A stretch of DNA of 64,000 bases, from the NCBI GenBank assembly GCA_965223855.1, contig CBDCXM010000009.1, forward strand, positions 1,664,001 through 1,728,000, given 5' to 3'. The notes under the pieces were generated by a model. It was not told the DNA's origin. It searched no databases and saw only the letters and a program-made list of their open reading frames with translations. This DNA is from Candidatus Multivoradales bacterium. Lineage in GTDB: Bacteria; Acidobacteriota; Thermoanaerobaculia; Multivoradales; JAHEKO01. The position numbers and the translations under genes are program-made. This document shows positions 1 through 64,000 of the stretch, piece after piece. The number at the start of each line of letters is the position of its first letter. Positions within the stretch are counted from its first letter, which is position 1.

Positions 1-2
1 TT

Positions 3-329
3 CGCGGCGACGGCTCGATTCGGGTCGATCGCCTCGAGTCGGCCGGCACGCTGAAGGTGGTCGCCAGAATCCCGAAGCCGAACCCCGAACTGGAGGACCT
101 CGTCCTGAGCGAGGGGTTCGACGGGGTGGTGCTGGAAGCGACCACGACCTGCTCGGATCAGAGCTGGACCTTCACCGGGCAGGGACGGCACGTCCTCGAG
201 GTCTCAGTCGGAGCCGGCGCAGGGGAGTGCGAGATCGCCTTCGTGCCGCGGTATCAGATCGTCAACCGGCTCAACCTCGACGGGCGGGCGCTGGTCGTCG
301 ATCTGCTCGCCTGGCAGCCGGCGGGCTGA
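3..329 (+). CDS. 3' end of a hypothetical protein (truncated by window start)
   Basis: Frame is open from position 3 to TGA at 327-329 with GC3-rich codons; no recognisable motif. Confidence 0.55.
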   Translation, partial: RGDGSIRVDRLESAGTLKVVARIPKPNPELEDLVLSEGFDGVVLEATTTCSDQSWTFTGQGRHVLEVSVGAGAGECEIAFVPRYQIVNRLNLDGRALVVDLLAWQPAG

Positions 330-347
330 AGCCGCTGAGTCTTTGAG

Positions 348-884
348 CTAGCCGGCGGTCGAGAGCGTGACCGCCTGCTGGACCGGCAGGCCGTCGACGG
401 CGCCGAGCGGCGTCCAAACCTCGACCTCTTCCTCGACCTGCTCACCGCCGCGCTCGACGGTCTCGGTCTCCATCGTGATGTCCATCCACTGCGCCTCGGT
501 GAGCGCGACCTCGACGACGAACTTGCCGCCGGCCGGCATCTCCGGCCTCGAGGTCTCGGTCGTCCAGAAGTTGTAGAGCGGAATGTCGAGTTCGCCGCCC
601 GCCGGCACCGGATACATGAAGAGCTGGTTGCCGTAGACGGTCAGGTCCTGACCGTTGAGGGTGACGCGGAAACCGAGTTGGGAAGCGATCTTGTCGCCGT
701 CGTTGCGCACCTTGACGGTCAGCTTGCACAGCGTGTCCGCCGCCGGAGTCTCCGGATCGACGGTGATCCCGGTCACGGAGAGCTGGGACGCGGCGGTGGC
801 CTCGTCCTGAGCGGCCAGTGGAGCGGTCTGGAGCGCGAGCAGCACGATGCCGGCCGCGAGGGCGGAGCGCAGGAAGATCTTCAT
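348..884 (-). CDS. Secreted hypothetical protein, possible CARDB/Ig-like domain
   Basis: Signal peptide MKIFLRSALAAGIVLLALQTAPLAA, then LSVTGITVDP...LTVKVRNDG (CARDB-like pattern). The upstream part of ORF 348..1760 is the antisense shadow of the next gene. Confidence 0.7.
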   Translation of the reverse strand: MKIFLRSALAAGIVLLALQTAPLAAQDEATAASQLSVTGITVDPETPAADTLCKLTVKVRNDGDKIASQLGFRVTLNGQDLTVYGNQLFMYPVPAGGELDIPLYNFWTTETSRPEMPAGGKFVVEVALTEAQWMDITMETETVERGGEQVEEEVEVWTPLGAVDGLPVQQAVTLSTAG

Positions 885-965
885 CGTCGGGATCATAGCG
901 GATGAGTGGGAGACAATAGGAATCGGGCGACGCGTCGCGATGTTGACGCCCTTCGAGGTCGAGCG

Positions 966-1826
966 ATGAGAACCGACGACGATCGAACTAGATTCCAGCG
1001 GTACGGCTGGCCGGCCATGGCGGTGGCCGGCGGAGTCTCCGCGCTCGGCTATCTGCGCAACCGCTTTCAGCACGGCTCGATGTTCCATCCCGACCGCTAC
1101 CCGAACGGGATCTGGAACCCGGCGCCCTACGGGCTCGACGTCGACGACAGCTGGTTCACCACCACGGACGGGGTCGATCTGCACGGCTGGTGGATCCCGC
1201 ACAAGCGGGCGCGAGCGACGCTGCTCTTCTGCCACGGCAACAGCGGCAGCATCGCCCATCAGATCGGCGTGCTGCGTCACCTGCGTCGCCTGCGGGTCAA
1301 CCTCTTCGCTTTCGACTATCGCGGCTACGGCCGCAGCTCCGGGTCGCCGAGCGAGAAGGGGCTCTACCTTGATGTCCGAGCGGCCCATGCTTTCGTCACC
1401 GGTGAGCTGGCGAGGCCGGTGGAGGAGGTGGTGCTCTTCGGCCACTCCCTCGGCGGAGCGGTGGCGATCGACGGCGCCGTCGATCTTCCGGTGGCGGGGC
1501 TCGTCGCCCAGGCGACTTTCACCGACGTGCGGGACGCGGCGCGCGCCTTCTACCCGACGCTCCCCGTGCATTGGATAGCCCGCGCCCGCTTCCGCTCGAT
1601 CGACAAGGTCGGCACCCTCGCGATGCCGAAGCTCTTCATTCACGGCGACGCCGACGGCACGCTGCCGCTCGAATTCGGAGAGCGGCTGTACGAAGCGGCG
1701 GCAGAGCCGAAAGAGTTCTACCGCGTAGCCGGAGCCGGCCACAACGACGTGCACCGGCACGGGGGTCTCGGCTACCTGCGCCGGCTCTCGCGGTTCGTCA
1801 GGAACTGCCGGGCGGCAGCTCTGTGA
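966..1826 (+). CDS. Alpha/beta hydrolase (Bem46/ABHD17-like)
   Basis: HGNSG oxyanion motif, DYRGYGRS, GHSLGG nucleophile elbow, HGDAD acid, GAGHND His. Confidence 0.9.
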   Translation: MRTDDDRTRFQRYGWPAMAVAGGVSALGYLRNRFQHGSMFHPDRYPNGIWNPAPYGLDVDDSWFTTTDGVDLHGWWIPHKRARATLLFCHGNSGSIAHQIGVLRHLRRLRVNLFAFDYRGYGRSSGSPSEKGLYLDVRAAHAFVTGELARPVEEVVLFGHSLGGAVAIDGAVDLPVAGLVAQATFTDVRDAARAFYPTLPVHWIARARFRSIDKVGTLAMPKLFIHGDADGTLPLEFGERLYEAAAEPKEFYRVAGAGHNDVHRHGGLGYLRRLSRFVRNCRAAAL

Positions 1827-1880
1827 TTGGAGTCACAGACCGCTCGAGGTGATTTCGCCACAATTCCGGCGGAGCCTTCG

Positions 1881-2387
1881 ATGGTCTGTCGTTTTCGCTT
1901 CTACTGCGCTCTCCTTGCGATCGGCGTGCTCGCCTCCTGCTCGACAGGCGGCGACCGCGGTACGCCGACCTCGCCAGGCAATACGCCGACGGTAGCCCAG
2001 GTCGAGTTCGACTCGTTCGCGCTCGTGAACGTCGCCCGCTCCGACAACGGCGTGCAGCCACAGCTCGTGTACGACGAGGCCCTCGCCGCGGTCGCGAGGT
2101 CCCACAGCGAGCAGATGCGGGATCTCGACTTCTTCGGCCACTCGGACGACCAGGGCCGCACAGTCGGCGGGCGGCTCACTGATGCCGGCATCGGCTTCAG
2201 CTCGGCCGGCGAGAACCTCGCCCGCACGACCAACATCGCCAACCCGGCCGTGTGGGCACACGATCAGCTGATGGCGAGCGACGAGCACCGCCCCAACATC
2301 CTCAACGAGGACTATCTACGCATCGGCGTCGGAGTGGCGCGCGCAGGGACGACGTACTGGATCACCCAGGTCTTCGTGGCCCCCTGA
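1881..2387 (+). CDS. CAP/SCP domain lipoprotein
   Basis: Lipobox VLASC; ARSHS..M..LDFFGH, GENLA, SDEHRPNIL, IGVGVA, YWITQVF. Confidence 0.9.
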   Translation: MVCRFRFYCALLAIGVLASCSTGGDRGTPTSPGNTPTVAQVEFDSFALVNVARSDNGVQPQLVYDEALAAVARSHSEQMRDLDFFGHSDDQGRTVGGRLTDAGIGFSSAGENLARTTNIANPAVWAHDQLMASDEHRPNILNEDYLRIGVGVARAGTTYWITQVFVAP

Positions 2388-2424
2388 TCGCCGCCCGAGC
2401 GTCCCGCCACGCCGGGTGCCGCAG

Positions 2425-3558
2425 TCAGTCGTGCAGGGCGGGGCCCGCCAGCCCGAGATCTTCGTAGACCGCGTTCGTCAGGGCGTCGAAGCGCCGACGA
2501 TGAACGTCGTCACCCGGTGCCCCGTTGACGATGCAGACGACGACCACCTGCTCTTCCGGGTCGGCGAAGGCGACCGCGGTGCGATGGCCGCCGTGACCGA
2601 AGGCGCGCGGCGAGGCGTGATCGCCGAAGCCGTACGGGAGGCCGGGGAGGTCGTGCCAGCGTGAGTTGACGATCACGCCGAGCCCCCAATCGAGCGGGTA
2701 GCGGAAGGTGTGGTCGAGCAGGCCGACCCGATGCCGGGCAGAAAGCGCCGCCACCGTCTGACGGCCGAGCAGCCGCGTGCCGTCGAGCGCGCCGCCGGCA
2801 AGCAGCGCCGACCAGAAGCGCGCGAGTTGGCCGACCGGGCCGATGCCGCCTCCGCCCGGTGAGCAGGCGGTGGTGTGGGTGCGGTCGGTCCACGGGAGCG
2901 GGGTGAGTTCGGCCCGGTCGTTCGACTCGCCGGCAGGGGAGGCTGTGTCGAAGACCGGCGCGATCCTGCGGCCGTAGCCGTCGTAGTGCTCCCCGGGCAT
3001 GCCGATCCAGCAATCGTCCATGCCGAGGGGGAGGAAGATCTCTTCGCGCACGTAGGTCGGCACCTCGCGGCCGTCGAGGCGTCGAATCAGCTCGCCGAGC
3101 ACGAACCAGCTCGACGACAGGTGATAGCCGGCCTTGCGGCCGGGGGTCCAGCGCGGCTCGAGCTTCATCTGCGCGACGGTGTCGAGGATCTCGGACCAGG
3201 GGCGCTCGGGGAAGCCGAGGCCGAGCTTGCGGATACCCCCGGTGTGGGTCAGCAGGTGCCGGACGGTGACCGCTTCTTTGCCCCCGGCGGCGAAGTCGGG
3301 CCAGATCGCGGCGACCGGTGTGTCGAGCTCGAGGAGACCGCGCTCCCACAGCTGAGCGATCGCCACGGCGACGACCGGCTTGGTGACCGACAGCCACAAC
3401 ATCAGGTGGTCGCGCGTCAACGCCTCGCCCGGGCGCGCCTCTCCGACAGCGAGATCGGCGACGGTCTCGCCGTCTCGCAGAACGCACAGCTGGCCGCCGA
3501 GGTGGAGCCCGGTCGCGATGCCGGACTCGAGAGCAGCGGTCGCGGCAGGCAGCGTCAT
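2425..3558 (-). CDS. Serine hydrolase, beta-lactamase class C/esterase family
   Basis: SVTK (SxxK), LLTHTGG, PGRKAGYH, FGHGG. Confidence 0.9.
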   Translation of the reverse strand: MTLPAATAALESGIATGLHLGGQLCVLRDGETVADLAVGEARPGEALTRDHLMLWLSVTKPVVAVAIAQLWERGLLELDTPVAAIWPDFAAGGKEAVTVRHLLTHTGGIRKLGLGFPERPWSEILDTVAQMKLEPRWTPGRKAGYHLSSSWFVLGELIRRLDGREVPTYVREEIFLPLGMDDCWIGMPGEHYDGYGRRIAPVFDTASPAGESNDRAELTPLPWTDRTHTTACSPGGGGIGPVGQLARFWSALLAGGALDGTRLLGRQTVAALSARHRVGLLDHTFRYPLDWGLGVIVNSRWHDLPGLPYGFGDHASPRAFGHGGHRTAVAFADPEEQVVVVCIVNGAPGDDVHRRRFDALTNAVYEDLGLAGPALHD

Positions 3559-3590
3559 CAGGCGGCGAGGATACCTATAATCTCCCTCCC

Positions 3591-4409
3591 ATGCCGCGCT
3601 TCCTCGCCGCTGCCGTGCAGCTCACCTCGACCTCGGACGCCGACGCCAACTGGCGCTCTGTGAAGGAGCTCGTCGCCCGGGCGGCGAGCCACGGCGCCCG
3701 CTTCGTAGCGACGCCCGAGAACACCAACTATCTCGGCCCGCACGAGGAGAAGGTGCGTCTCGCCGAGACGCTCGAAGGCCCGACCTGCTCGCGCTTCACC
3801 GAGCTGGCGGCCAAGCACGGCCTCCACCTGCTGCTCGGCTCCTTCAACGAGCGCAGCCCCGACCCGAACCGCTGCTACAACACCTCCGTCCTCTTCGGCC
3901 CCGACGGCCGGATCGTCGCCACCTACCGCAAGATCCATCTGTTCGACATCGATCTCTCCGACGACGTCCGCTTCCAGGAGTCGGCGACGGTGATGCCGGG
4001 CACAGAGGTGGTGGTGGGCGAGACGAAGCTCGGCGCCTTCGGCCTGTCGATCTGCTACGACCTGCGCTTCGGCGAGCTCTACCGCGCCTTGACTGCCCGG
4101 GGCGCGACGATCCTCACCGTCCCCTCCGCCTTCACCGCCCGCACCGGCAAGGCGCACTGGCTGCCACTCCTCCAGGCGCGCGCGATCGAGAACCAGTGCT
4201 GGCTCGTCGCCCCGGCGCAGAGCGGCCGCCACGACGACGACGGCCTGCGCGAAAGCCACGGTCACTCGCTGATCCTCGATCCCTGGGGGCAGGTCGTGGC
4301 GATGGCGCCCGAAGGGCCGGGGTTGGCGCTGGCGGAGATCGACACCGCACGGGTCGCGGACGTGCGCAGGGCGATGCCGGTGGCCGAGCATCGGCGGCTG
4401 CCGGGCTAG
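3591..4409 (+). CDS. Carbon-nitrogen hydrolase (Nit1/deaminated glutathione amidase-like)
   Basis: Glu-Lys-Cys triad motifs TPEN, YRKIHLFD, ICYDLRF; also ARAIENQ and GHSLILDPWG. Confidence 0.92.
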   Translation: MPRFLAAAVQLTSTSDADANWRSVKELVARAASHGARFVATPENTNYLGPHEEKVRLAETLEGPTCSRFTELAAKHGLHLLLGSFNERSPDPNRCYNTSVLFGPDGRIVATYRKIHLFDIDLSDDVRFQESATVMPGTEVVVGETKLGAFGLSICYDLRFGELYRALTARGATILTVPSAFTARTGKAHWLPLLQARAIENQCWLVAPAQSGRHDDDGLRESHGHSLILDPWGQVVAMAPEGPGLALAEIDTARVADVRRAMPVAEHRRLPG

Positions 4410-4468
4410 GCTCTCCGACAGACCACGGTTTCGGCCTTCAACCCCCTCCCTCCCCTCTCGCGGCCCAC

Positions 4469-4817
4469 GGATTCAGGTCGACGAAGCCCTTTCTCTCAAC
4501 TGGCCAGCCCGACCCGACCCCAGTTGGGAGAAACCCCTTCGTCGCCCTTGACGGTAAGCAAAGCTGCAGCCTCTCCCGGGCCTGTCGGGGCGCTCCATTC
4601 CGGAGAGGCCTGAGAGTCGCTGGAGCGGGAGAACGCTCCTGAGAAGGAGCGTTTGAGCGAACTGGACTTCGAACCTCGATTCGGACTTCTGAAGCACTGC
4701 GGTGAGATCGGGAGAAGCTGTAGCGTGGCGGGTCATCAAGGGGGACGAAGGGGTTTCTCTCACCGGGGTCTGGTCGGGTTAGGCCGGTGAGAGAAAGGGC
4801 TTCGTCCCCCTGAATCC
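4469..4817. repeat. Structured intergenic element: ~83-bp imperfect terminal inverted repeats, each itself a hairpin (REPIN/MITE-like or ncRNA)
   Basis: 4469-4551 is a near match to the reverse complement of 4736-4817; inner stem 4563-4578/4709-4724; perfect 9-bp hairpin with GAGA loop at 4632-4653. Confidence 0.8.
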
Positions 4818-4886
4818 TCCAGACGCGCGTTGTCGCCCAGGAACCGATCGCCAGCAGCTGAAGTCAGAGGGTGTAGGAGGTCGAAG

Positions 4887-5609
4887 ATGCGAAAGAGTCG
4901 CGAGATCGATCTGCACCCCGAGCAGGACTACTGGGCGGCGCGGGCACGAAGCGCCACCCTCGAGCGGCGGGAAGAGCGCCGCAGGCTTCAGTGGGCCGCC
5001 CTCGGAACCCTCCTTCTGCACGGTGCGCTCCTCATGCTGCGCCTGCCCGAGGGCGGCCCCTCCTTGCCACCGGAGCCGGAGCGGGTGGTCTTCGCCGTCC
5101 GCAACCACGTGCTGCGGCCCGAGCCGGAGCCGGAACCGGTGCCGGAGGTGAGGCCGGAGAGACCGGACCCGCCGACCCCCACGGTGATCGTTCCGGGGCC
5201 GCCGGAGATCGATCCGGAACCGGTGGAGACGGCGCCGGAGCCGATTCCGCTCGACCTGCCGGTCGTGGCGATGGACCCGATTCCAGTGCCTGCCGATCCG
5301 CCGCCGTCGATCGAGGCCGGGCCGGTGCGATGGGACGGCTCTCTGACGAAGCCGCAGCAGGAGTACGCGCCGTTGCCGCACTACACCGACATGGCACGTC
5401 GGGCGCGGCGGCAGGGGAAGGTGATCGTCGAAGCGGTGATCGAGGCCGACGGCCGGGTGACGGACGTCAGAGTGCTCCGCGGCCTCGGGTTCGGTCTCGA
5501 CGAATCGGCCGTGGCCACGGTGTCGACGTGGCGCTTCCGGCCGGCGATGCGCGGTGGCCGGCCGGTGGCGGTGATCTACACGCTGGTGATCAACTTCCGG
5601 CTGCAGTAG
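4887..5609 (+). CDS. tonB: TonB family energy transducer
   Basis: AGGAGG RBS; TM segment with LLLHG, Pro/Glu-rich spacer, TonB_C motif YTDMARRARRQGKVIVEAVI...GLGFGLDESA...WRFRPA. Confidence 0.88.
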   Translation: MRKSREIDLHPEQDYWAARARSATLERREERRRLQWAALGTLLLHGALLMLRLPEGGPSLPPEPERVVFAVRNHVLRPEPEPEPVPEVRPERPDPPTPTVIVPGPPEIDPEPVETAPEPIPLDLPVVAMDPIPVPADPPPSIEAGPVRWDGSLTKPQQEYAPLPHYTDMARRARRQGKVIVEAVIEADGRVTDVRVLRGLGFGLDESAVATVSTWRFRPAMRGGRPVAVIYTLVINFRLQ

Positions 5610-5636
5610 CCGACTGGGCTCCGGGTTCCCGGGTGC

Positions 5637-6785
5637 TCAGCGCCCCATCAGCCCGGCCAGCAGATCGACCCCTTCCCGCAGCACCTCGGGGGGCGCCGCA
5701 GTGAAGCAGAGCCGCACGTGGGTCGGGTAGGGGCCGAAACTGGTGCCGGGGGAGAGGAAGAGACCGCGATCCGCGGCATCTTCGAGGAAGCCGGCGAGTC
5801 CCCGGTCGTCGAGGTGGTCGGCGACGTCGGGGAACAGGAAGGCGCTGCCGGCGGGCGGCTCGAGCCCGAGGCGCTCCGCGGCGTAGCGGCCGAGTTCGGC
5901 GTACTTTGAACGCGCCTCGTCTAGCCAGGTGTCACCGAGCTCGAGCGCCTTCAGGGCCGCGACCTGCGAGGCGGTCGGGGTGGAGTAGAAGGTGTGGGTG
6001 CTGACCTTGCGCAGCTCGCTCATCACCTCGGGCGGACCGACGATGTAGCCGCAGCGGTTGCCCGCCATGCCGTAGGCCTTCGAGAACGAGTGGCACGAGA
6101 AGGTCCGTTCGGGGGCGAACGCTCTCGCGTAGGTGTGGTCCCCTTCGTAGACGTAGTCCTCGTACACCTCGTCGGAGACGAGCCACAGGCCGTGCTCGCG
6201 GCACCAGCCGGCGAGCGCCTCGATCCAGTCGCGTTCGAGCAGCCGGCCGGTCGGGTTGTTGGGGGTGTTGAGGTAGAGGGCGATGGTGCGCTCGGTCCGG
6301 AGGGCCTCGACCGCTGCGACGGCCTCTTCGGTCGAGCCGACGTCGCCGACGAACGGCACGTCGACGGGCGTGCCGCCGAACGAACGGACGATGCCGGCGA
6401 TCAGCGGCCAGTAGGGAGCTAGCAGCAGGACCTCGTCGCCGGGCTCGACGATCGCCCCAGCCATGGCGCCGAGGGCACCGGTCGCGCCGGCTGCGACGAG
6501 TACCTGCCCGGGCTCGGTGGCGACACCGGCGCGCTCGGCGACGTGCTCGGCGACAGCGGTCCGCAGGTCGGGTCGCCCCTGTGGCTGCGCGTAGCGGTGC
6601 AGCCCCGGCCAGTCCTGCTCGGAGAGGTCTTCCATCCGGCAGCCGACGGCGGGCTCCATCCAGGTGTCGCCGACGTGAAACGGGTAGATCGTCCCCTCGA
6701 AGGTCGACATCTTTCGCGCCAGAGCGGTGTAGACCGAGCCGGGCATCGAGCGAACGTTGGCGGAGACTTGCGGCGGTCGCGGCAT
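5637..6785 (-). CDS. PLP-dependent aminotransferase class I/II
   Basis: NTPNNPTG, SDEVY, SFSKAYGMAGNRCGY (PLP lysine). Confidence 0.92.
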   Translation of the reverse strand: MPRPPQVSANVRSMPGSVYTALARKMSTFEGTIYPFHVGDTWMEPAVGCRMEDLSEQDWPGLHRYAQPQGRPDLRTAVAEHVAERAGVATEPGQVLVAAGATGALGAMAGAIVEPGDEVLLLAPYWPLIAGIVRSFGGTPVDVPFVGDVGSTEEAVAAVEALRTERTIALYLNTPNNPTGRLLERDWIEALAGWCREHGLWLVSDEVYEDYVYEGDHTYARAFAPERTFSCHSFSKAYGMAGNRCGYIVGPPEVMSELRKVSTHTFYSTPTASQVAALKALELGDTWLDEARSKYAELGRYAAERLGLEPPAGSAFLFPDVADHLDDRGLAGFLEDAADRGLFLSPGTSFGPYPTHVRLCFTAAPPEVLREGVDLLAGLMGR

Positions 6786-6882
6786 GGCGGGAATCTATCG
6801 CGCCGCGGGGACACGGTGGTGTCCTGCCCGGGACACGACACGGGGAGATCAGGCCGCCGTGGAGCTGTGATAGAGAACTGGC

Positions 6883-8481
6883 ATGTCCGAAGCGTCGCTC
6901 TACGAGCAGGTGCTGGCTCAGGTGGCCGGTGGGTCGGGAGGAGGGTCGCTCGTCGCCTCGCCGCCGCCGCGGGCGTCGGCGTCGATCGTGCCGTGGCGCG
7001 GCTCGGGTGCGGGTCTCGAGCTGTACTGGGTCAAGCGCTCGCCGACGATGAAGTTCATGGGCGGGTGGCACGCCTTCCCCGGCGGCGGCGTTTCGAAGCG
7101 CGACGTGACGACCGCCGTGAGGGGCGAGCCGGCAGGGCTCGAAGGGGCTCCACTGGAGGCGGCGATGCCGGAGAGCGTCCTCGACGGCATCGGCGAGCTG
7201 ACGCCGGTCCTCGCCCCCGGCGTGGTGGCCGCAGCGCTGCGGGAGGCGTTCGAGGAAATCGGGATTCTCCCCGGGCTGACGATCGATGGAGCTCGCCTGC
7301 TGGAGGCGCGCAGGCGGCTCGTCGGGCGTGAGTCGACGCTCGACGGGATCGCGACCGAACTCGAGATCGAGCTCGATGCCTCCCGTCTGAGCTACGCCGG
7401 ACGGTGGCTCACGCCGCCGCTCGGACCGGTGCGCTTCGACAACCGCTTCTTCCTTCTCGAATGGTCTGAGGCCGAACCTCTGCAGCCGGTCATCGACGGT
7501 GACGAGATCGTCGAGGGGGAGTGGATCCGGCCGCTCGAGGCGCTCGACCGGTGGCGGCGCGGCAAGGTGATCGCGGCACCGCCCATCCTCCATCTGCTGC
7601 GGGTGATGGCCGAGGACGGCCCGGTTGCAGGGCGCGCGCGGCTGCTCGAACCGGAGGAGGCGAACCTCGGCGCCTTCCGCAACGTCGAGTTCCGGCCCGG
7701 CGTCGTGCTGCTGCCGGTGCGGACCCCGACCCTGCCCCCCGCCGCCTTCACTAACTGCTACCTGCTCGGCTTCGAGTCGGCGGTGCTGGTGGACCCGGGA
7801 AGCCCGTTCGAGCGCGAGATCGACTGGCTGGAAGGGGCGGTCGCCGCGGCCGAGGAGCGTCTCGGCCGCCGGGTGGGTGAGATCTGGCTCACTCACCACC
7901 ATCCCGATCACGTGGGTGGCGCGATGGCGCTGCGGGAGCGCTGTGGTCTGCCGATTGCCGCACATGCCGACACGGCGGCGCGGCTCGAGGGACAGGTGAC
8001 GATCGATCGGTGGATCGAGGACGGCGAGACGACGCGGCTCGGGGAGGGTTTCACCGTGCGTGCGCTCCATACTCCGGGGCACGCGCGTGGGCACCTCGCC
8101 TTTCTGCACGAGGAGCTCGGGTCGCTCCTGACCGGGGATGTGGTGGCGGGTTTCGGCACGATCGTCATCGATCCGCCGGAGGGCGACATGGCTCAGTACC
8201 TCGAGACGCTGACGGTGCTCGAAGAGCTCGGCCCACGCACTCTCTTCCCGGCTCACGGCCCGACGCTGCTCGACGCCGTCGGCACGCTGGCGGAGTATCG
8301 GCAGCATCGCCTGTGGCGCGAAGAGCGGGTGTTCGACGCCTGGCAGGGGGGAGAGCGGGAGCTCGGGGACCTGCGGGCCGCGGTCTACGAGGACCTCTCG
8401 CCGATGGCGTTCCCGCTCGCCGAGCGCCAGGTGAGCGCCCACCTCGAGCGCCTGCGGGCCCTCGGCCGCATCGACGCGTGA
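6883..8481 (+). CDS. NUDIX hydrolase / metallo-beta-lactamase (LACTB2-like) fusion
   Basis: N-half FPGG...AALREAFEEIG and WLTP..RFDNRFF; C-half THHHPDHVGG, HTPGHARGH, TGD, PAHG. Confidence 0.88.
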   Translation: MSEASLYEQVLAQVAGGSGGGSLVASPPPRASASIVPWRGSGAGLELYWVKRSPTMKFMGGWHAFPGGGVSKRDVTTAVRGEPAGLEGAPLEAAMPESVLDGIGELTPVLAPGVVAAALREAFEEIGILPGLTIDGARLLEARRRLVGRESTLDGIATELEIELDASRLSYAGRWLTPPLGPVRFDNRFFLLEWSEAEPLQPVIDGDEIVEGEWIRPLEALDRWRRGKVIAAPPILHLLRVMAEDGPVAGRARLLEPEEANLGAFRNVEFRPGVVLLPVRTPTLPPAAFTNCYLLGFESAVLVDPGSPFEREIDWLEGAVAAAEERLGRRVGEIWLTHHHPDHVGGAMALRERCGLPIAAHADTAARLEGQVTIDRWIEDGETTRLGEGFTVRALHTPGHARGHLAFLHEELGSLLTGDVVAGFGTIVIDPPEGDMAQYLETLTVLEELGPRTLFPAHGPTLLDAVGTLAEYRQHRLWREERVFDAWQGGERELGDLRAAVYEDLSPMAFPLAERQVSAHLERLRALGRIDA

Positions 8482-10577
8482 CGGTGGGACAGGTTGGGAA
8501 GAGACCGGTTGCGCCGGTCGCTCGGCGCGAGCGCCGCACCCGGGTCGTCCACGGCCGTGAGCTGGTCGACGACTACGACTGGCTCAGAGAGCGCGAAGCT
8601 CCCGAAGTGCGCGCGCATCTCGAGGCGGAGAACGCCCATACCGAAGCGGTGACCGCCGATCTCGAGGAGCTGCGCGAGAGGCTCTACGAGGAGATGCTCG
8701 GCAGGATCGAGGAGACCGACGTCTCGGCGCCGACCCGCGACGGCGACTGGGACTACTACGTCCGCACCGCCCGAGGGCTTGCCTACCCGATCCACTGTCG
8801 CCGGCCGGCGAGCGATCGGCCGCTGACCACCGCCGAGCCACACGAGGAGGTGCTCCTCGACGTCAACGACCTGGCGAGCGGTCATGACTTCTTCGAGATC
8901 GGTGCCCTGGCGTTGTCGCACGATCACCGGCTCCTCGCGTACTCCTACGACACCGATGGCGACGAGCGGTTCCGCCTCGTGATCAAGGACCTGGAGAGCG
9001 GCGAGCTTCTGCCCGACGTCATCGAGGACGTTTACTACCCGCTCGCCTGGGCGACCGACGACCGGACCTTCTTCTACGCCACGCTCGACGACGCTCACCG
9101 GCCGTGGCGCATCGTCCGCCACCGACTGGGGGAGGCGCCCGCGGACGACGTCGTCGTCTTCGAAGAGGGCGACGAACGTTTCTTCGTCGATGTGTCACTG
9201 ACCCGCAGCAAGCGTTTCCTGGTGATCTCGAGCGCCAGTTCGGTGACTTCGGAGTGCCATCTGCTGGAAGCCGACGAGCCGGGGGGCGTCTGGCGCTGTT
9301 TCGCTCGGCGACGCCACGAGGTGGAGTACGACGTCGATCACCTCGTCGATCGCGGTGGCGAGCGGTTCCTCGTTCTCACCAATCTCGAGGCGAAGAACTT
9401 CCGGATCGTCGAGGCCGACGTCGACCGCACGGAGATGGCCGCCTGGCGCGACTGGATCCCTCATCGTGAGGAGGTAACGCTCGAGTGGCTCGACGTGTTC
9501 GCCGACCGGGTCGTGGTGGGGGAGCGCCAGGACGGTCTCGTCCACTTGCGGGTCAGGTCGCTCGTCGACGGTTCCGACCATCGGATCGAGATGCCGGAGG
9601 AGGCCTACTCGATCGGCGGTGGTGGCAACCCGGAGTTCGAGACCGATCGCTACCGCTTCGGCTACTCGTCGCTCGTCACTCCCTCGACGGTTTTCGATTA
9701 CCACGTCGAGCAGCGCCGCCTCGAGGTGGTTCGGCGTCAGCCGGTCCTCGGAGGTTACGATCCCGGCGTCTACGTCACCCGCCGTATTCACGCCGAGGCG
9801 GCGGACGGCACTTCGGTGCCGGTGACCGTCGTCCACCGGCGCGACCTCTCCCTCGACGGCTGCAACCCGTGCCTCCTCTACGGCTACGGTGCCTACGGGA
9901 TGACGATCGACCCTTCGTTTTCGTCGCTCACCGTGAGCCTGCTCGACCGCGGGTTCGTCTACGCCATCGCCCATGTCCGTGGGGGCGCCCTGCTGGGCGA
10001 GCGCTGGCACGACGACGGCAAGCTGCTCGCCAAGAGGAACAGCTTCACCGATTTCGTCGTCGCCGCCGAGCACCTGATCGGGAGCGGCTACACCCGGCCG
10101 TCGAGGCTCGCGATCCGCGGCGGCAGCGCGGGCGGTCTGCTGGTCGGGGCGGCCACCAACCTGGCGCCCGAGACGTTCGCCGTCGTGCTGGCGGCCGTGC
10201 CGTTCGTCGACGTCGTCAACACCATGCTCGACGACACCCTGCCGCTGACCGTCATCGAGTACGAGGAGTGGGGCGATCCGGTCGAGCGTGAGGCGTTCGA
10301 GGCGATGCTCGACTACTCGCCCTACGACAACGTCCGTGACGCCGACTACCCCGCGATGCTGGTGACGGCGGGCTTCAACGATCCCCGGGTGCAGTACTGG
10401 GAGCCCGCCAAATGGGTCGCGAAGCTGCGCCGGCACCAGCAGGGGGAACGGCCGATCCTGCTCAAGACCGACCTCGGCTCCGGGCATGGCGGGCCGAGCG
10501 GGCGCTACGCCTATCTGCGTGAGCGGGCGTTCGAGTACGCCTTCCTGATCGACCGATTGCGCGCTTCGCCGGCGTGA
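8478..10577 (+). CDS. ptrB: Oligopeptidase B (S9A peptidase)
   Basis: GTGA overlap with upstream stop; DDYDWLRE, YGYGAYG, GGSAGG nucleophile, DPRVQYWEPAKWVAKLR, GHGG. Confidence 0.93.
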   Translation: MTVGQVGKRPVAPVARRERRTRVVHGRELVDDYDWLREREAPEVRAHLEAENAHTEAVTADLEELRERLYEEMLGRIEETDVSAPTRDGDWDYYVRTARGLAYPIHCRRPASDRPLTTAEPHEEVLLDVNDLASGHDFFEIGALALSHDHRLLAYSYDTDGDERFRLVIKDLESGELLPDVIEDVYYPLAWATDDRTFFYATLDDAHRPWRIVRHRLGEAPADDVVVFEEGDERFFVDVSLTRSKRFLVISSASSVTSECHLLEADEPGGVWRCFARRRHEVEYDVDHLVDRGGERFLVLTNLEAKNFRIVEADVDRTEMAAWRDWIPHREEVTLEWLDVFADRVVVGERQDGLVHLRVRSLVDGSDHRIEMPEEAYSIGGGGNPEFETDRYRFGYSSLVTPSTVFDYHVEQRRLEVVRRQPVLGGYDPGVYVTRRIHAEAADGTSVPVTVVHRRDLSLDGCNPCLLYGYGAYGMTIDPSFSSLTVSLLDRGFVYAIAHVRGGALLGERWHDDGKLLAKRNSFTDFVVAAEHLIGSGYTRPSRLAIRGGSAGGLLVGAATNLAPETFAVVLAAVPFVDVVNTMLDDTLPLTVIEYEEWGDPVEREAFEAMLDYSPYDNVRDADYPAMLVTAGFNDPRVQYWEPAKWVAKLRRHQQGERPILLKTDLGSGHGGPSGRYAYLRERAFEYAFLIDRLRASPA

Positions 10578-10607
10578 TAGAACAGCGCCGTGAGCGGCGG
10601 CGGCAGC

Positions 10608-11003
10608 ATGGGCGACTTCGCCTCGGAGACGGTCACGCGGGGTATTCGTGTGCGCGTCGATCCGTGCTTCGACCCGCAGCGGTCGCAACCCGCTCACGGC
10701 AAGTGGTTCTTCCTCTATCGGGTCACGATCCGCAACGAGAGTGCGGACACGGTGCAACTCCTGACCCGCCACTGGGTCATCACCGACGGCATCGGCCGGG
10801 TGGAGGAGGTACGCGGCCCCGGGGTGGTCGGCGAGCAGCCCGTGCTGGCCCCCGGTGAGGCGTTCGAGTACACGAGCGGCTGCCCGCTGACGACCGACGT
10901 CGGCAAGATGGAGGGGAGCTACCAGATGGTCGACGGCGACGGCGAACCGTTTGACGTCGATATTGCGCCCTTCGTGTTGTGCGAGGAGGCCACGGTACAT
11001 TAG
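10608..11003 (+). CDS. apaG: ApaG protein
   Basis: QLLTRHWVITD, GPGVVGEQP, FEYTSG, GKMEGSY. Confidence 0.95.
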   Translation: MGDFASETVTRGIRVRVDPCFDPQRSQPAHGKWFFLYRVTIRNESADTVQLLTRHWVITDGIGRVEEVRGPGVVGEQPVLAPGEAFEYTSGCPLTTDVGKMEGSYQMVDGDGEPFDVDIAPFVLCEEATVH

Positions 11004-11148
11004 GTCGTAGAGAGCCCGCCGGGCTGGTTGCGGCGGGGCCCCGGTTCCGCCGCCCGGAATCTGCACGCCCTCGAGCCCTCGGCCGCAGAGAGGAGAGAAC
11101 GCTGATCCGTCGCAGTCTCGATCGACCGATGAGCTTCGGTGCCCGCCG

Positions 11149-11763
11149 TTGAACGTGCCGGACTGGGTCGAGGGTGCGCGCTACGTGCTCGCGGCCGCGC
11201 TGTGGGTGATGATGCCGGCGGCGGTCGCGTTCTGGCTCCTGATCCACCCGCTCGCCCGGTTCTGGCGCAAGGTCGGTCCCGCCGTCACCTACTCGGTCGC
11301 CGTCGTCGTGATGGCCGTCGTCGGAGCGGTCTCCTGGCTTTTCCACGAGCAGGCCCTGGCGGATCGGCCAGCGATGAAGGCGACGCTGATCGTGGCGGGC
11401 GCCGTGCTGTACGGGTTCGCGGTCGTCATCGAGCGCAAGTGCCGGCGCTATCTCAAGCTGAGAACGCTGGTCGGGGTTCCCGAGGTGACGGAGGGGGAGG
11501 TCGGCGTCCTGCTGACCGAAGGCATCTACGCCCACACCCGCAACCCGCGCTACCTCGACCTTGCCGTCGGCCTCGGCGGCTGGGCGCTGATTCTCAACAT
11601 CCCGGCCCTCTACTGGATGATCGGCACGGCGATCGTCGCCGTCTACCTGATCGCCGTCCTCGAGGAGCGCGAGCTGAGCGACCGCTTCGGCGCTCCGTAC
11701 GAGGAGTACCGGAAGCGGGTGCCGAGGATGTTGCCGCGGTCCTGGGCGTTTCTGCGTTCGTAG
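11149..11763 (+). CDS. Isoprenylcysteine carboxylmethyltransferase/PEMT family membrane protein
   Basis: Several TM segments; GIYAHTRNPRY and EERELSDRFGAPYEEYRKRVPR. Confidence 0.85.
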   Translation: MNVPDWVEGARYVLAAALWVMMPAAVAFWLLIHPLARFWRKVGPAVTYSVAVVVMAVVGAVSWLFHEQALADRPAMKATLIVAGAVLYGFAVVIERKCRRYLKLRTLVGVPEVTEGEVGVLLTEGIYAHTRNPRYLDLAVGLGGWALILNIPALYWMIGTAIVAVYLIAVLEERELSDRFGAPYEEYRKRVPRMLPRSWAFLRS

Positions 11764-11782
11764 CTCGGTCGGCTGCGCGCTG

Positions 11783-12949
11783 CTAGCTTCCAGCGACCGG
11801 CGCCGGCGCCCACCGCTCGTAGAGCGCATCGACGAGGATCTCGCGGGCCCGGGCGACGATCTCGTCGAGCGCGGGCGTTTGAGCGAAGGTCTCCTCGGCC
11901 TTGCGGCGCAGCGCGTCGAGACTCGGCAGTTCCGGCAGGTGGACGTCGCTGAGCAGAGCCGCGAGTTGCTCGCGCGCCTCGGCGGACCGCTCGCGCACTG
12001 TCTCCAGAGCGGTGCTCTGCTCGAAGACCTCCCTCGCCTGCGCGCTCAATCGCTCGAGGCGAAAGTGCTCTGCGAGCTGCTGGGCGACTCGCTCGACGAT
12101 CGGCGTCGGCGGCCGTCGGCTTCCTGCCAGAACCTCTCTCGGCGGCGAGCGGAGGTCCCAGACGACGCCGACCCAGGAGAGCATCTTCAGAACGTAGTAG
12201 GTGACGTCGATCTCCCACCATCGGAAGCCCTGGCGGGTCGACGACTGGTAGTAGTGATGGTTGTTGTGCCACCCCTCGCCGAGGGTGATGAGAGCGAGCC
12301 ACAGGTTGTTGCGGGAGTCGTCGCCGGTGACGTAGCGCTGGCGGCCGAAGCAGTGGGCCATCGAGTTGATGGCGAAGGTGCCGTGGTAGGTCAGCACCGT
12401 GCTCCAGAAGAAGCCGACGACCAACCCCGGCAGTCCGTCGATCGCGAGACAGATCGCACCGAGGACCACCGCAGGCAGGAGCTTGCGCCGGTCGAGCCAC
12501 ACGAGCTCGGGATAGCGGGTGAGATCGGGGATCGAGGAGTAGTCGGCGGTCGAATGAGGCCGATGGAAGATCCAGCCGAGATGGGCGAAGACGAAGCCGT
12601 GCTGAGCGGGCGAGTGCACGTCGGTCGGCAGGTCGGAGTGTGCGTGATGCTCGCGGTGCTTGGCGGCCCACCACAGCGTGCCCGACTGCGCCGACATCTG
12701 GGCGACGAAGGCTAGCACGAACTGGAAGACTCGCGAGGTCTTGAAACTGCGGTGCGAGAAGTAGCGATGAAAGCCGGCGGTGATGGCGAACATCCGGAGC
12801 AGATAGAAGGCGACACACAGCGCCAGCGAGGTCACGGTCACGCCGGTCCACAACGCGGCGAAACAGGCGAGGTGAACCAGTGCGAAGGAGACGACGGACG
12901 GATAGATGATGTCGTCGTGTTCGTGGGGTGCGGTGTGTGTCGAGTCCAT
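11783..12949 (-). CDS. Delta-9 acyl-CoA fatty acid desaturase with C-terminal helical extension
   Basis: His boxes HRYFSH, HREHH, GEGWHNNHH. Confidence 0.93.
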   Translation of the reverse strand: MDSTHTAPHEHDDIIYPSVVSFALVHLACFAALWTGVTVTSLALCVAFYLLRMFAITAGFHRYFSHRSFKTSRVFQFVLAFVAQMSAQSGTLWWAAKHREHHAHSDLPTDVHSPAQHGFVFAHLGWIFHRPHSTADYSSIPDLTRYPELVWLDRRKLLPAVVLGAICLAIDGLPGLVVGFFWSTVLTYHGTFAINSMAHCFGRQRYVTGDDSRNNLWLALITLGEGWHNNHHYYQSSTRQGFRWWEIDVTYYVLKMLSWVGVVWDLRSPPREVLAGSRRPPTPIVERVAQQLAEHFRLERLSAQAREVFEQSTALETVRERSAEAREQLAALLSDVHLPELPSLDALRRKAEETFAQTPALDEIVARAREILVDALYERWAPAPVAGS

Positions 12950-12985
12950 CGGGTCTTCCTTTCGGCTCTCCAGGCCTCCGGGCGT

Positions 12986-13852
12986 TCAGTTCTCCAGGCG
13001 TTCCAGCAGAGCGCGGGCTTCGCGGATCGCCTGCATCTCCTCGAGCAGCCATCCCGGATGGGGCTCGCTCGCCACCACCTCGCGCAGCAGGTCGAGCCCT
13101 TCCTCACGGCGTCGCGGCTCGAACTCGACGAGGGCCTCGCCGAGGTAGTAGCGGGTCGTCAGGTCGTCGGGGGCGATCTCGAGGCACGTCTCGAGCTCGG
13201 CGACCGCGGTCTCGCGATCGATCCAACCGGTGACGAAGGGGATCTTCGGCGCCTCGGTGTGAAGCCGACCGAGAATCCGATGGCCGCCGCCATTCTCGAT
13301 CTTCGGGTCGAGCCACACCGATGCCTGCGCCCGGTCGCGGACCTTGCTGCCGACTCCCTCGCGAGCCGAGGCCAGCTTCCCCCGGGTGCGGCCCCACAAC
13401 CCCCAGTGGGCGGCGGACCAGAAGAGCACTTCTGCCGCTTCGGTCGGATCAGCATCGATGCGCTCACGCAGCTCGGAGGCGTTCAACTCGAGGATCGCCT
13501 CTCCGCCCAGCTGCTCGAGACCCTCCTCACCGAGCTCCCGGCCTCGGAGGAACACCTCCAACCGGGCGTCGCGATCTCTCAACACGTGCTCGCCCAGATA
13601 GAAGAGCGCCCGCGCCAGCTTCCAGCGCGCTTCGAGGCTGTCGGGTGAGGCCGCGAGGGCCGCCTCGTAGGCTGCGATCGCGCTTTCGATCGGCACCGCG
13701 GCTGCCCGCCCTTCGGACTGCCCTTCGGCCCGGCGCTCCCAGGCTGCGTCCCCCTCGGCGAGGTGCGCGTTCCCTCCGTCTGTCGGCGTTCCCTGGAGCG
13801 GGGTCGCCAGCAGCAGGAGCGTGGCGGCGGGGCGGGAGAGGCGCTCGATCAT
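12986..13852 (-). CDS. Exported TPR-like helical repeat protein (possibly TatT-like)
   Basis: Signal-like N-terminus MIERLSRPAATLLLLA; ARWKLARALFYLGE, GGHRILGRLHTEAP, RYYLGEAL helical repeats. Confidence 0.7.
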   Translation of the reverse strand: MIERLSRPAATLLLLATPLQGTPTDGGNAHLAEGDAAWERRAEGQSEGRAAAVPIESAIAAYEAALAASPDSLEARWKLARALFYLGEHVLRDRDARLEVFLRGRELGEEGLEQLGGEAILELNASELRERIDADPTEAAEVLFWSAAHWGLWGRTRGKLASAREGVGSKVRDRAQASVWLDPKIENGGGHRILGRLHTEAPKIPFVTGWIDRETAVAELETCLEIAPDDLTTRYYLGEALVEFEPRRREEGLDLLREVVASEPHPGWLLEEMQAIREARALLERLEN

Positions 13853-13859
13853 CCTCTCG

Positions 13860-14831
13860 TCAACCGGGTGCCTGGCCGAAGTTCTTCCGGTAGCGCTCGT
13901 CGAACTCGGCGCGATCGTAGCTGTGGGCCTGGGTTCCGTACTGTTCGACGGCGTAGGCCGAGGCGACGCTCCCCATGCGGCCGCAGACGGCGAGGTCGTA
14001 GCCGGCCGTCCAGCCGGCGAGAAAGCCGGCCCGGTAGGCATCCCCCGCGCCGGTCGGGTCGACCGCCTCGGAGACCGTCGCCGGAGGGATCTCGATCGGA
14101 GTCTCGTCGCGGCGCAGGATCCTGCTCCCCTGAGCTCCCAGGGTGACGACGGCGATATCGACGAGGTCGAAGAGTGCGTCGTCGCGGAATCCGGTCTTCT
14201 CCGAGAACACGGCGTGCTCGTAGTCGTTGAGCAGCATCGCCTTGGCACCGCGCGCGCACTCGCGCAACTGCGCACCTTCCATGTGCGTGACCTGGAACGA
14301 GGGGTCGAAGAAGAAGGTCATGCCCGCTTCTCGCGCCTCCCGGCAATGGCGCTCGATCGCCTTCGGGTCGTCGGGAGAGACGATCACCACCTCCGCTCCC
14401 CCGGCCAGCTCTCGCAGGCTGAGCTCCGGCGCCTGCGCCATGGCGCCGACGTGGAATCCCTGAATCTGGCTGTCGGACCGGTCGGTGGTGATGAAGGCCG
14501 AGGCGGTGATCTCGTCCTCGATGATGCGGATCGCGCTCGTATCGACGCCGCACCGGCGGAGAAAGGCGTCGTACTCGGCGAAGTCGTTGCCCGCCGTGCC
14601 GACGATCCGCGGCGTCGCCCCCAGCAGCGCCAGCGAGTAGGCGACGTTCCCGGCGCAGCCGCCGCGCTTCTTCTCGAGCCGATCGACGAGGAAGGAGATG
14701 TTGATGACGTGCAGCTTGTCCGGAAGGATGTGGTCGGCAAAGAGCCCCGGGAACGTCATGATGTGGTCCCAGGCGAGAGAGCCCGTGACCGCAATCGGAT
14801 CGCCGGCGCGTCTGGATTCGTGGGGGGCCAA
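13860..14831 (-). CDS. PfkB family carbohydrate/adenosine kinase
   Basis: GSLAWDHIM, GGCAGNVAY, DPTGAGDAYRAG; start uncertain (TTG at 14831). Confidence 0.9.
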   Translation of the reverse strand: MAPHESRRAGDPIAVTGSLAWDHIMTFPGLFADHILPDKLHVINISFLVDRLEKKRGGCAGNVAYSLALLGATPRIVGTAGNDFAEYDAFLRRCGVDTSAIRIIEDEITASAFITTDRSDSQIQGFHVGAMAQAPELSLRELAGGAEVVIVSPDDPKAIERHCREAREAGMTFFFDPSFQVTHMEGAQLRECARGAKAMLLNDYEHAVFSEKTGFRDDALFDLVDIAVVTLGAQGSRILRRDETPIEIPPATVSEAVDPTGAGDAYRAGFLAGWTAGYDLAVCGRMGSVASAYAVEQYGTQAHSYDRAEFDERYRKNFGQAPG

Positions 14832-14986
14832 GGGGTCGCCGGAGAGCGGGTGCGTCGGGTGACGGAGATTGCCGAGAGGTCTTGCCGCGCCGGAAGCTGC
14901 GGCGCGCCGAATGTAGCAGACCGGCCCGCGTCCGACGACACGGGCCGGTGACACGAGAGGTGCGGGTCGCGACTGGCGATCGGCCG

Positions 14987-15649
14987 TCAGGGAAGGGGCT
15001 GCTGGTCGAGCGGCATGCAGATCGTCCCGTCGAAGCCGAAGACCGCGCGGCAGCGTTCGTCGATCGGGCAGTCGGAGAGGCCTTCGCACGGACGGACCGG
15101 AAAGTCGATGCACTGCGCCCGAACGTTGATCGAAGGCGGTACCGGGCTCGCCCACACCCGGCCTGCGGGGCACGAGTTGCAGCAGCCGCTCGCTGTACAC
15201 GCCTGTCCGAACGGGCAGTCGCGGTCGCCGCGGCAGCCGCCGCCGTCGCCGGGCTCGTCGTCGGGAGGTGTACCGCAGCCGCGCGGCACGCTCTCGTCGC
15301 AGAATCCGGCGAGACAGGTCTCGCCGCACAGGCAGTCGGCGTCCGAGTTGCAGCGGATGCTCGCCGGACGGCAGGTGTAGGTCTGGTTGCACCAGGTGTT
15401 GCACCAGGCATTCGAGTCGGCGACCGCGCTGGTGTTTCCCTGGCATGCGCTCGCCCAGAAGCTGCACTCGACGTGGGTGGCGTCACAGATCCCGCTGCCG
15501 CTGTCGGTCGAGCAGCCGTTCCAGTTGCCGGGTCCGCAGGTGAGCTGCGAGGTCGCCGTCGGTGCCTGAGCGAAGGCTACCGGGGCGAGGTGCGCGAGGG
15601 CGAGCGCTGCACAGGAGAGTGCGAAGAGGATCAGAGATCGCTGGGTCAT
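14987..15649 (-). CDS. Secreted cysteine-rich protein with CxxxxDC-type repeats
   Basis: Signal peptide ending AFA; about 25 Cys in the mature part; CNSDADC, CRGDRDC, CEGLSDC. Confidence 0.75.
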   Translation of the reverse strand: MTQRSLILFALSCAALALAHLAPVAFAQAPTATSQLTCGPGNWNGCSTDSGSGICDATHVECSFWASACQGNTSAVADSNAWCNTWCNQTYTCRPASIRCNSDADCLCGETCLAGFCDESVPRGCGTPPDDEPGDGGGCRGDRDCPFGQACTASGCCNSCPAGRVWASPVPPSINVRAQCIDFPVRPCEGLSDCPIDERCRAVFGFDGTICMPLDQQPLP

Positions 15650-15901
15650 TCGAAGTTCCTTTCGTGGGCCGCTGACGCCACGGTAGGCGGCGTCGTAGCG
15701 CCGGGCTTGATGGAGAGCTTCCGGGTTCCTGATGGTTCGCTGCTAGCGAGCTGCGGGAGGGAGCGCTCGATGGGGCAGGGGGGCCGGGAAGCGGGAGGGG
15801 GCGGGGGCTGTTGGAAGGAGTGAGGGGGTGCGCCCGGAGGTGCCCTGCCAGGGTGCCGTGCCGGAGTCTCCGTGCGTCTCGGGTAGACCGCCGGTGCCTG
15901 T

Positions 15902-18019
15902 TTGGTAGAAGCTCTGCCGACCGAGGTCCACGTGGATACCGTCGATTCTTCGCACACCAGCCGTCTTCTGACGGCCGAGCCGCTACTCGATCCGCCCGAG
16001 GAGCGGTCTCTGGCGACTGCGGTCGATCGCGCGGCTCACCGCCTGCTCGCCCTGCAGCAGGAGGACGGCCACTGGTGCGCAGAGCTCGAGGGAGACTCGA
16101 TTCTCGAGTCGGAGTACATCCTCACGCAGTGGTTCCTGGGCCGCACCGCCGAGGACAAGCTCGCCAAGGCGGCACGCCATCTGCGGGCGAGCCAGGAGGA
16201 GGACGGCGGCTGGTGCATCTACCCGGGTGGCGCGCCCGACGTCAATCCGACGGTCAAGGCCTACTTCGCGCTCAAGCTGGCCGGAGATCCACCCTCGGCG
16301 CCCCATATGCAGAAGGCGCTCGAGGTCGCCCGGCGTCTCGGCGGCATCGACGCCTGCAACTCCTTCACCAGAATCTACATGGCGGTGTTCGGCCAGTACC
16401 CCTGGGCGCGCTGCCCGGCGGTGCCGCCCGAGATCATCCTGCTGCCGTCCTGGTTCCCGTTCAACATCTACGAGATGTCGTCCTGGTCGCGGGCGATCGT
16501 CGTGCCGCTGTCGATCATCTGGGCGCTCAAACCGCACTGCGACGTGCCGGAGGCGCTCGCGGTCCCGGAACTCCTGGTGACCGATCCGGTCAACGGCTCG
16601 ACGGCCGCGGATTCACGGCAGGACTCGCTTTCCGCGCTCGCCTGGTCGAAGTTCTTCCGCGGTACCGACGCCGCGCTCAAGGTTTACGAGAAGGCGCCGT
16701 TCGCGCCGCTTCGCCGCCTTGCCCTCGAGCGGGCTCGCGAGTGGATCGTCCAGCGGCTCGACCGCAGCGACGGGCTCGGCGCGATCTTCCCGCCGATCGT
16801 CAACACGATCTACGCCTTCCGTGCGCTCGGCATGGCGATCGACGATCCGCTGCTGGCCGGTCAGATCGAGCAACTCGAACGGCTCGAGATCGAGGACGAG
16901 CACTCGCTGAGGATTCAGCCGTGCTTCTCGCCGGTGTGGGACACGGCGCTGGCGCTCCACGCGCTCCTGGAGGCCGGGCTCGCTCCGGACGCACCGGAGG
17001 CGGAGCGCGCGGCGAGCTGGCTGCTCGAGCGCGAGGTGACCTCGGTCGGCGACTGGTCCGTCAAGAGTGGGAACGAGACGGTGGGAGGCTGGTTCTTCGA
17101 GTACGCCAACGAGTTCTACCCGGACTGCGACGACACGGCGCAGGTCGTGACGACGCTTTCCGGCACCGCTTTCGGCGATCGCCCCCAGGAGGTCGGAGAG
17201 GGCGGTCATGGGAGGGGGTTGGGGACAGCGGGACTCGGTGCGGCCCGGGTCGAGGCGGCCCTCGATCGCGGCGTCGCCTGGCTTCGGGGGATGCAGAATC
17301 GCGACGGTGGATGGGCGTCGTTCGACAAGGACTGCGACCGGGAGTTCCTGAAGTACGTGCCGTTCGCCGACCACAACGCGATGGTCGATCCGGCGACGGT
17401 AGACATCACCGCCCGCGTGCTCGAGGCGTTTGCCGCTCGCGGCATTCCGCGCAGTGCGCCGGAGCTGCGCCGGGCGGTCCGCTTCATCCGCGGGCAGCAG
17501 GAGGCGGACGGCTCCTGGTTCGGCCGCTGGGGCTGCAACTACCTCTATGGCACCTGGCTCGGTCTGTGGGGCTTGCGCAAGGTCGGTGAGCGGCCGGGCG
17601 ACCCGGCGCTGCGGCGTGGCGGCGAGTGGCTCCTGTCGTGTCAGAACCGTGACGGCGGCTGGGGAGAGCTGCCGGACACCTACCGCGACGCCGCGCGCAA
17701 GGGAGAGGGACCGAGCACGGCATCGCAGACCGCCTGGGCGCTCCTGGGACTGGCGGCGGCCGACCTGGGTGGCAGCGACAGTGCGAACGCCGGGGTCGCC
17801 TACCTGCTGGAGCATCAGGAGGCCGAAGGGGGATGGAGCGACGCCTTCTGGACCGGCACCGGCTTTCCTGAGGTGTTCTACCTGCGCTATCACCTCTATG
17901 CGACCTATTTCCCGCTGCTGGCGCTGGCGACCTACCGCCGGCTCGCCGACGGCATCGATCCGTTCGCCGGCCCCCTGGACGGCTCCTCCAACGGCCCCGC
18001 GGGGAGCACAGCACAGTAG
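15902..18019 (+). CDS. shc: Squalene-hopene cyclase
   Basis: QW repeats (QQEDGHW, QEEDGGW, QNRDGGW), DCDDTA catalytic motif, GTGFPEVFYLRYHLY. True start may be GTG at 15932. Confidence 0.97.
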   Translation: MVEALPTEVHVDTVDSSHTSRLLTAEPLLDPPEERSLATAVDRAAHRLLALQQEDGHWCAELEGDSILESEYILTQWFLGRTAEDKLAKAARHLRASQEEDGGWCIYPGGAPDVNPTVKAYFALKLAGDPPSAPHMQKALEVARRLGGIDACNSFTRIYMAVFGQYPWARCPAVPPEIILLPSWFPFNIYEMSSWSRAIVVPLSIIWALKPHCDVPEALAVPELLVTDPVNGSTAADSRQDSLSALAWSKFFRGTDAALKVYEKAPFAPLRRLALERAREWIVQRLDRSDGLGAIFPPIVNTIYAFRALGMAIDDPLLAGQIEQLERLEIEDEHSLRIQPCFSPVWDTALALHALLEAGLAPDAPEAERAASWLLEREVTSVGDWSVKSGNETVGGWFFEYANEFYPDCDDTAQVVTTLSGTAFGDRPQEVGEGGHGRGLGTAGLGAARVEAALDRGVAWLRGMQNRDGGWASFDKDCDREFLKYVPFADHNAMVDPATVDITARVLEAFAARGIPRSAPELRRAVRFIRGQQEADGSWFGRWGCNYLYGTWLGLWGLRKVGERPGDPALRRGGEWLLSCQNRDGGWGELPDTYRDAARKGEGPSTASQTAWALLGLAAADLGGSDSANAGVAYLLEHQEAEGGWSDAFWTGTGFPEVFYLRYHLYATYFPLLALATYRRLADGIDPFAGPLDGSSNGPAGSTAQ

Positions 18020-18021
18020 CG

Positions 18022-19023
18022 ATGAGATTCCCGCTCCACATCACCACCGACATGATCGGCCACCAGATGCGACAGGCGGCGCGTGGCAACCGGCGCTATC
18101 CGTTCGTGCTGATGCTCGAACCGCTCTACACCTGCAATCTCGCCTGCATCGGCTGTGCGACCGAACGGCATACGGGCAAGCTTAAGGACCGTCTGCCGGT
18201 CGAAGCGTGTCTCGAGGCGGTCGAGACCTGCGGCGCGCCGGTCGTTTCGATCTGCGGCGGCGAGCCGACGCTCTATCCCGAACTGCCGGAGCTCGTCGCC
18301 GGCATCATCGATCGCCGCCGCCACATCTACCTGTGCACCAACGCCCTGCTGCTCGACGAAACGGTGTTCGACCGGGTCGCCCCCCACAAGCGGCTGACGA
18401 TCAACGTCCACCTCGATGGACTGCGTGAGACGCACGACTACGTCTGCGCGCGCGACGGCGTGTACGACAAGGCGATCGAGATGATCGCCGCGTCCAAGGA
18501 GCGCGGCTACCACGTGCTCACGAACACGACGATCTTCAAGGAGACCGACGTCGGGGAGGTGGAGGAGCTGTGCGAGCGACTGTTCGCGCTCGGGATCGAC
18601 GGCATGCTGATCTCGCCCGGCTACCAGTACGAGAGCGTCGAGCGCGACATCTTCCTCACCCGCGAAGACATGCACGCCAAGTTCGAACGGGTGCTCGAAC
18701 TGTCGAAGCGCTACCGCCTGACGTCGACACCGATGTTCCTCGAGTTCGCCGCCGGCAAGCGCGACTACGCCTGCTCGCCGTGGAGCACCGTCACCTTCAC
18801 GCCCAACGGCTGGAAGGGACCGTGCTACCTGATCGGCAAGGGACACACCTGGTCGTGGGAGGAGTTCTGGAACGACACCGACTGGGAGTACTGGGAATCG
18901 CGCCAGGACGATCTGTGTCAGAACTGCGCCATGCACTCCGGCTTCGAGGCGTCGGTGGTGATGGACCTGCGGCGCAGCCCGCGCGACATGGCGCGCCTGG
19001 CGGCGTGGAACCTGTTCGGCTGA
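18022..19023 (+). CDS. hpnH: Adenosylhopane synthase, radical SAM
   Basis: VLMLEPLYTCNLACIGC, PVVSICGGEP, CQNCAMHSGFE; directly after shc. Confidence 0.92.
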   Translation: MRFPLHITTDMIGHQMRQAARGNRRYPFVLMLEPLYTCNLACIGCATERHTGKLKDRLPVEACLEAVETCGAPVVSICGGEPTLYPELPELVAGIIDRRRHIYLCTNALLLDETVFDRVAPHKRLTINVHLDGLRETHDYVCARDGVYDKAIEMIAASKERGYHVLTNTTIFKETDVGEVEELCERLFALGIDGMLISPGYQYESVERDIFLTREDMHAKFERVLELSKRYRLTSTPMFLEFAAGKRDYACSPWSTVTFTPNGWKGPCYLIGKGHTWSWEEFWNDTDWEYWESRQDDLCQNCAMHSGFEASVVMDLRRSPRDMARLAAWNLFG

Positions 19024-19048
19024 GCGACGTCCGGTTGCAGGAGTCGCC

Positions 19049-20035
19049 GTGAGGGTCCTCCTGACCGGTGCCTCCGGCTTCGTCGGCGGCAACCTGTTGC
19101 GTGCTCTCGAAGCGGACGGCTTCGACGTTCGCTGTCTGGTGAGAGCGACGAGCTCGCGGCGAATGCTCGAAGGCAGCTCCGCCGAGGTCGCCGAGGGCGA
19201 CCTGCGCGACCCTGAAGCGGTTCGCGCGGCAGCCGAGGGGTGTGAGCGGGTCTTTCACGTCGCCGCCGACTACCGCCTCTTCGTGCGCCACCCGCCGGAG
19301 ATGTACGCCACCAACGTCGACGGCACCGCCAACGTGCTCGCCGCGGCCGCCGACGCGGGAGTCGCGAGGGTCGTCTACACGAGTACCGTCGGCACCCTGG
19401 GGCCGATGCCGGACGACTCGCCCGCCGACGAGACTCACGACATCGGCCTCGATGCGATGGTCGGGCACTACAAGCGCAGCAAGTTCCTCGCCAAGCAGGA
19501 GGCGAAGCGGTGGGTGCGGCGCGGACTCGACGTCGTCATCGTCCACCCCTCGGCGCCGGTCGGCGAAGGGGACCACAAACCGACGGCGACGGGGAAGATC
19601 GTCCTCGACTTCCTGCGCCGGCGGATGCCGGCCTACGTCGATACCGGCCTGAATCTGGTCGACGTGCGGGACGTCGCCCGAGGCCATCTGCTGGCGGCAC
19701 GGCGTGGCAGGAGCGGGGAGGAGTACATCCTCGGCGGCCGCAACATGACGCTGTCCGAGATCCTCGAAGCGCTCGCCGACATCACCGGCCTGCCGGCGCC
19801 GAAGCGACGGCTGCCGCACTGGCTGCCGCTGTCGCTGGCTTACGTCGACACGGCGATCAGTCGGCTTCTGCCGCGCGAGCCGTGGCTCGCCCTCGAGGCG
19901 CTGCAACTCGCCCGCCACAAGATGTACTTCGACAGCGGGAAGGCCGAGCGAGAGCTCGGCTACGCGCCCGGGCCGCCCGAGGCGGCACTCGAGCGGGCGG
20001 TCGACTGGTATCGCGAGCACGGCTACGTCACATGA
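19049..20035 (+). CDS. hpnA: Hopanoid-associated NAD-dependent epimerase/dehydratase
   Basis: TGASGFVG, FHVAADYRL, YKRSK, MPAYVDTGLNLVDVRD. Confidence 0.93.
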   Translation: MRVLLTGASGFVGGNLLRALEADGFDVRCLVRATSSRRMLEGSSAEVAEGDLRDPEAVRAAAEGCERVFHVAADYRLFVRHPPEMYATNVDGTANVLAAAADAGVARVVYTSTVGTLGPMPDDSPADETHDIGLDAMVGHYKRSKFLAKQEAKRWVRRGLDVVIVHPSAPVGEGDHKPTATGKIVLDFLRRRMPAYVDTGLNLVDVRDVARGHLLAARRGRSGEEYILGGRNMTLSEILEALADITGLPAPKRRLPHWLPLSLAYVDTAISRLLPREPWLALEALQLARHKMYFDSGKAERELGYAPGPPEAALERAVDWYREHGYVT

Positions 20036-20751
20036 CGGTCGTCGTCGTCGCGGCGATGCCGGAGGAGATGGAGCCGCTGGCGAAGGCCGCTGGAGCCCGC
20101 GCGCCGCATACGGGAGCGGTGGTCGAGGGGGTCCTCGGCAGCCGCCGGTTGCTGCTGACGGTGACGGGGGAGGGGAGCACGGCAGCCACCGCCGCGCTCG
20201 ATACCGTGCTGCGGTCGGCCGAAGCCGACTGCGTCCTCGGAATCGGAGTGGGCGGTGGACTGACCGCGGGCCTCGGCAGTGCCGAGCTGGTGGTCGCTCG
20301 ACGGGTGGTCGAGGCGGAAACGGGGGCGGAGCATCACACCGGCGCAACGCCCTGGTCGGCCCGGGCGCTGGCCGCACCGGGCGTTCATGTCGGCTCGATC
20401 GTCAGCGTGACCGAGATTCTCTCGACTCACCGCCAGAAGGCGGCGATCGCGCCGCTCGCCGCCGGTGAGGCCGCCGTCGTCGATCTCGAAAGTTGGTCGT
20501 GGGCCGACACCAGCCTCCGCCATGGGGTGCCGTGCGCCGTCGCCAAGTGCGTCTGCGATCCGTTGGAGGAGGACCTGCCGCTCGACTTCGAGCGTCTGCG
20601 GGGCCCGTCCGGGACGGTCGATCGCCGACGGGTGATCGCTCACGCCCTGCCGCGGCCGACGTTGTGGCCGGCGTTGCGACGACTGGAACGGACGGTAGGC
20701 GAAGGGGCGCGGGCGACCGCGGACTGGGTGCGCTTCGTGGTCTCGCCGTGA
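20032..20751 (+). CDS. hpnG: Hopanoid-associated nucleoside phosphorylase (HpnG-like)
   Basis: ATGA overlap with hpnA; AAMPEEM, GIGVGGGL, VDLES, D..EEDLPLDF (PNP/MTAN fold); cluster context. Confidence 0.72.
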   Translation: MTVVVVAAMPEEMEPLAKAAGARAPHTGAVVEGVLGSRRLLLTVTGEGSTAATAALDTVLRSAEADCVLGIGVGGGLTAGLGSAELVVARRVVEAETGAEHHTGATPWSARALAAPGVHVGSIVSVTEILSTHRQKAAIAPLAAGEAAVVDLESWSWADTSLRHGVPCAVAKCVCDPLEEDLPLDFERLRGPSGTVDRRRVIAHALPRPTLWPALRRLERTVGEGARATADWVRFVVSP

Positions 20752-20762
20752 GAGGGCCCCGG

Positions 20763-22169
20763 ATGGGGAGACGTGCCCTTGGATTGGCGTGGACCCTGTT
20801 CGTGGGTGCCGGCCTCGCGCTCGCGCCGTCGGCCGGGGCGGACGGCCGGGCCGATCCTCCGGCTGGCTCGCGGCCGGAGCGCACCCTCCTGGTCGTCCTC
20901 GACGCGGTGCCTTTCGAGGTTGCCCGCGAGGCGATCGACGAAGGAAGCCTGCCGGGCCTGGCGGCGCCGGTCCCGCTGGTGAGCACCTTCCCTTCCACCA
21001 CCAGCGTTGCGCTGCCGGCGATCTTCGAACGTCTCGGCATGGGGCGCTCGCCCGGCTACGAAGCGCGGTTCTTCGATTGGACCCGCGGCCGTCGTCGCGG
21101 CGGTGGCCCCGCCAGCTACTTCAGGATCCACTTCCCGTGGCGGGAGTTCTTCGACTGGCGGCGTCCGGGACCGTTCGCCAACGCCGTGCACGCGCTGCGG
21201 CCGATCCGCGCCGGCGTGCGCGAGTTCGAGCGCGCGCTCGCCGCCTTCGCCGGGAGCGACCAGCCGCTCTTCACCATCTACCTGGCGGACACCGACACCG
21301 CCGGCCATCTCTCGGGGCCGGCCGGTCTCCTCGCCATGGTCCGGAATCTCGGCACGGCGCTCGAGCGAACGAGGCGCGCCGAAGAGTCTCGCGGAAGGTC
21401 GTTCCGAGCCGTCCTCCTTTCGGACCACGGCCTTGCCGGCGGGCGGCCGCTTCGCAACGTGCTGCCGCCGATGAAGAGGCGATTGATCGCCGACGGCTGG
21501 CGCCTCTCGACCCGACGCCTCGCCGGGCCGCGACAGGTCGTCCTCACTCCGTACGGGCTGGTCTCGAGCTTCGAGGCCTACGTGGAGCCGGGTCTCGAGA
21601 CTGAGCTGGCGGGCACGCTCGCCGCTGTCGAGGGGGTGGATCTTTGCGCGGCCCCGAGGGGCGACGGCTGGCGGATCGAGGCTGGTGGGGCGCGCATCGA
21701 TTTCGCGAGAGACGGCTCCGACGGCTGGCGGTGGTCCCTCTCCGGCGATCGCGAGGGAGCTCTGCCGACGCTGCTCGATTCCGTGGCTCCGGAGGGCTCG
21801 ATGGTTTCCGCGCAGCGGCTGCTGAAGGCGACCGCGAGGAGCCCCTACCCGGATCCCCTGGTGCGTATCGCGGAGGCGTTCGACGGCGTCGACAACCCTG
21901 CATCGGTGGTCTGTTCGCTGGCGAATGGGCACCTTTTCGGTGCGCGGGGGACCGAGCGCGCCGCCCGCTGGACCAAGGGCGCTCTTCAGTGGACCCATGG
22001 CGCGCTCGGGGACGAGGCTTCTCTCGGGTTCCTGGCGGTCGATCGCTGGCCCGCCGAGCCTCCGGCGGTGCTGCGCTACGATCAGGCGCTCGCGGTGGCC
22101 CTGTCGCCGGCGCTGCTGGCAGCGCGGACTTCTCGCCCCACCGCATTGTTCACCGGACCCCTCAGGTAG
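20763..22169 (+). CDS. Exported alkaline phosphatase superfamily protein
   Basis: Signal peptide; LVVLDAVP, STFPSTT, DTAGH, LSDHG, THG metal-ligand motifs. Confidence 0.8.
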   Translation: MGRRALGLAWTLFVGAGLALAPSAGADGRADPPAGSRPERTLLVVLDAVPFEVAREAIDEGSLPGLAAPVPLVSTFPSTTSVALPAIFERLGMGRSPGYEARFFDWTRGRRRGGGPASYFRIHFPWREFFDWRRPGPFANAVHALRPIRAGVREFERALAAFAGSDQPLFTIYLADTDTAGHLSGPAGLLAMVRNLGTALERTRRAEESRGRSFRAVLLSDHGLAGGRPLRNVLPPMKRRLIADGWRLSTRRLAGPRQVVLTPYGLVSSFEAYVEPGLETELAGTLAAVEGVDLCAAPRGDGWRIEAGGARIDFARDGSDGWRWSLSGDREGALPTLLDSVAPEGSMVSAQRLLKATARSPYPDPLVRIAEAFDGVDNPASVVCSLANGHLFGARGTERAARWTKGALQWTHGALGDEASLGFLAVDRWPAEPPAVLRYDQALAVALSPALLAARTSRPTALFTGPLR

Positions 22170-22334
22170 GCCGCATGACACTGAACCTGTTTCGTTTTCC
22201 GGCCGCCGCGCTCCTCGACGTGGCTCCGGCAATGTCTGTGGTGCTCGCGACCGGAGTCGCATCTTCAGCAACCTGCGACCTGCGAGAGCACAGTGGCGCG
22301 AGAGGCCCGCGCTAGGTTCGCGAGCGAGCCGACC

Positions 22335-23396
22335 ATGAGAGATGACGCCGCATCGAACCAGGCTCCCTCCGAGGGCGCCGCAACGATCGACGCTGATCGC
22401 GACCGCAAGGCCGAGCACATCGAGCTGGCGCTCGATCCGGCGGTAGAGCTGCTGCCCTCGGCATTCGACGGCTGGCGGCTCGAGCATCAGGCACTGCCGG
22501 AAATCGACATGGCGGCGATCGACAGCTCGATGAGCTGGCTCGGTCGGCGGTTGCGAGCGCCGCTGCTCGTGTCGTGCATGACCGGCGGCACGGCACAGGC
22601 GGCGTCGATCAACGAGAACCTTGCGCGGGCAGCGGAGACCGTGGGCGTCGCCCTGGGAGTCGGCTCGCAGCGCAAGGCGATCGAGGAGCCAGAGCTCGCA
22701 GCGACCTACGAGGTGCGTCGATGGGCTCCCTCGGTGCCGATCGTCGCCAACCTGGGAGCCGTGCAGCTCAACTACGGCTACGGCGTCGATCAATGCAGGG
22801 CCGCCGTCGAGATGGTCGATGCCGACGCGCTGGCGCTGCACCTCAACCCACTGCAGGAAGCGATCCAGCCCGAGGGACAGACGGACTTCTCCGGCCTCGC
22901 CGAACGGATCGCCGAAGTGGTCGCGGCGCTCGAGGTGCCGGTGATCGTCAAGGAGGTCGGCAGCGGGCTTTCGGCCTCGACGGTGCGGCGGCTCTATCGG
23001 TCCGGGATCCGGCACTTCGACACGGCGGGGCTCGGTGGCACCAGCTGGTCCCGGATCGAGGGAGCGCGCGCCGGCGACCGGCCGCTGGGGGAGCTCTTCG
23101 CCGACTGGGGTGTGCCGACCGTCGAGTCGCTGGAGGCCCTGACGCGCTACGACGATGTGACGGTGATCGCGAGCGGCGGAGTGAGGAGCGGTCTCGACAT
23201 CGCCAAGGCGCTCGCCCTCGGCGCCGACCTCGCCGGTCTCGCGCGGCCCTATCTCGGCCCGGCGACGGAGTCGGCGAGCGCGGTCGAGGAGGCGCTGCGA
23301 CGCACCGTGCGTGAGCTCCGGATCGCCATGTTCTGCAGTGGCGCGCTGAATCTCGACGCGCTCGGCAGGGTGGCGATCGAGCCGCTCGGTGGTTGA
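22335..23396 (+). CDS. fni: Type 2 isopentenyl-diphosphate delta-isomerase
   Basis: RKAEHI, MTGG, GVGSQR, HLNPLQEAIQPEG, KEVGSG, GGTSW, ASGGVRSG. Confidence 0.96.
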   Translation: MRDDAASNQAPSEGAATIDADRDRKAEHIELALDPAVELLPSAFDGWRLEHQALPEIDMAAIDSSMSWLGRRLRAPLLVSCMTGGTAQAASINENLARAAETVGVALGVGSQRKAIEEPELAATYEVRRWAPSVPIVANLGAVQLNYGYGVDQCRAAVEMVDADALALHLNPLQEAIQPEGQTDFSGLAERIAEVVAALEVPVIVKEVGSGLSASTVRRLYRSGIRHFDTAGLGGTSWSRIEGARAGDRPLGELFADWGVPTVESLEALTRYDDVTVIASGGVRSGLDIAKALALGADLAGLARPYLGPATESASAVEEALRRTVRELRIAMFCSGALNLDALGRVAIEPLGG

Positions 23397-23456
23397 CCGG
23401 GCGGCTGTCCGGAGGGTCGACCGGACAGCGGCCTGACGCGGTACGCTTTCATCGCG

Positions 23457-24413
23457 ATGAGCGAGCCTTCAGGGACCAGTGTCCGGCGGCTGTCGGAAGA
23501 GGAGCGCCGAGCGCTCCTGCACGACCTGCTGGTTCGCACGAGCCGCACCTTCGCGCTGGCGATCCCGCTTCTGCCGCGGCCGGTCGATCGGCAGGTGACG
23601 GCGGCCTATCTGCTGTTCCGCATCGCCGACACTTTCGAGGATGCGACGGTCCTGTGGTCGCGCGAGCGCCGTCTCGAGGCGCTGGGTGACTTCGATGCGT
23701 TGCTCGCCTCTCCCGAAGAAGAGCGTGCGACGGTGCTGGCCGAGCGCTGGCTCGAGCGGGCGCCCAGCGATCACGAGGGTTACGTCGACCTGCTCCGCCA
23801 CACGCCGGAGGTGGTCGTGGAGCTGCTGGCCATGGACGAGGCGCCGAGACAGGTCATCGCGCACCACACGCGGCGCACCGCGCAGGGGATGGCTGACTTC
23901 GTGCGACGGCTCGTCGAAGGGGGTGAGTTGGCGCTCGGCGATCTCGCCGATCTGCGGCGCTATTGTTACGTCGTCGCCGGCATCGTCGGGGAGATGCTGA
24001 CCGAGCTGTTCCTTCTCGCCTTCGACCCGCTCACCCCGCGTGCCGGGGAACTGCGCAGCCGGGCGGCGGCCTTCGGCGAGGGGCTGCAACTGGTGAACGT
24101 GCTCAAGGATTCGGCGGCAGATCGCGACGAGGGGCGGGTGTTCGTGTCGTCCTCGACCTCTCGCGCCGAGGTCTTCGCCCTCGCTCGCCGCGATCTCGAG
24201 GATGCTGCCGAGTACTGCCGCATCCTGCAATCGGCAGGAGCGCCGCGCGGGGCGACCGCTTTCACCGCCTCTCCGGTGGCGCTCGCCCGAGCGGCGCTCG
24301 ACCGCATCGAGCGGGACGGTCCGGGCGCGAAGCTGACGCGACCCGAGGTGCTGATGCTGCATGCGAAGGTGCAGGCTGCTCTGACGGCGGGCAGGCCGGT
24401 CCTGCGATGGTAG
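23457..24413 (+). CDS. Squalene synthase-type head-to-head prenyltransferase
   Basis: TSRTFALAI, YLLFRIADTFED, YCYVVAGIVG, GLQLVNVLKD, DEGR. Confidence 0.88.
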   Translation: MSEPSGTSVRRLSEEERRALLHDLLVRTSRTFALAIPLLPRPVDRQVTAAYLLFRIADTFEDATVLWSRERRLEALGDFDALLASPEEERATVLAERWLERAPSDHEGYVDLLRHTPEVVVELLAMDEAPRQVIAHHTRRTAQGMADFVRRLVEGGELALGDLADLRRYCYVVAGIVGEMLTELFLLAFDPLTPRAGELRSRAAAFGEGLQLVNVLKDSAADRDEGRVFVSSSTSRAEVFALARRDLEDAAEYCRILQSAGAPRGATAFTASPVALARAALDRIERDGPGAKLTRPEVLMLHAKVQAALTAGRPVLRW

Positions 24414-24498
24414 GCGCTTCGACCGGGCGAGCCTGGAGCGGGGCGCTCGTCGCCGGGAACCGCAACACCGACTGCGCGTTTTCGTAGTCAGGGGAGCG

Positions 24499-26658
24499 AT
24501 GAGTCTCAGAACCAAGATCATCGTCTGGTTCCTGCTGCTCTCGGTCGTGCCGCTGGCGGCGATCGTCTCCTACTCCTACCTGTCGTCGAACAGCGCGCTG
24601 CGGCGGGCGGTCCTTTCCGAGAGCTGGGAGATGGCCGCCGGGTTGCGGCAGCAGATGGAATCGACGCGCCAGGACCTGCGGGAGCGAGTGGAGGGCTTGC
24701 ACGGCCTGCCCTGGGAGAGCCTGCTCGAGGCGTCGGTCGAGGGTGGGACGCCGCTCTATTCCGAGCGTTTCGAGGAGATGCTGGTCGACCTCGCGCCGTT
24801 CGTCGATACCCTGGAGTTCATCCCCTCACCACCGGAGGTGAGCGAGCGGCCGGAACCGCAGGCGCCGCCGGTCGCCCCTACTCCCGGGCCGGCTTCCGCG
24901 CCGACCCCCACCCCGACTCCCTCACGGGCGCCATCGGCCGGCGTCGTCACCGGGGTCGTGGCGACGGTAGAAGGGTTCGACGAGTTCGAGGAGTTCGAGT
25001 TCGAGCCGCTGGTGATCGAACTCGAGTCGTTCCTCCACAGCTCCGAAGAGGATCTCGAGAAGGCGTGGAAGCGGGACGACCTCCTGAGCGAAGTGCACGC
25101 CTCGGCGCTGCGGGGTGTGGACGTCGACATCGCCGCCGACGCGCTGTCGGAGGTGCGTCGCTCGCTCGAGGCGCTCGAACTGACCGGCGAGCGAACCACC
25201 AGCGAGGAGGCGAAGAAGAAGATCGCCAGCATCCGTGCCAAGGCGTTCAAGCGGCTGTCGAGCCTGCGCGAGGAAGAGGTCGCGCGGCGCAAGGAGCTGC
25301 GCGAGCGCTCGGAGCAGGTCATGGGAGCGAGCTACGACTGCCCCGTCGAGATCGAGGGAGAGACCGTCGGCAGCCTGCGGGCGAGCGTGCTGGCCAACCG
25401 GGTCGTCTCGCAGGTCCTGTCGGAAACAGACCGCGGACAGGGCGAGATCCCCTTCGCCTTCGATCGCGACGACCGGATCTATCTCGCGCAACAGGACGAC
25501 CTCGCCGCGCTGGAGCGCGCCGGGCTGGTCGGCAACGGGCGCTACCTCGACGCCGAGGCTTCGCCCGACTACGTCGTCGCCTATCTGAACGACGAGGAGT
25601 CCGATCTCACCTTCGGCATCGCGCGACCGATCCGCGAGTCGGTGCGCGAGCTGAGGCGGACCGCCGGTCGCAACTTCGGTCTGGGGTTCGGCCTCGTCGG
25701 ACTGGCGCTGATCGGTGTCGTTCCCCTGTCACGGCGGATCACCCGCGACCTCGAGGAGCTGACCGCCGGTTCCGAGCACATCGCCAGCGGCAACTGGGAC
25801 GTGAGAGTCCCGGTGCGCTCGCGAGACGAGGTCGGCCAGCTGGCGCAGTCGTTCAACCGGATGGCGGGCGAGCTCGTAGAGAACCAGCAGCGGCTGGTCG
25901 ACACCCAGCTCCAACAGCAGCTGCTCGAGGTGGAGAACGAGCGTCGCGGACGGGAGCTCGAGGAGGCACGACAGTTCCAGCTCTCGCTGCTGCCGAAAGA
26001 CCTGCCGAGGCATCCCGATCTCGAGGTGGCGGTCTTCATGCGCACGGCGACCGAGGTCGGCGGCGACTACTACGACTTCAAACTCGAGGAAGAGGGTGCG
26101 CTGACGGCGGTGATCGGCGACGCCACGGGTCACGGCGCCAAGGCGGGCACCATGGTCACCGTCATCAAGAGCCTCTTCACCGCCTGGTGGGGCGGCGACA
26201 AGCTGGTGCGCTTTCTCGATGCTGCCGCCGACTCGATCCGCGCCATGCGGCTCGGTCGGATGGCGATGGCGCTGATGCTCGCCAGGATCGACGGCAGGCG
26301 GCTTACCGTGTCGTCGGCAGGGATGCCGCCACTTCTGATCTGCCGCGCCGGTGGCGCGGTGGAGGAGGTCGCTCTTTCCGGCCTGCCGCTGGGCGGGATG
26401 GCGAACCCGTCTTACGATGAGCGTCAGGTCGAGCTCTCGCCGGGCGACACCATCCTGCTCCTGAGCGACGGCCTGCCGGAGCTGCCGAACGCCGCCGGCG
26501 AGCCGTTCGGCTACGAGCGTGTCCATCGCGCCTTCGAGCGGGCCTGTGCGGAAACCCCGCAGGGGGTCATCGAGAAGCTGGCGGCCGCCGCTCGCGAATG
26601 GGCGCCGGGGGCACCCGCCGACGACATCACGTTCGTCGTGCTCCGTCTCGAGACGTAG
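24499..26658 (+). CDS. Membrane HAMP + SpoIIE (PP2C) phosphatase
   Basis: Two TM segments, HAMP (RDEVGQLAQSFNRM), EVGGDYYD, GDATGHG, SDGLPE, DDITF. Confidence 0.92.
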   Translation: MSLRTKIIVWFLLLSVVPLAAIVSYSYLSSNSALRRAVLSESWEMAAGLRQQMESTRQDLRERVEGLHGLPWESLLEASVEGGTPLYSERFEEMLVDLAPFVDTLEFIPSPPEVSERPEPQAPPVAPTPGPASAPTPTPTPSRAPSAGVVTGVVATVEGFDEFEEFEFEPLVIELESFLHSSEEDLEKAWKRDDLLSEVHASALRGVDVDIAADALSEVRRSLEALELTGERTTSEEAKKKIASIRAKAFKRLSSLREEEVARRKELRERSEQVMGASYDCPVEIEGETVGSLRASVLANRVVSQVLSETDRGQGEIPFAFDRDDRIYLAQQDDLAALERAGLVGNGRYLDAEASPDYVVAYLNDEESDLTFGIARPIRESVRELRRTAGRNFGLGFGLVGLALIGVVPLSRRITRDLEELTAGSEHIASGNWDVRVPVRSRDEVGQLAQSFNRMAGELVENQQRLVDTQLQQQLLEVENERRGRELEEARQFQLSLLPKDLPRHPDLEVAVFMRTATEVGGDYYDFKLEEEGALTAVIGDATGHGAKAGTMVTVIKSLFTAWWGGDKLVRFLDAAADSIRAMRLGRMAMALMLARIDGRRLTVSSAGMPPLLICRAGGAVEEVALSGLPLGGMANPSYDERQVELSPGDTILLLSDGLPELPNAAGEPFGYERVHRAFERACAETPQGVIEKLAAAAREWAPGAPADDITFVVLRLET

Positions 26659-26724
26659 CCGGGCCGGCGAGCCACCCTCGCGCCGCCTCGGGGTGGCCGA
26701 GAAGTTCAGGCTACACTCCGCGCC

Positions 26725-28548
26725 GTGAACGACCGTGCGCTGCCAGCTTCCGCGTTGCCGGATCTGCGGGCCTTCCTCGATCTGCTGCGCCGGCGCGGCG
26801 ATCTGGTCGAAGTGAGCGCCCCGGTCGATGCCGATCAGGAGGTCGCAGAGATCCATCGACGGGTCATCGCCGCGGGCGGGCCGGCGCTGCTCTTCACCGG
26901 CGTTCGGGGCGCCGACTTCCCGCTGGTGACGAACCTCTACGGCACCGCGGGGAGGGCCGAGGCGGCCTTCGGTCGGCGGCCGTTCGAGGTCGTGAGGCGG
27001 GTGGCCGAACTGCCGCAGGAGCTGATGCCGCCGTCGCTCGGTCGCCTCTGGGGCGCCCGCGATCTGGCGCTCGATCTGCTCAAGGTCGGTATGAAGCGTC
27101 GTTCGCGGGGCGCGGTGCGGGAGCGCACCATGGCGCCGGCGCGTCTCGACCGGTTGCCGGCACTCACGACCTGGCCGGAGGACGGCGGGCCGTTCCTCAC
27201 CCTGCCGACCGTCTACACCGAGCATCCCGACGGTCTCGGCCACAACCTCGGCATGTACCGGATGCAGGTCCACGACGCCACGACGACCGGGATGCACTGG
27301 CAGATCGGCAAGGGGGGCGGCTTCCACCACGCCGCCGCCCGAGAGCGTGGCGAGCCGTTACCGGTGACCGTCTTTCTCGGCGGCCCACCCGCCCTCGTCC
27401 TGGCGGCGATCGCACCGCTACCAGAGAATGTGCCGGAACTGCTCCTCGCGTCGCTGCTGGCCGGTCGCAGGCTACCGCTGTGCGATGGAGACGGCGCCCA
27501 CGCTCTGCTGGCCGATGCCGAGTTCGCGCTCGAGGGGAGCGTGGCGCCGGAGACACAGCGAGCCGAAGGGCCGTTCGGCGACCACTACGGCTACTACTCG
27601 CTGCGCCACGACTACCCGGTGTTCGAGGTCGATCGGGTTCATCACCGTGCGGATGCGATCCTGCCGGCGACGGTGGTCGGCAAGCCGCGGCAGGAGGACT
27701 TCTTCATCGGCGATCTCCTTCAGGAGCTTCTGGCGCCTCTATTTCCGCTGGTGATGCCCGGCGTCCGCGACCTTTGGTCGTACGGCGAGACCGGCTACCA
27801 CTCGCTGTCGGCGGCGGTCGTGCGCGAGCGATACAAGCGTGAGGCGATGGCGAGTGCCTTCCGCATCCTCGGCGAGGGGCAGCTCTCGCTCACCAAGTTC
27901 CTGCTGGTGATCGATGCGCCTCGCGACCTGAAGGACTTCCGCGGCACCCTGGAGCACCTGCTCGAGCGGACCCGCCCCGAGACCGATCTCTTCGTGCTCA
28001 GCAACCTGTCGATGGACACCCTCGACTATGCCGGTCCGGCGGTGAACGAAGGTTCGAAGGGGGTATGGCTCGGGCTCGGGGAGCCGGTGCGCGACCTGCC
28101 GGGAGCGTTCGAGGCCGAACAGCTCCCGGAAGGGGTGGCGAGGGTCGAGGTCTACTGCCGCGGCTGCGTCGTCGTCGAGGGTCGGTCGAAGGGCGAGGAC
28201 CCCGGCCTGGGGGCCCGCGTCGCGACCCACCCCGCCTTCGCCGACTGGCCGCTCGTGGTGCTGAGCGACGAGGCGCGCCGCGCCGCCGTGAGCGACGCGA
28301 ACTTCCTGTGGACGACCTTCACCCGCTTCGACCCGGCGACCGACCTCACCGCCGCCCGCGTCGAGCTGACGCGCAATCACCTCGGCTACACGCCGCCGGT
28401 GGTGATCGACGCCCGGCTGCGGGACGGCTTCCCGGACGAGCTCTTCTGTGCGCCGGAAATCGCCCGGCGGGTGAGCGAGCGTTGGAAGGAGTACTTCCCC
28501 GACGGCACGGTCGAGATGGGCGACTCCGATCGCGCCCATCTGACGTGA
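26725..28548 (+). CDS. UbiD family (prFMN-dependent) decarboxylase
   Basis: NLGMYRMQ, EGPFGDHYGYY, TVVGKPRQED. Confidence 0.92.
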   Translation: MNDRALPASALPDLRAFLDLLRRRGDLVEVSAPVDADQEVAEIHRRVIAAGGPALLFTGVRGADFPLVTNLYGTAGRAEAAFGRRPFEVVRRVAELPQELMPPSLGRLWGARDLALDLLKVGMKRRSRGAVRERTMAPARLDRLPALTTWPEDGGPFLTLPTVYTEHPDGLGHNLGMYRMQVHDATTTGMHWQIGKGGGFHHAAARERGEPLPVTVFLGGPPALVLAAIAPLPENVPELLLASLLAGRRLPLCDGDGAHALLADAEFALEGSVAPETQRAEGPFGDHYGYYSLRHDYPVFEVDRVHHRADAILPATVVGKPRQEDFFIGDLLQELLAPLFPLVMPGVRDLWSYGETGYHSLSAAVVRERYKREAMASAFRILGEGQLSLTKFLLVIDAPRDLKDFRGTLEHLLERTRPETDLFVLSNLSMDTLDYAGPAVNEGSKGVWLGLGEPVRDLPGAFEAEQLPEGVARVEVYCRGCVVVEGRSKGEDPGLGARVATHPAFADWPLVVLSDEARRAAVSDANFLWTTFTRFDPATDLTAARVELTRNHLGYTPPVVIDARLRDGFPDELFCAPEIARRVSERWKEYFPDGTVEMGDSDRAHLT

Positions 28549-28623
28549 GCTCTTCGAGCCGGGCCTGCCAGGACACACCGGCGTGAGGGTTCCGGGCCAG
28601 ACCCGCCATAGAATGCCCGCTCC

Positions 28624-29013
28624 GTGAAGATCGACACACATCCCGCTATCGACCAGGAGTTGTGCGGCAAGCCGGTGCTGGTCGAGGACGGGCGGGCCGA
28701 GGTGCTGCTGGCGACGACGCCGCGCATGGCCGCCGACGAGCGGGGCCTCGTGCACGGCGGGTTCGTCTTCGGCGCGGCGGACTATGCGGCGATGCTGGCG
28801 GTCAACGACCCCAACGTCGTCCTCGGCGGCGCCGACGTCCGCTTCCTGGCTCCGGTCGAGGTGCCGGAGAGTGTGGCGATCGCGGCGACGGTCGAGTCGG
28901 CGGACGGTCGCAAGCGGCTGGTCAGGGTAGAAGGGCGGGTCGGGACGCGGCCGGTCGTGAGCGGCCACTTCACCTGCTTTGTCCTCGACGAGCACGTCCT
29001 GGAGACCCGATGA
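28624..29013 (+). CDS. PaaI/hotdog-fold thioesterase
   Basis: [23 protein letters not shown]. Confidence 0.88.
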
Positions 29014-29043
29014 GGCTGGAGGGCCTGTGAAGCTGGAGAAGCC

Positions 29044-30774
29044 GTGAACGGCGGATCGGTCGTCGCCCGGGTGCTCGTCGAGCACGGGGTCGAGCATCTC
29101 TTCACACTGTGCGGTGGACACATCTCGCCGGTGCTGGTGGAGAGCAAGCGCCTCGGCATCCGGGTCGTCGATGTGCGCCACGAGGTCAACGCCGTCTTCG
29201 CCGCCGATGCGGTCGCGAGGCTGACCGGGCGTCCGGGGGTGGCGGCGGTCACCGCGGGGCCGGGCGTCACCAACACGGTGACGGCGATCAAGAACGCTCA
29301 GATGGCGCAGTCGCCGCTGGTCCTGCTGGGCGGCGCGACGGCGACCATGCTCGAGGGGCGCGGCTCGCTGCAGGACATCGACCAGATGGCGCTGATGGAG
29401 CCGCATGTGAAGTGGGCGGCCACGGTCGATCGGGTGGCGGCGATCGGGCCGGCACTGGAGCACGCCTTCCGGGTGGCGGCGAGCGGTGTGCCGGGACCGG
29501 TCTTCCTCGAGCTGCCGATGGATCTGCTCTACGACGAGACGCTGGTCGCCGACTGGTACGGCGTCGGTGCCGGTGAGCCGAAGACGCTCATGGGGCGACT
29601 CGAGAAGGCGTATCTGCAGCGGCACGCCCGGCGACTGTTCCGCGGCGCCGATCCCGACCGGCAGGTCGAGCGGCACGAGGTGGAAGTGCCGGAGGTCTCC
29701 GCCCGAGGCGTGCGCAAAGCGGCCCGGGCGCTGGCGCGCGCCGAGCGGCCGGTGCTCGTGATCGGCAGCCAGGCGACCCTCGAGGCCGGAGAGGTCGAGC
29801 GGCTGGCGGAGGCGGTGGGTGAGATCGGTCTGCCGGTCTACCTCTCCGGTATGGCGCGCGGTCTTCTGGGGGCGGGACACGGGAGCCAACTCCGCCATCA
29901 GCGGACGAAGGCGCTGCGCGAGGCGGACCTGGTGCTGTTGGCCGGTGTGCCGTGCGATTTCCGGCTCAACTACGGGCGTCACATTCCGCGCCGCGCCCGG
30001 TATCTTGCGGTCAACCGCAGCCGGCACGACCTCTACGCCAATCGGCGACCCGACCTGGCGCTGCTCGGCGATCCCGGTCGCTTCCTGAGAGCGCTGGCGG
30101 AGGTGTTCCAGGCTTCGGATGAGGCGCTCGAGGAGTGGCGGGAGACGCTCGCGACCCGCGACCGGGAGCGCGAAGCCGACATCGACCGGCGCGCCGCGCA
30201 GAAGACGAACCACGTCAATCCGCTGGCTCTCTTCCGCGGGCTCGATCCGCTGCTGAGCAAGGAGTCGATTCTCGTCGCCGACGGCGGCGACTTCGTCGCA
30301 ACCGCCTCCTACACCCTGGCACCCCGCGGGCCGCTCTCATGGCTCGATCCGGGCGCTTTCGGCACGCTGGGGGTGGGGGCCGGCTTCGCCCTCGGCGCCA
30401 AGCTGGTGCGCCCGGAGTCGGAGGTGTGGATCATCTACGGCGACGGCTCGGCGGCCTACAGCCTTGCCGAGTTCGACACCTTCGTCCGCCACGAGCTGCC
30501 GGTGATCGCGCTCGTCGGCAACGACGCGAGCTGGGCGCAGATCGCCCGCGAGCAGGTCGAGATTCTCGAGGACGACGTCGGTACGGTGCTGCGCCGGACC
30601 AGCTATCAGACGGTGGCCGAGGGCTACGGCGGACGCGGGCTGCTGCTCGAGGAGCCGGAGATGATCGTGCCGACGATCGAGGCGGCGCGTGCGGCGTCAC
30701 GAGTCGGCAAGCCGGTGCTGATCAACGCGTTGATCGGCAGGACCGACTTCCGCAAGGGCTCGATCTCGATGTAG
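29044..30774 (+). CDS. ThDP-dependent enzyme, acetolactate synthase-like (ILVBL/2-hydroxyacyl-CoA lyase-like)
   Basis: [32 protein letters not shown]...N ThDP motif, C-terminus [12 protein letters not shown]. Confidence 0.9.
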
Positions 30775-30802
30775 TTGCCGGTCGGGTGTAGAGTCCGCGG
30801 CC

Positions 30803-31580
30803 ATGGACCTGCACCTCGACGGCAAGATCGCACTCGTCACCGGCGCCAGCCGGGGGATCGGAAACTACATCGCTCACGGTCTGGCGGCCGAAGGGTGCCG
30901 GCTGGCGATCTGCGCCCGAGGCGAGGAGCGCCTCCGCGAGGCGGCCGCCGAGCTGGAGGAGGGCGGTGCCGAGGTGCTGGCGCTGCCGGTCGACATCACC
31001 GCCGCGGGAGCGGCCGAAGAGACCCTCGCTGCGGTGGAGGAGCGCTTCGGCGGTCTCGACATCCTGATCAACAACGCCGGCGGCAACGCGCGCGGCGCCT
31101 TCGCCGACCTGGGACGAGGAGGCCTGGGAGCAGGTCCTCGAGCTCAACTTCTCGGGCCACCGGCGGTTCTCGAAGGCGGCGATTCCGCTCCTGAGGAAGT
31201 CGGACTCGGGAGTGATCCTGTTCGTCGCCTCGATCTTCGGTCGTGAGGCGGGTGGAGCGGGGCTGGCGATCTACAACACCACCAAGTCGGCGCTCATCAG
31301 CCTCGCCAAGATCATGGCGCTCGAGCTCGCGGGCGACGGCATCCGTGTGCTCTCCGTGGCGCCCGGGTCGATCCGCTTCCCGGGCGGCAGCTGGGACAAG
31401 CGCTGCATCGCCGACCCCGAGGGGATGGAGGCGTTCGTCGCGCAGAACCTGCCGATCGGCCGCTTCGGCACCGCCGAGGAGGTGGCCGACCTGGTCGCCT
31501 TTCTCGTTTCGGACCGGGCGAGCCTCGTCACCGGCGCCTGCATCAACGCCGACGGCGGGCAGAGCCGCTCGCTCATCTGA
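30803..31580 (+). pseudogene. SDR family oxidoreductase, frameshifted near 31111-31113 (probably sequence error)
   Basis: TGASRGIG and NNAG in one frame, YNTTK in the next; removing one G from the GGG run gives ...FADLDEEAWEQVLELN... Confidence 0.85.
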
Positions 31581-31619
31581 GCGCACGGGCTCGCCGCCGG
31601 CTCTCCCATCGCCTCGGCG

Positions 31620-32246
31620 CTACCCGCCGGCTGCGAGCATCTCCTGCGCCTCGATGATCTGCAGGTTGTGGCGCTGGTTGTGGGCACCGATCAGGGCGAG
31701 CCACTGGTGGAGGTTCATCCGCCCCGGAGGTCCTTCGGCGGTGTGCTGCTTCAGCGGTGCGGTGGTGGTCCGGACGAAGTCGAGGGTGCGGGCACGGAGT
31801 CGGCCGAACGACTCGACGAGGTCGGCGCGGCTGCGCTCGCCGGTCGGCTGGAAGCTCTCCGGCGCCTGAAACTTCCGGCTTCGATCGCGCAGATTCTCGC
31901 CGAGCTGGGCCACGGTGAGCGTCAGCGTCGACTCCCATTCGGGATCCGGCTCGCCCTCGAGCGCGTCGAGAATGAGGGTGAAGATCCCCTCCTCGGCGAT
32001 CACGAGGTGCTCGGCGACCTCGCCGACCGACCACTTGCCCTCGGCGGGCGCAGTGCTCCAGTCGTCGCCGCTCGACAGTGCCGTGAGCTCTTCGAACTGG
32101 CGGCGGGACTCCTCGAGGAGGCCGACGAGCTCGGCCCGCTCTTCGGAGGAGAGGTGCGGTTCGGCGGTCGCGGCTTCGGTGGCCCCGAGGGGGAGCGCCG
32201 CGGCGACGGCGGCGACGAGCAGGCAGGGAAGGATCAGACGACGCAT
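31620..32246 (-). CDS. DinB family protein with signal peptide
   Basis: Hydrophobic N-terminus; KWSVGEVAEHL and HNQRH DinB His motifs. Confidence 0.85.
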   Translation of the reverse strand: MRRLILPCLLVAAVAAALPLGATEAATAEPHLSSEERAELVGLLEESRRQFEELTALSSGDDWSTAPAEGKWSVGEVAEHLVIAEEGIFTLILDALEGEPDPEWESTLTLTVAQLGENLRDRSRKFQAPESFQPTGERSRADLVESFGRLRARTLDFVRTTTAPLKQHTAEGPPGRMNLHQWLALIGAHNQRHNLQIIEAQEMLAAGG

Positions 32247-32313
32247 GAAGGGTCTCCTTGGTAGGGGGGTTGCGAGCGGTGAATGCGGAGGAAGAGCGGG
32301 CCAGCCGAGCCGC

Positions 32314-32763
32314 TCAGCCGAGCCGCTCCGCCAGGTGGTCGAGCTGCTTTCCCCACCCCTCCGTCATTCCGGCGACGACATCTTCCGGAACCGGTCCGAA
32401 GGCGGCGTGGACGAGCCGCAGCAGGGTACCGCCTTCGGTCGGCTCGAGCCGGTACTGGACGTTGTTGACGACCGGCAGCGACATGAAGAGCGGGCCGGTG
32501 AGTTCGAGCAGATCGGGATGGCGGATCGCCTGTACGTGCGCCCAGTGGTGCCCTTGACCGTCGCCGAGATCGCGGTACCAGCGACCGCCGGGGAACGCTT
32601 CGAGCTTCATCGACAGCGGCCTGAAGTCGGGGTCGGTCGCTTCGGGCCCGAGCTCGGCCAGCAGGGCCTCGAAGACGGCTTCGATCGGCGCGGCGAACGA
32701 GCGGTCGAGCTCGATGCGAATCTGAAGGTCGGAGTCGGTCGGTGCAGTAGCAGTGGTCATCAT
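32314..32763 (-). CDS. SRPBCC/AHSA1 domain protein
   Basis: RSFAAPIEAVFEAL...GGTLLRLVH...EGWGKQLDHL; ATGA-coupled to the upstream ArsR. Confidence 0.88.
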   Translation of the reverse strand: MMTTATAPTDSDLQIRIELDRSFAAPIEAVFEALLAELGPEATDPDFRPLSMKLEAFPGGRWYRDLGDGQGHHWAHVQAIRHPDLLELTGPLFMSLPVVNNVQYRLEPTEGGTLLRLVHAAFGPVPEDVVAGMTEGWGKQLDHLAERLG

Positions 32764-33128
32764 CGGTCTCCTTGTGTGGGGTTGCTCCTGGCCGCCCCTT
32801 CTCGGTCGGTCTCGCCCGCGAGGCGGCGCTCGATCGAGTCGAGCTGGTGGTTCCAGAACCGCTCGAAGCCGGCGACCCAGTCGGCGACGGGTCGCAGCGC
32901 ATCGAGGTCGGCGGAGTAGAGGCGCTGCCGGCCGTCGCGGCGGACCCTCACCAGATTCGCCTCCCGCAGCACCCTGAGGTGCTTGGAGGCCGACGGCTGG
33001 CTGATGTCGAGCCGCGCGACGACTTCGTTCACCGGGCACTCGCGCTCGGACACGAGTTCGAGAATCGCGCGCCGGTGGGCGCCGGCGATCGCGTGGAAGG
33101 CGTCGGAGCTGGCGGCGAGGGCAGGCAT
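32760..33128 (-). CDS. ArsR/SmtB family transcriptional regulator
   Basis: FHAIAGAHRRAILEL, SQPSASKHLRVLREANLV..RRDGRQRLY. Confidence 0.92.
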   Translation of the reverse strand: MPALAASSDAFHAIAGAHRRAILELVSERECPVNEVVARLDISQPSASKHLRVLREANLVRVRRDGRQRLYSADLDALRPVADWVAGFERFWNHQLDSIERRLAGETDREGAARSNPTQGDR

Positions 33129-33135
33129 GAATGCC

Positions 33136-33163
33136 ATTATATGCCGTATACGGAATGTGTCAA
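33136..33163 (-). promoter_or_regulatory. Consensus sigma70 promoter with palindromic operator in the spacer
   Basis: Minus strand reads TTGACA (33163-33158), 16 nt, TATAAT (33141-33136); CCGTATACGG palindrome at 33144-33153; ATG 7 nt after the -10 box. Confidence 0.85.
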
Positions 33164-33295
33164 GAGGGATGCGGTTGGCGGAAGATAGGAGTGCGATGAC
33201 GAGGGAAGTCGAAGGACTGGAGGGCAGATGCGCAGCCGGGTCGGGCCGGGAGTCGACTGCTCGAGGCAGGTTGGTGTCGTGAGGGCCGATCCCGG

Positions 33296-33682
33296 ATGAG
33301 GAGCATGCTGCCCGCCGCTCTCGGCGTCGCTGCGCTCGGCCTGCTGGTGACGCAGGTCGTGCCGGGTCGCCTCGGCGAAGGGGCGTTCGTCGTCCTGGCC
33401 GCCGCGGTGCCGGTGTTGCTGATGCTGCTCGGAGTCGGTCGGCGTCGGGTGCCGGCCGGTCTCCTCCTCGGCCTCGGTGCGTTGCTCTTCGTCCTGGCCG
33501 GCTCGCTGCTCGTGCTCTGGTGGCCGGGAAGAGAGACCCTCCCGCCCGCGCGAGTGCTGCTGGTGATGGGCGGCGGACTGCTCGCGGTGCCACTGCTTCT
33601 CTCCGGCTGGCTCCACGGGCGCTACTTCGAGCCCTCGGAGCCCTCGGAGCGCGGCGGACGGCACGGGAAGGCAGGCCGGTGA
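33296..33682 (+). CDS. Small integral membrane protein coupled to the symporter
   Basis: About four hydrophobic segments; its stop overlaps the next GTG (GTGA). Confidence 0.65.
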   Translation: MRSMLPAALGVAALGLLVTQVVPGRLGEGAFVVLAAAVPVLLMLLGVGRRRVPAGLLLGLGALLFVLAGSLLVLWWPGRETLPPARVLLVMGGGLLAVPLLLSGWLHGRYFEPSEPSERGGRHGKAGR

Positions 33683-35187
33683 CCGGCGGCCAGCTCCAAC
33701 CCTGGGCGCTCGCCTTCGGCGCCCTGACGCTGGTGGCGATGCTCGCCCTCGGAGCCTGGGCGGCGGGCCGGACGCGCGACCTGCGCGACTTCTACGTCGC
33801 CGGGCAGTCGCTCGGGCTCGCGGTGACGGCGCTCGGCACCATGTCGGCCGCCTTCAGCGGGTTCGTCTTTCTCGGCGGTCCGGGGCTCACCTACCGGATG
33901 GGCGTCGCCGCGCTCTTCATCTGCCTGCCTCTCGGCTTCACCGGGGCGATGCTGTGCTGGGTCCTCGCGGGGCGGCTGCGTCGACTCGCGGCGGCGAGGG
34001 AGGTGTTCACCGTTCCCGATGCGCTGCTGGCGCGCTTCGACAGCCGGGCGGTCTCCGGTGCCGCGGCGGTGGCGGTGCTCGTCGGAACCCTCGCCTACCT
34101 CGGAGCCCAGCTTCAGGCGCTCGCGCTCGTCGTCGAGGCGGTCTTCGGTCTGCGTGAGCTGGCCGGAGAGGGGGCGCCGCTCCTCGCGATGGCGCTCGGC
34201 CTCGCCGTCGTCCTCGCCTACTCCGTGGCCGGCGGCATGGTCGCGGGAGCGTGGACCGACGCCGTCCAGGGGTTCCTGATGATGGTCGCGGCGGTTGCGG
34301 TCTTCGCCGTCGCCCTGGGGCGCGGCGGCGGAGTCTCCGGGATCGTCGAGGCGGTGACGGCGAGCCCCGACTTCGGTCCCGGCTTCTTCGACCCGTTCGC
34401 CACCGCTCCGGTACTCACCGTCGCCGGCTTCTTCCTCGTCTTCGGTGTCGGCACCCTCGGCCAGCCGCACATGCTGCACAAGTTCTACATGCTGGACGAC
34501 GTCCGCAAGCTGCGCTGGATGCCGCTCGCCCTCGGCGGCAGCCAGCTCATCTGCGTGCTCGTGTGGCTCGGCATCGGGCTCGCGGTGCCGGCCCTCGTGG
34601 CCTCGGGCGCGATGGAGGCGCTGACCAACCCGGACGAGGCTGCGCCCCGATTCCTGCTCGAGCAGGTGCCGCCGTGGCTCGCGGGTTTCGTGTTCGCCGG
34701 TGTGCTGGCGGCGGTGATGTCGACCGCCGACTCCTTCCTCAACGTTGCCGCGGCGGCGCTGGTGCGCGATCTGCCCGTGGCGCTCGGTCGTCGCCCCCCG
34801 GTCGGACTGGCCACCAGCCGGGCGGCCGTGGTCGCGGTCGGGATCGGCGCGGCGCTCTTCTCGCTCGGCTATCGCGACCTCATCGCGCTGCTGGGCACCT
34901 TCGCCTTCGGCATGTTCGGCGCGGCGCTCGCTCCGGTGCTGGCGGTCGGCTTCAACTGGCGGCGGGTGAGCGCCGCTGCCGCCCTCGCCTCGATCGTCAC
35001 CGGCACGACGGTTCACCTCGGTCTCGAGGCGTGGCGCCGCATCGAGGGGCTGCCACCGCTGCCGCTCGCGCCCGGCGCGTTGACCGGGACCGTGTCGTTC
35101 GCCGCTTCGCTGGCGGTGTTGTTGATCGTGAGCGGCTTGAGCGGGCCGCAGCCGCTCGATCCCGACCTCGAAGAGATTGTCGGGTGA
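33679..35187 (+). CDS. Sodium:solute symporter family protein
   Basis: DFYVAG, SAAFSGFVFLGGPG, GGMVAGAWTD.VQG, GQPHML.KF, AAVMSTADS. Confidence 0.92.
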   Translation: MTGGQLQPWALAFGALTLVAMLALGAWAAGRTRDLRDFYVAGQSLGLAVTALGTMSAAFSGFVFLGGPGLTYRMGVAALFICLPLGFTGAMLCWVLAGRLRRLAAAREVFTVPDALLARFDSRAVSGAAAVAVLVGTLAYLGAQLQALALVVEAVFGLRELAGEGAPLLAMALGLAVVLAYSVAGGMVAGAWTDAVQGFLMMVAAVAVFAVALGRGGGVSGIVEAVTASPDFGPGFFDPFATAPVLTVAGFFLVFGVGTLGQPHMLHKFYMLDDVRKLRWMPLALGGSQLICVLVWLGIGLAVPALVASGAMEALTNPDEAAPRFLLEQVPPWLAGFVFAGVLAAVMSTADSFLNVAAAALVRDLPVALGRRPPVGLATSRAAVVAVGIGAALFSLGYRDLIALLGTFAFGMFGAALAPVLAVGFNWRRVSAAAALASIVTGTTVHLGLEAWRRIEGLPPLPLAPGALTGTVSFAASLAVLLIVSGLSGPQPLDPDLEEIVG

Positions 35188-35238
35188 GTCGTCAGTTCGG
35201 CTGGGCGCGCAACAGCTCCCGGTGCCTGGTGAAGAACC

Positions 35239-38200
35239 CTAGGCGGTAGCCGGTTCCTCCTCGCTGCCGGCGCGGGCGGCGAGCCGGGCCCGGAACTTCT
35301 CCCGCATCTCGAGGACCAGCGAGAAGAGGGCCGGCACGAGGAAGAGGGTGAAGGCGGTCGAGACGGCGAGGCCGCCGACGACGACCGAGCCGAGACCGCG
35401 GTAGAGCTCGGAGCCCGCCCCGGGGAAGAGCACCAGCGGCAGCATGCCGCAAAGACTGGTCGAGACGCTCATGAAGATCGGGCGGATGCGGGTGCGGGTC
35501 GACTCGCGGATCGCCGGCGTCGGTTCCATGTCGTCCTCGCGCATGTGGTTGAGCGCCTGGTGGACGATCAGGATGGCGTTGTTGACGACGGTGCCGATGA
35601 GGATGATGAAGCCGAGCATTGTCAGCACGTCGAGCGCCTGGTAGCTGAAGAGGTTCAGCACCCCGAGGCCGAGGAAGCCGCCGAGCGCCGCCAGCGGCAC
35701 ACTGAAGAGGATCACGAACGGGTAGAGGAAGCTCTCGAAGAGCGCCGCGATCAGCAGATAGGTGATGACGATCGCCAGCAGCAGGTTCCACTGGAGCGCC
35801 CGCCGCGTCTGGGTCAGCTTGTCGGCGCTTCCCGAGTAGGTCACCCGGTAGAGCCCGCCGATGCGGCCGCCGTCGCGCATCGGCTGCAGGATCGCCGTGT
35901 CGATCGACTCCATCGCCGATTGCAGCGGGATCTCGTCGGGCGGCGTCACCTGGATGGTGATCGTCCGCTCGCGCTCGCGATGGTCGATCTGTACCGGGCC
36001 GTTGACGAGCTCGACCTGTGCCACCGAGCCGAGCGTCACGACCTCGCCGCCGGGAGTGGCGATCGGCATCTGCTCGAGCAGGTGAGTGCGCTGGTCGAAG
36101 GTCGTGTCCGCCTTCAGGACGAGATCGATCTCGCGGCCCTGATGCTGGTAGTCGGTCGCCTTGGCGCCGTCGATGAGGGCGTTGACGACGTAGCCGAGCT
36201 CGCGGTTGGAGATGCCGAGCGCGGAGGCGCGCCGGCGGTCGGTCTGGACGCGGATCTCCGGGTTGCCGAGGTCGAGCCCGGGGATCGGGATCGCCTGAGC
36301 GCCGGGCAGCACCTGCTGGATCTTCCCCATCACCTCGCCACCGAGGCCGATCAGCCGGGTGAGGTCGGGGCCCGTGATCTCGACGTCGATGTTGCGGCCT
36401 TCACCGAATCCGCTCGAGAAGATCGACGACTGCGAGACGAAGGCGATCGTCCCCTGCAGGTTGCCGTTGACCTGCTGGATCGCATCGACCAGCTCGCGCG
36501 CTCTGAGCGGGTCGGTGGCGCGCGCCCCCATGAACGCCTGGTTGGCGAAGACGCCGAAGAAGAAATGATCGATGCCTCCTCCGGGGAGTGCCTCGGCCTC
36601 GGCACCCGTCGCTTCCCACAACGGGCTGAGTTCGCGGTCGTAGATGTCGTTGAACGCCGCGACGGTGTCGATGTTGTAGCCCGGTGGCGGCAGGGCGAAG
36701 CCGAAGACGAAGTTCATGTTCCCGAGTGGCAGGTACTCCGCCTTCGGCACCAGCAGGATCGACAGCAGGATCGCGCCCAGCGTGAAGCCGAGCACCACCG
36801 CGACGCGGCGCCCGGTGGTCGAACAGATCCATTCGACCCGGTCGGCGATCCACTGCGCGACGCGTGCGAACTTCGGCGCCCACCCCCAGAGATTGGCGAA
36901 GCCGCCGTTGCCGCTCGGCTTGCGGTCGGCGGCGTCGAGCATCTTGGCCGACAGGCTCGGAATGACGGTGATCGCCACGACCAGGCTGAGGCCGACGCCG
37001 CAGCTGATGGCGATCGCGATGTCGCGGAAGAGCTGCCCCGCCTCCTCCTGCACGAAGAGGATCGGCACGAAGACGGCGATCGTCGTCAGCGTGCTGGCGA
37101 GCACCGCCCCCCAGACTTCGCGCGCACCGTCGAAGGCGGCGTCGAAGCGCCGCTTGCCCATCTGCCGGTGGCGGTAGATGTTCTCCAGGACGACGATCGA
37201 ATTGTCGACCACCATGCCGACGGCGAACGCCAGACCAGCCAGCGAGATGACGTTGAGGGTACGGCCCAACGCGTTCATGGCGAGGAACGAGCCGATGATC
37301 GAAATCGGGATCGCCGCCGCGACGATGAAGGTGCTGGTGCGGCTGCGCAGGAAGAGCAGCAGCGCGGTGATCGCCAGAATGCCGCCGAGGACGAGGCTCT
37401 GGCGCACCAGCCCGATCGCGCTGTAGACGTAGTCGGTCTCGTCGTACGCCTGGGTGAGGCGAAGGCCCCGGTCGGCGAGCAGCTCGTCGTTGAGATCGGC
37501 GACCGTCGCCTTGACGCCGCGCATGGTGTCGAGGACGTTCGCCCCCGGCTCCTTGATCGCGTTGACGGCGATCATCTCCTCGCCGCGGTAGAAGATCTTT
37601 GCCCCCGGCTTCCGGTACCCGAGCTCCACCTTCGCCAGGTCGCGCAGATAGAGCGGGACGCCGCCGCGCACGGCGACCACGAGGCTCTCGATCGACTCCG
37701 GCGAGTTGAACTCGCCCACGGTGCGCACGACGTAGCGCCGCTTGCCCTCGGCGAAGTCGCCGCCGGAGAAATTGCGGTTCTCGCGGTCGAGTGCCGCGGC
37801 GAGCTCGTTGACGGTGACGCGGTGGGTCGCGAGCGCCGCCGGGTCGAAGATCACCTGCATCTCGCGTTCGCGGCCGCCGAAGAAACCCGACTGAGCGACC
37901 CCCGGGACCCGTTCGATCGCCGGCTTGATGTGGTCGTCGACGAAGTTGTGGAGTTTCCAGATGTCGTCTTCGTAGGGCTCCTCGCCGTGCGGTTGGAGGA
38001 TGAACCAGGCGATGGCGCTCCGGTTGGGGTCGGAGGTGAAGAGCACCGGCTTCTGAGCGTCGTCCGGGTACGACGGCACCTGCTCGAGCCGGTTGGAGAC
38101 CTTGAGCAGGTTGGCGTTCTTGTCGCTGCCGACGGCGAAGGTGAGAGTGATGGTGCCCGACGAGTCGGAGCTCGAACTCTGCATCTTCACCAGCCCGTCG

Positions 38201-38421
38201 AGCCCCTTGAGCTGCTCCTCCTGCTCGTCGATGATCTCGCGCTCGATCTCCACCGGGCTGGCGCCGGGCCAGATCGTCTGCACCGTGACGAGCGGTTCCT
38301 CGACGGTCGGGGTGAGCTGGACCGGAATGCCGAGCACGGCGAGCACGCCGAAGAGCACCAGCAGGATCACCCCGACAGCGGTCTTGACGGGGGAGCGAAT
38401 CGCGGTTTCGATGAGCGTCAT
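35239..38421 (-). CDS. RND efflux permease (AcrB/AcrD/AcrF family)
   Basis: 1060 aa; WPGASPVEIE, GMVVDNSIVVLENI, GTVVNNAIL, RIRPIFM. Confidence 0.95.
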   Translation of the reverse strand: MTLIETAIRSPVKTAVGVILLVLFGVLAVLGIPVQLTPTVEEPLVTVQTIWPGASPVEIEREIIDEQEEQLKGLDGLVKMQSSSSDSSGTITLTFAVGSDKNANLLKVSNRLEQVPSYPDDAQKPVLFTSDPNRSAIAWFILQPHGEEPYEDDIWKLHNFVDDHIKPAIERVPGVAQSGFFGGREREMQVIFDPAALATHRVTVNELAAALDRENRNFSGGDFAEGKRRYVVRTVGEFNSPESIESLVVAVRGGVPLYLRDLAKVELGYRKPGAKIFYRGEEMIAVNAIKEPGANVLDTMRGVKATVADLNDELLADRGLRLTQAYDETDYVYSAIGLVRQSLVLGGILAITALLLFLRSRTSTFIVAAAIPISIIGSFLAMNALGRTLNVISLAGLAFAVGMVVDNSIVVLENIYRHRQMGKRRFDAAFDGAREVWGAVLASTLTTIAVFVPILFVQEEAGQLFRDIAIAISCGVGLSLVVAITVIPSLSAKMLDAADRKPSGNGGFANLWGWAPKFARVAQWIADRVEWICSTTGRRVAVVLGFTLGAILLSILLVPKAEYLPLGNMNFVFGFALPPPGYNIDTVAAFNDIYDRELSPLWEATGAEAEALPGGGIDHFFFGVFANQAFMGARATDPLRARELVDAIQQVNGNLQGTIAFVSQSSIFSSGFGEGRNIDVEITGPDLTRLIGLGGEVMGKIQQVLPGAQAIPIPGLDLGNPEIRVQTDRRRASALGISNRELGYVVNALIDGAKATDYQHQGREIDLVLKADTTFDQRTHLLEQMPIATPGGEVVTLGSVAQVELVNGPVQIDHRERERTITIQVTPPDEIPLQSAMESIDTAILQPMRDGGRIGGLYRVTYSGSADKLTQTRRALQWNLLLAIVITYLLIAALFESFLYPFVILFSVPLAALGGFLGLGVLNLFSYQALDVLTMLGFIILIGTVVNNAILIVHQALNHMREDDMEPTPAIRESTRTRIRPIFMSVSTSLCGMLPLVLFPGAGSELYRGLGSVVVGGLAVSTAFTLFLVPALFSLVLEMREKFRARLAARAGSEEEPATA

Positions 38422-38428
38422 CGCGACC

Positions 38429-39542
38429 TCACGGGACGGTGTAGTCGATCGGTTCGGTGAGCACCGGAGCGCCGGGCATCAGCCGCTCGTTGCCGCGGGT
38501 GATGACCGTGTCGCCCGGGGCCACGCCCGCCGCCTCCACCCAGTCGTCGACTGCCGCGCCGAGCTCCACCGGAACCGGGTTGGCGACCTTCGTCGGGTTG
38601 CCCTCGGCGTCGGGCGGGCCGTCCTCGACCCGGTAGACGAGGCGCGCCGCTCCCTGGCTGACGACGGCGTCCTTGGGGACGATCGTCGCCACCCTGGCGC
38701 TGCCGCTCGGGAAGGAGACGACGGCGCTCATCCCGAGGCCGATCGCTTCGTCGGGATCGACGATTCCGACCTTGACGGGGAAGGTGCGCGCCTGTTCGTC
38801 CGCTTTCGGGATGACGGCGACGACCTGTCCTTCGAAGTCGCGCGACGGCAGCGAGTCGAGGCGCACCCGAGCCGCGGTGCCGGTGCGCGCCCCGGCGAAG
38901 TACTGCTCCGGCACGCTGACGACGACGCCGAGCGAGCGCGGGTCGAACATCTCGACCACGCCGCCGCCGGCCGCGACCCACTCGCCGACGTCGCACAGTT
39001 CGCGCACGACGATGCCGGAGAAGGGGGCCCGGATCACCGACCGCCGGACCTGCGTTTCGAGCCGGGCAATGAGCGCCCGCGCTTGATCGACCCGCCCCTG
39101 CCAGGCGCCCTCTTCGGACTCCGCGTCGTCGAACTGCTGGCGCGAGATCACCCCGGACTCGTGGAGCTCGCGGGCGCGGGTACGACTGCGTCGGGCGAGC
39201 TCGAGTCGCGCCTCCGCCTCGGCGAGCTGTCCCTCGGCCGCCTCGAGGTCGCGCTCCAGCGTCTCACGGCGCAGCCGTGCCAGCGTCGCGCCGCGCTTGA
39301 CGGGCGACCCCTCGCGTGCCCGAAGCTCGGCCACCACCCCCGACTCCTCGCTGGCGACGACGGCGTGGGTCTCGGCCTCGACGTTGCCGGCCAGCCGGAC
39401 GAGTGGTTGCACCTCGGCCTGAGCGGCCGCCGTCACGCCGACTCTCGTGGGACCGAAGCCCTGGCTCCAGGCAGGGCTGCAGACAGCCGCCGCCAGACGA
39501 GACTGCGGCGGCAAAGAAGGTACGTGCAGGCAATCGGTGCAT
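38429..39542 (-). CDS. RND periplasmic adaptor subunit; apparent frameshift in the signal peptide near 39495-39515
   Basis: Lipoyl half-motifs (SGVVAELRAREG, IRAPFSGIV), ARTFPVK, VPKDAV. ATG 39542 (MHRLPARTFFAAAV) is out of frame with ORF 38429..39514. Confidence 0.85.
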
Positions 39543-39672
39543 CGGTTCAGATCTCCGTTGAGGCGAAAATAAGGCGCAACTCATCTTGTCATCGCTCACC
39601 GGGTTTCGCCAGCCCCTGGAAGGTGGGTACGCAGCGGCTCCGGGAGAGTTTCCGCTTGACCGTCTGTGCAGA

Positions 39673-39696
39673 ATATGTGACCATTGAGTCACATAT
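39673..39696. promoter_or_regulatory. Perfect inverted repeat, probable ArsR operator
   Basis: ATATGTGAC-cattga-GTCACATAT in the divergent gap between the RND operon and an ArsR gene; TTGACC at 39656-39661. Confidence 0.7.
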
Positions 39697-39802
39697 AGGG
39701 CAAGGTGACAGGCAGGACGACAACGCAGGACGACAGAGCAGGACCGCAGCGCCGCCGCAGGCAGCAGACCGATGAAGCCGGATGACGAGCAGAGCCGCCA
39801 GG

Positions 39803-40141
39803 ATGAGTAAGGCCGACGACAGGGACGACCTGTTGTGGCGGGCGCTTGCCGATCCGACCCGTCGGCGCCTGCTCGACCTGCTGCGGGAGGGGTCGCGAAC
39901 GATGGGTGAGCTGGCGAGTCACTTCGAGGTCACCCGCTTCGCAGTTCGCAAGCACCTGCTCGTGCTCGAGTCGGCAGGCCTCGTCGTCATCACACAACGC
40001 GGCCGGGAGCGGGTGCACACCCTCAACCCGGTACCGATTCAACAGATCTATCGACGATGGATCCGCCCGTTCGAGGCGGTGCCGGCAGACCGCCTGCTGC
40101 GGCTGCGCGACCTCGTCGAACCACAGGGAGAGACAGCATGA
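39803..40141 (+). CDS. ArsR family transcriptional regulator
   Basis: ALADPTRRRLLDLL, TRFAVRKHLLVLESAGLV..RGRER. Confidence 0.9.
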   Translation: MSKADDRDDLLWRALADPTRRRLLDLLREGSRTMGELASHFEVTRFAVRKHLLVLESAGLVVITQRGRERVHTLNPVPIQQIYRRWIRPFEAVPADRLLRLRDLVEPQGETA

Positions 40142-40624
40142 CCGACACCTTCGATGCCAGGGGCACCACCTACGTTCTGGAACTCGAGATCGAGAGCGAG
40201 CCGCGAGGCGGTATGGGACGCGCTCACCTCGAAGATCGGCGACTGGTGGCCGCAGGAGTTCTTCGCCGGCGGCGAGGCCGGGAGCCGCAGCTTCGCCCTC
40301 GACGCGACGCCCGGCGGGCATATGACGGAGCGCTGGGACGGGGGCGGCGGCCTCCTGTGGGGTACGGTCGTGACCGTGAGGCCCGGCCGCCAGCTGCAGC
40401 TGACGGCAGTCTCTTTTCCCGAGTGGGGTGGGCCGGCGACGACGCTCCTGTCCTACGACCTCGAGGACGCAGGCGAAGGGACGTCGCTGCGCTTCGCCGA
40501 GTCGACCCTCGGCCGGGTGAGCGACGACACCCAGAGCGAGAAGGACAAGGGTTGGCGCTTCCTCTACGACGGCGTGATGCGCGCCTTCGTCGAAGGCGGC
40601 GTGCCGCCGGCCTGGGAGGGCTGA
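40138..40624 (+). pseudogene. SRPBCC domain protein, frameshifted near 40195 (probably sequence error)
   Basis: ATGA-coupled start MTDTFDARGTTYVLELEIE joins ASREAVWDALTSKIGDWW if one base is removed. Confidence 0.82.
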
Positions 40625-40768
40625 TCTTTCGCGGCTGCGGTAGCTCCACTCGGCTCCCGCTCGTGGTCCGGGGGCCGGGTGCGAAGGCGCCTGCTGAATG
40701 GAGTCAGCGTGTAGGCTTGGCGCTCCGGTCGGCACTGCGGCCGCCGGGGCGACGAGGGAGGCGCGACC

Positions 40769-42046
40769 GTGGCGGAGGCCGGCAAGGAGGGTAGGCGCAA
40801 GGCGGCGATGGCGTTCATCCTCGTCACCCTCTTCCTCGACATTCTGGGCATTGGCCTCATCATCCCGGTGCTGCCGGCACTGGTGCGCGAGTTCGTCGGC
40901 GGCAACAGCTCGGACGCGGGGCTCTACTACGGCATCATCGGCGCCTCCTACGCGCTGATGCAGTTCCTCTGCGCCCCAGTCCTGGGAGCGCTCTCCGATC
41001 GCTTCGGGCGGCGGCCGATCCTGCTGGTGGCGCTCTTCGGGCTCGGCGTCGACTACCTGATTCAGGGCTTCGCTCCGTCGATCGGCTGGCTCTTCGTCGG
41101 GCGGATCTTCGCCGGCATCATGGGGGCGAGCTACACCACCGCCAACGCCTACGTCGCCGACGTCTCCACGCCGGAGAACCGTGCGCGCAACTACGGTCTG
41201 ATGGGCGTGATGTTCGGGGTCGGCTTCATCTTCGGCCCGGCCCTCGGCGGGGTGCTCGGCGGCATCCATCTGCGATTGCCGTTCTTCGTCGCCGCCGGCC
41301 TGGCGCTCGTCAACTGGCTTTACGGGTTCTTCATCCTCCCCGAGTCGCTGCCGGCGGAGAAACGCGGATCGTTCTCGTGGGGCAAGGCGAATCCGTGGGC
41401 AAGCATCCGCAACCTCGGCCGCTACCCGCTGGTCGCGGGGCTCGCGGTCGCCTTCGTCTTCATCGCCCTCGCGCAGCGGGGACTCGAGAACGTCTGGGTG
41501 CTCTACACGAGCTATCGCTACGGCTGGGGCGAGACCGCGAACGGACTCACCCTGGCGCTGGTCGGCTTGACGGTGGCGTTCGTGCAGGGGGTGCTCGTGC
41601 GCCCGTTCACGGCCAGGTTCGGCGAGCGCCGGACGGTGCTGATCGGCCTCACCGTCGGCATCCTCTCGTTCCTCGGCTACGGCTTCGCCTCCGAGGGGTG
41701 GATGCTCCTGACGGTGATCGTCATCGGCTCGATCGGCGGCGTCGCCGGCCCCTCGATCCAGTCGCTCGTCGCCGGTTCCGTGGAGCCTTCGGAGCAGGGG
41801 AAGGTGCAGGGCGCTCTGACCTCGCTCTTCAGCCTGACGGCGATCTTCGCACCGCTGATCTTCACTTCGGGGCTCTTCAGCTACTTCACGTCGCGGGCTG
41901 CGCCGATCGAACTGCCGGGCGCTCCCTTCTTCCTCGGCGCCGTGCTCTTTTTGCTCTCGCTCCTCGTGACGCGGCGGGTCTTCAGGCGCCTGCCGCCGAG
42001 GGAGGAGCGCGAAGCCAATCTCGAGGCGGCAGCGGGCGGGCGCTGA
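40769..42046 (+). CDS. MFS transporter, TCR/Tet (DHA1) family
   Basis: LDILGIGLIIPVLP, GALSDRFGRRP motif A, GFIFGPALGG motif C. Confidence 0.93.
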   Translation: MAEAGKEGRRKAAMAFILVTLFLDILGIGLIIPVLPALVREFVGGNSSDAGLYYGIIGASYALMQFLCAPVLGALSDRFGRRPILLVALFGLGVDYLIQGFAPSIGWLFVGRIFAGIMGASYTTANAYVADVSTPENRARNYGLMGVMFGVGFIFGPALGGVLGGIHLRLPFFVAAGLALVNWLYGFFILPESLPAEKRGSFSWGKANPWASIRNLGRYPLVAGLAVAFVFIALAQRGLENVWVLYTSYRYGWGETANGLTLALVGLTVAFVQGVLVRPFTARFGERRTVLIGLTVGILSFLGYGFASEGWMLLTVIVIGSIGGVAGPSIQSLVAGSVEPSEQGKVQGALTSLFSLTAIFAPLIFTSGLFSYFTSRAAPIELPGAPFFLGAVLFLLSLLVTRRVFRRLPPREEREANLEAAAGGR

Positions 42047-42074
42047 ACGGAAGGCTCGCCTAGCGCGGACCGGA

Positions 42075-42354
42075 GTTCCGGTGACAGGATACCCCCGGCG
42101 GAGTTCCGGCGGAGTTCCGGTGACAGGATACCCATCTACGTCCGCCTTGAGGGAGTTCCGGTGACAGGATACCCATCTACTTCCGCCTTAGTTTCGGTAG
42201 TTTCGGTGACAGGATACTCATCTCTGTCGTCTCAGCGGAGACCGGCGGATCATGTCTGTAGTTTCGGTGACAGGATACTCATCACTGTCGTCTCAGCGGA
42301 GACCGGCGGATCATGTCTGCCAAGCTCCGCAGATAAGTATCCTGTCACCGAAAC
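42075..42354. repeat. Cluster of 18-bp repeats (5 direct + 1 inverted), REP-like
   Basis: GTTYCGGTGACAGGATAC at 42075, 42114, 42155, 42200 and 42261, and inverted at 42337-42354, between convergent genes. Confidence 0.9.
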
Positions 42355-42362
42355 TCCGAAAC

Positions 42363-45149
42363 TCAGCCGGTGTTCCGCAGGCCCTGGGCGACGCCGTTGA
42401 GCGTCGTTCCGAGCGCCGCCTGGAGCGCTTCCTCGAGTTCGCCGTGCTGCTGCTCCCCGAGCAGCCTCACCTGCAGCAGCGACAGCGCGTCGACGTAGCC
42501 GTTGCGCAGGCCGATGCTGGTCTGGAGCACCGGCGTCTCCTCGAGCAGGTACGCGGTGTCGCGGATCCGGCGAACCGCCGCCACCGTACGCTCGAACTCG
42601 CGCTCTAGCTCGTCGAGCAGCTCGAGATCACCACCGAGCTGCGACACGTAGAGTCGCGCCACCTCGAGATCGGCCTTGGCGCAGACCATCTCGATCTTGC
42701 CGATCAGGTCGTCGAAGAACGGCCAGTTGCAGGCCATCGACCGGAGGAGCGCTTCGCCGCCGTCTTCCGCCAGCAGCCGGGTCAGCGCGGTTCCGGCGCC
42801 GAGCCAGGCGGGCAGCATGAGGCGGATCTGGGTCCAGCCGAACGACCAGGGGATGGCGCGGATGCCCGCCATCGTGCCGGCACCCTTCTCGCGGTAGGCG
42901 GGGCGCGAGCCGAAATGCACCCTGGCGAGCTCGCGCACCGGCGTGCAGTCGAGGAACATCCGGAAGAGCGCGTCTGCCTCGTGAACGTAGCCGCGGTAGA
43001 ACGGCGCCGCCTCGGCGGCGAGCTTCTCCATGGCATCGGCGAAGGCGCGCCGCGGCGCGTCGCCGACTTCGTCGCGCCAGTCGCGAAAGGTCGCCATCAG
43101 GGCGCCCGACGTCAGCACCTCGAGACTGCGCTCGGCGATCTCGGGGAGGCCGTACTTGAGCGAGATCACCTCCCCCTGCTCGGTCACCTTGAGGGTGCCG
43201 TCGACGGAGTCGGGCGGCAGCGCCCTGAGCGCCCGATAGACCGGCGAACCGCCACCGCGGCCGACGGTGCCGCCGGAGCCATGGAAGATCCGCAGACCGA
43301 CGCCGCGCTCTTTAGCGAGAACCGCCAGCGCGTCCTGCGCCTTGTAGAGCGCCCATGCGGCGGACAGGACGCCGGCGTCTTTGGCCGAGTCCGAGTAGCC
43401 GATCATCACTTCCTGGCGTTCGCCGCGTGCCTCGAGCTGCCGGCGATAGACGGGGGTGTCGAAGAGCCGCCGCATGATCCCGGGCGCCGCCAGCAGGTCG
43501 CGCTCGGTCTCGAACAGCGGCGCGACGTCGAGGCTCGACCTCGGTGAGTCGCCGGCGAGATCGACCAGGCCTGCGTGACGGGCCAGCAGCAGCACCTGCA
43601 GCACGTCGGCCGGCGCCTGCGCCATCGAGATGACGTAGGTCGAGGCCGCGGCCTCACCCGCCTCGCGCTGTACCCGGCCCAGGGCGGCAAAGGTGTCGAC
43701 GACCTCGGCTGCGTCCCCGGAGAGGGGCGCGGTGGCCTCGGGGGTCTTGCCGTCGGCGAGACGCATGGCCAGGGCGGCGTCGTCGATCGCCTCCTCCGGC
43801 GTCGTCAGCTCGCCGACCGCCAGCCGGTGCCGGGCGGCGTCGTCCCGGATGTCGAGACACAAGCCGTGGAAACCGAAGCTCCGTACCCGGCGCAGGAGCG
43901 GCCCAAGCAGGTGGCGGCGGGCGCTGTGCGCACCGGCCGAAGAGAGAGCCTCGTCCACGGTCTCGAGGTCGGAGAGGAGCTGTCGAGCGTCCGTGTAGCC
44001 GGCGTCGCCTGTGTCTTCGAGCCCGGCATCGCGAGCGGCGACAGCCTCGCGGGTCGCGCGCACACGGCCGGCGATCAGGGTGAGGGCAAGGCGCACCGGT
44101 TCGTCGGCGTCGCGGCGACGATTGGCCGCGTGGAGATCGGGGAGGAGCGCCGCGAAGCGCTCCACCAGCTCCCCGAGCGCGGGCGGCGGCGGGGCGAGCC
44201 GCGCCGAGAGACTGATCTGCCGAGTGAGGGTGTCGAGCTCGACCGCGTATCTGCCGAGGACGCAGTGCGAGGCGCGGCGGGCGGCGGCGAGGGTGCTCTC
44301 CGGCGTGACGAACGGGTTGCCGTCGCGATCGCCGGCGACCCACGAACCGACCGCGAGCGTCGGCGTGGCCGGCGGCGCCTCGCCGAGCAGTTCCTCGGCC
44401 GCTGATGCGAGCCGCCGCTCGACGACCTCGACGGCGTCGAGAAAGCGATCCTCGAGGTACCACAGGACCGTGCTGACCTCGTCCGCTACCTGAGGGCGAT
44501 CCCGCCTCACCTCGGAGGTCAGCCACAGCAGCTCGACTTCGGTCGTCAGACGCGCCTCGGCGGCGTGGCGACGGCGGGCATCGGAGCGGTCGAGCAGCGC
44601 CGCGGCGACCCGCGCCTGGAGCGCCAGCACCGTGCGCCGCGTCGACTCGGTCGGATGGGCCGTCAGCACCGGCCTGACGTCGAGACGCTCGAGCGCTGCG
44701 GCGATCTCCTCCCGGTCGAAACCGGCGTCGAGCAGCTCCCGCAACGTCCAGCGTGCCGAAGCGGGCTGGTCCGGAGTCTCCTCGCGATCCTGATAGTGAT
44801 GCCGACGCCGCACCCGGTGAGCCTGCTCGGCGGTGTTGATCAGCAGGAAGAAGAGGGTGAACGCCCGTGCGACCACCGGGACGAGGGGCGTCTCCATCGT
44901 TCGCACCTTCCCGAGGAGCTCTTCGAGGCTCGCGGCGTTCTCCTTGCCGCGCCGCCGCGCGCGACAGGCGACCCGCAGCGTTTCGACCGCCTCGAATGCG
45001 TCGTCGCCCTCCAGCCGGCGGACGACGTCGCCCAGCGCCGCCGCCAGGAACCGGACGTCGTCGTGGAGCGGGCGATCGACCTCGCGGAAGCTGTCCGGAG
45101 GGGGGAGGAGCGCTCCGGCTCCCCCCTCAGGCCCGGAGAGCCCGGTCAC
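42363..45149 (-). CDS. ppc: Phosphoenolpyruvate carboxylase
   Basis: VLTAHPTE, GDRDGNP, PLFET, QEVMIGYSDSAKDAG, GRGG, TEQGE, RAIPW, RNTG C-terminus. Confidence 0.97.
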   Translation of the reverse strand: MTGLSGPEGGAGALLPPPDSFREVDRPLHDDVRFLAAALGDVVRRLEGDDAFEAVETLRVACRARRRGKENAASLEELLGKVRTMETPLVPVVARAFTLFFLLINTAEQAHRVRRRHHYQDREETPDQPASARWTLRELLDAGFDREEIAAALERLDVRPVLTAHPTESTRRTVLALQARVAAALLDRSDARRRHAAEARLTTEVELLWLTSEVRRDRPQVADEVSTVLWYLEDRFLDAVEVVERRLASAAEELLGEAPPATPTLAVGSWVAGDRDGNPFVTPESTLAAARRASHCVLGRYAVELDTLTRQISLSARLAPPPPALGELVERFAALLPDLHAANRRRDADEPVRLALTLIAGRVRATREAVAARDAGLEDTGDAGYTDARQLLSDLETVDEALSSAGAHSARRHLLGPLLRRVRSFGFHGLCLDIRDDAARHRLAVGELTTPEEAIDDAALAMRLADGKTPEATAPLSGDAAEVVDTFAALGRVQREAGEAAASTYVISMAQAPADVLQVLLLARHAGLVDLAGDSPRSSLDVAPLFETERDLLAAPGIMRRLFDTPVYRRQLEARGERQEVMIGYSDSAKDAGVLSAAWALYKAQDALAVLAKERGVGLRIFHGSGGTVGRGGGSPVYRALRALPPDSVDGTLKVTEQGEVISLKYGLPEIAERSLEVLTSGALMATFRDWRDEVGDAPRRAFADAMEKLAAEAAPFYRGYVHEADALFRMFLDCTPVRELARVHFGSRPAYREKGAGTMAGIRAIPWSFGWTQIRLMLPAWLGAGTALTRLLAEDGGEALLRSMACNWPFFDDLIGKIEMVCAKADLEVARLYVSQLGGDLELLDELEREFERTVAAVRRIRDTAYLLEETPVLQTSIGLRNGYVDALSLLQVRLLGEQQHGELEEALQAALGTTLNGVAQGLRNTG

Positions 45150-46116
45150 GGGGCGAGGATCCGGCGCAGCGCCGCCATGCCGAGGTTGCCACCGCACAGG
45201 ACGACGCCGACTTTCCGGCCCTCGAACTCTCGCTCGCGCTGGAGGAGCGCCGCGACGGCGACGGCGGCGGACCCCTCGATCATCATCGAATGGCGCTGCA
45301 GGAAGTCGGCGAGCGTCGCCCGGATCTCGCCTTCTCGTCGACCGTGTAGCGGCGATCGATCAGCTCCCGGCACAGCGGGAAGGTGATCGAGCCCTCCTCG
45401 ACGCCGCCGGCCGTGCCGTCGGAGAGGGTCTCGCTCGAGGGCAGGTCGAGGATCTCCCCGGCGTGGAGCGATTCGATCATCACCGCGGAGGCGGCCGGCG
45501 ACGCCGCCACCACTTCGATCCCGGGACGGCGACTCTTGAGGATCGCGGCGGCGCCGGAGAGCAGTCCACCGCCACCGAGGGCGACGAAGACGGCATCGAG
45601 CCCCGACACTTGCTCCTCCAGCTCGAGGCCGACGGTGCCCTGGCCGGCGATCACGGAGGGGTCGTTGTACGGGGAGATGTAGATCCGGCCCGATTCCTCG
45701 CCGAAGGCACGGGCGGCTCGCTCGGCGACCACCGCGTCGTCGCCGTGGGCTCGAACCTCGACGCCTGCCGCCTCGAGCCTCGCGACTTTGTCCTCGTTGG
45801 CGTTGACCGGCACGTAGACGATCGCCGGCGCGTCGACCACACCCGCGGCATGGGCGACGGCGAGGCCGTGATTGCCCGTTGAAGCGGCGACAAAACCGGC
45901 TGCGCGCTCCTCCGGCGCGGCTTCGAGCACGCGATGCAGGGCGCCGCGCACCTTGAAGGAGCCGGTGACCTGGAAGTTCTCGAGCTTGAGCCAGACGTCG
46001 GCACCGGTCGTCTCACTCAGCCACGGTGAGCGCTGAACCGGTGTGCGGCGCGCGTAGCGGGCGATCCTCTGGTGGGCCAGAGGGACGGCCGCGGCGACGG
46101 CATCGGCGTCGATCAT
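45146..46116 (-). pseudogene. Threonine/serine dehydratase, frameshifted near 45333 (probably sequence error)
   Basis: KLENFQVTGSFKVRGA, ASTGNHG, GGGGL; the C-terminal IEGSAAVA and LCGGN motifs are in another frame (45146..45373). Confidence 0.85.
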
Positions 46117-46553
46117 GCCGGTTCCACCGTGGCACTGCCGGAGTCGAGAGGAGTCGCGTCGGCACCGAAGAGGCGCTTCGTCCGGCGACGGGTGAGCAGC
46201 CAGAGCACGCATCCTCCGACGAGGGTGCCGAGGGGGAAGATCACCAGCAGCCAGCGGTTGGTGACGACGCAGTAGCGGTGACGCCGCAACTCGACGAGGT
46301 AGCGCCCCGTGCGCCACAACCGGACGGTCAGCCAGCCGAAGAAGAGGGCGAGCGGAACGCCCACGAGCGCCGTGATGCAGCTGGCGATCTGTGCGGAGAC
46401 GTCGAGCGGCTCGCCCGGCAGGGTCAGCGCGAGCACCGGGACGAGGCTGATCGCCGCCGCCATCGCCGCCATCGCGGCGAACCCGGCATAGGTCAGCCGC
46501 ACCGACCACGCCAGCGGGCCGAAGGCGGACGCCTCTCTCTGTGTTTCGGGCAT
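46113..46553 (-). CDS. Hypothetical membrane protein
   Basis: Three to four TM segments, FPLGTLVG motif; stop overlaps the next ATG (ATGA). Confidence 0.7.
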   Translation of the reverse strand: MPETQREASAFGPLAWSVRLTYAGFAAMAAMAAAISLVPVLALTLPGEPLDVSAQIASCITALVGVPLALFFGWLTVRLWRTGRYLVELRRHRYCVVTNRWLLVIFPLGTLVGGCVLWLLTRRRTKRLFGADATPLDSGSATVEPA

Positions 46554-46626
46554 CGATGCAGGTCTGACTTCCGGTGATTGCCTGCCTGGAGGATAGCAAG
46601 GAGCCCCCCTGCTACAGTGCGCCGCC

Positions 46627-47814
46627 ATGCACGGCTCGCCCGGGTCGAACGACGGCGTGATCGACAGCTCGACCGACGGCCAGGTGCTCGCCCGGGCCTG
46701 GCAGCAGTGGTGCCGCGGGCCGTGGTGGCTGCACGTCGTCGCCGTCGCCTCCCTGGCCGCTCTGGCGGCGCTGCGCAGCTGGCCTGTCGTCGCGAACCTC
46801 TCCGAGCCGCTGGGAGACGAGGTCTGTTACCTGCGCGCCTTCGAGAGCGTGCTCGCCGGCGAGTCGCCGTTCGAGCAGCCGTGCTACGTGTACCCGTCCG
46901 TGGTCGCCCTGACGGGCGGCCTCGGCTTCGAACTCCTCGGCAGGGATGCCACGGTGGCGCTGATGCGCGCTCTCAACCACGTCGGCCTCGGATTCGCCGC
47001 GTGGATGGCGGTCGGCTGGCTGCCGGCCTCGTGGATTCGCCGCGCCGCCGGCGCCGCCGCCTTCGTGGCTCTCGCACCTCAGGCGGTCTACTCGGTGCGC
47101 TTCGGCAACCTGTCGATGCTGGCGGTCGGCCTGATCCTGCTGGCGCTGGCCTGTGGGTCACGGCGGCCGCTCACCGGAGGGGGGCTGCTCGGTGCGAGCA
47201 TCGCCGTCAAGCCGCTGGCACCGATGGTGGCGTTGGGGTGGCTCCTGGCGGGCCCGACCCGAGCGTTGCGCCTCGCCGGGGGCGTCGCGCTCGGAGCGGC
47301 GGCGCTGCTGGTGCTGGCGTTCCCCCATCTCGACGACCTGCTGGCGCTCCATCGCACCGACAAGGTGGTGCGCACGGTGACCTTCCATCGCTTCCCGCCG
47401 CTGCTCGGCCTCGAGACGAGTGCGCTGTGGATCTCGTTGCCGCTCGCGCTCGGGTTCCTCTGGTGGTTGGTCAGAAGCGAGCCGGGACCGGGACAGCGAC
47501 TGGCGCTGCTGACCGTCGCCTGCCTGGCGGTGACCCCGGTGGTGTGGAGTCACACCCTGGTGCTGGCGTTGCCGCTCGAAGTGATGGTCGGCACCGTCGC
47601 GTGGCGTCGCTGGTCGCGACGCAGGGCTGCCGTCGCCGGCGCCTGGATCGAGCCGGCGTTCGTGGCCGTGGCCGTGGTGGCGATCCAGTTCGCCGCCGGA
47701 GCCGGAGGAGTCGACGATCGGGCTGTGGCGCTGCAACTCGTGGCAGGGGCGGTCCCGGGCTTGGCGCCGATCTTCCTCGTCGCCTACCTGTTGCGCGCGA
47801 CGGATCGGTTCTGA
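46627..47814 (+). CDS. GT-C fold membrane glycosyltransferase (family 87/DUF2029-like)
   Basis: D..CY..A...G.SP...YVYP loop, FGNLS, IAVKP, PVVWSH; multiple TM segments. Confidence 0.75.
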   Translation: MHGSPGSNDGVIDSSTDGQVLARAWQQWCRGPWWLHVVAVASLAALAALRSWPVVANLSEPLGDEVCYLRAFESVLAGESPFEQPCYVYPSVVALTGGLGFELLGRDATVALMRALNHVGLGFAAWMAVGWLPASWIRRAAGAAAFVALAPQAVYSVRFGNLSMLAVGLILLALACGSRRPLTGGGLLGASIAVKPLAPMVALGWLLAGPTRALRLAGGVALGAAALLVLAFPHLDDLLALHRTDKVVRTVTFHRFPPLLGLETSALWISLPLALGFLWWLVRSEPGPGQRLALLTVACLAVTPVVWSHTLVLALPLEVMVGTVAWRRWSRRRAAVAGAWIEPAFVAVAVVAIQFAAGAGGVDDRAVALQLVAGAVPGLAPIFLVAYLLRATDRF

Positions 47815-47929
47815 GGGTCGGGTTTCGGGGTCCGGAACGGGCTCGGCGCGGGTCCGGAATGCGGCCAGAGCCCTATGCTAAGGTCCACCGGATCGAGTCG
47901 TGCCAATCGAGGGGCGAGGAGGAGGTTTC

Positions 47930-48775
47930 ATGGCGAAGAAGAAGACGTTCCGGATCAAGGATCTGATGGTCACCGTGCTGCCGAAGCACGTCAGGGTCGC
48001 CCAGTGGCACTGTCTCCACGCGACGGTCTGCCGCCTCCCGAGTCGCGACGCGGACTTCGACGACTACGACGCCCAGGACTGTGGCCCGCCGGGCACCGCG
48101 ATCACCAGCCCCGGGGGTCACTGCCGGGAGGGGGTGAACACCCTCTTCCCATGTGATCCGGGCGAGGCAACGGTGACGGTCTGGTGCAACGACATTACCG
48201 ACTGCGACGGCGCCAACCTCTCCTACGACGTGGACTGCAAGGAGGGCGAGACTTCGATCGATCCCTGCGACGCGAGAGTCGCGCCGACCAATTGCCAGGG
48301 CGTGGTCGCCTCCGACGATGCCTGTGACCAGGGCCAGGGCAGTGACTGTTTCTGGGGAGTCGCGTCGGACTGTGAGGGCGATGGCGGCAGCGAGTGCCCG
48401 GCGCTGGCGGGTTCCGAGTGCGACGACGAGCCCGGTGCCGACGGTTCCCAGTGCCCCGCGCTCGAGGGGTCGCAGTGCGACGACGGCGGAGAGGGTGCGG
48501 CCTCCGGGTGCACCCAGCTCGACGGCTCGGCCGGCGAGATCTGCGGCATCACCGAGCCGTCGGCCTGTGGCGGCGAGAGCGCGATCGGCCTCAACTTTTC
48601 GCGTGTGAACGGCCTCGACGCACTGAAACGCGAACTACGTCAGGCGCTCAAGCAGGTCGAGTCGTTCGAGAAGGCGAAGTATCTCGAGGTGGCGGGACGC
48701 ACGCCGCTCGACGAGGAGGAGCGCCAGCGCCTCGCCCGCAGGGTCACGGAGAACTTCACCGGCGACGATCGGTGA
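47930..48775 (+). CDS. Putative giant lanthipeptide-type RiPP precursor (281 aa, 20 Cys)
   Basis: Strong SD AGGAGGAGG; basic N-terminus MAKKKTFRIKDLMVTVLP; acidic Cys/Ser/Thr-periodic core (C28-S217); Cys-free helical tail; directly upstream of lyase-like and kinase-LanC genes. Confidence 0.8.
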   Translation: MAKKKTFRIKDLMVTVLPKHVRVAQWHCLHATVCRLPSRDADFDDYDAQDCGPPGTAITSPGGHCREGVNTLFPCDPGEATVTVWCNDITDCDGANLSYDVDCKEGETSIDPCDARVAPTNCQGVVASDDACDQGQGSDCFWGVASDCEGDGGSECPALAGSECDDEPGADGSQCPALEGSQCDDGGEGAASGCTQLDGSAGEICGITEPSACGGESAIGLNFSRVNGLDALKRELRQALKQVESFEKAKYLEVAGRTPLDEEERQRLARRVTENFTGDDR

Positions 48776-48810
48776 GGGCGCCGTCAGGAGCCTGAGCCGG
48801 CGATCCTCGG

Positions 48811-49995
48811 GTGGCCGGCACGCTGACTCAGCTGCGTGAGTTGGCCGGGGTCGGTCTGCGGGCCGGCCGTGGCTACACACTGCGTTCCCTGGAGGAGATC
48901 AGCTCCGAGGAGCGTGAGGCGCTCGGTGCCGCCGCCGACGATCCGGCGGCGGTGGCGTTGTTGCTTCCCTCCGAGGGGAGCGGGCTGACGGTGAAACTGC
49001 TCGACTCGAGGACAGCGGAACTGTTCCGCTCGCTCGAGTCGTCGGTCTCGCGGAGTGAGCTCGCCGAGGGCCCGCAGGCGATCCAGGTCGCCCGGCTGAT
49101 CGCAGACGGCGTACTGGAGATCGAAACCTCCGACGGGTTCGTCGGTGGGCCGGCGTCGCTCCCCTTTCTCCTGGATCCGGTTCCGGATCCCGACGCCATG
49201 TCGGGGCGGGCGGCCCGCCTTGCCGTCGCGGCGGTCCGCTACGGTGCGAGTCTGGGGAAACTGCCCGCGCCCCTGCTGGCGATGCGGCTCTATCACTTCC
49301 ATCGTCTTCCCGAGTCGCGCGGATGGAGGCGGCGCCTGCCCGACGACGAGGCGGTGGATGCCTATCTCGGGATCAGCGAGGGAGAGACCGGACGACTGCT
49401 CGAGAGCACATGGATACCGATCGCCCGTGACGAGCCGAACCCCTACTGGCGGATCTGGCGGCATCGCAATCCACCGCCGGTGAGGCGACGCAGAAGGGCT
49501 ACCTGGAAGCTGTACGTGAGTCCGCTGCTCACCGACCTCCCCTCCCTTCTGCCGACAGTGGTTCGCGTCCTCGGCGAGCTTCAGGTGCCGAACTTCAAGA
49601 TCGGGCGCGGCCTCGGCGGGCTGCTGCGACCCGACAAGATCGTCTCCTACTACTGGTCGAAGGAGCATGCCGAGCGCACCCTCCGGCGCCTGGCCGCCGA
49701 GTTCGAGGGAGTCGCGGCCCACGGAGTGCCCTTCGCGGCGGTTCCGTCGGGAAACGGGTTGATCTCTCTCGGCGTCGATCCGCCGCGCGAAGAACATGTC
49801 GCCCCATGGCTCGAAGGGGCGAGCTACCGGCTGTGGGTCTGTCGCTTCCTCGCCGCGGCGCTGCGTCCGTGCGCGGCGCGGGGGATGCCGGTCGACGATG
49901 CCGCCCGCTTCGCTCTCTCGCGACTGCACCTCGAGGGTGTCGATGTGGAAAGCTGGACGCCCGACCCTGAGCGACTGGACTTCCTCGATGACTGA
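48811..49995 (+). CDS. Stand-alone phospho-Ser/Thr lyase-like protein (HopA1/OspF-type) with N-terminal RRE-like domain
   Basis: TWKLYVSP, FKIG and RPDKIVSY resemble lanthipeptide lyase motifs (WKLHVS / FK / K.I..Y); overlaps the kinase-LanC gene by 8 nt. Start uncertain. Confidence 0.7.
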   Translation: MAGTLTQLRELAGVGLRAGRGYTLRSLEEISSEEREALGAAADDPAAVALLLPSEGSGLTVKLLDSRTAELFRSLESSVSRSELAEGPQAIQVARLIADGVLEIETSDGFVGGPASLPFLLDPVPDPDAMSGRAARLAVAAVRYGASLGKLPAPLLAMRLYHFHRLPESRGWRRRLPDDEAVDAYLGISEGETGRLLESTWIPIARDEPNPYWRIWRHRNPPPVRRRRRATWKLYVSPLLTDLPSLLPTVVRVLGELQVPNFKIGRGLGGLLRPDKIVSYYWSKEHAERTLRRLAAEFEGVAAHGVPFAAVPSGNGLISLGVDPPREEHVAPWLEGASYRLWVCRFLAAALRPCAARGMPVDDAARFALSRLHLEGVDVESWTPDPERLDFLDD

Positions 49996-52342
49996 AGCGC
50001 TCGATCTGACCGCCGCGTTCGTTCTGCCGCGCCACGCACATCTGACCCCGATCGAAGAGCTTCCGGACGACCAGCGCGAGCAGGTCGGCGGCGAGCCTGG
50101 CGAGTCGGCCCTGACCCTCGCCTTCGGGCGGGCGGGCTCGAAGGTCGTGGACGGACCGACCGCAGAGCTGCTGACCCTGTTTCGAGAGCCGAGGACGATC
50201 GTCGAAGCGGTGATCGAGTTCGCGTCGGCCGAAGGTCTCGATCCCGAGGAGACCCTCGAGGCGGCCTACCCGGTGCTGTCGCGGCTTCTGGCGGCAGGCT
50301 ATCTGGTTCCGGCGGACTCGCCGGCCGCCGATCCGCCGCAACCGCGTTTCTCCCAGGGGGACCGTGTCGGGTCGTGGGAGGTCCGACGATGCATCCGGAT
50401 GATGCTCGATACGGAGATCTATCTCGCGCGCGGCGAAGAGGGTCGGGCAGCGATCAAGGTCGCGAGGGAGGCCGACCGATCTCACCTCGAGAGACGGTTC
50501 GACCGCGAGCGGCGGATCTACGAACTCCTCGATGGACTCGAAGTGGTGCCGAGGTTCCTGGGTAGCGGCGAGGTCGAAGGCAGGCCGTACCTCGTTCTGG
50601 AGTGGTGCGCCGGCCACCCCTCCAACTCGCCTCACGTCCGGTGGGGAGCGACTCGCCAGGCGCATCTCGAGTTCGCGGCTCGGACGCTCGAGGCCTATCG
50701 GCGCCTTCACGAACGCGGCGTGCTGCATGGTGACGTCCACGCCGAGAACCTGATGATCGCGTCCGACGGCGAGGTCCGGCTGATCGACTTCGGTGCCGCG
50801 AAGGTGCTGGACGCCTCCGACGAGCTCGGGCGGGCTCCGAGAATGGGAGTCGCCTACTACTACGAACCGGAGTACGCGGCCGCACTCGCCGCCGGTCGAC
50901 GCGGCCCGCCGGTCACCCTCGAAAGCGAGCAATATCGCATCGCGGCCGTTCTCTACAGCCTCCTGACGGACGCCCACTACCTGGACTTCAGGCTCGAACA
51001 GAGCGAGATGCTCGAGGCGATTCAGACAGACCCGCCGCTGCCGTTCACCCATCACGGTGTAGCGGGTCAGGAGGCTGTCGAGCGTGTCCTGGCGAGAGCG
51101 CTCGAGAAGAGCCCGGAACGGCGGTTCCCCTCCACTTCCGACTTCTGCGAGGCGTTCGCCGAAGCGCTGGACGAAACCCCTGCCGCTCCGGGCCTTTCGG
51201 CCGGACTCCTCGATCAGGCGGAGGGCGTCGTCGCCGAGCTGCTGGAGAACGCGGCCCCGGACGGGGTCTGGGTGCGGAAGGGGCTCGCCGCCGCTCCCCG
51301 CGCCTCGATCAACACGGGAGCTGCGGGCGTCGCGGTCGCGCTCGCCCGGATCGCCGAGATCCGCGATGATCCGGTGGCGCTGGCGACGGCCGACGTCTGG
51401 GTGGCGCGAGCGTTGAGCGATCTGGGCGACCACGAGGCGTTCTTCGGGCCCGACGGCGAGCTGCGCGAAGACATCGTCGAGGAGGTCTCGCTGTTCCACT
51501 ACGAGCCCGGGCTTCATGTCGCCGACGCAATCGTTGCGCAGCTGCTCGGAGATCGGCAGCGAGCCTCGGTGGCCGCTCGTCGCTTCATCCGCTCCTGCTC
51601 GCGCGAGTGGGAGAACCCCGATCTGACGCTCGGTCGGACGGGTGCCCTCATCGGATCCGCCATTCTCGTCGACAGACTCGGCGCCGATGAGTCCCTCCTC
51701 TCCTTTGGCGCCGAAGTCGAGTCGAGCGTCTGGGACTCGCTTCGGCACAAGTCGCCGATCGCCGGGCCCGAAAGCTCGTTCAACCTCGGCCTGGCTCACG
51801 GCTGGGCGGGGGTTCTCTTCGCCTCGATGCAGTGGAGTCGCGTCTCCGGGCTGCCGCTTCGCGACGAAGTGGAAGAGCGCCTCGACCAGCTCGCCGCACT
51901 GGCACAACCTCACGGCCGTGGAGTGCGCTGGCCGTGGTACCTCAAGGGGGAGAACCGAGAGCCTGTCTACATGCCGGGCTGGTGCAGCGGTGCGACCGGC
52001 CACGCGTTGCTGTGGGCGGAGGCGGCGCGGTCGTTCGACCGCGACGCCTATCTCGGACTGGCGAGCGGGTCGGCCTGGTCGGCGTGGAGAACTCCGTTCG
52101 GCTCCGATCACCTGTGCTGCGGTGCTGCGGGTGGCGCCTTCGCGATGCTGCGGCTTCATGGAACGACCCTCGAGCCGGATTGGAAGGTCCGGGCGCAGCG
52201 TCTCTTCCAGAAGTCCCTCGTACCTCCGGCGGAAGAGGCGAACTCGCCCGCCAGCCTCTATCGGGGGCGAACGGGAATCGCCCTGCTTGCCGCCGAACTC
52301 GAGGGGGACGCAGCGGCGCGGATGCCGATGCTCGAAGTCTGA
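49988..52342 (+). CDS. Ser/Thr kinase-LanC cyclase fusion (lanthionine synthetase) with N-terminal RRE-like domain
   Basis: Kinase motifs AAIKV, LHGDVHAEN, IDFG, YYEPE; LanC motifs GAAG, GLAHGWAG, WCSG, HLCCG, LYRG..G. No lyase motif seen in the ~125-aa N-terminus. Confidence 0.9.
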   Translation: MTEALDLTAAFVLPRHAHLTPIEELPDDQREQVGGEPGESALTLAFGRAGSKVVDGPTAELLTLFREPRTIVEAVIEFASAEGLDPEETLEAAYPVLSRLLAAGYLVPADSPAADPPQPRFSQGDRVGSWEVRRCIRMMLDTEIYLARGEEGRAAIKVAREADRSHLERRFDRERRIYELLDGLEVVPRFLGSGEVEGRPYLVLEWCAGHPSNSPHVRWGATRQAHLEFAARTLEAYRRLHERGVLHGDVHAENLMIASDGEVRLIDFGAAKVLDASDELGRAPRMGVAYYYEPEYAAALAAGRRGPPVTLESEQYRIAAVLYSLLTDAHYLDFRLEQSEMLEAIQTDPPLPFTHHGVAGQEAVERVLARALEKSPERRFPSTSDFCEAFAEALDETPAAPGLSAGLLDQAEGVVAELLENAAPDGVWVRKGLAAAPRASINTGAAGVAVALARIAEIRDDPVALATADVWVARALSDLGDHEAFFGPDGELREDIVEEVSLFHYEPGLHVADAIVAQLLGDRQRASVAARRFIRSCSREWENPDLTLGRTGALIGSAILVDRLGADESLLSFGAEVESSVWDSLRHKSPIAGPESSFNLGLAHGWAGVLFASMQWSRVSGLPLRDEVEERLDQLAALAQPHGRGVRWPWYLKGENREPVYMPGWCSGATGHALLWAEAARSFDRDAYLGLASGSAWSAWRTPFGSDHLCCGAAGGAFAMLRLHGTTLEPDWKVRAQRLFQKSLVPPAEEANSPASLYRGRTGIALLAAELEGDAAARMPMLEV

Positions 52343-52365
52343 CCGGTCGCGGCGTCCGGTGGCGG

Positions 52366-54735
52366 TCAGGCCCGCTCGGGTACCCAGGCCAGCCCCACGA
52401 GGTGCACTTCGACGTCCGCACGTCGGGGCCGCAGCTCTTCGGTCGTCAGCTCCTGGTGCATCGGGTCGAGGCTCTCGCGCAGGGCGTCGATCTCGCGTTG
52501 CGCCTCGGCGTCGAGCTCCTGGATCTCCGCCTGAATCGCTTCGATGTCCTCTTCGGCGCGATCGACGTCCTGCGAGTCACGCCAGGAGCGGGTGGCGCTG
52601 CGCATCGCGGTACCGGCGTTGCGGCGCACGCTGCGGCCGAGCACGGCACCGAGCAAGGTGGTGCCGATGTTGACGACGGTGTCGAGCTTCACCTGCCGGG
52701 CCTGCTGCTCTTCCTTCTCGCGGCGTTGCTCGGCTTTCCTGAGGCGCTCTTCGAGCTTCTCGATCTGGCCGGCATACTTGTCGCGCAGAGCGTCGAGCCT
52801 GGCGTCGCGCTCCTCGCGGGTGGCGTGCTGCAGTCGAACGCGGAAGTCGCGCTCGCTCTCGCCCGGCTCGGCCACCAGCCCGAACGCTTCGCTCTCCATC
52901 AGCTCGAGCTTGCGGTTGCGGTAGAGCCACTCTGAGAAGTCCTTCGTCCACGCGCTCCACGACTTCGACTGCGCCGCTTCGGACGGTACCGAGGCGAACT
53001 GGGCATCGGCGACCGGCACCTCCTCGAGACGCGAGGCGGGGACGGCGCTCATCTCGACCCGTTCCCAGTCGACCGGTACCGTGCCGTCGGTCAGCGGCGC
53101 GAGCACGGTGAGCTCCTCGGAGGTGTCGATGTCGTGCTTGCGATCGACGAAGTGCACCGTCGCCGCTCCGACGAGCCGGGGTTCGTAGCGCACCGCCGCG
53201 CCAACGGGAAGATCGCGGGCGGGCAGGAAGTACTGCTCGATGTCGGGATCGAGCACCGGTCTAGCGGAGGCGGCCTTCACCGGCGTGGCGGCTGGAGCTT
53301 CGTCGCGCTCACCGCCGGCGGGCCGCCGCCCGTCCATCAACCTTCGGATCTGATCGCGGGTCATCGGCCCGCGCAGGTAGGAGAGTACCCAGCGGGTCTC
53401 GAACACCACCGGGCCGTCGTCATGAACGTTGTGGAGCAGGAACTTGCGCTTGCCGAGACCGGCGAGGGTCTCCTCCATCTCGCCGCGATCGAAGCGCCCG
53501 GCGGCACCGGCGGAGGCTCCCTCGAGACCGTCGAGCACGCGGTTCTTGTCGCGAGCCGTCTGCAGGCGGCCGATGAACCACGAGCCGGTGTTCGAGAGCC
53601 CCTTGTAGTCGAGGTCGACCGGGTTCTGGGTCGCCAGCACGACGCCGACGCCGTGCGCCCTTGCCTGTTTGAGGAGCGTCAGCAGCGGGCGCTTCGAGGG
53701 TGGATTGGCGACCGGCGGCATGTAGCCGAAGATCTCGTCCATGTAGACGAGGGCGCGCAGGCTGCTGGTGCCCGGCTGCGACCGGGTCCAACCGAGGACC
53801 TGGTTGAGCAGGAGCGAGACGAAGAACATCCGCTCCGAGTCGTCGAGGTGAGCGATCGAGAAGATCGCCACTCGCGGTTTGCCGGTGTCGGTGTAGAGGA
53901 GGCTCTGGACGTCGAGCGACTCCCCCTCCATCCAGGCTGAGAAGCCGGGAGCGGCGAGCAGGTTGTTGATCGTCATCGCCAGCTTGAACCGCTCCGAGGC
54001 AGGGTAGAAGGCGTCGAGATCGATCACACCCACCTTGTCGATCGGCGGATCCTGGAGGCTCTGGATGACCGCCGGCAGATCGAGATCGCGACCCTCGCGC
54101 CATTCGTGGTCGAGGATCGTCGACAGCAGGATGTGCTCGCGGCTCTGGAGGGCGTCCGCTTCGATGCCTACGAAGCCCAGGAGGCTCGAGACCGTCGTGC
54201 TGATGCGGTCGCCGAAGAGCTCGGCGTCTTCGATCACCTCACGCGGTGGGGCGCGGAAGGAGTCGAGGATCGACACCGGGATTCCGGCCGACGAACCGGG
54301 AGTGTAGATCGCGAAATCGGCGGCCTCGCGCAGTCGCCGGATGCGATCACCGTCCTGTCCCCATGAAGCGAGCCCCTTGCGCCACAGCTCGGCCTGGCCG
54401 GCCGCATACTCGGCTGGCGTCAACCCGTCCTTGCGGGCGTCGTCGGCGTTGATCCACGGCTCGAAGTCCTCCGGAGCGAGGTCCGGGAAGGTCAGGAGCA
54501 GGTTGCCGAGATCGCCCTTCGGGTCGATGACGATCGCCGGGACGCCGTCGATCGCCGCCTCCTCGAGCAGACCGATGCACAGCCCGGTCTTGCCGCTGCC
54601 GGTCATGCCGACGCATACCGCGTGCGTCGTCAGGTCCTTCGAGTCGTAGAGCAGCGGCACCCCGGCCGACTCGCCCGACCCGAGGTCGTGCGGCCGGCCG
54701 AGGAAGAACGCCCCCAGCTTTTCGTAGTCCTTCAA
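52366..54735 (-). CDS. HerA/FtsK-like P-loop ATPase (DUF87/DUF853-type) with C-terminal coiled coil
   Basis: THAVCVGMTGSGKT, IDPKGD, YMDE, LATQNPVD. Confidence 0.88.
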   Translation of the reverse strand: MKDYEKLGAFFLGRPHDLGSGESAGVPLLYDSKDLTTHAVCVGMTGSGKTGLCIGLLEEAAIDGVPAIVIDPKGDLGNLLLTFPDLAPEDFEPWINADDARKDGLTPAEYAAGQAELWRKGLASWGQDGDRIRRLREAADFAIYTPGSSAGIPVSILDSFRAPPREVIEDAELFGDRISTTVSSLLGFVGIEADALQSREHILLSTILDHEWREGRDLDLPAVIQSLQDPPIDKVGVIDLDAFYPASERFKLAMTINNLLAAPGFSAWMEGESLDVQSLLYTDTGKPRVAIFSIAHLDDSERMFFVSLLLNQVLGWTRSQPGTSSLRALVYMDEIFGYMPPVANPPSKRPLLTLLKQARAHGVGVVLATQNPVDLDYKGLSNTGSWFIGRLQTARDKNRVLDGLEGASAGAAGRFDRGEMEETLAGLGKRKFLLHNVHDDGPVVFETRWVLSYLRGPMTRDQIRRLMDGRRPAGGERDEAPAATPVKAASARPVLDPDIEQYFLPARDLPVGAAVRYEPRLVGAATVHFVDRKHDIDTSEELTVLAPLTDGTVPVDWERVEMSAVPASRLEEVPVADAQFASVPSEAAQSKSWSAWTKDFSEWLYRNRKLELMESEAFGLVAEPGESERDFRVRLQHATREERDARLDALRDKYAGQIEKLEERLRKAEQRREKEEQQARQVKLDTVVNIGTTLLGAVLGRSVRRNAGTAMRSATRSWRDSQDVDRAEEDIEAIQAEIQELDAEAQREIDALRESLDPMHQELTTEELRPRRADVEVHLVGLAWVPERA

Positions 54736-54826
54736 TGGCTCACCCTCATGGGCTCACCTCCGGGCGTTGCCCTCCTGAAGAGGACGTTTGCGGCGGAGTG
54801 AGCGGGGAAGCGGGGACGCCTGAAGG

Positions 54827-55030
54827 TCAGTCCTTGAGGATGAAGGTGACCTTCATCACCACGCGGTACTCGGTGATGTTCTCGCCGTCGCAGACGATGT
54901 TCTGCTCCTTGACCCAGGCGCCCTGGATTCGATCGAGCGTCTGCGAAGCGCGGGCGATACCGGTGCGAACGGCATCTTCGAAGCTGGTGGGGGAGCTGGA
55001 GCTGATTTCGGTGACCTTGGCTACGGACAT
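54827..55030 (-). CDS. Dodecin family protein
   Basis: MSVAKVTEISSSSPTSFEDAV...GAWVKEQ...EYRV.MKVTF; AGGAG RBS. Confidence 0.92.
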   Translation of the reverse strand: MSVAKVTEISSSSPTSFEDAVRTGIARASQTLDRIQGAWVKEQNIVCDGENITEYRVVMKVTFILKD

Positions 55031-55173
55031 GGCGTCTCCTTGCAACAGTGAATCGGAAGGGAAGTCTTCGACAAAGAGCGAGAAATCTACCACGGCCCTC
55101 CGACGACTCCGTGGCGGAAATCGACGGGCTCGGCTGGGAATAGCGGGCGGCATCGGCCGTATGCGGCTGTAGG

Positions 55174-55779
55174 ATGACCGTTTCCACGCTCATGGTCGAA
55201 ACCGAGGTTCACGACGGCGAACTGGTGCGCGACGCTCGCGCCGGGGACCGCGAGGCGCAGAACGAGCTGGTGCGGCGGTACCGCAACCCGGCGTTCCGCT
55301 TCGCGCTGCAGCTCACCGGCAATCGCGAGGACGCCCACGACGTCGCTCAGGAGGCGATGGTGCGCTTCGTCGAGACCCTCGACCGCTTCGACGACGAGCG
55401 CCCGGTCCAGCCGTGGCTGTTCCGGATCGTGCGCAACAAGGCGTTCGACCTCGGCAGGCGCCAGAAGGTGCGCCGGGCGGAGTCGCTCGACGACCTTCTC
55501 GAGCGTGGCATGCCGGCGCCGTCGCAGCCGACCGTCCACCCGGTCGATCGTCTCGAGCTCTTCGAGCTGAGGCGGCGGGTCTGGGAGGCGCTCGGCCGGT
55601 TGACCGAAGGGCAGCGGGAGATCCTCGTGTTGAGGGAGTATCAGGATCTTTCCTACGGGGAGATCGCGGAAGTTCTGGGAGTGCCGACCGGGACGGTGAT
55701 GTCGCGCCTGCATCGCGCGCGGACCGCCCTGCGCAAACAGCTCACGGCCGCTCCCGACAGTTCGAGGGCAGCACAATGA
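55174..55779 (+). CDS. ECF sigma-70 factor
   Basis: DAHDVAQE, WLFRIVRN, LSYGEIAEVLGVPTGTVMSRLHRAR. Confidence 0.94.
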   Translation: MTVSTLMVETEVHDGELVRDARAGDREAQNELVRRYRNPAFRFALQLTGNREDAHDVAQEAMVRFVETLDRFDDERPVQPWLFRIVRNKAFDLGRRQKVRRAESLDDLLERGMPAPSQPTVHPVDRLELFELRRRVWEALGRLTEGQREILVLREYQDLSYGEIAEVLGVPTGTVMSRLHRARTALRKQLTAAPDSSRAAQ

Positions 55780-56216
55780 CGAAGCATGCAAGCGGGTTCG
55801 ACGAAGTACTCCTCTCCGGCTATCTGGACGGGGAGCTGACACAGGGCGAAGAGCAGCGGGTACGTCTGCGACTGGAGGAGGACGCCGAGGCGCGTTCGCT
55901 CCTCGGAGAGCTCGAACAGATCAGGGCGGCGGCTCGATCGACCGAGCTGCCGGCGCCGAGCGACGCGCAGTGGGACGAGGCGCCGCGCGACGCGGCGAGC
56001 CGCTGGATGCGGCGCACCGGCTGGACGGCAGTCCTCCTGATCGTCGCGGTGCTCGCCGGCCTCGCCGGCTGGGCGTGGTGGACGGCGCCGGAGAGTCCGG
56101 GGATGAAGCTGCTGGCGGCCGGTATCGTTGCCGGACCGCTGCTGCTGCTCGGTTCGGTGTGGCGGGATCGAGTGCGGGTCGGCCGTACCGATCGCTACAG
56201 GAGGGTCAAGAAGTGA
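55776..56216 (+). CDS. Membrane anti-sigma factor
   Basis: ATGA-coupled; LLSGYLDGEL anti-sigma domain without the HxxxCxxC ligands; two TM segments. Confidence 0.85.
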   Translation: MTKHASGFDEVLLSGYLDGELTQGEEQRVRLRLEEDAEARSLLGELEQIRAAARSTELPAPSDAQWDEAPRDAASRWMRRTGWTAVLLIVAVLAGLAGWAWWTAPESPGMKLLAAGIVAGPLLLLGSVWRDRVRVGRTDRYRRVKK

Positions 56217-56533
56217 TCGTGACGACGACGGATGAGGTGGCGGGAAGAAGGATCGCCCGGACGCTGGGGCTGGTGCGCGGCAATACGATCCGTGCCCGCC
56301 ATGTCGGCAAGGACATCACGGCTGTCTTCCGCAACGTGGTCGGCGGCGAGATCAGCGAGTACACGAAGCTCTTTGCCGAGTCCCGGGAGCAGGCGCTCGA
56401 CCGGATGGTCGAGGAGGCGCGCGAGTTGGGCGCCAACGCGGTGGTCGCGGTCCGCTTCACCACGTCGGAGGTGATGAAGGCGGCGGCCGAACTGCTCGTC
56501 TACGGCACCGCCGTCGAGCTGGTCGACGACTAG
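56213..56533 (+). CDS. YbjQ (UPF0145) family protein
   Basis: GTGA-coupled; VGGEISEYTKL..ESREQAL.RM, GANAVVAVRF, YGTAV. Confidence 0.93.
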   Translation: MIVTTTDEVAGRRIARTLGLVRGNTIRARHVGKDITAVFRNVVGGEISEYTKLFAESREQALDRMVEEARELGANAVVAVRFTTSEVMKAAAELLVYGTAVELVDD

Positions 56534-57798
56534 TCGTCGTCGGTCGTATCCGGCTGAGGTGCCGCAGCCGCGGCCGGTTCCGAGCCTCGAACCGGGCTTT
56601 CACGGATCGAATACAGCAACCAGCGCGCATCCCACGGACCGACCGAGATCGGATGGCGCTGGTCGGCGCGGAGGCCGAGGTGGCGCGACCACTCCGGCGA
56701 GCCGCTGAGGACGCCGGCCCTGGCCCCCGGACAGCGTCTGAGGAACGTCCCCAGCGCGCGCCACGCCGCTTCCGGGCCCTCTCCGTCGGCGACGTCGCCC
56801 TCGCCGAGCCGCCCACCCCAGGGAGGGTTGGCGGCGACGAAGTCGATCGGGCCGGGAGGCTCGGCATCGGCCGCATCGGCGACCTTGAAGCGGACGAGCC
56901 GATCGACCCCCGCCTGTCGCGCCGCCTGACGGGCGATGCCGACGGCGCCGGGGTGGACATCGCTGCCTGCCAGGAGCGGTGCCGCTTCCCGGATCCGGAA
57001 GCGGTCCGCGGCCTCCTCTCGAAGCTGTGCCCAGAGCTTTGTCGCAGCGCCGGGGAACCTCTCCGCCGCGAAACTGCGCCCGAGCCCGGGAGCCCGGTCG
57101 GCGAGCCGGGTCGCGGCTTCGAGCACGAACGTGCCGGAGCCGCACATCGGGTCGACGAGCGTCGCCTCGGGCGCCCACCCGAGGAGCTCGAGCAGGCCGG
57201 CGGCGGTCGTCTCCGGGAGCGGGCTCCTGACCTGAACCGGCCGGTAGCCCCGCCGGTGCAGGCTGCTGCCGGCGAGATCGCGGAACAGATGGGCGTCGTG
57301 GTCGCGCACGATCAGCCGGATCGGCACGTCGGGATCGTCCCGGTCGACGTCGGGGCGCGAACCGAGGCGGTCGCGGATGCGATCGACGATCGCGTCCTTG
57401 ACCCGCAGCGCAGCGAAGTTGCGGTCCTTGAGTCGCGAGCGCGACAGTGTCGCCGCGACGGCGAAGGTGTGGCTGCGGCCGACGAGCTCCTCCCAGCGCG
57501 GCGTGGAGGCGAGCTCGTAGAGGGTGTCGGGGTCGTGCACCCGGCCGGTCAGGACCGGCTCGAGCACCCGGACGGCGGTGCGCGACCACAGGAGCGTGCG
57601 GGCCGCCAGAGCTGCGTCGGCGGCGAACAGCGCACCACCCGGTACGACCGTCACGCTCCGCGAGCCCAACGCGCGCAGCTCTTCGGCGAGCACCGCCTCG
57701 AGTCCGCGGGCGCACTGCGCCAGATGACGCAGACGCGACGGGGCGCGGCGCCTTCCCTTCGGTTTGCGCTGCCCCTTCCGATGCGGGCCTCGGGCCAT
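56530..57798 (-). CDS. THUMP domain RNA methyltransferase (RlmL-like)
   Basis: GLEAVLAEEL, SLHRRGYR, DPMCGSGT, NPPWG.R. Confidence 0.9.
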   Translation of the reverse strand: MARGPHRKGQRKPKGRRRAPSRLRHLAQCARGLEAVLAEELRALGSRSVTVVPGGALFAADAALAARTLLWSRTAVRVLEPVLTGRVHDPDTLYELASTPRWEELVGRSHTFAVAATLSRSRLKDRNFAALRVKDAIVDRIRDRLGSRPDVDRDDPDVPIRLIVRDHDAHLFRDLAGSSLHRRGYRPVQVRSPLPETTAAGLLELLGWAPEATLVDPMCGSGTFVLEAATRLADRAPGLGRSFAAERFPGAATKLWAQLREEAADRFRIREAAPLLAGSDVHPGAVGIARQAARQAGVDRLVRFKVADAADAEPPGPIDFVAANPPWGGRLGEGDVADGEGPEAAWRALGTFLRRCPGARAGVLSGSPEWSRHLGLRADQRHPISVGPWDARWLLYSIRESPVRGSEPAAAAAPQPDTTDDD

Positions 57799-57952
57799 GC
57801 GGGAACCCTATCGCGGCGCCACGGGTCTACTCCTCGGGCGGGCGAGGTTCGCCGCCAGGCCTCGAGTCGCCGGCCGCGGGAACTTCGAGCCCGCTGCGCC
57901 CGTTGTAGCGGTTGCCGATGCCGGGAAACCGTGCCGCGCGAAGCGGCCCGTT

Positions 57953-59677
57953 ATGATCGCCGACGTGAACAGAGTGCTCCTCGCAGTCCTGCTGGTGACG
58001 CCGATGCTCGCCTGCGCCTCGGCATCGCCGACGCCGCAGGTGCGTCAGACCTACTCACCGATCGAGACCGACGCCTCTGTCGACGCCGGGGAGCCGGTGG
58101 CCGAGCTGGCGCCGGCGGAGGCCGTTCCGGTCGACGCCTTCACCGACGAGGAGGCACCGCCGTCGGCGGAAGAGGTGCTGCGCCAGTCGCTCGAGGCGTA
58201 CGAATCCGCCGAGAGCTTCTGGATGGAGGGCGCCTACGAGGACGCCTTCGACGCGCTCGATCGAGCCTACGAGTTGATGGCGGGTGTCGATGCCGACGGG
58301 GAGGCGCTACTGGCCCAGGAGAAGCAGGACCTGCGGCGGCTGATCTCCCGCAAGGTCACCGAGATCTACGCTTCGCAGCGGACGGTGGTCGGCGACTACA
58401 CCGGTTCGATTCCGCTCGACGTCAACAGCTACGTCGAGCGCGAGATCGCCAGCTTCCAGGGGCCCGAGCGGGCATCGTTCCTCGAGGGGTACCGCCGCTC
58501 GGGCTGGTACCGGGAGCAGATCCTCGCCAGTCTGCGCGAGGAAGGGATGCCTGAGGAGCTCGTCTGGCTGCCGATGGTCGAGAGCTGGTTCAAGGTGCGG
58601 GCGTTGTCGCGTGCCCGCGCTCTCGGCATGTGGCAGTTCATCCCGTCGACCGGCTACCGCTACGGCCTCAAGCGCACCTCCGACATCGACGAACGGATGG
58701 ATCCGGCCAAGTCGACGCGAGCGGCACTCGCCTATCTGAGCGATCTTCACGCGCTCTTCGGCGACTGGCTGACCGCGATCGCCGCCTACAACTGCGGCGA
58801 GGCGCGGGTGCAGCGGCTGCTCCGGCAGCAGAGCGAGGGGTATTTCGACCAGTTCTGGGATCTCTACGAGAGGCTGCCGCGCGAGACGCGGCGCTACGTT
58901 CCGCGCTTCATCGCCACGGTGCGGATCCTCTCGGACCCGGCCGCCTACGGCTTCTCCGACCTCCCGGCGCCGCTTTCGCCGATGGAACTCGAACGGATCG
59001 AGACCAGGTCGAGGGTCCGGCTCGCCGACCTGGATCGACAGCTCGGTCTGCCCGAAGGGTCGCTCGCCGAGCTCAATCCGGAGCTGCGGCACAAGGCCAC
59101 TCCGGGCGGTCTCTACGAGCTGGCGGTGCCCACCCAGCGGGCGGAAGCGGCGCTGGCGAAGCTCGTCTCGATGCCCGAGGCCGCGCCGGCGGCTGCGGCA
59201 TCGGGCTCGGTCCACCTGGTCCGTCGAGGCGACACGCTCTCGAGCATCGCCCAGCGCTACGGCACGTCGGTGAACTCGCTGATGCGGCTCAACGGCATTC
59301 GCAACGCCAACCGGATCTCGCCGGGCCAGCGGCTGCAGGTCGACGGCACGGCCCCGGCCGCCGGCAGCTCGTCGGGGCAGCCGACGACCTACACCGTCCG
59401 TCGCGGGGACAGCCTGTGGATCATCGCCCGGCGCTTCGGCACGACGGTCGATCGGATTCAGCGCGACAACGGTCTGCGCGGGACGAACCTCACGCCCGGG
59501 CAGCGCCTCACCCTTGTCGCCGGCACCAGCGGACGCACCTACGTGGTTCGCAGAGGCGACACCCTCGGCAGGATCGCCAGCCGCAACCGCGTCTCGGTAC
59601 AGCGGCTGGCGCAGGTCAACGGCCTGACGCTGCGCAGCACGATCTATCCGGGGACCAGGCTGCGGATCCCCAACTAG
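57953..59677 (+). CDS. MltD-like lytic transglycosylase lipoprotein with three LysM domains
   Basis: Lipobox MLAC; VES, GMWQFI, AAYNCG, ETRRYVP; three VRRGD(T/S)L LysM repeats. Confidence 0.93.
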   Translation: MIADVNRVLLAVLLVTPMLACASASPTPQVRQTYSPIETDASVDAGEPVAELAPAEAVPVDAFTDEEAPPSAEEVLRQSLEAYESAESFWMEGAYEDAFDALDRAYELMAGVDADGEALLAQEKQDLRRLISRKVTEIYASQRTVVGDYTGSIPLDVNSYVEREIASFQGPERASFLEGYRRSGWYREQILASLREEGMPEELVWLPMVESWFKVRALSRARALGMWQFIPSTGYRYGLKRTSDIDERMDPAKSTRAALAYLSDLHALFGDWLTAIAAYNCGEARVQRLLRQQSEGYFDQFWDLYERLPRETRRYVPRFIATVRILSDPAAYGFSDLPAPLSPMELERIETRSRVRLADLDRQLGLPEGSLAELNPELRHKATPGGLYELAVPTQRAEAALAKLVSMPEAAPAAAASGSVHLVRRGDTLSSIAQRYGTSVNSLMRLNGIRNANRISPGQRLQVDGTAPAAGSSSGQPTTYTVRRGDSLWIIARRFGTTVDRIQRDNGLRGTNLTPGQRLTLVAGTSGRTYVVRRGDTLGRIASRNRVSVQRLAQVNGLTLRSTIYPGTRLRIPN

Positions 59678-59774
59678 CCTGAACCTGGCCGCCTGCAGAA
59701 CTCGGGCGAATCGAGGACGGCCCGGACCCGACTGAGCTGGTAGCCTCGGCGCCTCACGTTGGAAAGGAGTGCGC

Positions 59775-60305
59775 ATGAAGCCCATCCGTTCGATCCTGTG
59801 GCTGTCGGTGCTCGCCGTCGTCGCTGCTCCGACGATTGCCGCCGAGAGTGGTCCTCAGGCCGTCTTCGAGAAGCTCAAGGCGATGGAGGGAAGCTGGGTT
59901 GCCCACGCCGAGGCACTCGACGGCCACGAGGCGGCTCCCGACGAGTCGGGCCGGCACGACTTCCGCGTCTCCGCCAACGGCACGGTGGTCATGGAGATCA
60001 TGAATCCCGACCATCCGCACGAGATGATCAACATGTACTCGATGGACGGCGACGACCTGGTGCTCACCCACTACTGCTCGAGCGGCAACCAGCCGGTGAT
60101 GAAGCTCGACGCGGATTCGCTCGCCGACGGCCGAGCGGCGTTCGACTACGTCGGTGGAGCCAATCTCGACCCGGCGGTCGACATGCACATCCATGCGACG
60201 ACCCTCGTCTTCGGTGACGACGGCTCGGTGGTCGAGGACTGGGTCGGCTGGTCGGACGGCGAGCCGGCGGGGACGATGCGCTTCACCCTGTCGCGCGGCG
60301 AGTAG
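59775..60305 (+). CDS. Secreted hypothetical protein
   Basis: AAGGAG RBS, signal peptide, EMINMY..DGDDLVLTHYCSSGNQP motif. Confidence 0.8.
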   Translation: MKPIRSILWLSVLAVVAAPTIAAESGPQAVFEKLKAMEGSWVAHAEALDGHEAAPDESGRHDFRVSANGTVVMEIMNPDHPHEMINMYSMDGDDLVLTHYCSSGNQPVMKLDADSLADGRAAFDYVGGANLDPAVDMHIHATTLVFGDDGSVVEDWVGWSDGEPAGTMRFTLSRGE

Positions 60306-60323
60306 GCGGCCAGGCAGCCGTCA

Positions 60324-60836
60324 GTGGACGTCGCGGCGCTCATCGACGAGCTGGGGCGGGGCGGCCGCGCGCTGGTGAGCGCGCTCGGAGGGCTCTCCGC
60401 CGGGCAGGCGGCGTGGAAGCCGGACTCCACGAGCTGGTCGGCACTCGAGGTGGCGGCGCATCTGCTCGACGAAGAGCGCAAGGACTTTCGCGTCCGCCTC
60501 GCTCTCGTCCTCGAGGATCCCGGGAAGCCGTGGCCGCCGATCGACCCGGAAGGGTGGGTGCGTGAGCACGACTACGCCTCGTGGTCGCTCGAGGAGACGG
60601 TAACCGCCTTTGCCGACGAGCGAGCCTCGTCGATCGACTGGCTCTCCGGCCTCGGCGAGGTCGATTGGGAGCGGCGGCGGGACCATCCGCAGCTGGGGCC
60701 GCTGGCGGCCGGTGACCTCCTCGTTGCCTGGGTCGCTCACGACGCGCTCCACCTGCGGCAGCTGGCGCGCCTGCACCACGGCAGGGTGAGCGAAGCGGGA
60801 CGGCCGTTCTCGAGCAGCTACGCCGGGCCGTGGTGA
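60324..60836 (+). CDS. DinB family protein
   Basis: WSALEVAAHL.DEE, WVAHDALHLRQ. Confidence 0.9.
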   Translation: MDVAALIDELGRGGRALVSALGGLSAGQAAWKPDSTSWSALEVAAHLLDEERKDFRVRLALVLEDPGKPWPPIDPEGWVREHDYASWSLEETVTAFADERASSIDWLSGLGEVDWERRRDHPQLGPLAAGDLLVAWVAHDALHLRQLARLHHGRVSEAGRPFSSSYAGPW

Positions 60837-60891
60837 GCCGGCCGCCGCGAAAGCGCTGCCGGAGGTAGCGATCTACAGTCTCGGACTGCTC

Positions 60892-61158
60892 GTGGCGCTG
60901 GTGCTGACGGCGTCGGGTGCCCTGCTCGGGCTGCTGCCGGACCGGAGGCGCTTCTCGAGCGGTCGCCGGTGGGCCTGTGGCCTCACCGTCACCGCCCTGG
61001 TGGTGCTCGCCGCCTCGTCTCTCGGGCATGCCGTTCTTTCGCATGGTGCCGCCTCGCCGGAGCCCCTCGGCGGGGCCGGATGGCTGCGTGAGCATCGGCT
61101 GCCCCCGGTGCTGGTATCCGTTCAACTCCTGATGGTCTGGCTGCTGCGCCGCGAGTGA
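60892..61158 (+). CDS. Small hypothetical membrane protein (start uncertain)
   Basis: Hydrophobic ORF filling the gap between DinB and moeA. Confidence 0.45.
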   Translation: MALVLTASGALLGLLPDRRRFSSGRRWACGLTVTALVVLAASSLGHAVLSHGAASPEPLGGAGWLREHRLPPVLVSVQLLMVWLLRRE

Positions 61159-61180
61159 GCGGGCACGCGGCCGGTCCGGG

Positions 61181-62380
61181 TCAGGAGGGGAGGGGGAGCC
61201 ACTCGCAGCGATCGCCCGGCTCGGCGGCCGGCCGGCCGGCCGGGGCGCGGACGAGCGCGTCGGCGCGTCCGAAGCTCGCGAGGTCGTGGGAACCGGCCGG
61301 TCGCAACGGTGTGACCCGTGCCTCGCCTCCCTCGACGACGACCTGCGCGGGGAGGAACCGGTCGAGCCTTCCACCCTCCCGCAGCGGGCCGGTCAGTACG
61401 CCGCCCGAGGCGCCGTGCCAGAAACCGTCGTCGAAACCGAGCAGTCTTCTCAGGACGGGTCGGACGAACAGGGTGTAGGTCGCCATCACCGAGTTCGGGT
61501 TGCCCGGCAGCCCGAACGCCCAGCCGCCCGAGTGGCGCGCCGCCAGCAGTGGCTTGCCGGGCTGGATGGCAACGCCGTGCCAGACGATCTCGCAACCGGC
61601 TGCCAGGAGCGCGGGTTCGACATGGTCGAAGGCGCCCATCGACACCCCGCCGCCGAGGATCAGGACGTCGTGCTCCAGACCGCGTCGGATCCGGCGCGCG
61701 AGCTCTGCCGGGTCGTCGGGAGCGATGCCCAGCAGGGCGAACTCGAGGCGCAGCTCGCGCCCGGCGGCGGCGAGGAAGTCGCTGTGGGAGTCGCGCAACT
61801 GCCCCGGGCCGGGCTCGACCTCGGGCGGCACGACCTCGTCTCCGGTGGTGACGACCGCTACCGACGGCGGGCGGTGCACCGTCACCTCCCTGATGCCGTG
61901 AGTCGCCAGGTTGGCGAGCGCCGTGGCGCCGAGCGGCAGACCGGGGGGCAGGAGCGGGTCGCCGGCGCGCAGTACCTCGCCGGCGCGCCGGATGTGGGCG
62001 CCGCTCGGAGGCGGGGCGAGGACTCGCACCTCCGCGGTGCCTGCGTCGGTGTCTTCGATCGGCACGACGCGATCGATCCCCTCGGGAACGGGAGCGCCGG
62101 TCATGATGCGCACCGCCGTGCCGGGCTCGGCGCGGTGGCCCGGCGCGTCCCCCGCCGCGACGGTCGCGCTGACCCGGTAGCGCTCCCGAGTGGTCGCAGG
62201 CAGGCCGTAGCCGTCCATCGCCGAGACGTCGGCGGCCGGGATGTCCACCGTCGCCGTCACCCCGCGAGCCAGCACTCGGCCGAGCGCTTGCGGGCGCTCG
62301 ACGGCGAGCGGTTCGAGCGGACGCAGTCGAGCGTCGAGTGCCGCCCACGCCTCTGCTGCCGGAAGAAGGGGACGGTCCAT
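61181..62380 (-). CDS. moeA: Molybdopterin molybdotransferase
   Basis: SAMDGY, RIMTGAPVP, TTGDEV, GGVSMGAFD, QPGKP, GLPGNP. Confidence 0.95.
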   Translation of the reverse strand: MDRPLLPAAEAWAALDARLRPLEPLAVERPQALGRVLARGVTATVDIPAADVSAMDGYGLPATTRERYRVSATVAAGDAPGHRAEPGTAVRIMTGAPVPEGIDRVVPIEDTDAGTAEVRVLAPPPSGAHIRRAGEVLRAGDPLLPPGLPLGATALANLATHGIREVTVHRPPSVAVVTTGDEVVPPEVEPGPGQLRDSHSDFLAAAGRELRLEFALLGIAPDDPAELARRIRRGLEHDVLILGGGVSMGAFDHVEPALLAAGCEIVWHGVAIQPGKPLLAARHSGGWAFGLPGNPNSVMATYTLFVRPVLRRLLGFDDGFWHGASGGVLTGPLREGGRLDRFLPAQVVVEGGEARVTPLRPAGSHDLASFGRADALVRAPAGRPAAEPGDRCEWLPLPS

Positions 62381-62530
62381 CGTCAGCGGGAGATCGGCGT
62401 CGCGGGGTTCATTGTGGAAGGGAGCATAGTGGGAGGGACTCGACCATGACAAAAATCAGTGCTACCATCAGCCGAAAATTCGGCGCCAACGTAGCTTCAA
62501 AGCGAAGGCCTGCCGAAGTCCGACGAGGCG

Positions 62531-63331
62531 ATGGTCATGAGGCCCCAGCAAATCGACAGCAAGCCCAGGCACTTCCAGTACCACGGCGACCTGGCGGAGA
62601 CGCCTTTGCCCGAGATTCTGGCTCGCGTGGCGCACTTCGACCTGCCGGGCCGCCTGGAGGCGGTCAAGGACGACCAGTCGACCGAGATCTTCGTTCGTGA
62701 CGGCCATGTGATTCACGCCCGCTCGTCCGACCTGAGCAACAGCCTCGGTGTCTACCTGCGGCGCGTCGGGCGGCTGTCTCAGGACGAGTTCCGCCGCGTG
62801 ATGAGGATGCGTCGCGAGTCTTCGGATCGGCTCGGGGGGCTGCTCATCGAGGAGGGGCTGATGTCCCCGCAGGAAGTCCGGGAGGCTATCGTGCATCAGA
62901 GCGAGCAGATCGTCTGGTCGCTCTTCTCCTGGTGGCGAGGTGAGCTGACGTTCAAGATCGGGCCGTGGGATCCGGTCGACATGACGCCGATCCATCTGTC
63001 TCTCAGCCGGGTGATCATCGACGGCATCAAGCGGGAGTCGGACGTCCGGCCGCTGATCGGTCGGATCGGCGGGCGGGCGACGGTGCTCGAGCCGACCTTC
63101 ACCGTCGAGGACACCGTGCTCCACGGTCTCGATGCCGACGACTTCAAGCTGCTGTCGATGGTCGATTCCAAACGGTCGCTCTTCGAACTCTGCGCCGAAG
63201 GGCCGCGGACCGGCAAGGACAACGCTCGCGGGCTCTATGCCTTCTACGTTCTGGGCCTGGTCAAGCCGGTAGGTGGCGAAGTGCCGGAGCGTTCGACGCA
63301 GTTGCGCACGATTCGCCCCGCTCGCGACTGA
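62531..63331 (+). CDS. DUF4388 (PatA_N-like) domain protein
   Basis: GDLAETPLPEIL, IFVRDGHVIHA, LGGLLIEEG, LFSWWRGELTF. Confidence 0.82.
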   Translation: MVMRPQQIDSKPRHFQYHGDLAETPLPEILARVAHFDLPGRLEAVKDDQSTEIFVRDGHVIHARSSDLSNSLGVYLRRVGRLSQDEFRRVMRMRRESSDRLGGLLIEEGLMSPQEVREAIVHQSEQIVWSLFSWWRGELTFKIGPWDPVDMTPIHLSLSRVIIDGIKRESDVRPLIGRIGGRATVLEPTFTVEDTVLHGLDADDFKLLSMVDSKRSLFELCAEGPRTGKDNARGLYAFYVLGLVKPVGGEVPERSTQLRTIRPARD

Positions 63332-63454
63332 GAAGCCCGCCCTCGCGCGAGTTGCGGCCGGGATACCGCCGACGGAAGGCTGCAGCGGTGCCGTTCGCTG
63401 CTGTAGGATTCGCGCCCGAGCGGAGCCCGCCGGCATCCGTCTCCCACCTCCACC

Positions 63455-63826
63455 ATGCCGATCTACGAGTATCAGTGTGTCGATTGCGGCCAGCGCATCG
63501 AGAGGCTTCAGCGCCTCGACGACCCCGGCCCCGAAGCCTGCGACGCCTGCGGCGGGCGGATGGAACGGGCGGTCTCGGCTCCGGCGTTCCAGTTCAAGGG
63601 GACCGGCTGGTACGTCACAGACTACGCGGATCGCAAGTCGGCCGGATCGGACGGCGACGCCAAGTCGGACGGCGGCAAGGGTGGTGACTCGGGCGGTGAC
63701 TCGGCCGGTGATTCGGGCGGCAAGTCAGGAGGCAAACCGGACGCTGCCGGAGGCGATTCCCAGGGGACTTCGACCCCCCCGAAGGACTCCGGCAAGTCGG
63801 GCGCCGCGACGAGCGCGAAAGACTGA
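63455..63826 (+). CDS. FmdB family zinc-ribbon regulatory protein
   Basis: MPIYEYQCVDCG...CDACGG...FKGTGWYVTDY with low-complexity Gly/Ser/Asp tail. Confidence 0.93.
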   Translation: MPIYEYQCVDCGQRIERLQRLDDPGPEACDACGGRMERAVSAPAFQFKGTGWYVTDYADRKSAGSDGDAKSDGGKGGDSGGDSAGDSGGKSGGKPDAAGGDSQGTSTPPKDSGKSGAATSAKD

Positions 63827-63861
63827 TTCCCGCTTTTCCTGCGTGCTACGCTGATTCCGGC

Positions 63862-64000
63862 ATGTCTGCGCCCACCGCATCGCAGGTCCTGGCGAGAGTC
63901 GGTCCGGCGCTCGAGCGCTTCTCGAAGGTGGTGCTGTGCCAGATCGTGAGGACGGAGGGGTCGACCCCCGGCACCGAGGGCTGGAAGCTCCTCGTCGATC
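63862..64000 (+). CDS. XdhC/CoxI family protein, N-terminal fragment (runs off window)
   Basis: Manual translation MSAPTASQVLARVGPALERFSKVVLCQIVRTEGSTPGTEGWKLLVD contains the GSTP...K.LV motif. Confidence 0.65.
   Translation, partial: MSAPTASQVLARVGPALERFSKVVLCQIVRTEGSTPGTEGWKLLVD

Follow-up and report, generated by a model that had tools for sequence, protein, structure and literature searches.

A 20-cysteine precursor protein and a probable split lanthionine-type synthetase in a Candidatus Multivoradales genome

The 64,000-nucleotide stretch of Candidatus Multivoradales DNA analysed here (the window) encodes, in this order and on the same forward strand, a cysteine-rich precursor, a lyase-fold protein and a kinase-LanC fusion. 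The precursor has 281 residues (leader, core and tail; 47930-48775, identified by reading of the open reading frame and by HMM matches), and it is probably the substrate of the next two gene products, which together would form a split lanthionine-type synthetase. A gap of 35 nt separates the precursor gene from the lyase gene; the lyase and kinase-LanC genes, stop and start, share 8 nt (ATGACTGA). The same arrangement recurs elsewhere: among 80 related loci, which were retrieved with the alignment of the lyase (the 394-aa sequence alone retrieved none), 79, from about ten phyla, have a kinase-LanC gene downstream of that for the lyase, and a precursor with the shared leader lies upstream in 61 by motif and in 68 by HMM. 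The module belongs to a widespread, unnamed system of uncultured bacteria whose products are probably peptides or proteins with many cross-links.

The core of the precursor (48011-48580, forward strand) runs in frame with the ORF over 570 nt, from Cys28 to Ser217. A sequence-only reading had described it as twenty consecutive Cys-x(3-8)-Ser/Thr units, and all 20 of the strings that it quoted are indeed present, with x ranging from 3 to 8. The cysteines are residues 28, 34, 51, 65, 75, 86, 92, 103, 113, 122, 132, 140, 148, 156, 164, 175, 183, 194, 205 and 213, so spaced that each is 6-17 residues from the next. Every one of the 20 Cys-to-next-Cys units holds at least one Ser/Thr and 15 hold exactly one; the remainder (CGPPGTAITS, CDPGEATVT, CKEGETS, CTQLDGS and CGITEPS) hold two or three, of which the sequence-only reading had picked one. 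The shift that it noted from Thr early to Ser late is also borne out, as the chosen residue is Thr in seven of the first nine units and Ser in units 10-20. The 191-aa core (G 28, D 26, C 20, A 20, S 15, E 13, T 11) has a net charge of -34 (about -34 for residues 28-217). When the whole core was shuffled 100,000 times, Ser/Thr never fell in all 20 units; with the Cys positions held fixed, it did so in 22 of 200,000 shuffles. Since Tandem Repeats Finder detected only a 19-nt GACTACGAC repeat, the Cys units are not recent DNA repeats. The term "precursor core" is likewise appropriate, because the ORF carries the family leader motif and a C-terminal tail and lies directly upstream of the lyase-fold and kinase-LanC genes.

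The leader contains a putative recognition motif at residues 5-21 (KTFRIKDLMVTVLPKHV; 47942-47992, forward strand) that was delimited by HMM, alignment and a model of a complex. The N-terminal HMM matches residues 7-19 with 20.9 bits; the consensus across the precursor alignment is MxFKxKDLMIxVxP, and the homologous precursors have the same N-terminal F-K-x-K-D-L-M-V-x-V-L-P leader. At the other end, the tail (residues 218-281 by translation; 48581-48772, forward strand) includes a conserved amphipathic helix at residues 227-249 (48608-48676, forward strand; tail HMM, 17.8 bits), and tails of homologues gave coiled-coil-type Pfam matches, all of them sub-threshold. In a model of the complex, for which alignments made in this analysis were used, leader residues 5-21 sit on the RRE-like N-domain of the 394-aa lyase protein, with residues 9-15 paired with the N-domain strand 60-64. 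This model scored 0.78 and the best of three controls 0.01, a score that may partly echo the predictor's memory of solved RRE-leader complexes; of 80 solved complexes, 58 attain the mark applied, and of 110 mismatched pairs, 2 do. Contact agreement between runs was at least 64%, and the pLDDT of the partner at least 48.

The family as a whole has the same layout, namely a conserved leader, then a hypervariable Cys/Ser/Thr core (2-32 Cys), and at the C-terminal end a helical tail. Across 61 precursors the numbers of Cys and Ser/Thr scale at about 1:1 (r 0.93, slope 0.96). Alignment of homologues had been proposed as a check on the register of one Ser/Thr per unit, and here the outcome is mixed: 536 of the 653 inter-Cys segments hold a Ser/Thr, but the register is complete in only 18 of 61 homologues and thus is not universal. 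Since the other 117 segments (18%) have none, some cysteines may stay free or pair across segments. The features by which a lanthipeptide precursor (LanA) is recognised, a leader and a variable Cys/Ser/Thr core beside a synthetase, are found in this family.

The 394-aa protein (48811-49995, forward strand) consists of an RRE-like N-domain (approximately residues 13-117) and a HopA1/LanY-type pSer/pThr-lyase fold (130-387), as judged from AF2, Foldseek and VIA. Its AF2 model has a pLDDT of 91 and its Foldseek matches include LxmY (9dk1_B, E 9e-7), HopA1 (4rsx), class III lyase domains and SpvC/OspF, while VIA with residues 124-389 gave Z-scores of 14.9 for HopA1, 14.7 for LxmY and 14.3 for the CuvL lyase domain, and 9.0 for SpvC. 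At the sequence level neither Pfam (HopA1, E<=0.01) nor NCBIfam (LanL, LanKC) matched the protein, and the profile of the lyase family gave nothing meaningful against PDB sequences. Four residues, K233, K263, R273 and Y280, are invariant in 43 of 43 aligned homologues and lie +30, +10 and +7 apart, which compares with +32, +10 and +7 for R187, K219, R229 and Y236 of CaoY, residues whose catalytic role has been tested (PMC9486802). Matched in this way by spacing, Lys233 takes the place of CaoY Arg187, and a Tyr occupies the position of the catalytic His of OspF/LanL enzymes, again by spacing and not by residue-level alignment. The N-domain is predicted to be an RRE-like winged helix. Modelled alone it has a pLDDT of 82, and VIA matched it to RRE proteins with Z between 3 and a maximum of 5.9, thus below 6; at least 15 of the 50 matches listed are RRE-bearing RiPP proteins, among them TbiB1, lasso B1, MibB, TbtB, PqqD, PbtF, LynD and NisB. 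Foldseek with the N-domain alone returned no match at E<=0.001, the top one being TruD at E 1.4.

The 784-aa fusion (49988-52342, forward strand) was resolved with Pfam and hhalign into an RRE-like N-domain (residues 10-77), a Ser/Thr kinase (about 149-380) and a LanC-like cyclase (about 440-782). Pfam recognises both enzymatic parts (Pkinase 5.4e-18, LANC_like 8.4e-26), and the best NCBIfam match is LanL (NF038150, E 3.6e-41), which covers only positions 184-800 of the 851 in the model and reaches 141.4 bits against a cutoff of 650; NF038151 (LanKC) reaches 98.8 bits against a cutoff of 575. All 71 of the 71 aligned proteins share the kinase residues K157, E174, H247-x-D249, N254 and D267-x-G269, the cyclase residues H604, C666, C710 and C711, and the motifs W665-C666-x-G668 and C710-C711-G712, the latter being ProcM-like (CCG). 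The predicted zinc site would therefore have three Cys, of the ProcM-like CCG type. The fusion has no lyase domain; its first 128 residues resemble instead the N-domain of the neighbouring lyase protein, and the two N-domains are homologous by hhalign (81%, E 1.2e-5). The profile of the fusion's N-domain yielded nothing meaningful against PDB sequences. Among the longer relatives no fused lyase-kinase-LanC form was found, which is a weak indication.

Taken together, these parts suggest a pathway in which leader residues 5-21 would dock as an added beta-strand on the RRE-like winged helix of the lyase, the kinase-LanC protein carrying a paralogous domain. By its family membership, the Ser/Thr kinase would phosphorylate Ser/Thr of the core; the HopA1/LanY-type lyase, judging from its fold and conserved residues, would eliminate phosphate to leave dehydroalanine or dehydrobutyrine; and the LanC domain with its CCG site would add the 20 Cys thiols to the alkenes, so that as many as 20 (methyl)lanthionine rings, for the most part not overlapping, would form. 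The dehydration, the thioethers and the pattern of the rings are all predictions for the product.

A related question is the direction of the rings. In known lanthipeptides the commoner arrangement has the dehydro residue N-terminal to the Cys, and the sequence-only reading had proposed the opposite, non-overlapping rings in which Cys comes first. In 59 non-redundant homologues Ser/Thr is enriched at +4 from Cys (0.49 vs 0.22 expected, z 20), depleted at +2 (z -13) and, family-wide, not enriched at -2 (0.236 vs 0.225, z 0.8), although such z-scores overstate independence because the homologues are related and carry internal repeats. The ends of the arrays point the same way: over the six residues ahead of the first Cys the density of Ser/Thr is 0.056, over the six that follow the last it is 0.205, and a Ser/Thr lies within four residues after the last Cys in 49 of 59 precursors and within four before the first in 12. 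Since arrays of the family thus begin with Cys and end with Ser/Thr, the Cys-first register is favoured, if not proven. The present core conforms, with no Ser/Thr in the 12 residues upstream of its first Cys and a Ser at +4 after its last; the nearest upstream Ser/Thr belongs to the leader strand that was modelled on the RRE-like domain. We consider pairing of each Cys with the next Ser/Thr on its C-terminal side somewhat more probable than the opposite, in which case the rings would mostly have seven residues here (C-x5-S) and five in most relatives (C-x3-S/T).

One may also consider an alternative that uses the same enzymes and thioethers but the usual direction, each dehydrated Ser/Thr being attacked by the next downstream Cys. 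In the second half of the core the rings would then be very small (S/T-x-Cys, i to i+2), elsewhere they would span i+3 to i+5, the first Cys would be free or bridged elsewhere, and the last Ser would be left as dehydroalanine. Within the core studied here this arrangement has something to recommend it, since Ser/Thr stands exactly two residues before the next Cys (S-x-C) in 11 of 20 cases, against 12 of 20 for Ser/Thr six after Cys (C-x5-S), and in the 14 segments with a single Ser/Thr the backward distance is 2 in 10, so that spacing entropy is lower backward (1.29, the more regular) than forward (1.61). Moreover, the period-3 C-T-x cores of relatives such as L088, L094 and L073 fit T-x-C equally well. 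Over the family, however, the two entropies are equal (2.20 vs 2.24) and do not settle the direction, whereas the absence of enrichment at -2 beside the strong one at +4, the rarity of Ser/Thr near array starts as compared with array ends, and the isolated first Cys of this core all argue against the usual direction, which we regard as possible but clearly the less probable of the two. The earlier proposal of Cys-first rings is thus favoured by the family-wide signal and the array ends, but not by the spacing within this core, in which S-x-C is slightly more regular. That the reverse register is, by offset counts, nearly as regular in this core had been absent from that reading. A labionin-type reading was rejected, as neither the family nor this precursor shows Ser/Thr enrichment at -4 or -7 from Cys.

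As for the product, clustering of neighbours over the 80 loci revealed no further gene family in more than six of them and no conserved protease or exporter beside the module; an antisense neighbour cluster seen in 30 loci proved to be an artefact of choosing the longest ORF in GC-rich DNA. Given this lack of a conserved protease or exporter, and given the conserved helical tail of about 65 aa, the product may stay a large thioether-stapled protein; here it might tentatively be seen as a polyanionic one and not as a small secreted antibiotic. The metal-binding or structural role that the sequence-only reading drew from the polyanionic core is speculative. The lack of a conserved protease or exporter would also suit a core whose cysteines lie mostly outside thioethers, the acidic chain binding metals or forming disulfides while the enzymes modify few sites or add an external thiol, like eukaryotic LanCL proteins. 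Its net charge of -34 and richness in Cys do resemble some metal-binding proteins, and the homologue segments without Ser/Thr would fit as well, but the near 1:1 scaling of Cys with Ser/Thr and the coupling of their positions are not what metal sites would lead one to expect, the genes keep the order precursor-lyase-kinase/LanC, and cores across the homologues are mostly near neutral, so that acidity is not a family-wide trait. We therefore think this explanation improbable.

Pfam and NCBIfam gave no family match for the 281-aa precursor, a search of 5.8-billion proteins returned only itself, and ESM Atlas gave nothing usable. Between 47600 and 52600 a scan found no promoter-like and no terminator-like sites, and the three sequencing runs listed as containing this DNA, all from one study, include no RNA runs. 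Translation probably begins at ATG 47930, which we prefer over GTG 47900 (the start in the ORF list) because a Shine-Dalgarno-like AGGAGGAGG, read from the sequence at 47917-47925 on the forward strand, precedes it by 4 nt. The 281-aa ORF is the sole ORF of the window to match both the N-terminal HMM (E 2.8e-6) and the tail HMM (E 7e-5), which were built from 61 homologous precursors with that of the window left out. Although the high-GC DNA here is full of long overlapping ORFs in all frames and the protein search found no relative, a chance open frame with a compositional Cys pattern is so improbable, in view of the strong ribosome-binding site, these two HMM matches, a position kept in at least 61 of 80 related loci, the significant shuffle tests and the passing leader/N-domain model, that we consider it refuted. 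The ORF at 47930-48775 is a real gene.

Compared with known lanthipeptide systems, the module combines features of several. As in class IV LanL (VenL, SgbL), a Ser/Thr kinase is followed by a zinc-type LanC in one polypeptide and dehydration would follow the logic of phosphorylation, then elimination; unlike in LanL, the HopA1/LanY-fold lyase has a gene of its own, the fusion has no N-terminal OspF-like domain, and its score is far below the NCBIfam equivalog cutoff. SgbL has Cys-Cys-His as zinc ligands (PMC8341899), whereas here H604, C666 and C710 are present and the third ligand position is Cys711 of the CCG, not His. In class IV it is the kinase domain that binds the leader (PMC8341899), whereas here both proteins carry an RRE-like N-domain; the precursors described here also have a conserved C-terminal tail. 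Class III LanKC has a cyclase domain devoid of zinc ligands, whereas predicted zinc-ligand Cys are invariant in our family, which also gives no S-x2-S-x2-5-C (labionin) signal. With class V LanK/LanY (LxmKY, CaoKY) the module appears to share a stand-alone HopA1-fold pSer/pThr lyase that works with a kinase. CaoY has no conserved catalytic His (PMC9486802), and neither has the lyase here, which resembles LanY in fold and, by spacing, in catalytic residues, though not by a Pfam HopA1 match. Unlike in class V, the kinase is of Pkinase type and fused to LanC, in place of a stand-alone aminoglycoside-phosphotransferase-like LanK, the cyclase is LanC-like and not LanX, and the lyase has an extra RRE-like N-domain. 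The CCG motif is the hallmark of promiscuous enzymes of the ProcM type, and for SyncM both ring directions are documented (PMC8524650). ProcM/SyncM resemble the present system in the CCG cyclase and in one enzyme family serving hypervariable cores behind a conserved leader, but they have a LanM dehydratase domain where kinase and lyase are found here, and prochlorosins have short cores with few rings, whereas the cores here reach 20-32 Cys and are followed by a C-terminal tail. The streptococcal LanKC_b of class VI is described in a review as LanKC-like with a reduced lyase part; its products are miniature lanthipeptides and its lyase is truncated, not absent, and the portion of PMC12328550 consulted mentions no separate RRE-lyase.

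It would be speculative, and is on balance unlikely, that the whole represents a seventh architectural class of lanthionine synthetase (an RRE-LanY-type lyase plus RRE-kinase-LanC(CCG)), with products that are proteins of 60-280 residues bearing up to 20-32 "reverse-direction" rings and a coiled-coil tail, with a role inside the cell or at its surface, such as protease-proof polyanionic scaffolds or metal buffers, and with a spread over Acidobacteriota and about ten other phyla. Pfam and NCBIfam have no model for the split architecture; the open-access literature yielded no account in which a kinase-LanC is paired with a separate RRE-lyase, nor any "class VII lanthipeptide", and the abstract of a 2026 paper still counts six lanthipeptide classes (PMC13509491). 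If the proposed chemistry is true, this would be a widespread lanthionine pathway, invisible to annotation, that unites class IV and class V parts with a ProcM-type cyclase site and acts on substrates that by far exceed classical lanthipeptides in size and in density of rings (20 Cys, up to 32 in relatives), with recognition or functional elements at both ends. It would then offer a natural and apparently very substrate-tolerant enzyme pair for placing many thioether staples in long polypeptides, as well as a system in which to test directly what determines ring direction. The module occurs mainly in uncultured lineages of soil and sediment, whose RiPP chemistry has hardly been explored, and the lyase family comprises 1,271 clusters at 50% identity, the named members seen all being annotated as "hypothetical protein".

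The precursor, a 281-aa ORF, was assigned to 47930-48775 on the forward strand. Automatic ORF calling puts its start at GTG 47900, but a AGGAGGAGG box ends 4 nt upstream of ATG 47930, and the shorter gene was therefore adopted. Its Cys-Ser/Thr core, in frame with this ORF, extends from Cys28 to Ser217 (48011-48580, 570 nt, forward strand). The sequence-only reading had described this core as twenty consecutive units in which each Cys is followed by a Ser or Thr before the next Cys, and the translation bears this out: Cys occurs exactly 20 times, no Cys-to-next-Cys unit lacks Ser/Thr, all 20 quoted strings are found, Thr gives way to Ser as the chosen residue halfway along, and the composition is Asp/Gly-rich (G 28, D 26, C 20, A 20, S 15, E 13 and T 11 of 191 residues, for a net charge of -34). 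In 15 of the 20 units there is a single Ser/Thr. The occurrence of Ser/Thr in every unit is not due to chance, as it was seen in none of 100,000 full shuffles of the core and in 22 of 200,000 shuffles in which the Cys positions were fixed.

Two genes on the same strand follow, a 394-aa lyase-type protein (48811-49995) that starts 35 nt downstream of the precursor, and a 784-aa kinase-LanC fusion (49988-52342), whose start overlaps the lyase stop by 8 nt (ATGACTGA). The lyase ORF matches nothing in Pfam or NCBIfam, while the fusion has Pkinase (5e-18) and LanC-like (8e-26) domains. The top NCBIfam match of the latter is the class IV synthetase LanL (141 bits vs a 650-bit cutoff). This match begins at model position 184 and stops at position 800 of 851, so the fusion lacks the LanL lyase domain. 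The next gene, at 52366-54735, lies on the opposite strand, so the unit comprises three genes. That convergent 789-aa ORF, whose N-terminus has a Walker-type HerA/DUF87-like match (8e-7) and whose C-terminal region is long and charged, is not kept beside the module in the 80 related loci compared. Nor is the 395-aa multi-pass membrane ORF immediately 5' of the precursor (46627-47814, forward strand), which has a weak sub-threshold match to GT87 glycosyltransferases (E 0.0014, 18.8 bits vs a 25-bit cutoff). Ordinary genes at 39782-46599 and 54827-56533 encode an ArsR-type regulator, an AHSA1/SRPBCC protein, an MFS transporter, PEP carboxylase (831 bits), a PLP-dependent enzyme, dodecin, an ECF sigma factor with a zf-HC2 anti-sigma candidate and a YbjQ-like protein. 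The source genome (4.5 Mb, 9 contigs) is an estimated 92% complete. Its PEP carboxylase has its nearest relatives (67-68% identity) in MAGs labelled Thermoanaerobaculia and Planctomycetota, so that the lineage is probably Acidobacteriota.

A pattern search covering one genome for each of 185,579 species gave 224 lyase relatives, and 80 loci were kept for analysis. Going by record titles, these loci belong to Acidobacteriota (Thermoanaerobaculia, Terriglobia, Blastocatellia, Holophagales, Vicinamibacteria), Gemmatimonadota, Planctomycetota, Chloroflexota, Eremiobacterota, Armatimonadota, Nitrospiraceae, Cyanobacteria (Trichodesmium, Okeania), Bacillus, Rhodocyclales and Actinomycetota. A same-strand kinase-LanC gene lies downstream of the lyase in 79 of the 80, within about 250 nt in 77 and after a gap of 0.8-1.2 kb in two (loci L040 and L056); in the 80th, L028, the sequence stops about 420 nt past the lyase gene. 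Kinase residues K157, E174, H247-x-D249, N254 and D267-x-G269 and cyclase residues His604 (AHGW), W665-C666-x-G and C710-C711-G are invariant in 71 aligned kinase-LanC proteins. No further gene family occurs within about 4 kb in more than six of the 80 loci, and no protease or transporter recurs beside the module over that distance. Nine of 61 related genomes searched (the one labelled G000 included) have the module, as does one of four other genomes of the window's genus. It is also found in MAGs of filamentous cyanobacteria (Trichodesmium and Okeania; L042, L056) and in cultivable isolates, Bacillus pfraonensis (L030) and Bacillus sp. Xin1 (L096), which would be practical experimental sources. 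Seven loci (L028, L039, L043, L082, L086, L087, L091; positions about 50-3600) have an exceptionally long ORF upstream (850-1170 aa) that opens with one or two Ser/Thr-kinase-like regions and finishes in repeated "SPDG" beta-propeller-like sequence. Six of them have a short, Pro-rich, Cys-poor precursor-like ORF (for example with C-P-D-D-T or C-P-P-P-S), and none was seen in L039.

The lyase family is large (1,271 clusters at 50% identity with E<=1e-3, 553 with E<=1e-30), and among 120 relatives listed those with a name are all "hypothetical protein", and a precomputed Pfam domain is lacking in every one. An AlphaFold model based on a 43-sequence alignment (pLDDT 91) was matched by Foldseek to LxmY of the class V dehydratase LxmKY (E 9e-7), the effector HopA1, SpvC/OspF and the class III lyase domains of SalKC, ThurKC, CuvL and PneKC. 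A second structural aligner, independent of Foldseek, aligned residues about 124-390 with HopA1 (Z 14.9), LxmY (14.7), CuvL (14.3), ThurKC (12.6), SalKC (11.4) and SpvC (9.0), the next unrelated rows being near Z 7. K233, Y235, K263, R273 and Y280 are invariant in all 43 aligned homologues, and their spacing equals that of R187, K219, R229 and Y236 in CaoY, a correspondence by spacing only, not by residue-level structural alignment. According to the mutagenesis passages of PMC9486802, CaoY requires R187 and K219 for phosphate elimination, R229Q makes dehydration inefficient, and LanY proteins are missing the catalytic His of OspF/LanL.

The lyase N-domain (residues about 13-110) aligns, in the whole-model search, with the RiPP recognition elements (RREs) of RiPP enzymes (TigE, Z 6.7; MibB 194-287, Z 6.5; TbtB, Z 5.6). 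When this domain was modelled alone (pLDDT 82), Foldseek gave nothing at E<=0.001, the best match being the heterocyclase TruD at E 1.4, and a wide structural aligner reached a maximum Z of only 5.9; among the 50 matches listed by the latter, at least 15 are RRE-bearing RiPP proteins (TbiB1 and lasso-peptide B1 with leader, MibB, TbtB, PqqD, PbtF RRE, MadB, LynD, ThcOx, NisB, McbB, TglHI, MccB, CteB, SuiB, GodF). These matches are suggestive, not proof, of an RRE-like leader-binding domain. A homologous domain makes up the first ~80 residues of the kinase-LanC fusion (hhalign probability 81%, E 1.2e-5, 68 columns), and the two enzymes thus share a paralogous N-terminal module. The N-terminal 128 residues of the fusion (49988-50371, forward strand) match Pfam DUF7782 below threshold (E 0.0066, 17.1 bits vs a 27-bit cutoff), and that family may describe this very module. 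Complex prediction of the lyase with precursor residues 1-45, each with its own family alignment, scored 0.78, the best of three controls reaching 0.01, with at least 64% of contacts shared between runs and partner pLDDT of at least 48. Of 80 solved complexes, 58 attain the pass mark, as do 2 of 110 mismatched pairs; these calibration counts hold only roughly here because custom alignments were used, and the pass may partly reflect likeness to RRE-leader complexes already solved. Leader residues 5-21 were placed on lyase strand 58-65 and on helices near 30-41, 67-71 and 88-99, with strand-like pairing where contact is tightest (lyase 60-64 with leader 9-15). The model supports, but does not show, binding of the leader to the lyase N-domain.

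The module is read most economically as a split lanthionine synthetase, in which the kinase domain would phosphorylate Ser/Thr of the core, the HopA1/LanY-type lyase would remove the phosphate, the CCG-type LanC domain would form up to 20 rings, and the RRE-like domains would hold both enzymes on the substrate. The fusion resembles class IV (LanL), a kinase-LanC with zinc, and the separate lyase resembles the separate LanY of class V. As a whole, the module falls outside classes III, IV and V as they are defined, and it differs from class VI as outlined in a review (PMC12328550). Whereas the class IV enzyme SgbL is described with Cys-Cys-His zinc ligands (PMC8341899), the window's fusion has the CCG motif, presented in PMC8524650 as the three-cysteine hallmark of substrate-tolerant ProcM-like enzymes; one such enzyme, SyncM, is stated there to make rings in both directions. 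No description of a kinase-LanC with a separate RRE-lyase was found in the open-access papers searched.

A sequence search with the precursor (5.8 billion proteins) gave no detectable homologue; the family was recognised from gene position. In 61 of the 80 loci the ORF just 5' of the lyase gene has a leader-like motif and at least two Cys, and leader and tail HMMs built from these 61 match 68 loci, a count that is partly circular because the HMMs derive from the same loci. Among the 12 loci that remain, the upstream sequence is shorter than 450 nt in three (L061, L063, L085), and five (L028, L043, L049, L051, L055) have variant Cys/Pro-rich ORFs by eye. Four more precursors are in relatives of the window's genome (L010, L012, L013, L014). 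Five loci (L020, L021, L022, L040, L050) have a second tandem precursor, alike in leader and tail with a different core, as multi-precursor RiPP clusters likewise have several precursor genes. The common layout is a leader (M-x-F-K-x-K-D-L-M-V-x-V-L-P), a hypervariable Cys- and Ser/Thr-rich core, and a helical tail of ~20-75 residues with a first-helix consensus L-x-x-L-K-x-Q-L-x-x-A-L-x-x-V-E. The window precursor matches HMMs built without it (leader residues 7-19, 20.9 bits; tail residues 227-249, 17.8 bits), and is the only window ORF to match both. No precursor of the family reaches Pfam/NCBIfam cutoffs, the tails giving only sub-threshold coiled-coil-type matches.

Cores have 2 to 32 Cys (median 9), the window's 20 ranking eighth of 62, and across 61 homologous precursors Ser/Thr number tracks Cys number (r 0.93, slope 0.96), with individual counts such as 32:34, 30:30, 24:24 and 12:12. 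Such roughly 1:1 scaling would be expected if each Cys were destined for one dehydrated residue. The register itself is shared in part: 536 of 653 inter-Cys segments (82%) contain Ser/Thr, and it is complete in just 18 of the 61.

The sequence-only reading had also proposed rings with Cys first. Direction statistics, which are inflated by kinship among homologues and by internal repeats, were taken from 59 non-redundant homologues, two of the 61 having been dropped since their first 50 residues duplicate another's. Ser/Thr is enriched at +4 from Cys (0.49 vs 0.22 in shuffles, z 20), with 0.33 at +1 (z 6) and 0.31 at +3 (z 8), and is depleted at +2 (0.04, z -13); upstream of Cys, positions -3 and -2 give 0.26 (z 4.7) and 0.24 (z 0.8). 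Its density in the six residues flanking the array is 0.056 on the N-terminal side (ahead of the first Cys) and 0.205 on the C-terminal side (past the last), falling to 0.10 and then 0.08 deeper into the tail; it occurs within four residues past the last Cys in 49 of 59 precursors, and within four ahead of the first in 12. Thus, the arrays are phased "Cys first, Ser/Thr last" family-wide, and the array ends noticed in the window recur across the family. The main family unit is C-x-x-x-S/T, frequently C-x-x-P-S/T, and that of the window is wider, C-x5-S. Against a firm call, family-wide distance entropies are equal (2.24 forward, 2.20 backward), and in the window the reverse reading is nearly as regular in position (Ser/Thr at -2 from Cys in 11 of 20, at +6 in 12 of 20), with a backward S-x-C distance that is more regular by entropy (1.29 vs 1.61). 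On family phasing and the +4 enrichment we would lean, if only slightly, towards a Cys-first ring register.

The product may stay protein-sized, as suggested by the lack of a linked protease or exporter, the conserved tail and precursors of up to 282 aa. A polyanionic core is confined to the window precursor and a few others rather than being family-wide: the window core is the longest and most acidic, most cores being near 0. The closest analogue of its acidic core, and the next in charge at -24, is that of L095 (2908-3369, a Gemmatimonadota MAG), with five copies of C-E-S-G-T-A-C-P-E-G-T-E-P-P. Some family cores are near-exact peptide repeats, and in three Acidobacteriaceae MAGs (L031, L044, L045) there are five or six copies of C-Y-A-S-G-G-G.

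Follow-up and report, generated by a model that had tools for sequence, protein, structure and literature searches.

Class IV lanthionine synthetases, LanL enzymes such as VenL and SgbL, have a Pkinase-type kinase followed by a Zn-type LanC cyclase. They dehydrate by phosphorylation, after which an OspF/HopA1-superfamily lyase eliminates the phosphate (PMC8341899, in excerpt); in LanL this lyase is the enzyme's own N-terminal domain. In class III LanKC enzymes, the cyclase lacks zinc ligands (PMC7268733, in excerpt). In class V (LxmKY, CaoKY), the lyase is a stand-alone HopA1-type protein and the kinase is of the APH type (PF01636), while characterised pathways are often described without a known cyclase (PMC10604976 and PMC11186320, in excerpt). 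The class VI synthetase LanKCb (He et al. 2023, as cited in PMC12328550) is, as we propose for the system described below, a non-canonical kinase-type lanthipeptide synthetase, and was named recently; according to PMC12328550 (in excerpt) it occurs in streptococci only, as a single enzyme making miniature peptides.

Here we analysed a 64,000-nucleotide stretch of DNA from Candidatus Multivoradales bacterium (the window), in which three packed genes, P0001, P0002 and P0003, lie on the same strand at 47930–52342 (+), with a gap of 35 nt between P0001 and P0002 and an overlap of 8 nt between P0002 and P0003. An earlier note on this DNA had claimed such a co-directional arrangement, and the ORFs were found where it had placed them. 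It had further argued that the locus fits neither class III/IV nor class V, combining a free lyase with a kinase fused to a Zn-type LanC, and this view is upheld by the comparisons below. With a probability of roughly 0.7, we read the trio as a lanthionine synthetase of a new, split type whose precursors are unusually long. Gene order, folds, conserved catalytic residues and three-gene synteny are established here. The features are:

47916–47925, + strand: Shine-Dalgarno-like GAGGAGGAGG, 4 nt before the P0001 ATG at 47930, read directly in the sequence
47930–48775, + strand: P0001, putative precursor, 281 aa, 20 Cys (ORF and translation; family profiles)
47948–47983, + strand: putative N-terminal recognition motif, P0001 residues 7–18 (FRIKDLMVTVLP), from the consensus of 39 N-termini
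48011–48568, + strand: acidic Cys/Ser/Thr core of P0001, Cys28–Cys213 (residue counts)
48614–48745, + strand: conserved C-terminal region, P0001 residues 229–272 (family profile, heptad-like pattern)
48811–49995, + strand: P0002, predicted RRE and phospho-Ser/Thr lyase, 394 aa, GTG start (AlphaFold2 model, fold matches)
48847–49170, + strand: N-terminal RRE-like domain, P0002 residues ~13–120 (TigE match, profile-profile match to P0003)
49180–49968, + strand: lyase domain, P0002 residues 124–386 (fold matches, invariant residues)
49988–52342, + strand: P0003, RRE–kinase–LanC fusion, 784 aa (Pfam; NCBIfam LanL from model position 184)
49988–50338, + strand: N-terminal RRE, P0003 residues 1–117 (model fold matches)
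50432–51127, + strand: Ser/Thr protein kinase domain, P0003 residues 149–380 (Pkinase PF00069, 66 bits)
51305–52333, + strand: Zn-type LanC cyclase domain, P0003 residues 440–782 (LANC_like PF05147, 91 bits)

For P0001, the ATG at 47930 is favoured over the upstream GTG at 47900, since GAGGAGGAGG ends 4 nt before the former. A pattern search of 185,579 species genomes gave 415 matches, of which 365 encode a relative; the best 80 of these 365 were taken for comparison. The P0003 start at 49988 fits the homologues, since in 66 of these best 80 loci one tblastn match begins no later than P0003 residue 12 and ends no earlier than residue 780. Between 47300 and 52900, scans for promoters and for terminators each returned 0 sites. 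The arrangement of the three genes is beyond chance, since in the 4.5-Mb genome P0001 is the sole match both of the family's N-terminal motif profile (E 2.3e-5 among 66,267 six-frame ORFs) and of its C-terminal profile (E 0.001).

The assignment of P0002 as a lyase, anticipated by the earlier note as 'lyase-like', is borne out via its fold and without support from sequence libraries. The AlphaFold2 model (mean pLDDT 87.2) matched HopA1 (4rsx; 226 aligned residues, Z 15.7) as well as LxmY, a class V lyase (9dk3_B; 231 aligned residues, Z 15.6, model residues 124–386 on chain residues 16–369), then CuvL and the class III ThurKC lyase domains (Z 13.4–14.3) and OspF/SpvC (Z 9.0–10.6). Foldseek E-values for this set ranged from 4e-6 to 8e-3, and the nearest ESM Atlas clusters carry HopA1 (score 0.96). 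At sequence level, P0002 had no match in Pfam or NCBIfam at E ≤ 1 and none in PADLOC. Weak matches were obtained by 8 of 33 relatives to Pfam RamC_N (best E 7e-4) and by 2 of 33 to Pfam HopA1 (best E 0.051), and the family profile gave three weak matches against PDB sequences at E ≤ 10 (E 0.086–0.32), none of them a lyase. A GGDEF match (E 0.086) over the GLLRPDK region had suggested a nucleotidyl-cyclase palm fold; this candidate was dropped, as the fold search favours lyases and GGDEF structures appear at Foldseek E > 0.07.

Residues K233, Y235, K263, R273, D275, K276 and Y280 are invariant among 33 sequences of the P0002 family. K263 is followed by Arg at +10 and Tyr at +17, a spacing identical to K219/R229/Y236 of CaoY (PMC9486802, in excerpt), and W232-K233 resembles W50-K51 of VenL (PMC8341899, in excerpt). 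We propose a mapping of the catalytic residues onto CaoY and VenL on these grounds, that is, from motif spacing and not from structural superposition. The invariant Tyr235 replaces the catalytic acid His of OspF and LanL (SpvC H106, VenL H53); CaoY also lacks the OspF-type His, yet is active (PMC9486802, in excerpt). P0002 resembles the stand-alone class V lyases by fold and, with CaoY, by the missing His. It is a separate gene product, as had been claimed for a free-standing lyase, so that the one-polypeptide layout of LanL is absent here. Longer fused lyase–kinase–LanC proteins were sought and none were found, which weighs little. Clustered at 50% identity, the lyase family forms ~1,600 groups; it spans at least 11 phyla and also occurs on some plasmids, and the top 150 of 1,601 representatives are 358–507 aa long.

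At least 90% of 67 P0003 family members retain the kinase residues K157, E174, H247-x-D249-x-H251..N254, D267-x-G269 and E293-P-E295, together with the LanC motifs AHGWAG (His604), WCxG (Cys666) and LCCG (Cys710, Cys711). P0003 thus shares with LanL both a Pkinase domain with its catalytic residues and a LanC domain with zinc ligands, and its top NCBIfam match is LanL (NF038150; 140.6 bits, cut-off 650, residues 123–739 on model positions 184–800 of 851), with LanKC at 99.5 bits. It differs from class III in keeping WCxG and LCCG, and from class V in that its kinase, which scores higher against Pkinase (66 bits) than against APH (42.8 bits), is fused to LanC. The earlier claim of a Zn-type LanC fused to a kinase accordingly stood, and was refined in one respect: the zinc triad is Cys-Cys-Cys, in contrast to Cys-Cys-His in LanL, while the catalytic His is present. 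A CCG (Cys-Cys-Cys) zinc site is shared with the ProcM-type class II enzymes, which otherwise carry a DUF4135 dehydratase in one chain and have no separate kinase or lyase. ProcM is not known to have an RRE. Cyclases of the CCC type are described as having higher reactivity and accepting many substrates (PMC11251773, in excerpt). PADLOC matches of P0003 to PD-T4-6 and mad6 are generic kinase models and are not counted as evidence of a defence system.

By their models, both enzymes additionally carry a PqqD-like RiPP recognition element (RRE) at the N-terminus, the case for P0002 consisting of a TigE match and a profile comparison. The model of P0003 residues 1–132 (pLDDT 88.9) has the winged-helix RRE fold, with a sheet of three strands and three helices, residues 1–108 matching PqqD with Z 10.3 (rmsd 2.4, 93 of 94 residues), followed by TigE (Z 10.1), TbiB1 with leader (9.8) and lasso B1 (9.2). 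Lower-ranked matches (ThcOx, MibB, MccB, MadB, PbtF, NisB, LynD) are mostly RRE-bearing RiPP enzymes, and Foldseek returned the same families. For P0002, model residues 13–110 matched the first 86 residues of TigE (Z 6.8), and hhalign of the P0002 and P0003 N-domains gave a probability of 79% (E 1.6e-5, 69 columns). The P0002 domain, ~120 residues long, falls outside the LxmY alignment. These N-terminal RREs were absent from the earlier note. According to the accessible part of a structural paper (PMC10604976), the enzymes of classes II–V have no identifiable RRE; P0002 and P0003 differ in this from class IV LanL, each carrying one. A PqqD-like RRE fused to a modifying enzyme is also found in class I LanB (NisB, MibB, MadB), which dehydrates via glutamyl-tRNA chemistry, as opposed to the phosphorylation and elimination proposed here. 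In a model of CaoKY, the leader contacts the kinase (PMC9486802, in excerpt).

Complex prediction with P0003 residues 1–125 and P0001 residues 1–45 gave ipSAE values of 0.45, 0.45 and 0.46, compared to 0.07 for the best control (n = 3), with a contact agreement of at least 82% and a partner pLDDT of at least 51. Of 80 solved complexes used in calibration, 58 attained the pass mark, compared with 2 of 110 mismatched pairs; passing scores up to 0.60 accounted for 7 of the 80 and for both passing mismatches. Docking of the P0001 N-terminus to the P0003 RRE is thereby weakly supported as a prediction, and since solved RRE–leader complexes exist, the pass may reflect likeness to known structures.

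P0001 itself, noticed earlier as a 281-aa protein periodic in Cys, Ser and Thr, proved to hold 20 Cys, 25 Ser/Thr, 26 Asp and 12 Glu in a core of 186 residues. The Cys residues (28–213) are 6–17 residues apart, mostly 8–11; Ser/Thr lies 2–6 residues upstream of 18 of the 20, and S/T-x-C motifs number 11. Such an acidic, Cys-rich core, together with a YbjQ 'putative heavy-metal-binding' gene ~4 kb off, could also point to a metallothionein-like metal binder merely regulated by the kinase and free of thioethers. We regard this as extremely unlikely: family cores other than that of P0001 are not acidic, the YbjQ gene is not a conserved neighbour, and such a role would give no reason why the gene is so strictly coupled to a phospho-lyase and to a LanC whose active site is intact.

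Searches of Pfam, NCBIfam and PADLOC with P0001 returned nothing, and tblastn with P0001 as query matched 0 of the 80 loci (best 80 of 365) because the cores are hypervariable; the precursor family is detectable solely via motif profiles. Its N-terminal consensus, MxFKxKDLMIxVxP from 39 aligned N-termini, contains the motif FKxKDLMxxV. At the other end, the C-terminal family profile covers LDALKRELRQALKQVE (P0001 residues 229–244), and upstream ORFs at other loci likewise end in the pattern L..LK.QL..AL.EVE; because this pattern is heptad-like, the region is read as a probable helical hairpin. In the prochlorosins, too, a conserved recognition sequence is followed by hypervariable cores. Precursor lengths have a median of 157 aa and reach 282 aa, several times those of LanL precursors and unlike ProcM precursors, which are within the usual range; predicted lanthipeptide precursors in one survey measured 29–100 aa (PMC11251773, in excerpt). 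Cys is confined to the cores (median 11, maximum 30 per precursor), and among 57 precursors that have 4 or more Cys, Ser+Thr makes up a median fraction of 0.18 of the core vs 0.07 of the flanks. Family-wide, in sequences that are related, repetitive and not independent, Ser/Thr is enriched after Cys at +1, +3 and +4 (ratios 1.6, 1.6 and 2.4), while at offset −2 the ratio is 0.97, although P0001 mostly shows S/T-x-C. Judged from the sequences, the family has no uniform placement of Ser/Thr with respect to Cys, which counts against our preferred explanation.

The survey of the best 80 of 365 loci, from at least 11 phyla, placed the kinase–LanC gene downstream of the lyase in 80/80, within ~150 nt in 78/80. 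In 68/80 loci, the N-motif profile matched an ORF lying upstream of the lyase on the same strand (E < 0.01), with one off-target match among 17,072 ORFs, and variant N-motifs were recognised by eye in 7 further loci. A precursor-like upstream ORF, typically with N-terminal motif, hypervariable Cys/Ser/Thr core and C-terminal helical region, is consequently conserved in about 75 of 78 assessable loci, two of the 80 having no upstream DNA, in keeping with the earlier proposal that the long Cys-rich ORF is the likely substrate. In 3/78 (L045, L060, L066), it was absent within ~900 nt upstream. From the kinase–LanC side, 8 of 401 genomes of a phylum sample matched, one being the window's own; the other seven showed the lyase upstream in 7/7 and a precursor-like ORF in 6/7, the contig of the seventh genome stopping 665 nt upstream. 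Loss of co-occurrence had been named beforehand as what would speak against the system, and the trio in fact co-occurs in both directions, being present in the 87 loci examined. No other ORF cluster near the trio exceeds 9/80 loci, and no leader protease, exporter or immunity gene was found beside it. Lanthipeptide clusters lacking all three are unusual, which also counts against our preferred explanation, as do the three loci with no precursor-like ORF.

This bare module, together with the few family members whose precursors have only 2 Cys (L023, L035, L072), a further point against our preferred explanation, leaves room for a reading in which Ser/Thr is dehydrated and LanC adds an external small thiol or crosslinks other proteins, as eukaryotic LanC-type enzymes catalyse intermolecular thiol addition (PMC9934072, in excerpt), or in which the enzymes have other substrates and P0001 serves as scaffold or regulator. 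It is very unlikely in our view, given the strong enrichment of Cys within the cores, the two RREs, which argue for one dedicated leader-bearing substrate, and the place held by the precursor gene directly upstream.

We return to the split lanthionine synthetase, for which we infer the following chemical steps, RRE-bound precursor part, ring pattern and product fate. P0001 would be made with its N-terminal motif (residues 7–18), acidic core (20 Cys, 25 Ser/Thr) and conserved C-terminal region, and the PqqD-like RRE of each enzyme would dock the precursor, most likely the N-terminal motif as an added beta-strand. The P0003 kinase domain would use ATP to phosphorylate core Ser/Thr residues, from which the HopA1/LanY-type lyase P0002 would eliminate phosphate to give dehydroalanine or dehydrobutyrine, with K263 as candidate base, K233 activating the carbonyl and R273 and Y280 in supporting roles. 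Ring closure would then fall to the P0003 LanC domain, with His604 and with zinc bound by Cys666, Cys710 and Cys711, which would add Cys thiols to the dehydro residues and form up to 20 (methyl)lanthionine rings in P0001.

The same enzymology could instead act on a multi-core precursor cut by a protease encoded elsewhere, yielding several small lanthipeptides and no 'lanthiprotein'. Many family cores are indeed tandem repeats of short Cys/Ser/Thr units, among them GCYASGG (L016, L029, L034), CTPSPP (L056, L064, L071) and a ~19-residue unit present six times in L042, and a Paenibacillus peoriae plasmid ORF repeats whole motif–core–helix units. Unclustered lanthipeptide proteases are on record (PMC8960859, in excerpt), and an S8 peptidase lies divergently upstream in one plasmid locus. 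However, no protease is conserved near the trio, where the next best ORF cluster reaches 9/80 loci, P0001 is free of tandem repeats at the DNA level apart from a 9-nt, 2-copy match, its evenly spaced Cys leave no evident cleavage linkers, and the conserved C-terminal region would be left without an obvious role. We consider this outcome unlikely and lean slightly towards a large product, since neither protease nor exporter is conserved beside the trio.

The fullest form of the split-synthetase reading, an unnamed architecture of RRE–LanY-type lyase and RRE–Pkinase–LanC (CCC zinc) that yields 'lanthiproteins', is offered tentatively, with the odds against it. That these would be ~100–280 residues long with ten to thirty thioether rings is similarly doubtful, and the placement of the rings between a short N-terminal tag and the C-terminal helical region is a possibility held with no greater confidence. 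Our searches of the openly searchable full-text literature turned up no account of a free-standing lyase paired with a kinase–LanC fusion, of such enzymes carrying RREs or of lanthionine proteins in nature. The term 'lanthiprotein' occurs there once, in a chemistry paper on MEK1.

The trio's enzymes are currently annotated as 'hypothetical protein' and 'LanC family protein', and genome mining that relies on known lyase or dehydratase models may overlook the family, because P0002 has no Pfam or NCBIfam model. Its precursors, with a median of 157 aa, a longest member of 282 aa and up to 30 Cys, stretch the RiPP definition, and a CCC cyclase that handles hypervariable cores would offer a naturally permissive way to staple long polypeptides. 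Provided that the proposed chemistry is borne out, lanthionine biosynthesis would include a modular form, with lyase and kinase–cyclase on two proteins and an RRE guiding each of them, a form that would link the class III/IV and class V machineries evolutionarily.

Three co-directional ORFs occupy 47930-52342 of the forward strand, and their coordinates and translations, the 35-nt gap between P0001 and P0002 and the 8-nt overlap between P0002 and P0003 agree with the earlier note, in which they had been proposed as a split class IV-like lanthipeptide system with a protein-sized substrate:

47916-47925, GAGGAGGAGG stretch (sequence reading), ending 4 nt before the P0001 ATG at 47930
47930-48775, + strand, ORF of 281 aa (P0001, putative long Cys-rich precursor)
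48811-49995, + strand, ORF of 394 aa with GTG start (P0002, putative lyase)
49988-52342, + strand, ORF of 784 aa (P0003, kinase-LanC fusion)

G+C is ~0.69 over this region, similar to the remainder of the window, and lyase, kinase-LanC and precursor motifs each occur in one copy in the window's own genome. Neighbouring genes encode a PEP carboxylase, a PLP enzyme, an unassigned membrane protein, a HerA-like ATPase, a dodecin and an ECF sigma factor. The 395-aa ORF immediately 5' of P0001 (46627-47814, + strand) appears by eye to be a multi-pass membrane protein, has no Pfam or PADLOC match and is not kept beside the module in other loci. Convergent with the end of P0003 lies a 789-aa HerA/DUF87-like P-loop ATPase (52366-54735, - strand), with mad8 as top PADLOC match (E 5.5e-14), which is absent from the neighbours conserved across other loci.

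The kinase-LanC fusion claimed for P0003 is borne out by a Pkinase match at residues 149-380 and a LANC_like match at 440-782. Its top curated-family match is class IV LanL, whose cut-off of 650 bits it misses with a score of 140.6, followed by class III LanKC at 99.5 bits. Of the 851 positions of the LanL model, the alignment covers no more than 184-800, and the lyase part of LanL is therefore lacking. Among 67 members from related loci, residues kept in at least 90% comprise K157, E174, H247-x-D249-x-H251..N254, D267-x-G269 and E293-P-E295 in the kinase, together with the cyclase motifs AHGWAG (His604), WCxG (Cys666) and LCCG (Cys710, Cys711). Conservation of WCxG and LCCG indicates a cyclase of the zinc type, as had been read from the sequence, and its triad is Cys-Cys-Cys, which an excerpt of PMC11251773 describes for ProcM-like enzymes and ties to high reactivity and many substrates.

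P0002 gave no Pfam or NCBIfam match at E<=1, and a search of PDB sequences with its family profile yielded no convincing match. The lyase-like character suggested for it is supported by the fold of an AlphaFold2 model predicted from 33 homologues (mean pLDDT 87.2). In a Foldseek search of the PDB, LxmY of the class V lexapeptide dehydratase ranked first, followed by HopA1, the lyase domains of SalKC, CuvL, ThurKC and PneKC, and OspF/SpvC. Realignment gave Z 15.7 for HopA1 (model residues 131-386), 15.6 for LxmY (124-386), 13.4-14.3 for the CuvL and ThurKC lyase domains and 9.0-10.6 for OspF/SpvC; after these came unrelated folds (PII-like, eIF4E, RRM), at Z <=7.4. In the ESM Atlas, P0002 adjoins HopA1-bearing clusters (score 0.96), and weak Pfam matches were found among the 33 homologues for RamC_N (8/33, best E 7e-4) and HopA1 (2/33, best E 0.051). 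Invariants of these 33 sequences include K233, Y235, K263, R273, D275, K276 and Y280. Excerpts of the literature list W50, K51, H53 and K80 for the VenL lyase (PMC8341899), and K104, H106, K136, R148 and Y158 for SpvC and R187, K219, R229 and Y236 for CaoY (both PMC9486802). Judged from motif spacing alone, the putative active site of P0002 has the W-K start common to class III/IV lyases and the Lys/+10 Arg/+17 Tyr spacing of CaoY, and the catalytic His would be missing, with Tyr235 in its place. Of the lyase family, at least 135 relatives occur in a collection of 5.8 billion proteins, every one unnamed or 'hypothetical', and among 1.84 billion proteins 1,601 cluster representatives match at E<=1e-3 and 1,127 at E<=1e-30, with lengths of 358-507 aa in all of the best 150 of the 1,601.

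Both enzymes carry an additional N-terminal domain of ~120 residues, and these two domains resemble each other in profile-profile comparison (probability 79%, E 1.6e-5, 69 columns) and in a single BLASTP (E 0.003). When P0003 residues 1-132 were modelled (pLDDT 88.9) and aligned to 48,161 PDB representatives, the best match was PqqD (Z 10.3, 93 of 94 residues), followed by TigE (10.1), TbiB1 with leader (9.8) and a lasso-peptide B1 protein (9.2), and at later ranks by ThcOx, MibB, MccB, MadB, PbtF-RRE, NisB, LynD, TbtB, CteB and SuiB, with a few non-RiPP chains interspersed. Foldseek agreed on these families, with E-values from 1.6e-3 upwards, and residues 13-110 of the P0002 model align to the first 86 residues of TigE with Z 6.8. 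By these predicted models, both N-terminal domains are RiPP recognition elements (RREs). An excerpt of PMC10604976 states that no class II-V lanthipeptide enzyme has an identifiable RRE; as far as that statement reaches, RREs in both enzymes constitute a real difference from those classes. For the predicted complex of the P0003 RRE with P0001 residues 1-45, ipSAE values of 0.45, 0.45 and 0.46 were obtained, against 0.07 for the best of three controls, with at least 82% contact agreement between runs and partner pLDDT of at least 51. By calibration this is weak support: 58 of 80 solved complexes pass the mark, as do 2 of 110 mismatches, and the band up to 0.60 contains both of these mismatches and only 7 of the 80 solved complexes. 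Because RRE-leader complexes are solved, the score may mirror likeness to known complexes rather than real binding.

Of 415 pattern matches in contigs representing one genome per species, 365 encode a lyase relative, and the best 80 of these loci were retrieved (given below by L numbers). Every one of the 80 has a kinase-LanC match on the same strand 3' of the lyase, within ~150 nt in 78 and with a median distance near zero; the gaps in L030 and L052 are 1,154 and 779 nt. The N-motif profile matches an upstream ORF in 68/80 at E<0.01, with one off-target match (E 0.0098) among 17,072 six-frame ORFs, and variant N-motifs were found by eye in seven further loci (MPKIRDLGINVIPE-type in L019, L038, L042, L054, L057 and L065; MSFEFNDL in L070). 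In L059 and L061 the upstream DNA is too short for assessment, and L045, L060 and L066 have no precursor-like ORF within ~900 nt upstream. Starting from the kinase-LanC, which occurs in 8/401 genomes of the window's phylum including its own, the lyase lies directly upstream in all seven other genomes, which may partly overlap with the 80 loci, and a precursor-like ORF in six; the seventh contig stops 665 nt upstream. The co-occurrence of lyase, fusion and Cys-rich ORF that the earlier note had named as a check thus holds from both sides. No other ORF cluster is common to more than 9 of the 80 loci, and the module therefore consists of three genes, without a conserved protease, exporter or immunity gene. 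About 20 of the 80 loci, most of them with Thermoanaerobaculia or Holophagales labels, have ~2-4 kb 5' of the lyase (e.g. in L012, L013, L028, L033, L041, L050 and L071) a gene for a protein ~1,160-1,200 aa long that contains two Ser/Thr kinase domains; its C-terminal part has WSPDG-type repeats and lies just 5' of the precursor; the window has no such gene at the corresponding position, and shared ancestry may explain the association.

In most loci the upstream ORF consists of an N-motif (consensus MxFKxKDLMIxVxP), a hypervariable core with many Cys and Ser/Thr residues, often built of tandem repeats, and a conserved C-terminal region (L..LK.QL..AL.EVE...LE.KL..AL.EL). Among 57 precursors with at least four Cys, the median length is 157 aa (range 62-282), which puts P0001 at the long end, the median Cys count is 11 (maximum 30), and Ser+Thr account for a median fraction of 0.18 of the cores and 0.07 of the flanks. 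P0001 has 20 Cys within residues 28-213, spaced mostly by 8-11 residues, and a very acidic core with 25 Ser/Thr and 11 S/T-x-C motifs; its sole DNA-level tandem repeat is a 9-nt, two-copy match. While P0001 mostly has S/T-x-C, the family at large is enriched in Ser/Thr at +1, +3 and +4 relative to Cys, so that ring patterns, if any, are not uniform. Seven loci (L001, L003, L004, L030, L035, L042 and L063) have two tandem precursor-like ORFs with differing cores 5' of the lyase. In L008 (5432-5798) the precursor apparently lies in two overlapping frames, an N-motif ORF at 5432-5572 and a Cys-rich ORF with the C-terminal helix at 5484-5798, owing either to a frameshift or to misassembly. On the Paenibacillus peoriae plasmid NZ_CP011513.1 (locus L105), a 250-aa 'hypothetical protein' 5' of the lyase (3771-4523) comprises three whole units, each with an MFRTVDLAANV motif, a short CGITCLASCG core and a ...AMKAELKTALDEVEAQE helix, plus an additional helix at the extreme N-terminus; the C-terminal family profile matches it four times (E 7e-24). 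Repeat-built cores and these repeated motif-core-helix units would suit multi-core precursors, and the long ORFs may be cut into small peptides, although no conserved protease lies near the trio and the C-terminal region is conserved. P0001 may instead be a metal-binding protein, which would leave the lyase and the LanC unexplained.

The best-supported reading, based on folds, conserved residues and synteny, is that the RREs would dock the precursor, the P0003 kinase would phosphorylate Ser/Thr of the core, the free lyase P0002 would eliminate the phosphate, and the CCC-type LanC would add Cys thiols to give thioether rings, for which the Cys number of P0001 would set a ceiling of 20. Alternatively, the thiol that the LanC domain adds may be external, or the enzymes may have other substrates; the abundance of Cys in the cores and the presence of two RREs speak against this. 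Compared with named lanthipeptide classes, the kinase-LanC half most resembles class IV. The lyase has its closest fold relatives in class V LanY/HopA1 and a W-K motif like that of class III/IV; the RREs are reminiscent of class I LanB, and the CCC triad of ProcM. The trio is not the single chain of classes III/IV, nor does it have the APH kinase and missing LanC of class V, in line with the earlier claim that it fits neither pattern, and the available part of the class VI description sets it apart from that class, so it lies outside all named classes. By its parts, the trio would therefore work like a lanthionine synthetase, yet belong to no named class. No description of this architecture was found in openly searchable full-text literature.

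In RefSeq, the lyase is labelled 'hypothetical protein' and the fusion 'lanthionine synthetase LanC family protein'. The best 80 loci, which include ones labelled as the cultivable Bacillus pfraonensis and Amaricoccus macauensis, are assigned by their labels to Acidobacteriota (many orders), Chloroflexota, Planctomycetota, Gemmatimonadota, Actinomycetota, Bacillota, Eremiobacterota, Nitrospirota, Pseudomonadota, Armatimonadota and Cyanobacteriota, and none of three genomes from the window's own family carries the kinase-LanC. On the conjugative plasmid NZ_CP152428.1 of Bacillus paramycoides (locus L106), no N-motif ORF lies 5' of the lyase; the upstream position is taken by a divergent 1,326-aa ORF, for which RefSeq calls a shorter CDS (522-4157, S8 family serine peptidase), and a 595-aa hypothetical protein downstream has a C-terminus weakly like the family helix (E 0.17). 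With P. peoriae, B. paramycoides and Cupriavidus oxalaticus, the module is found on three plasmids, which together with its patchy occurrence suggests an accessory, horizontally moving unit.
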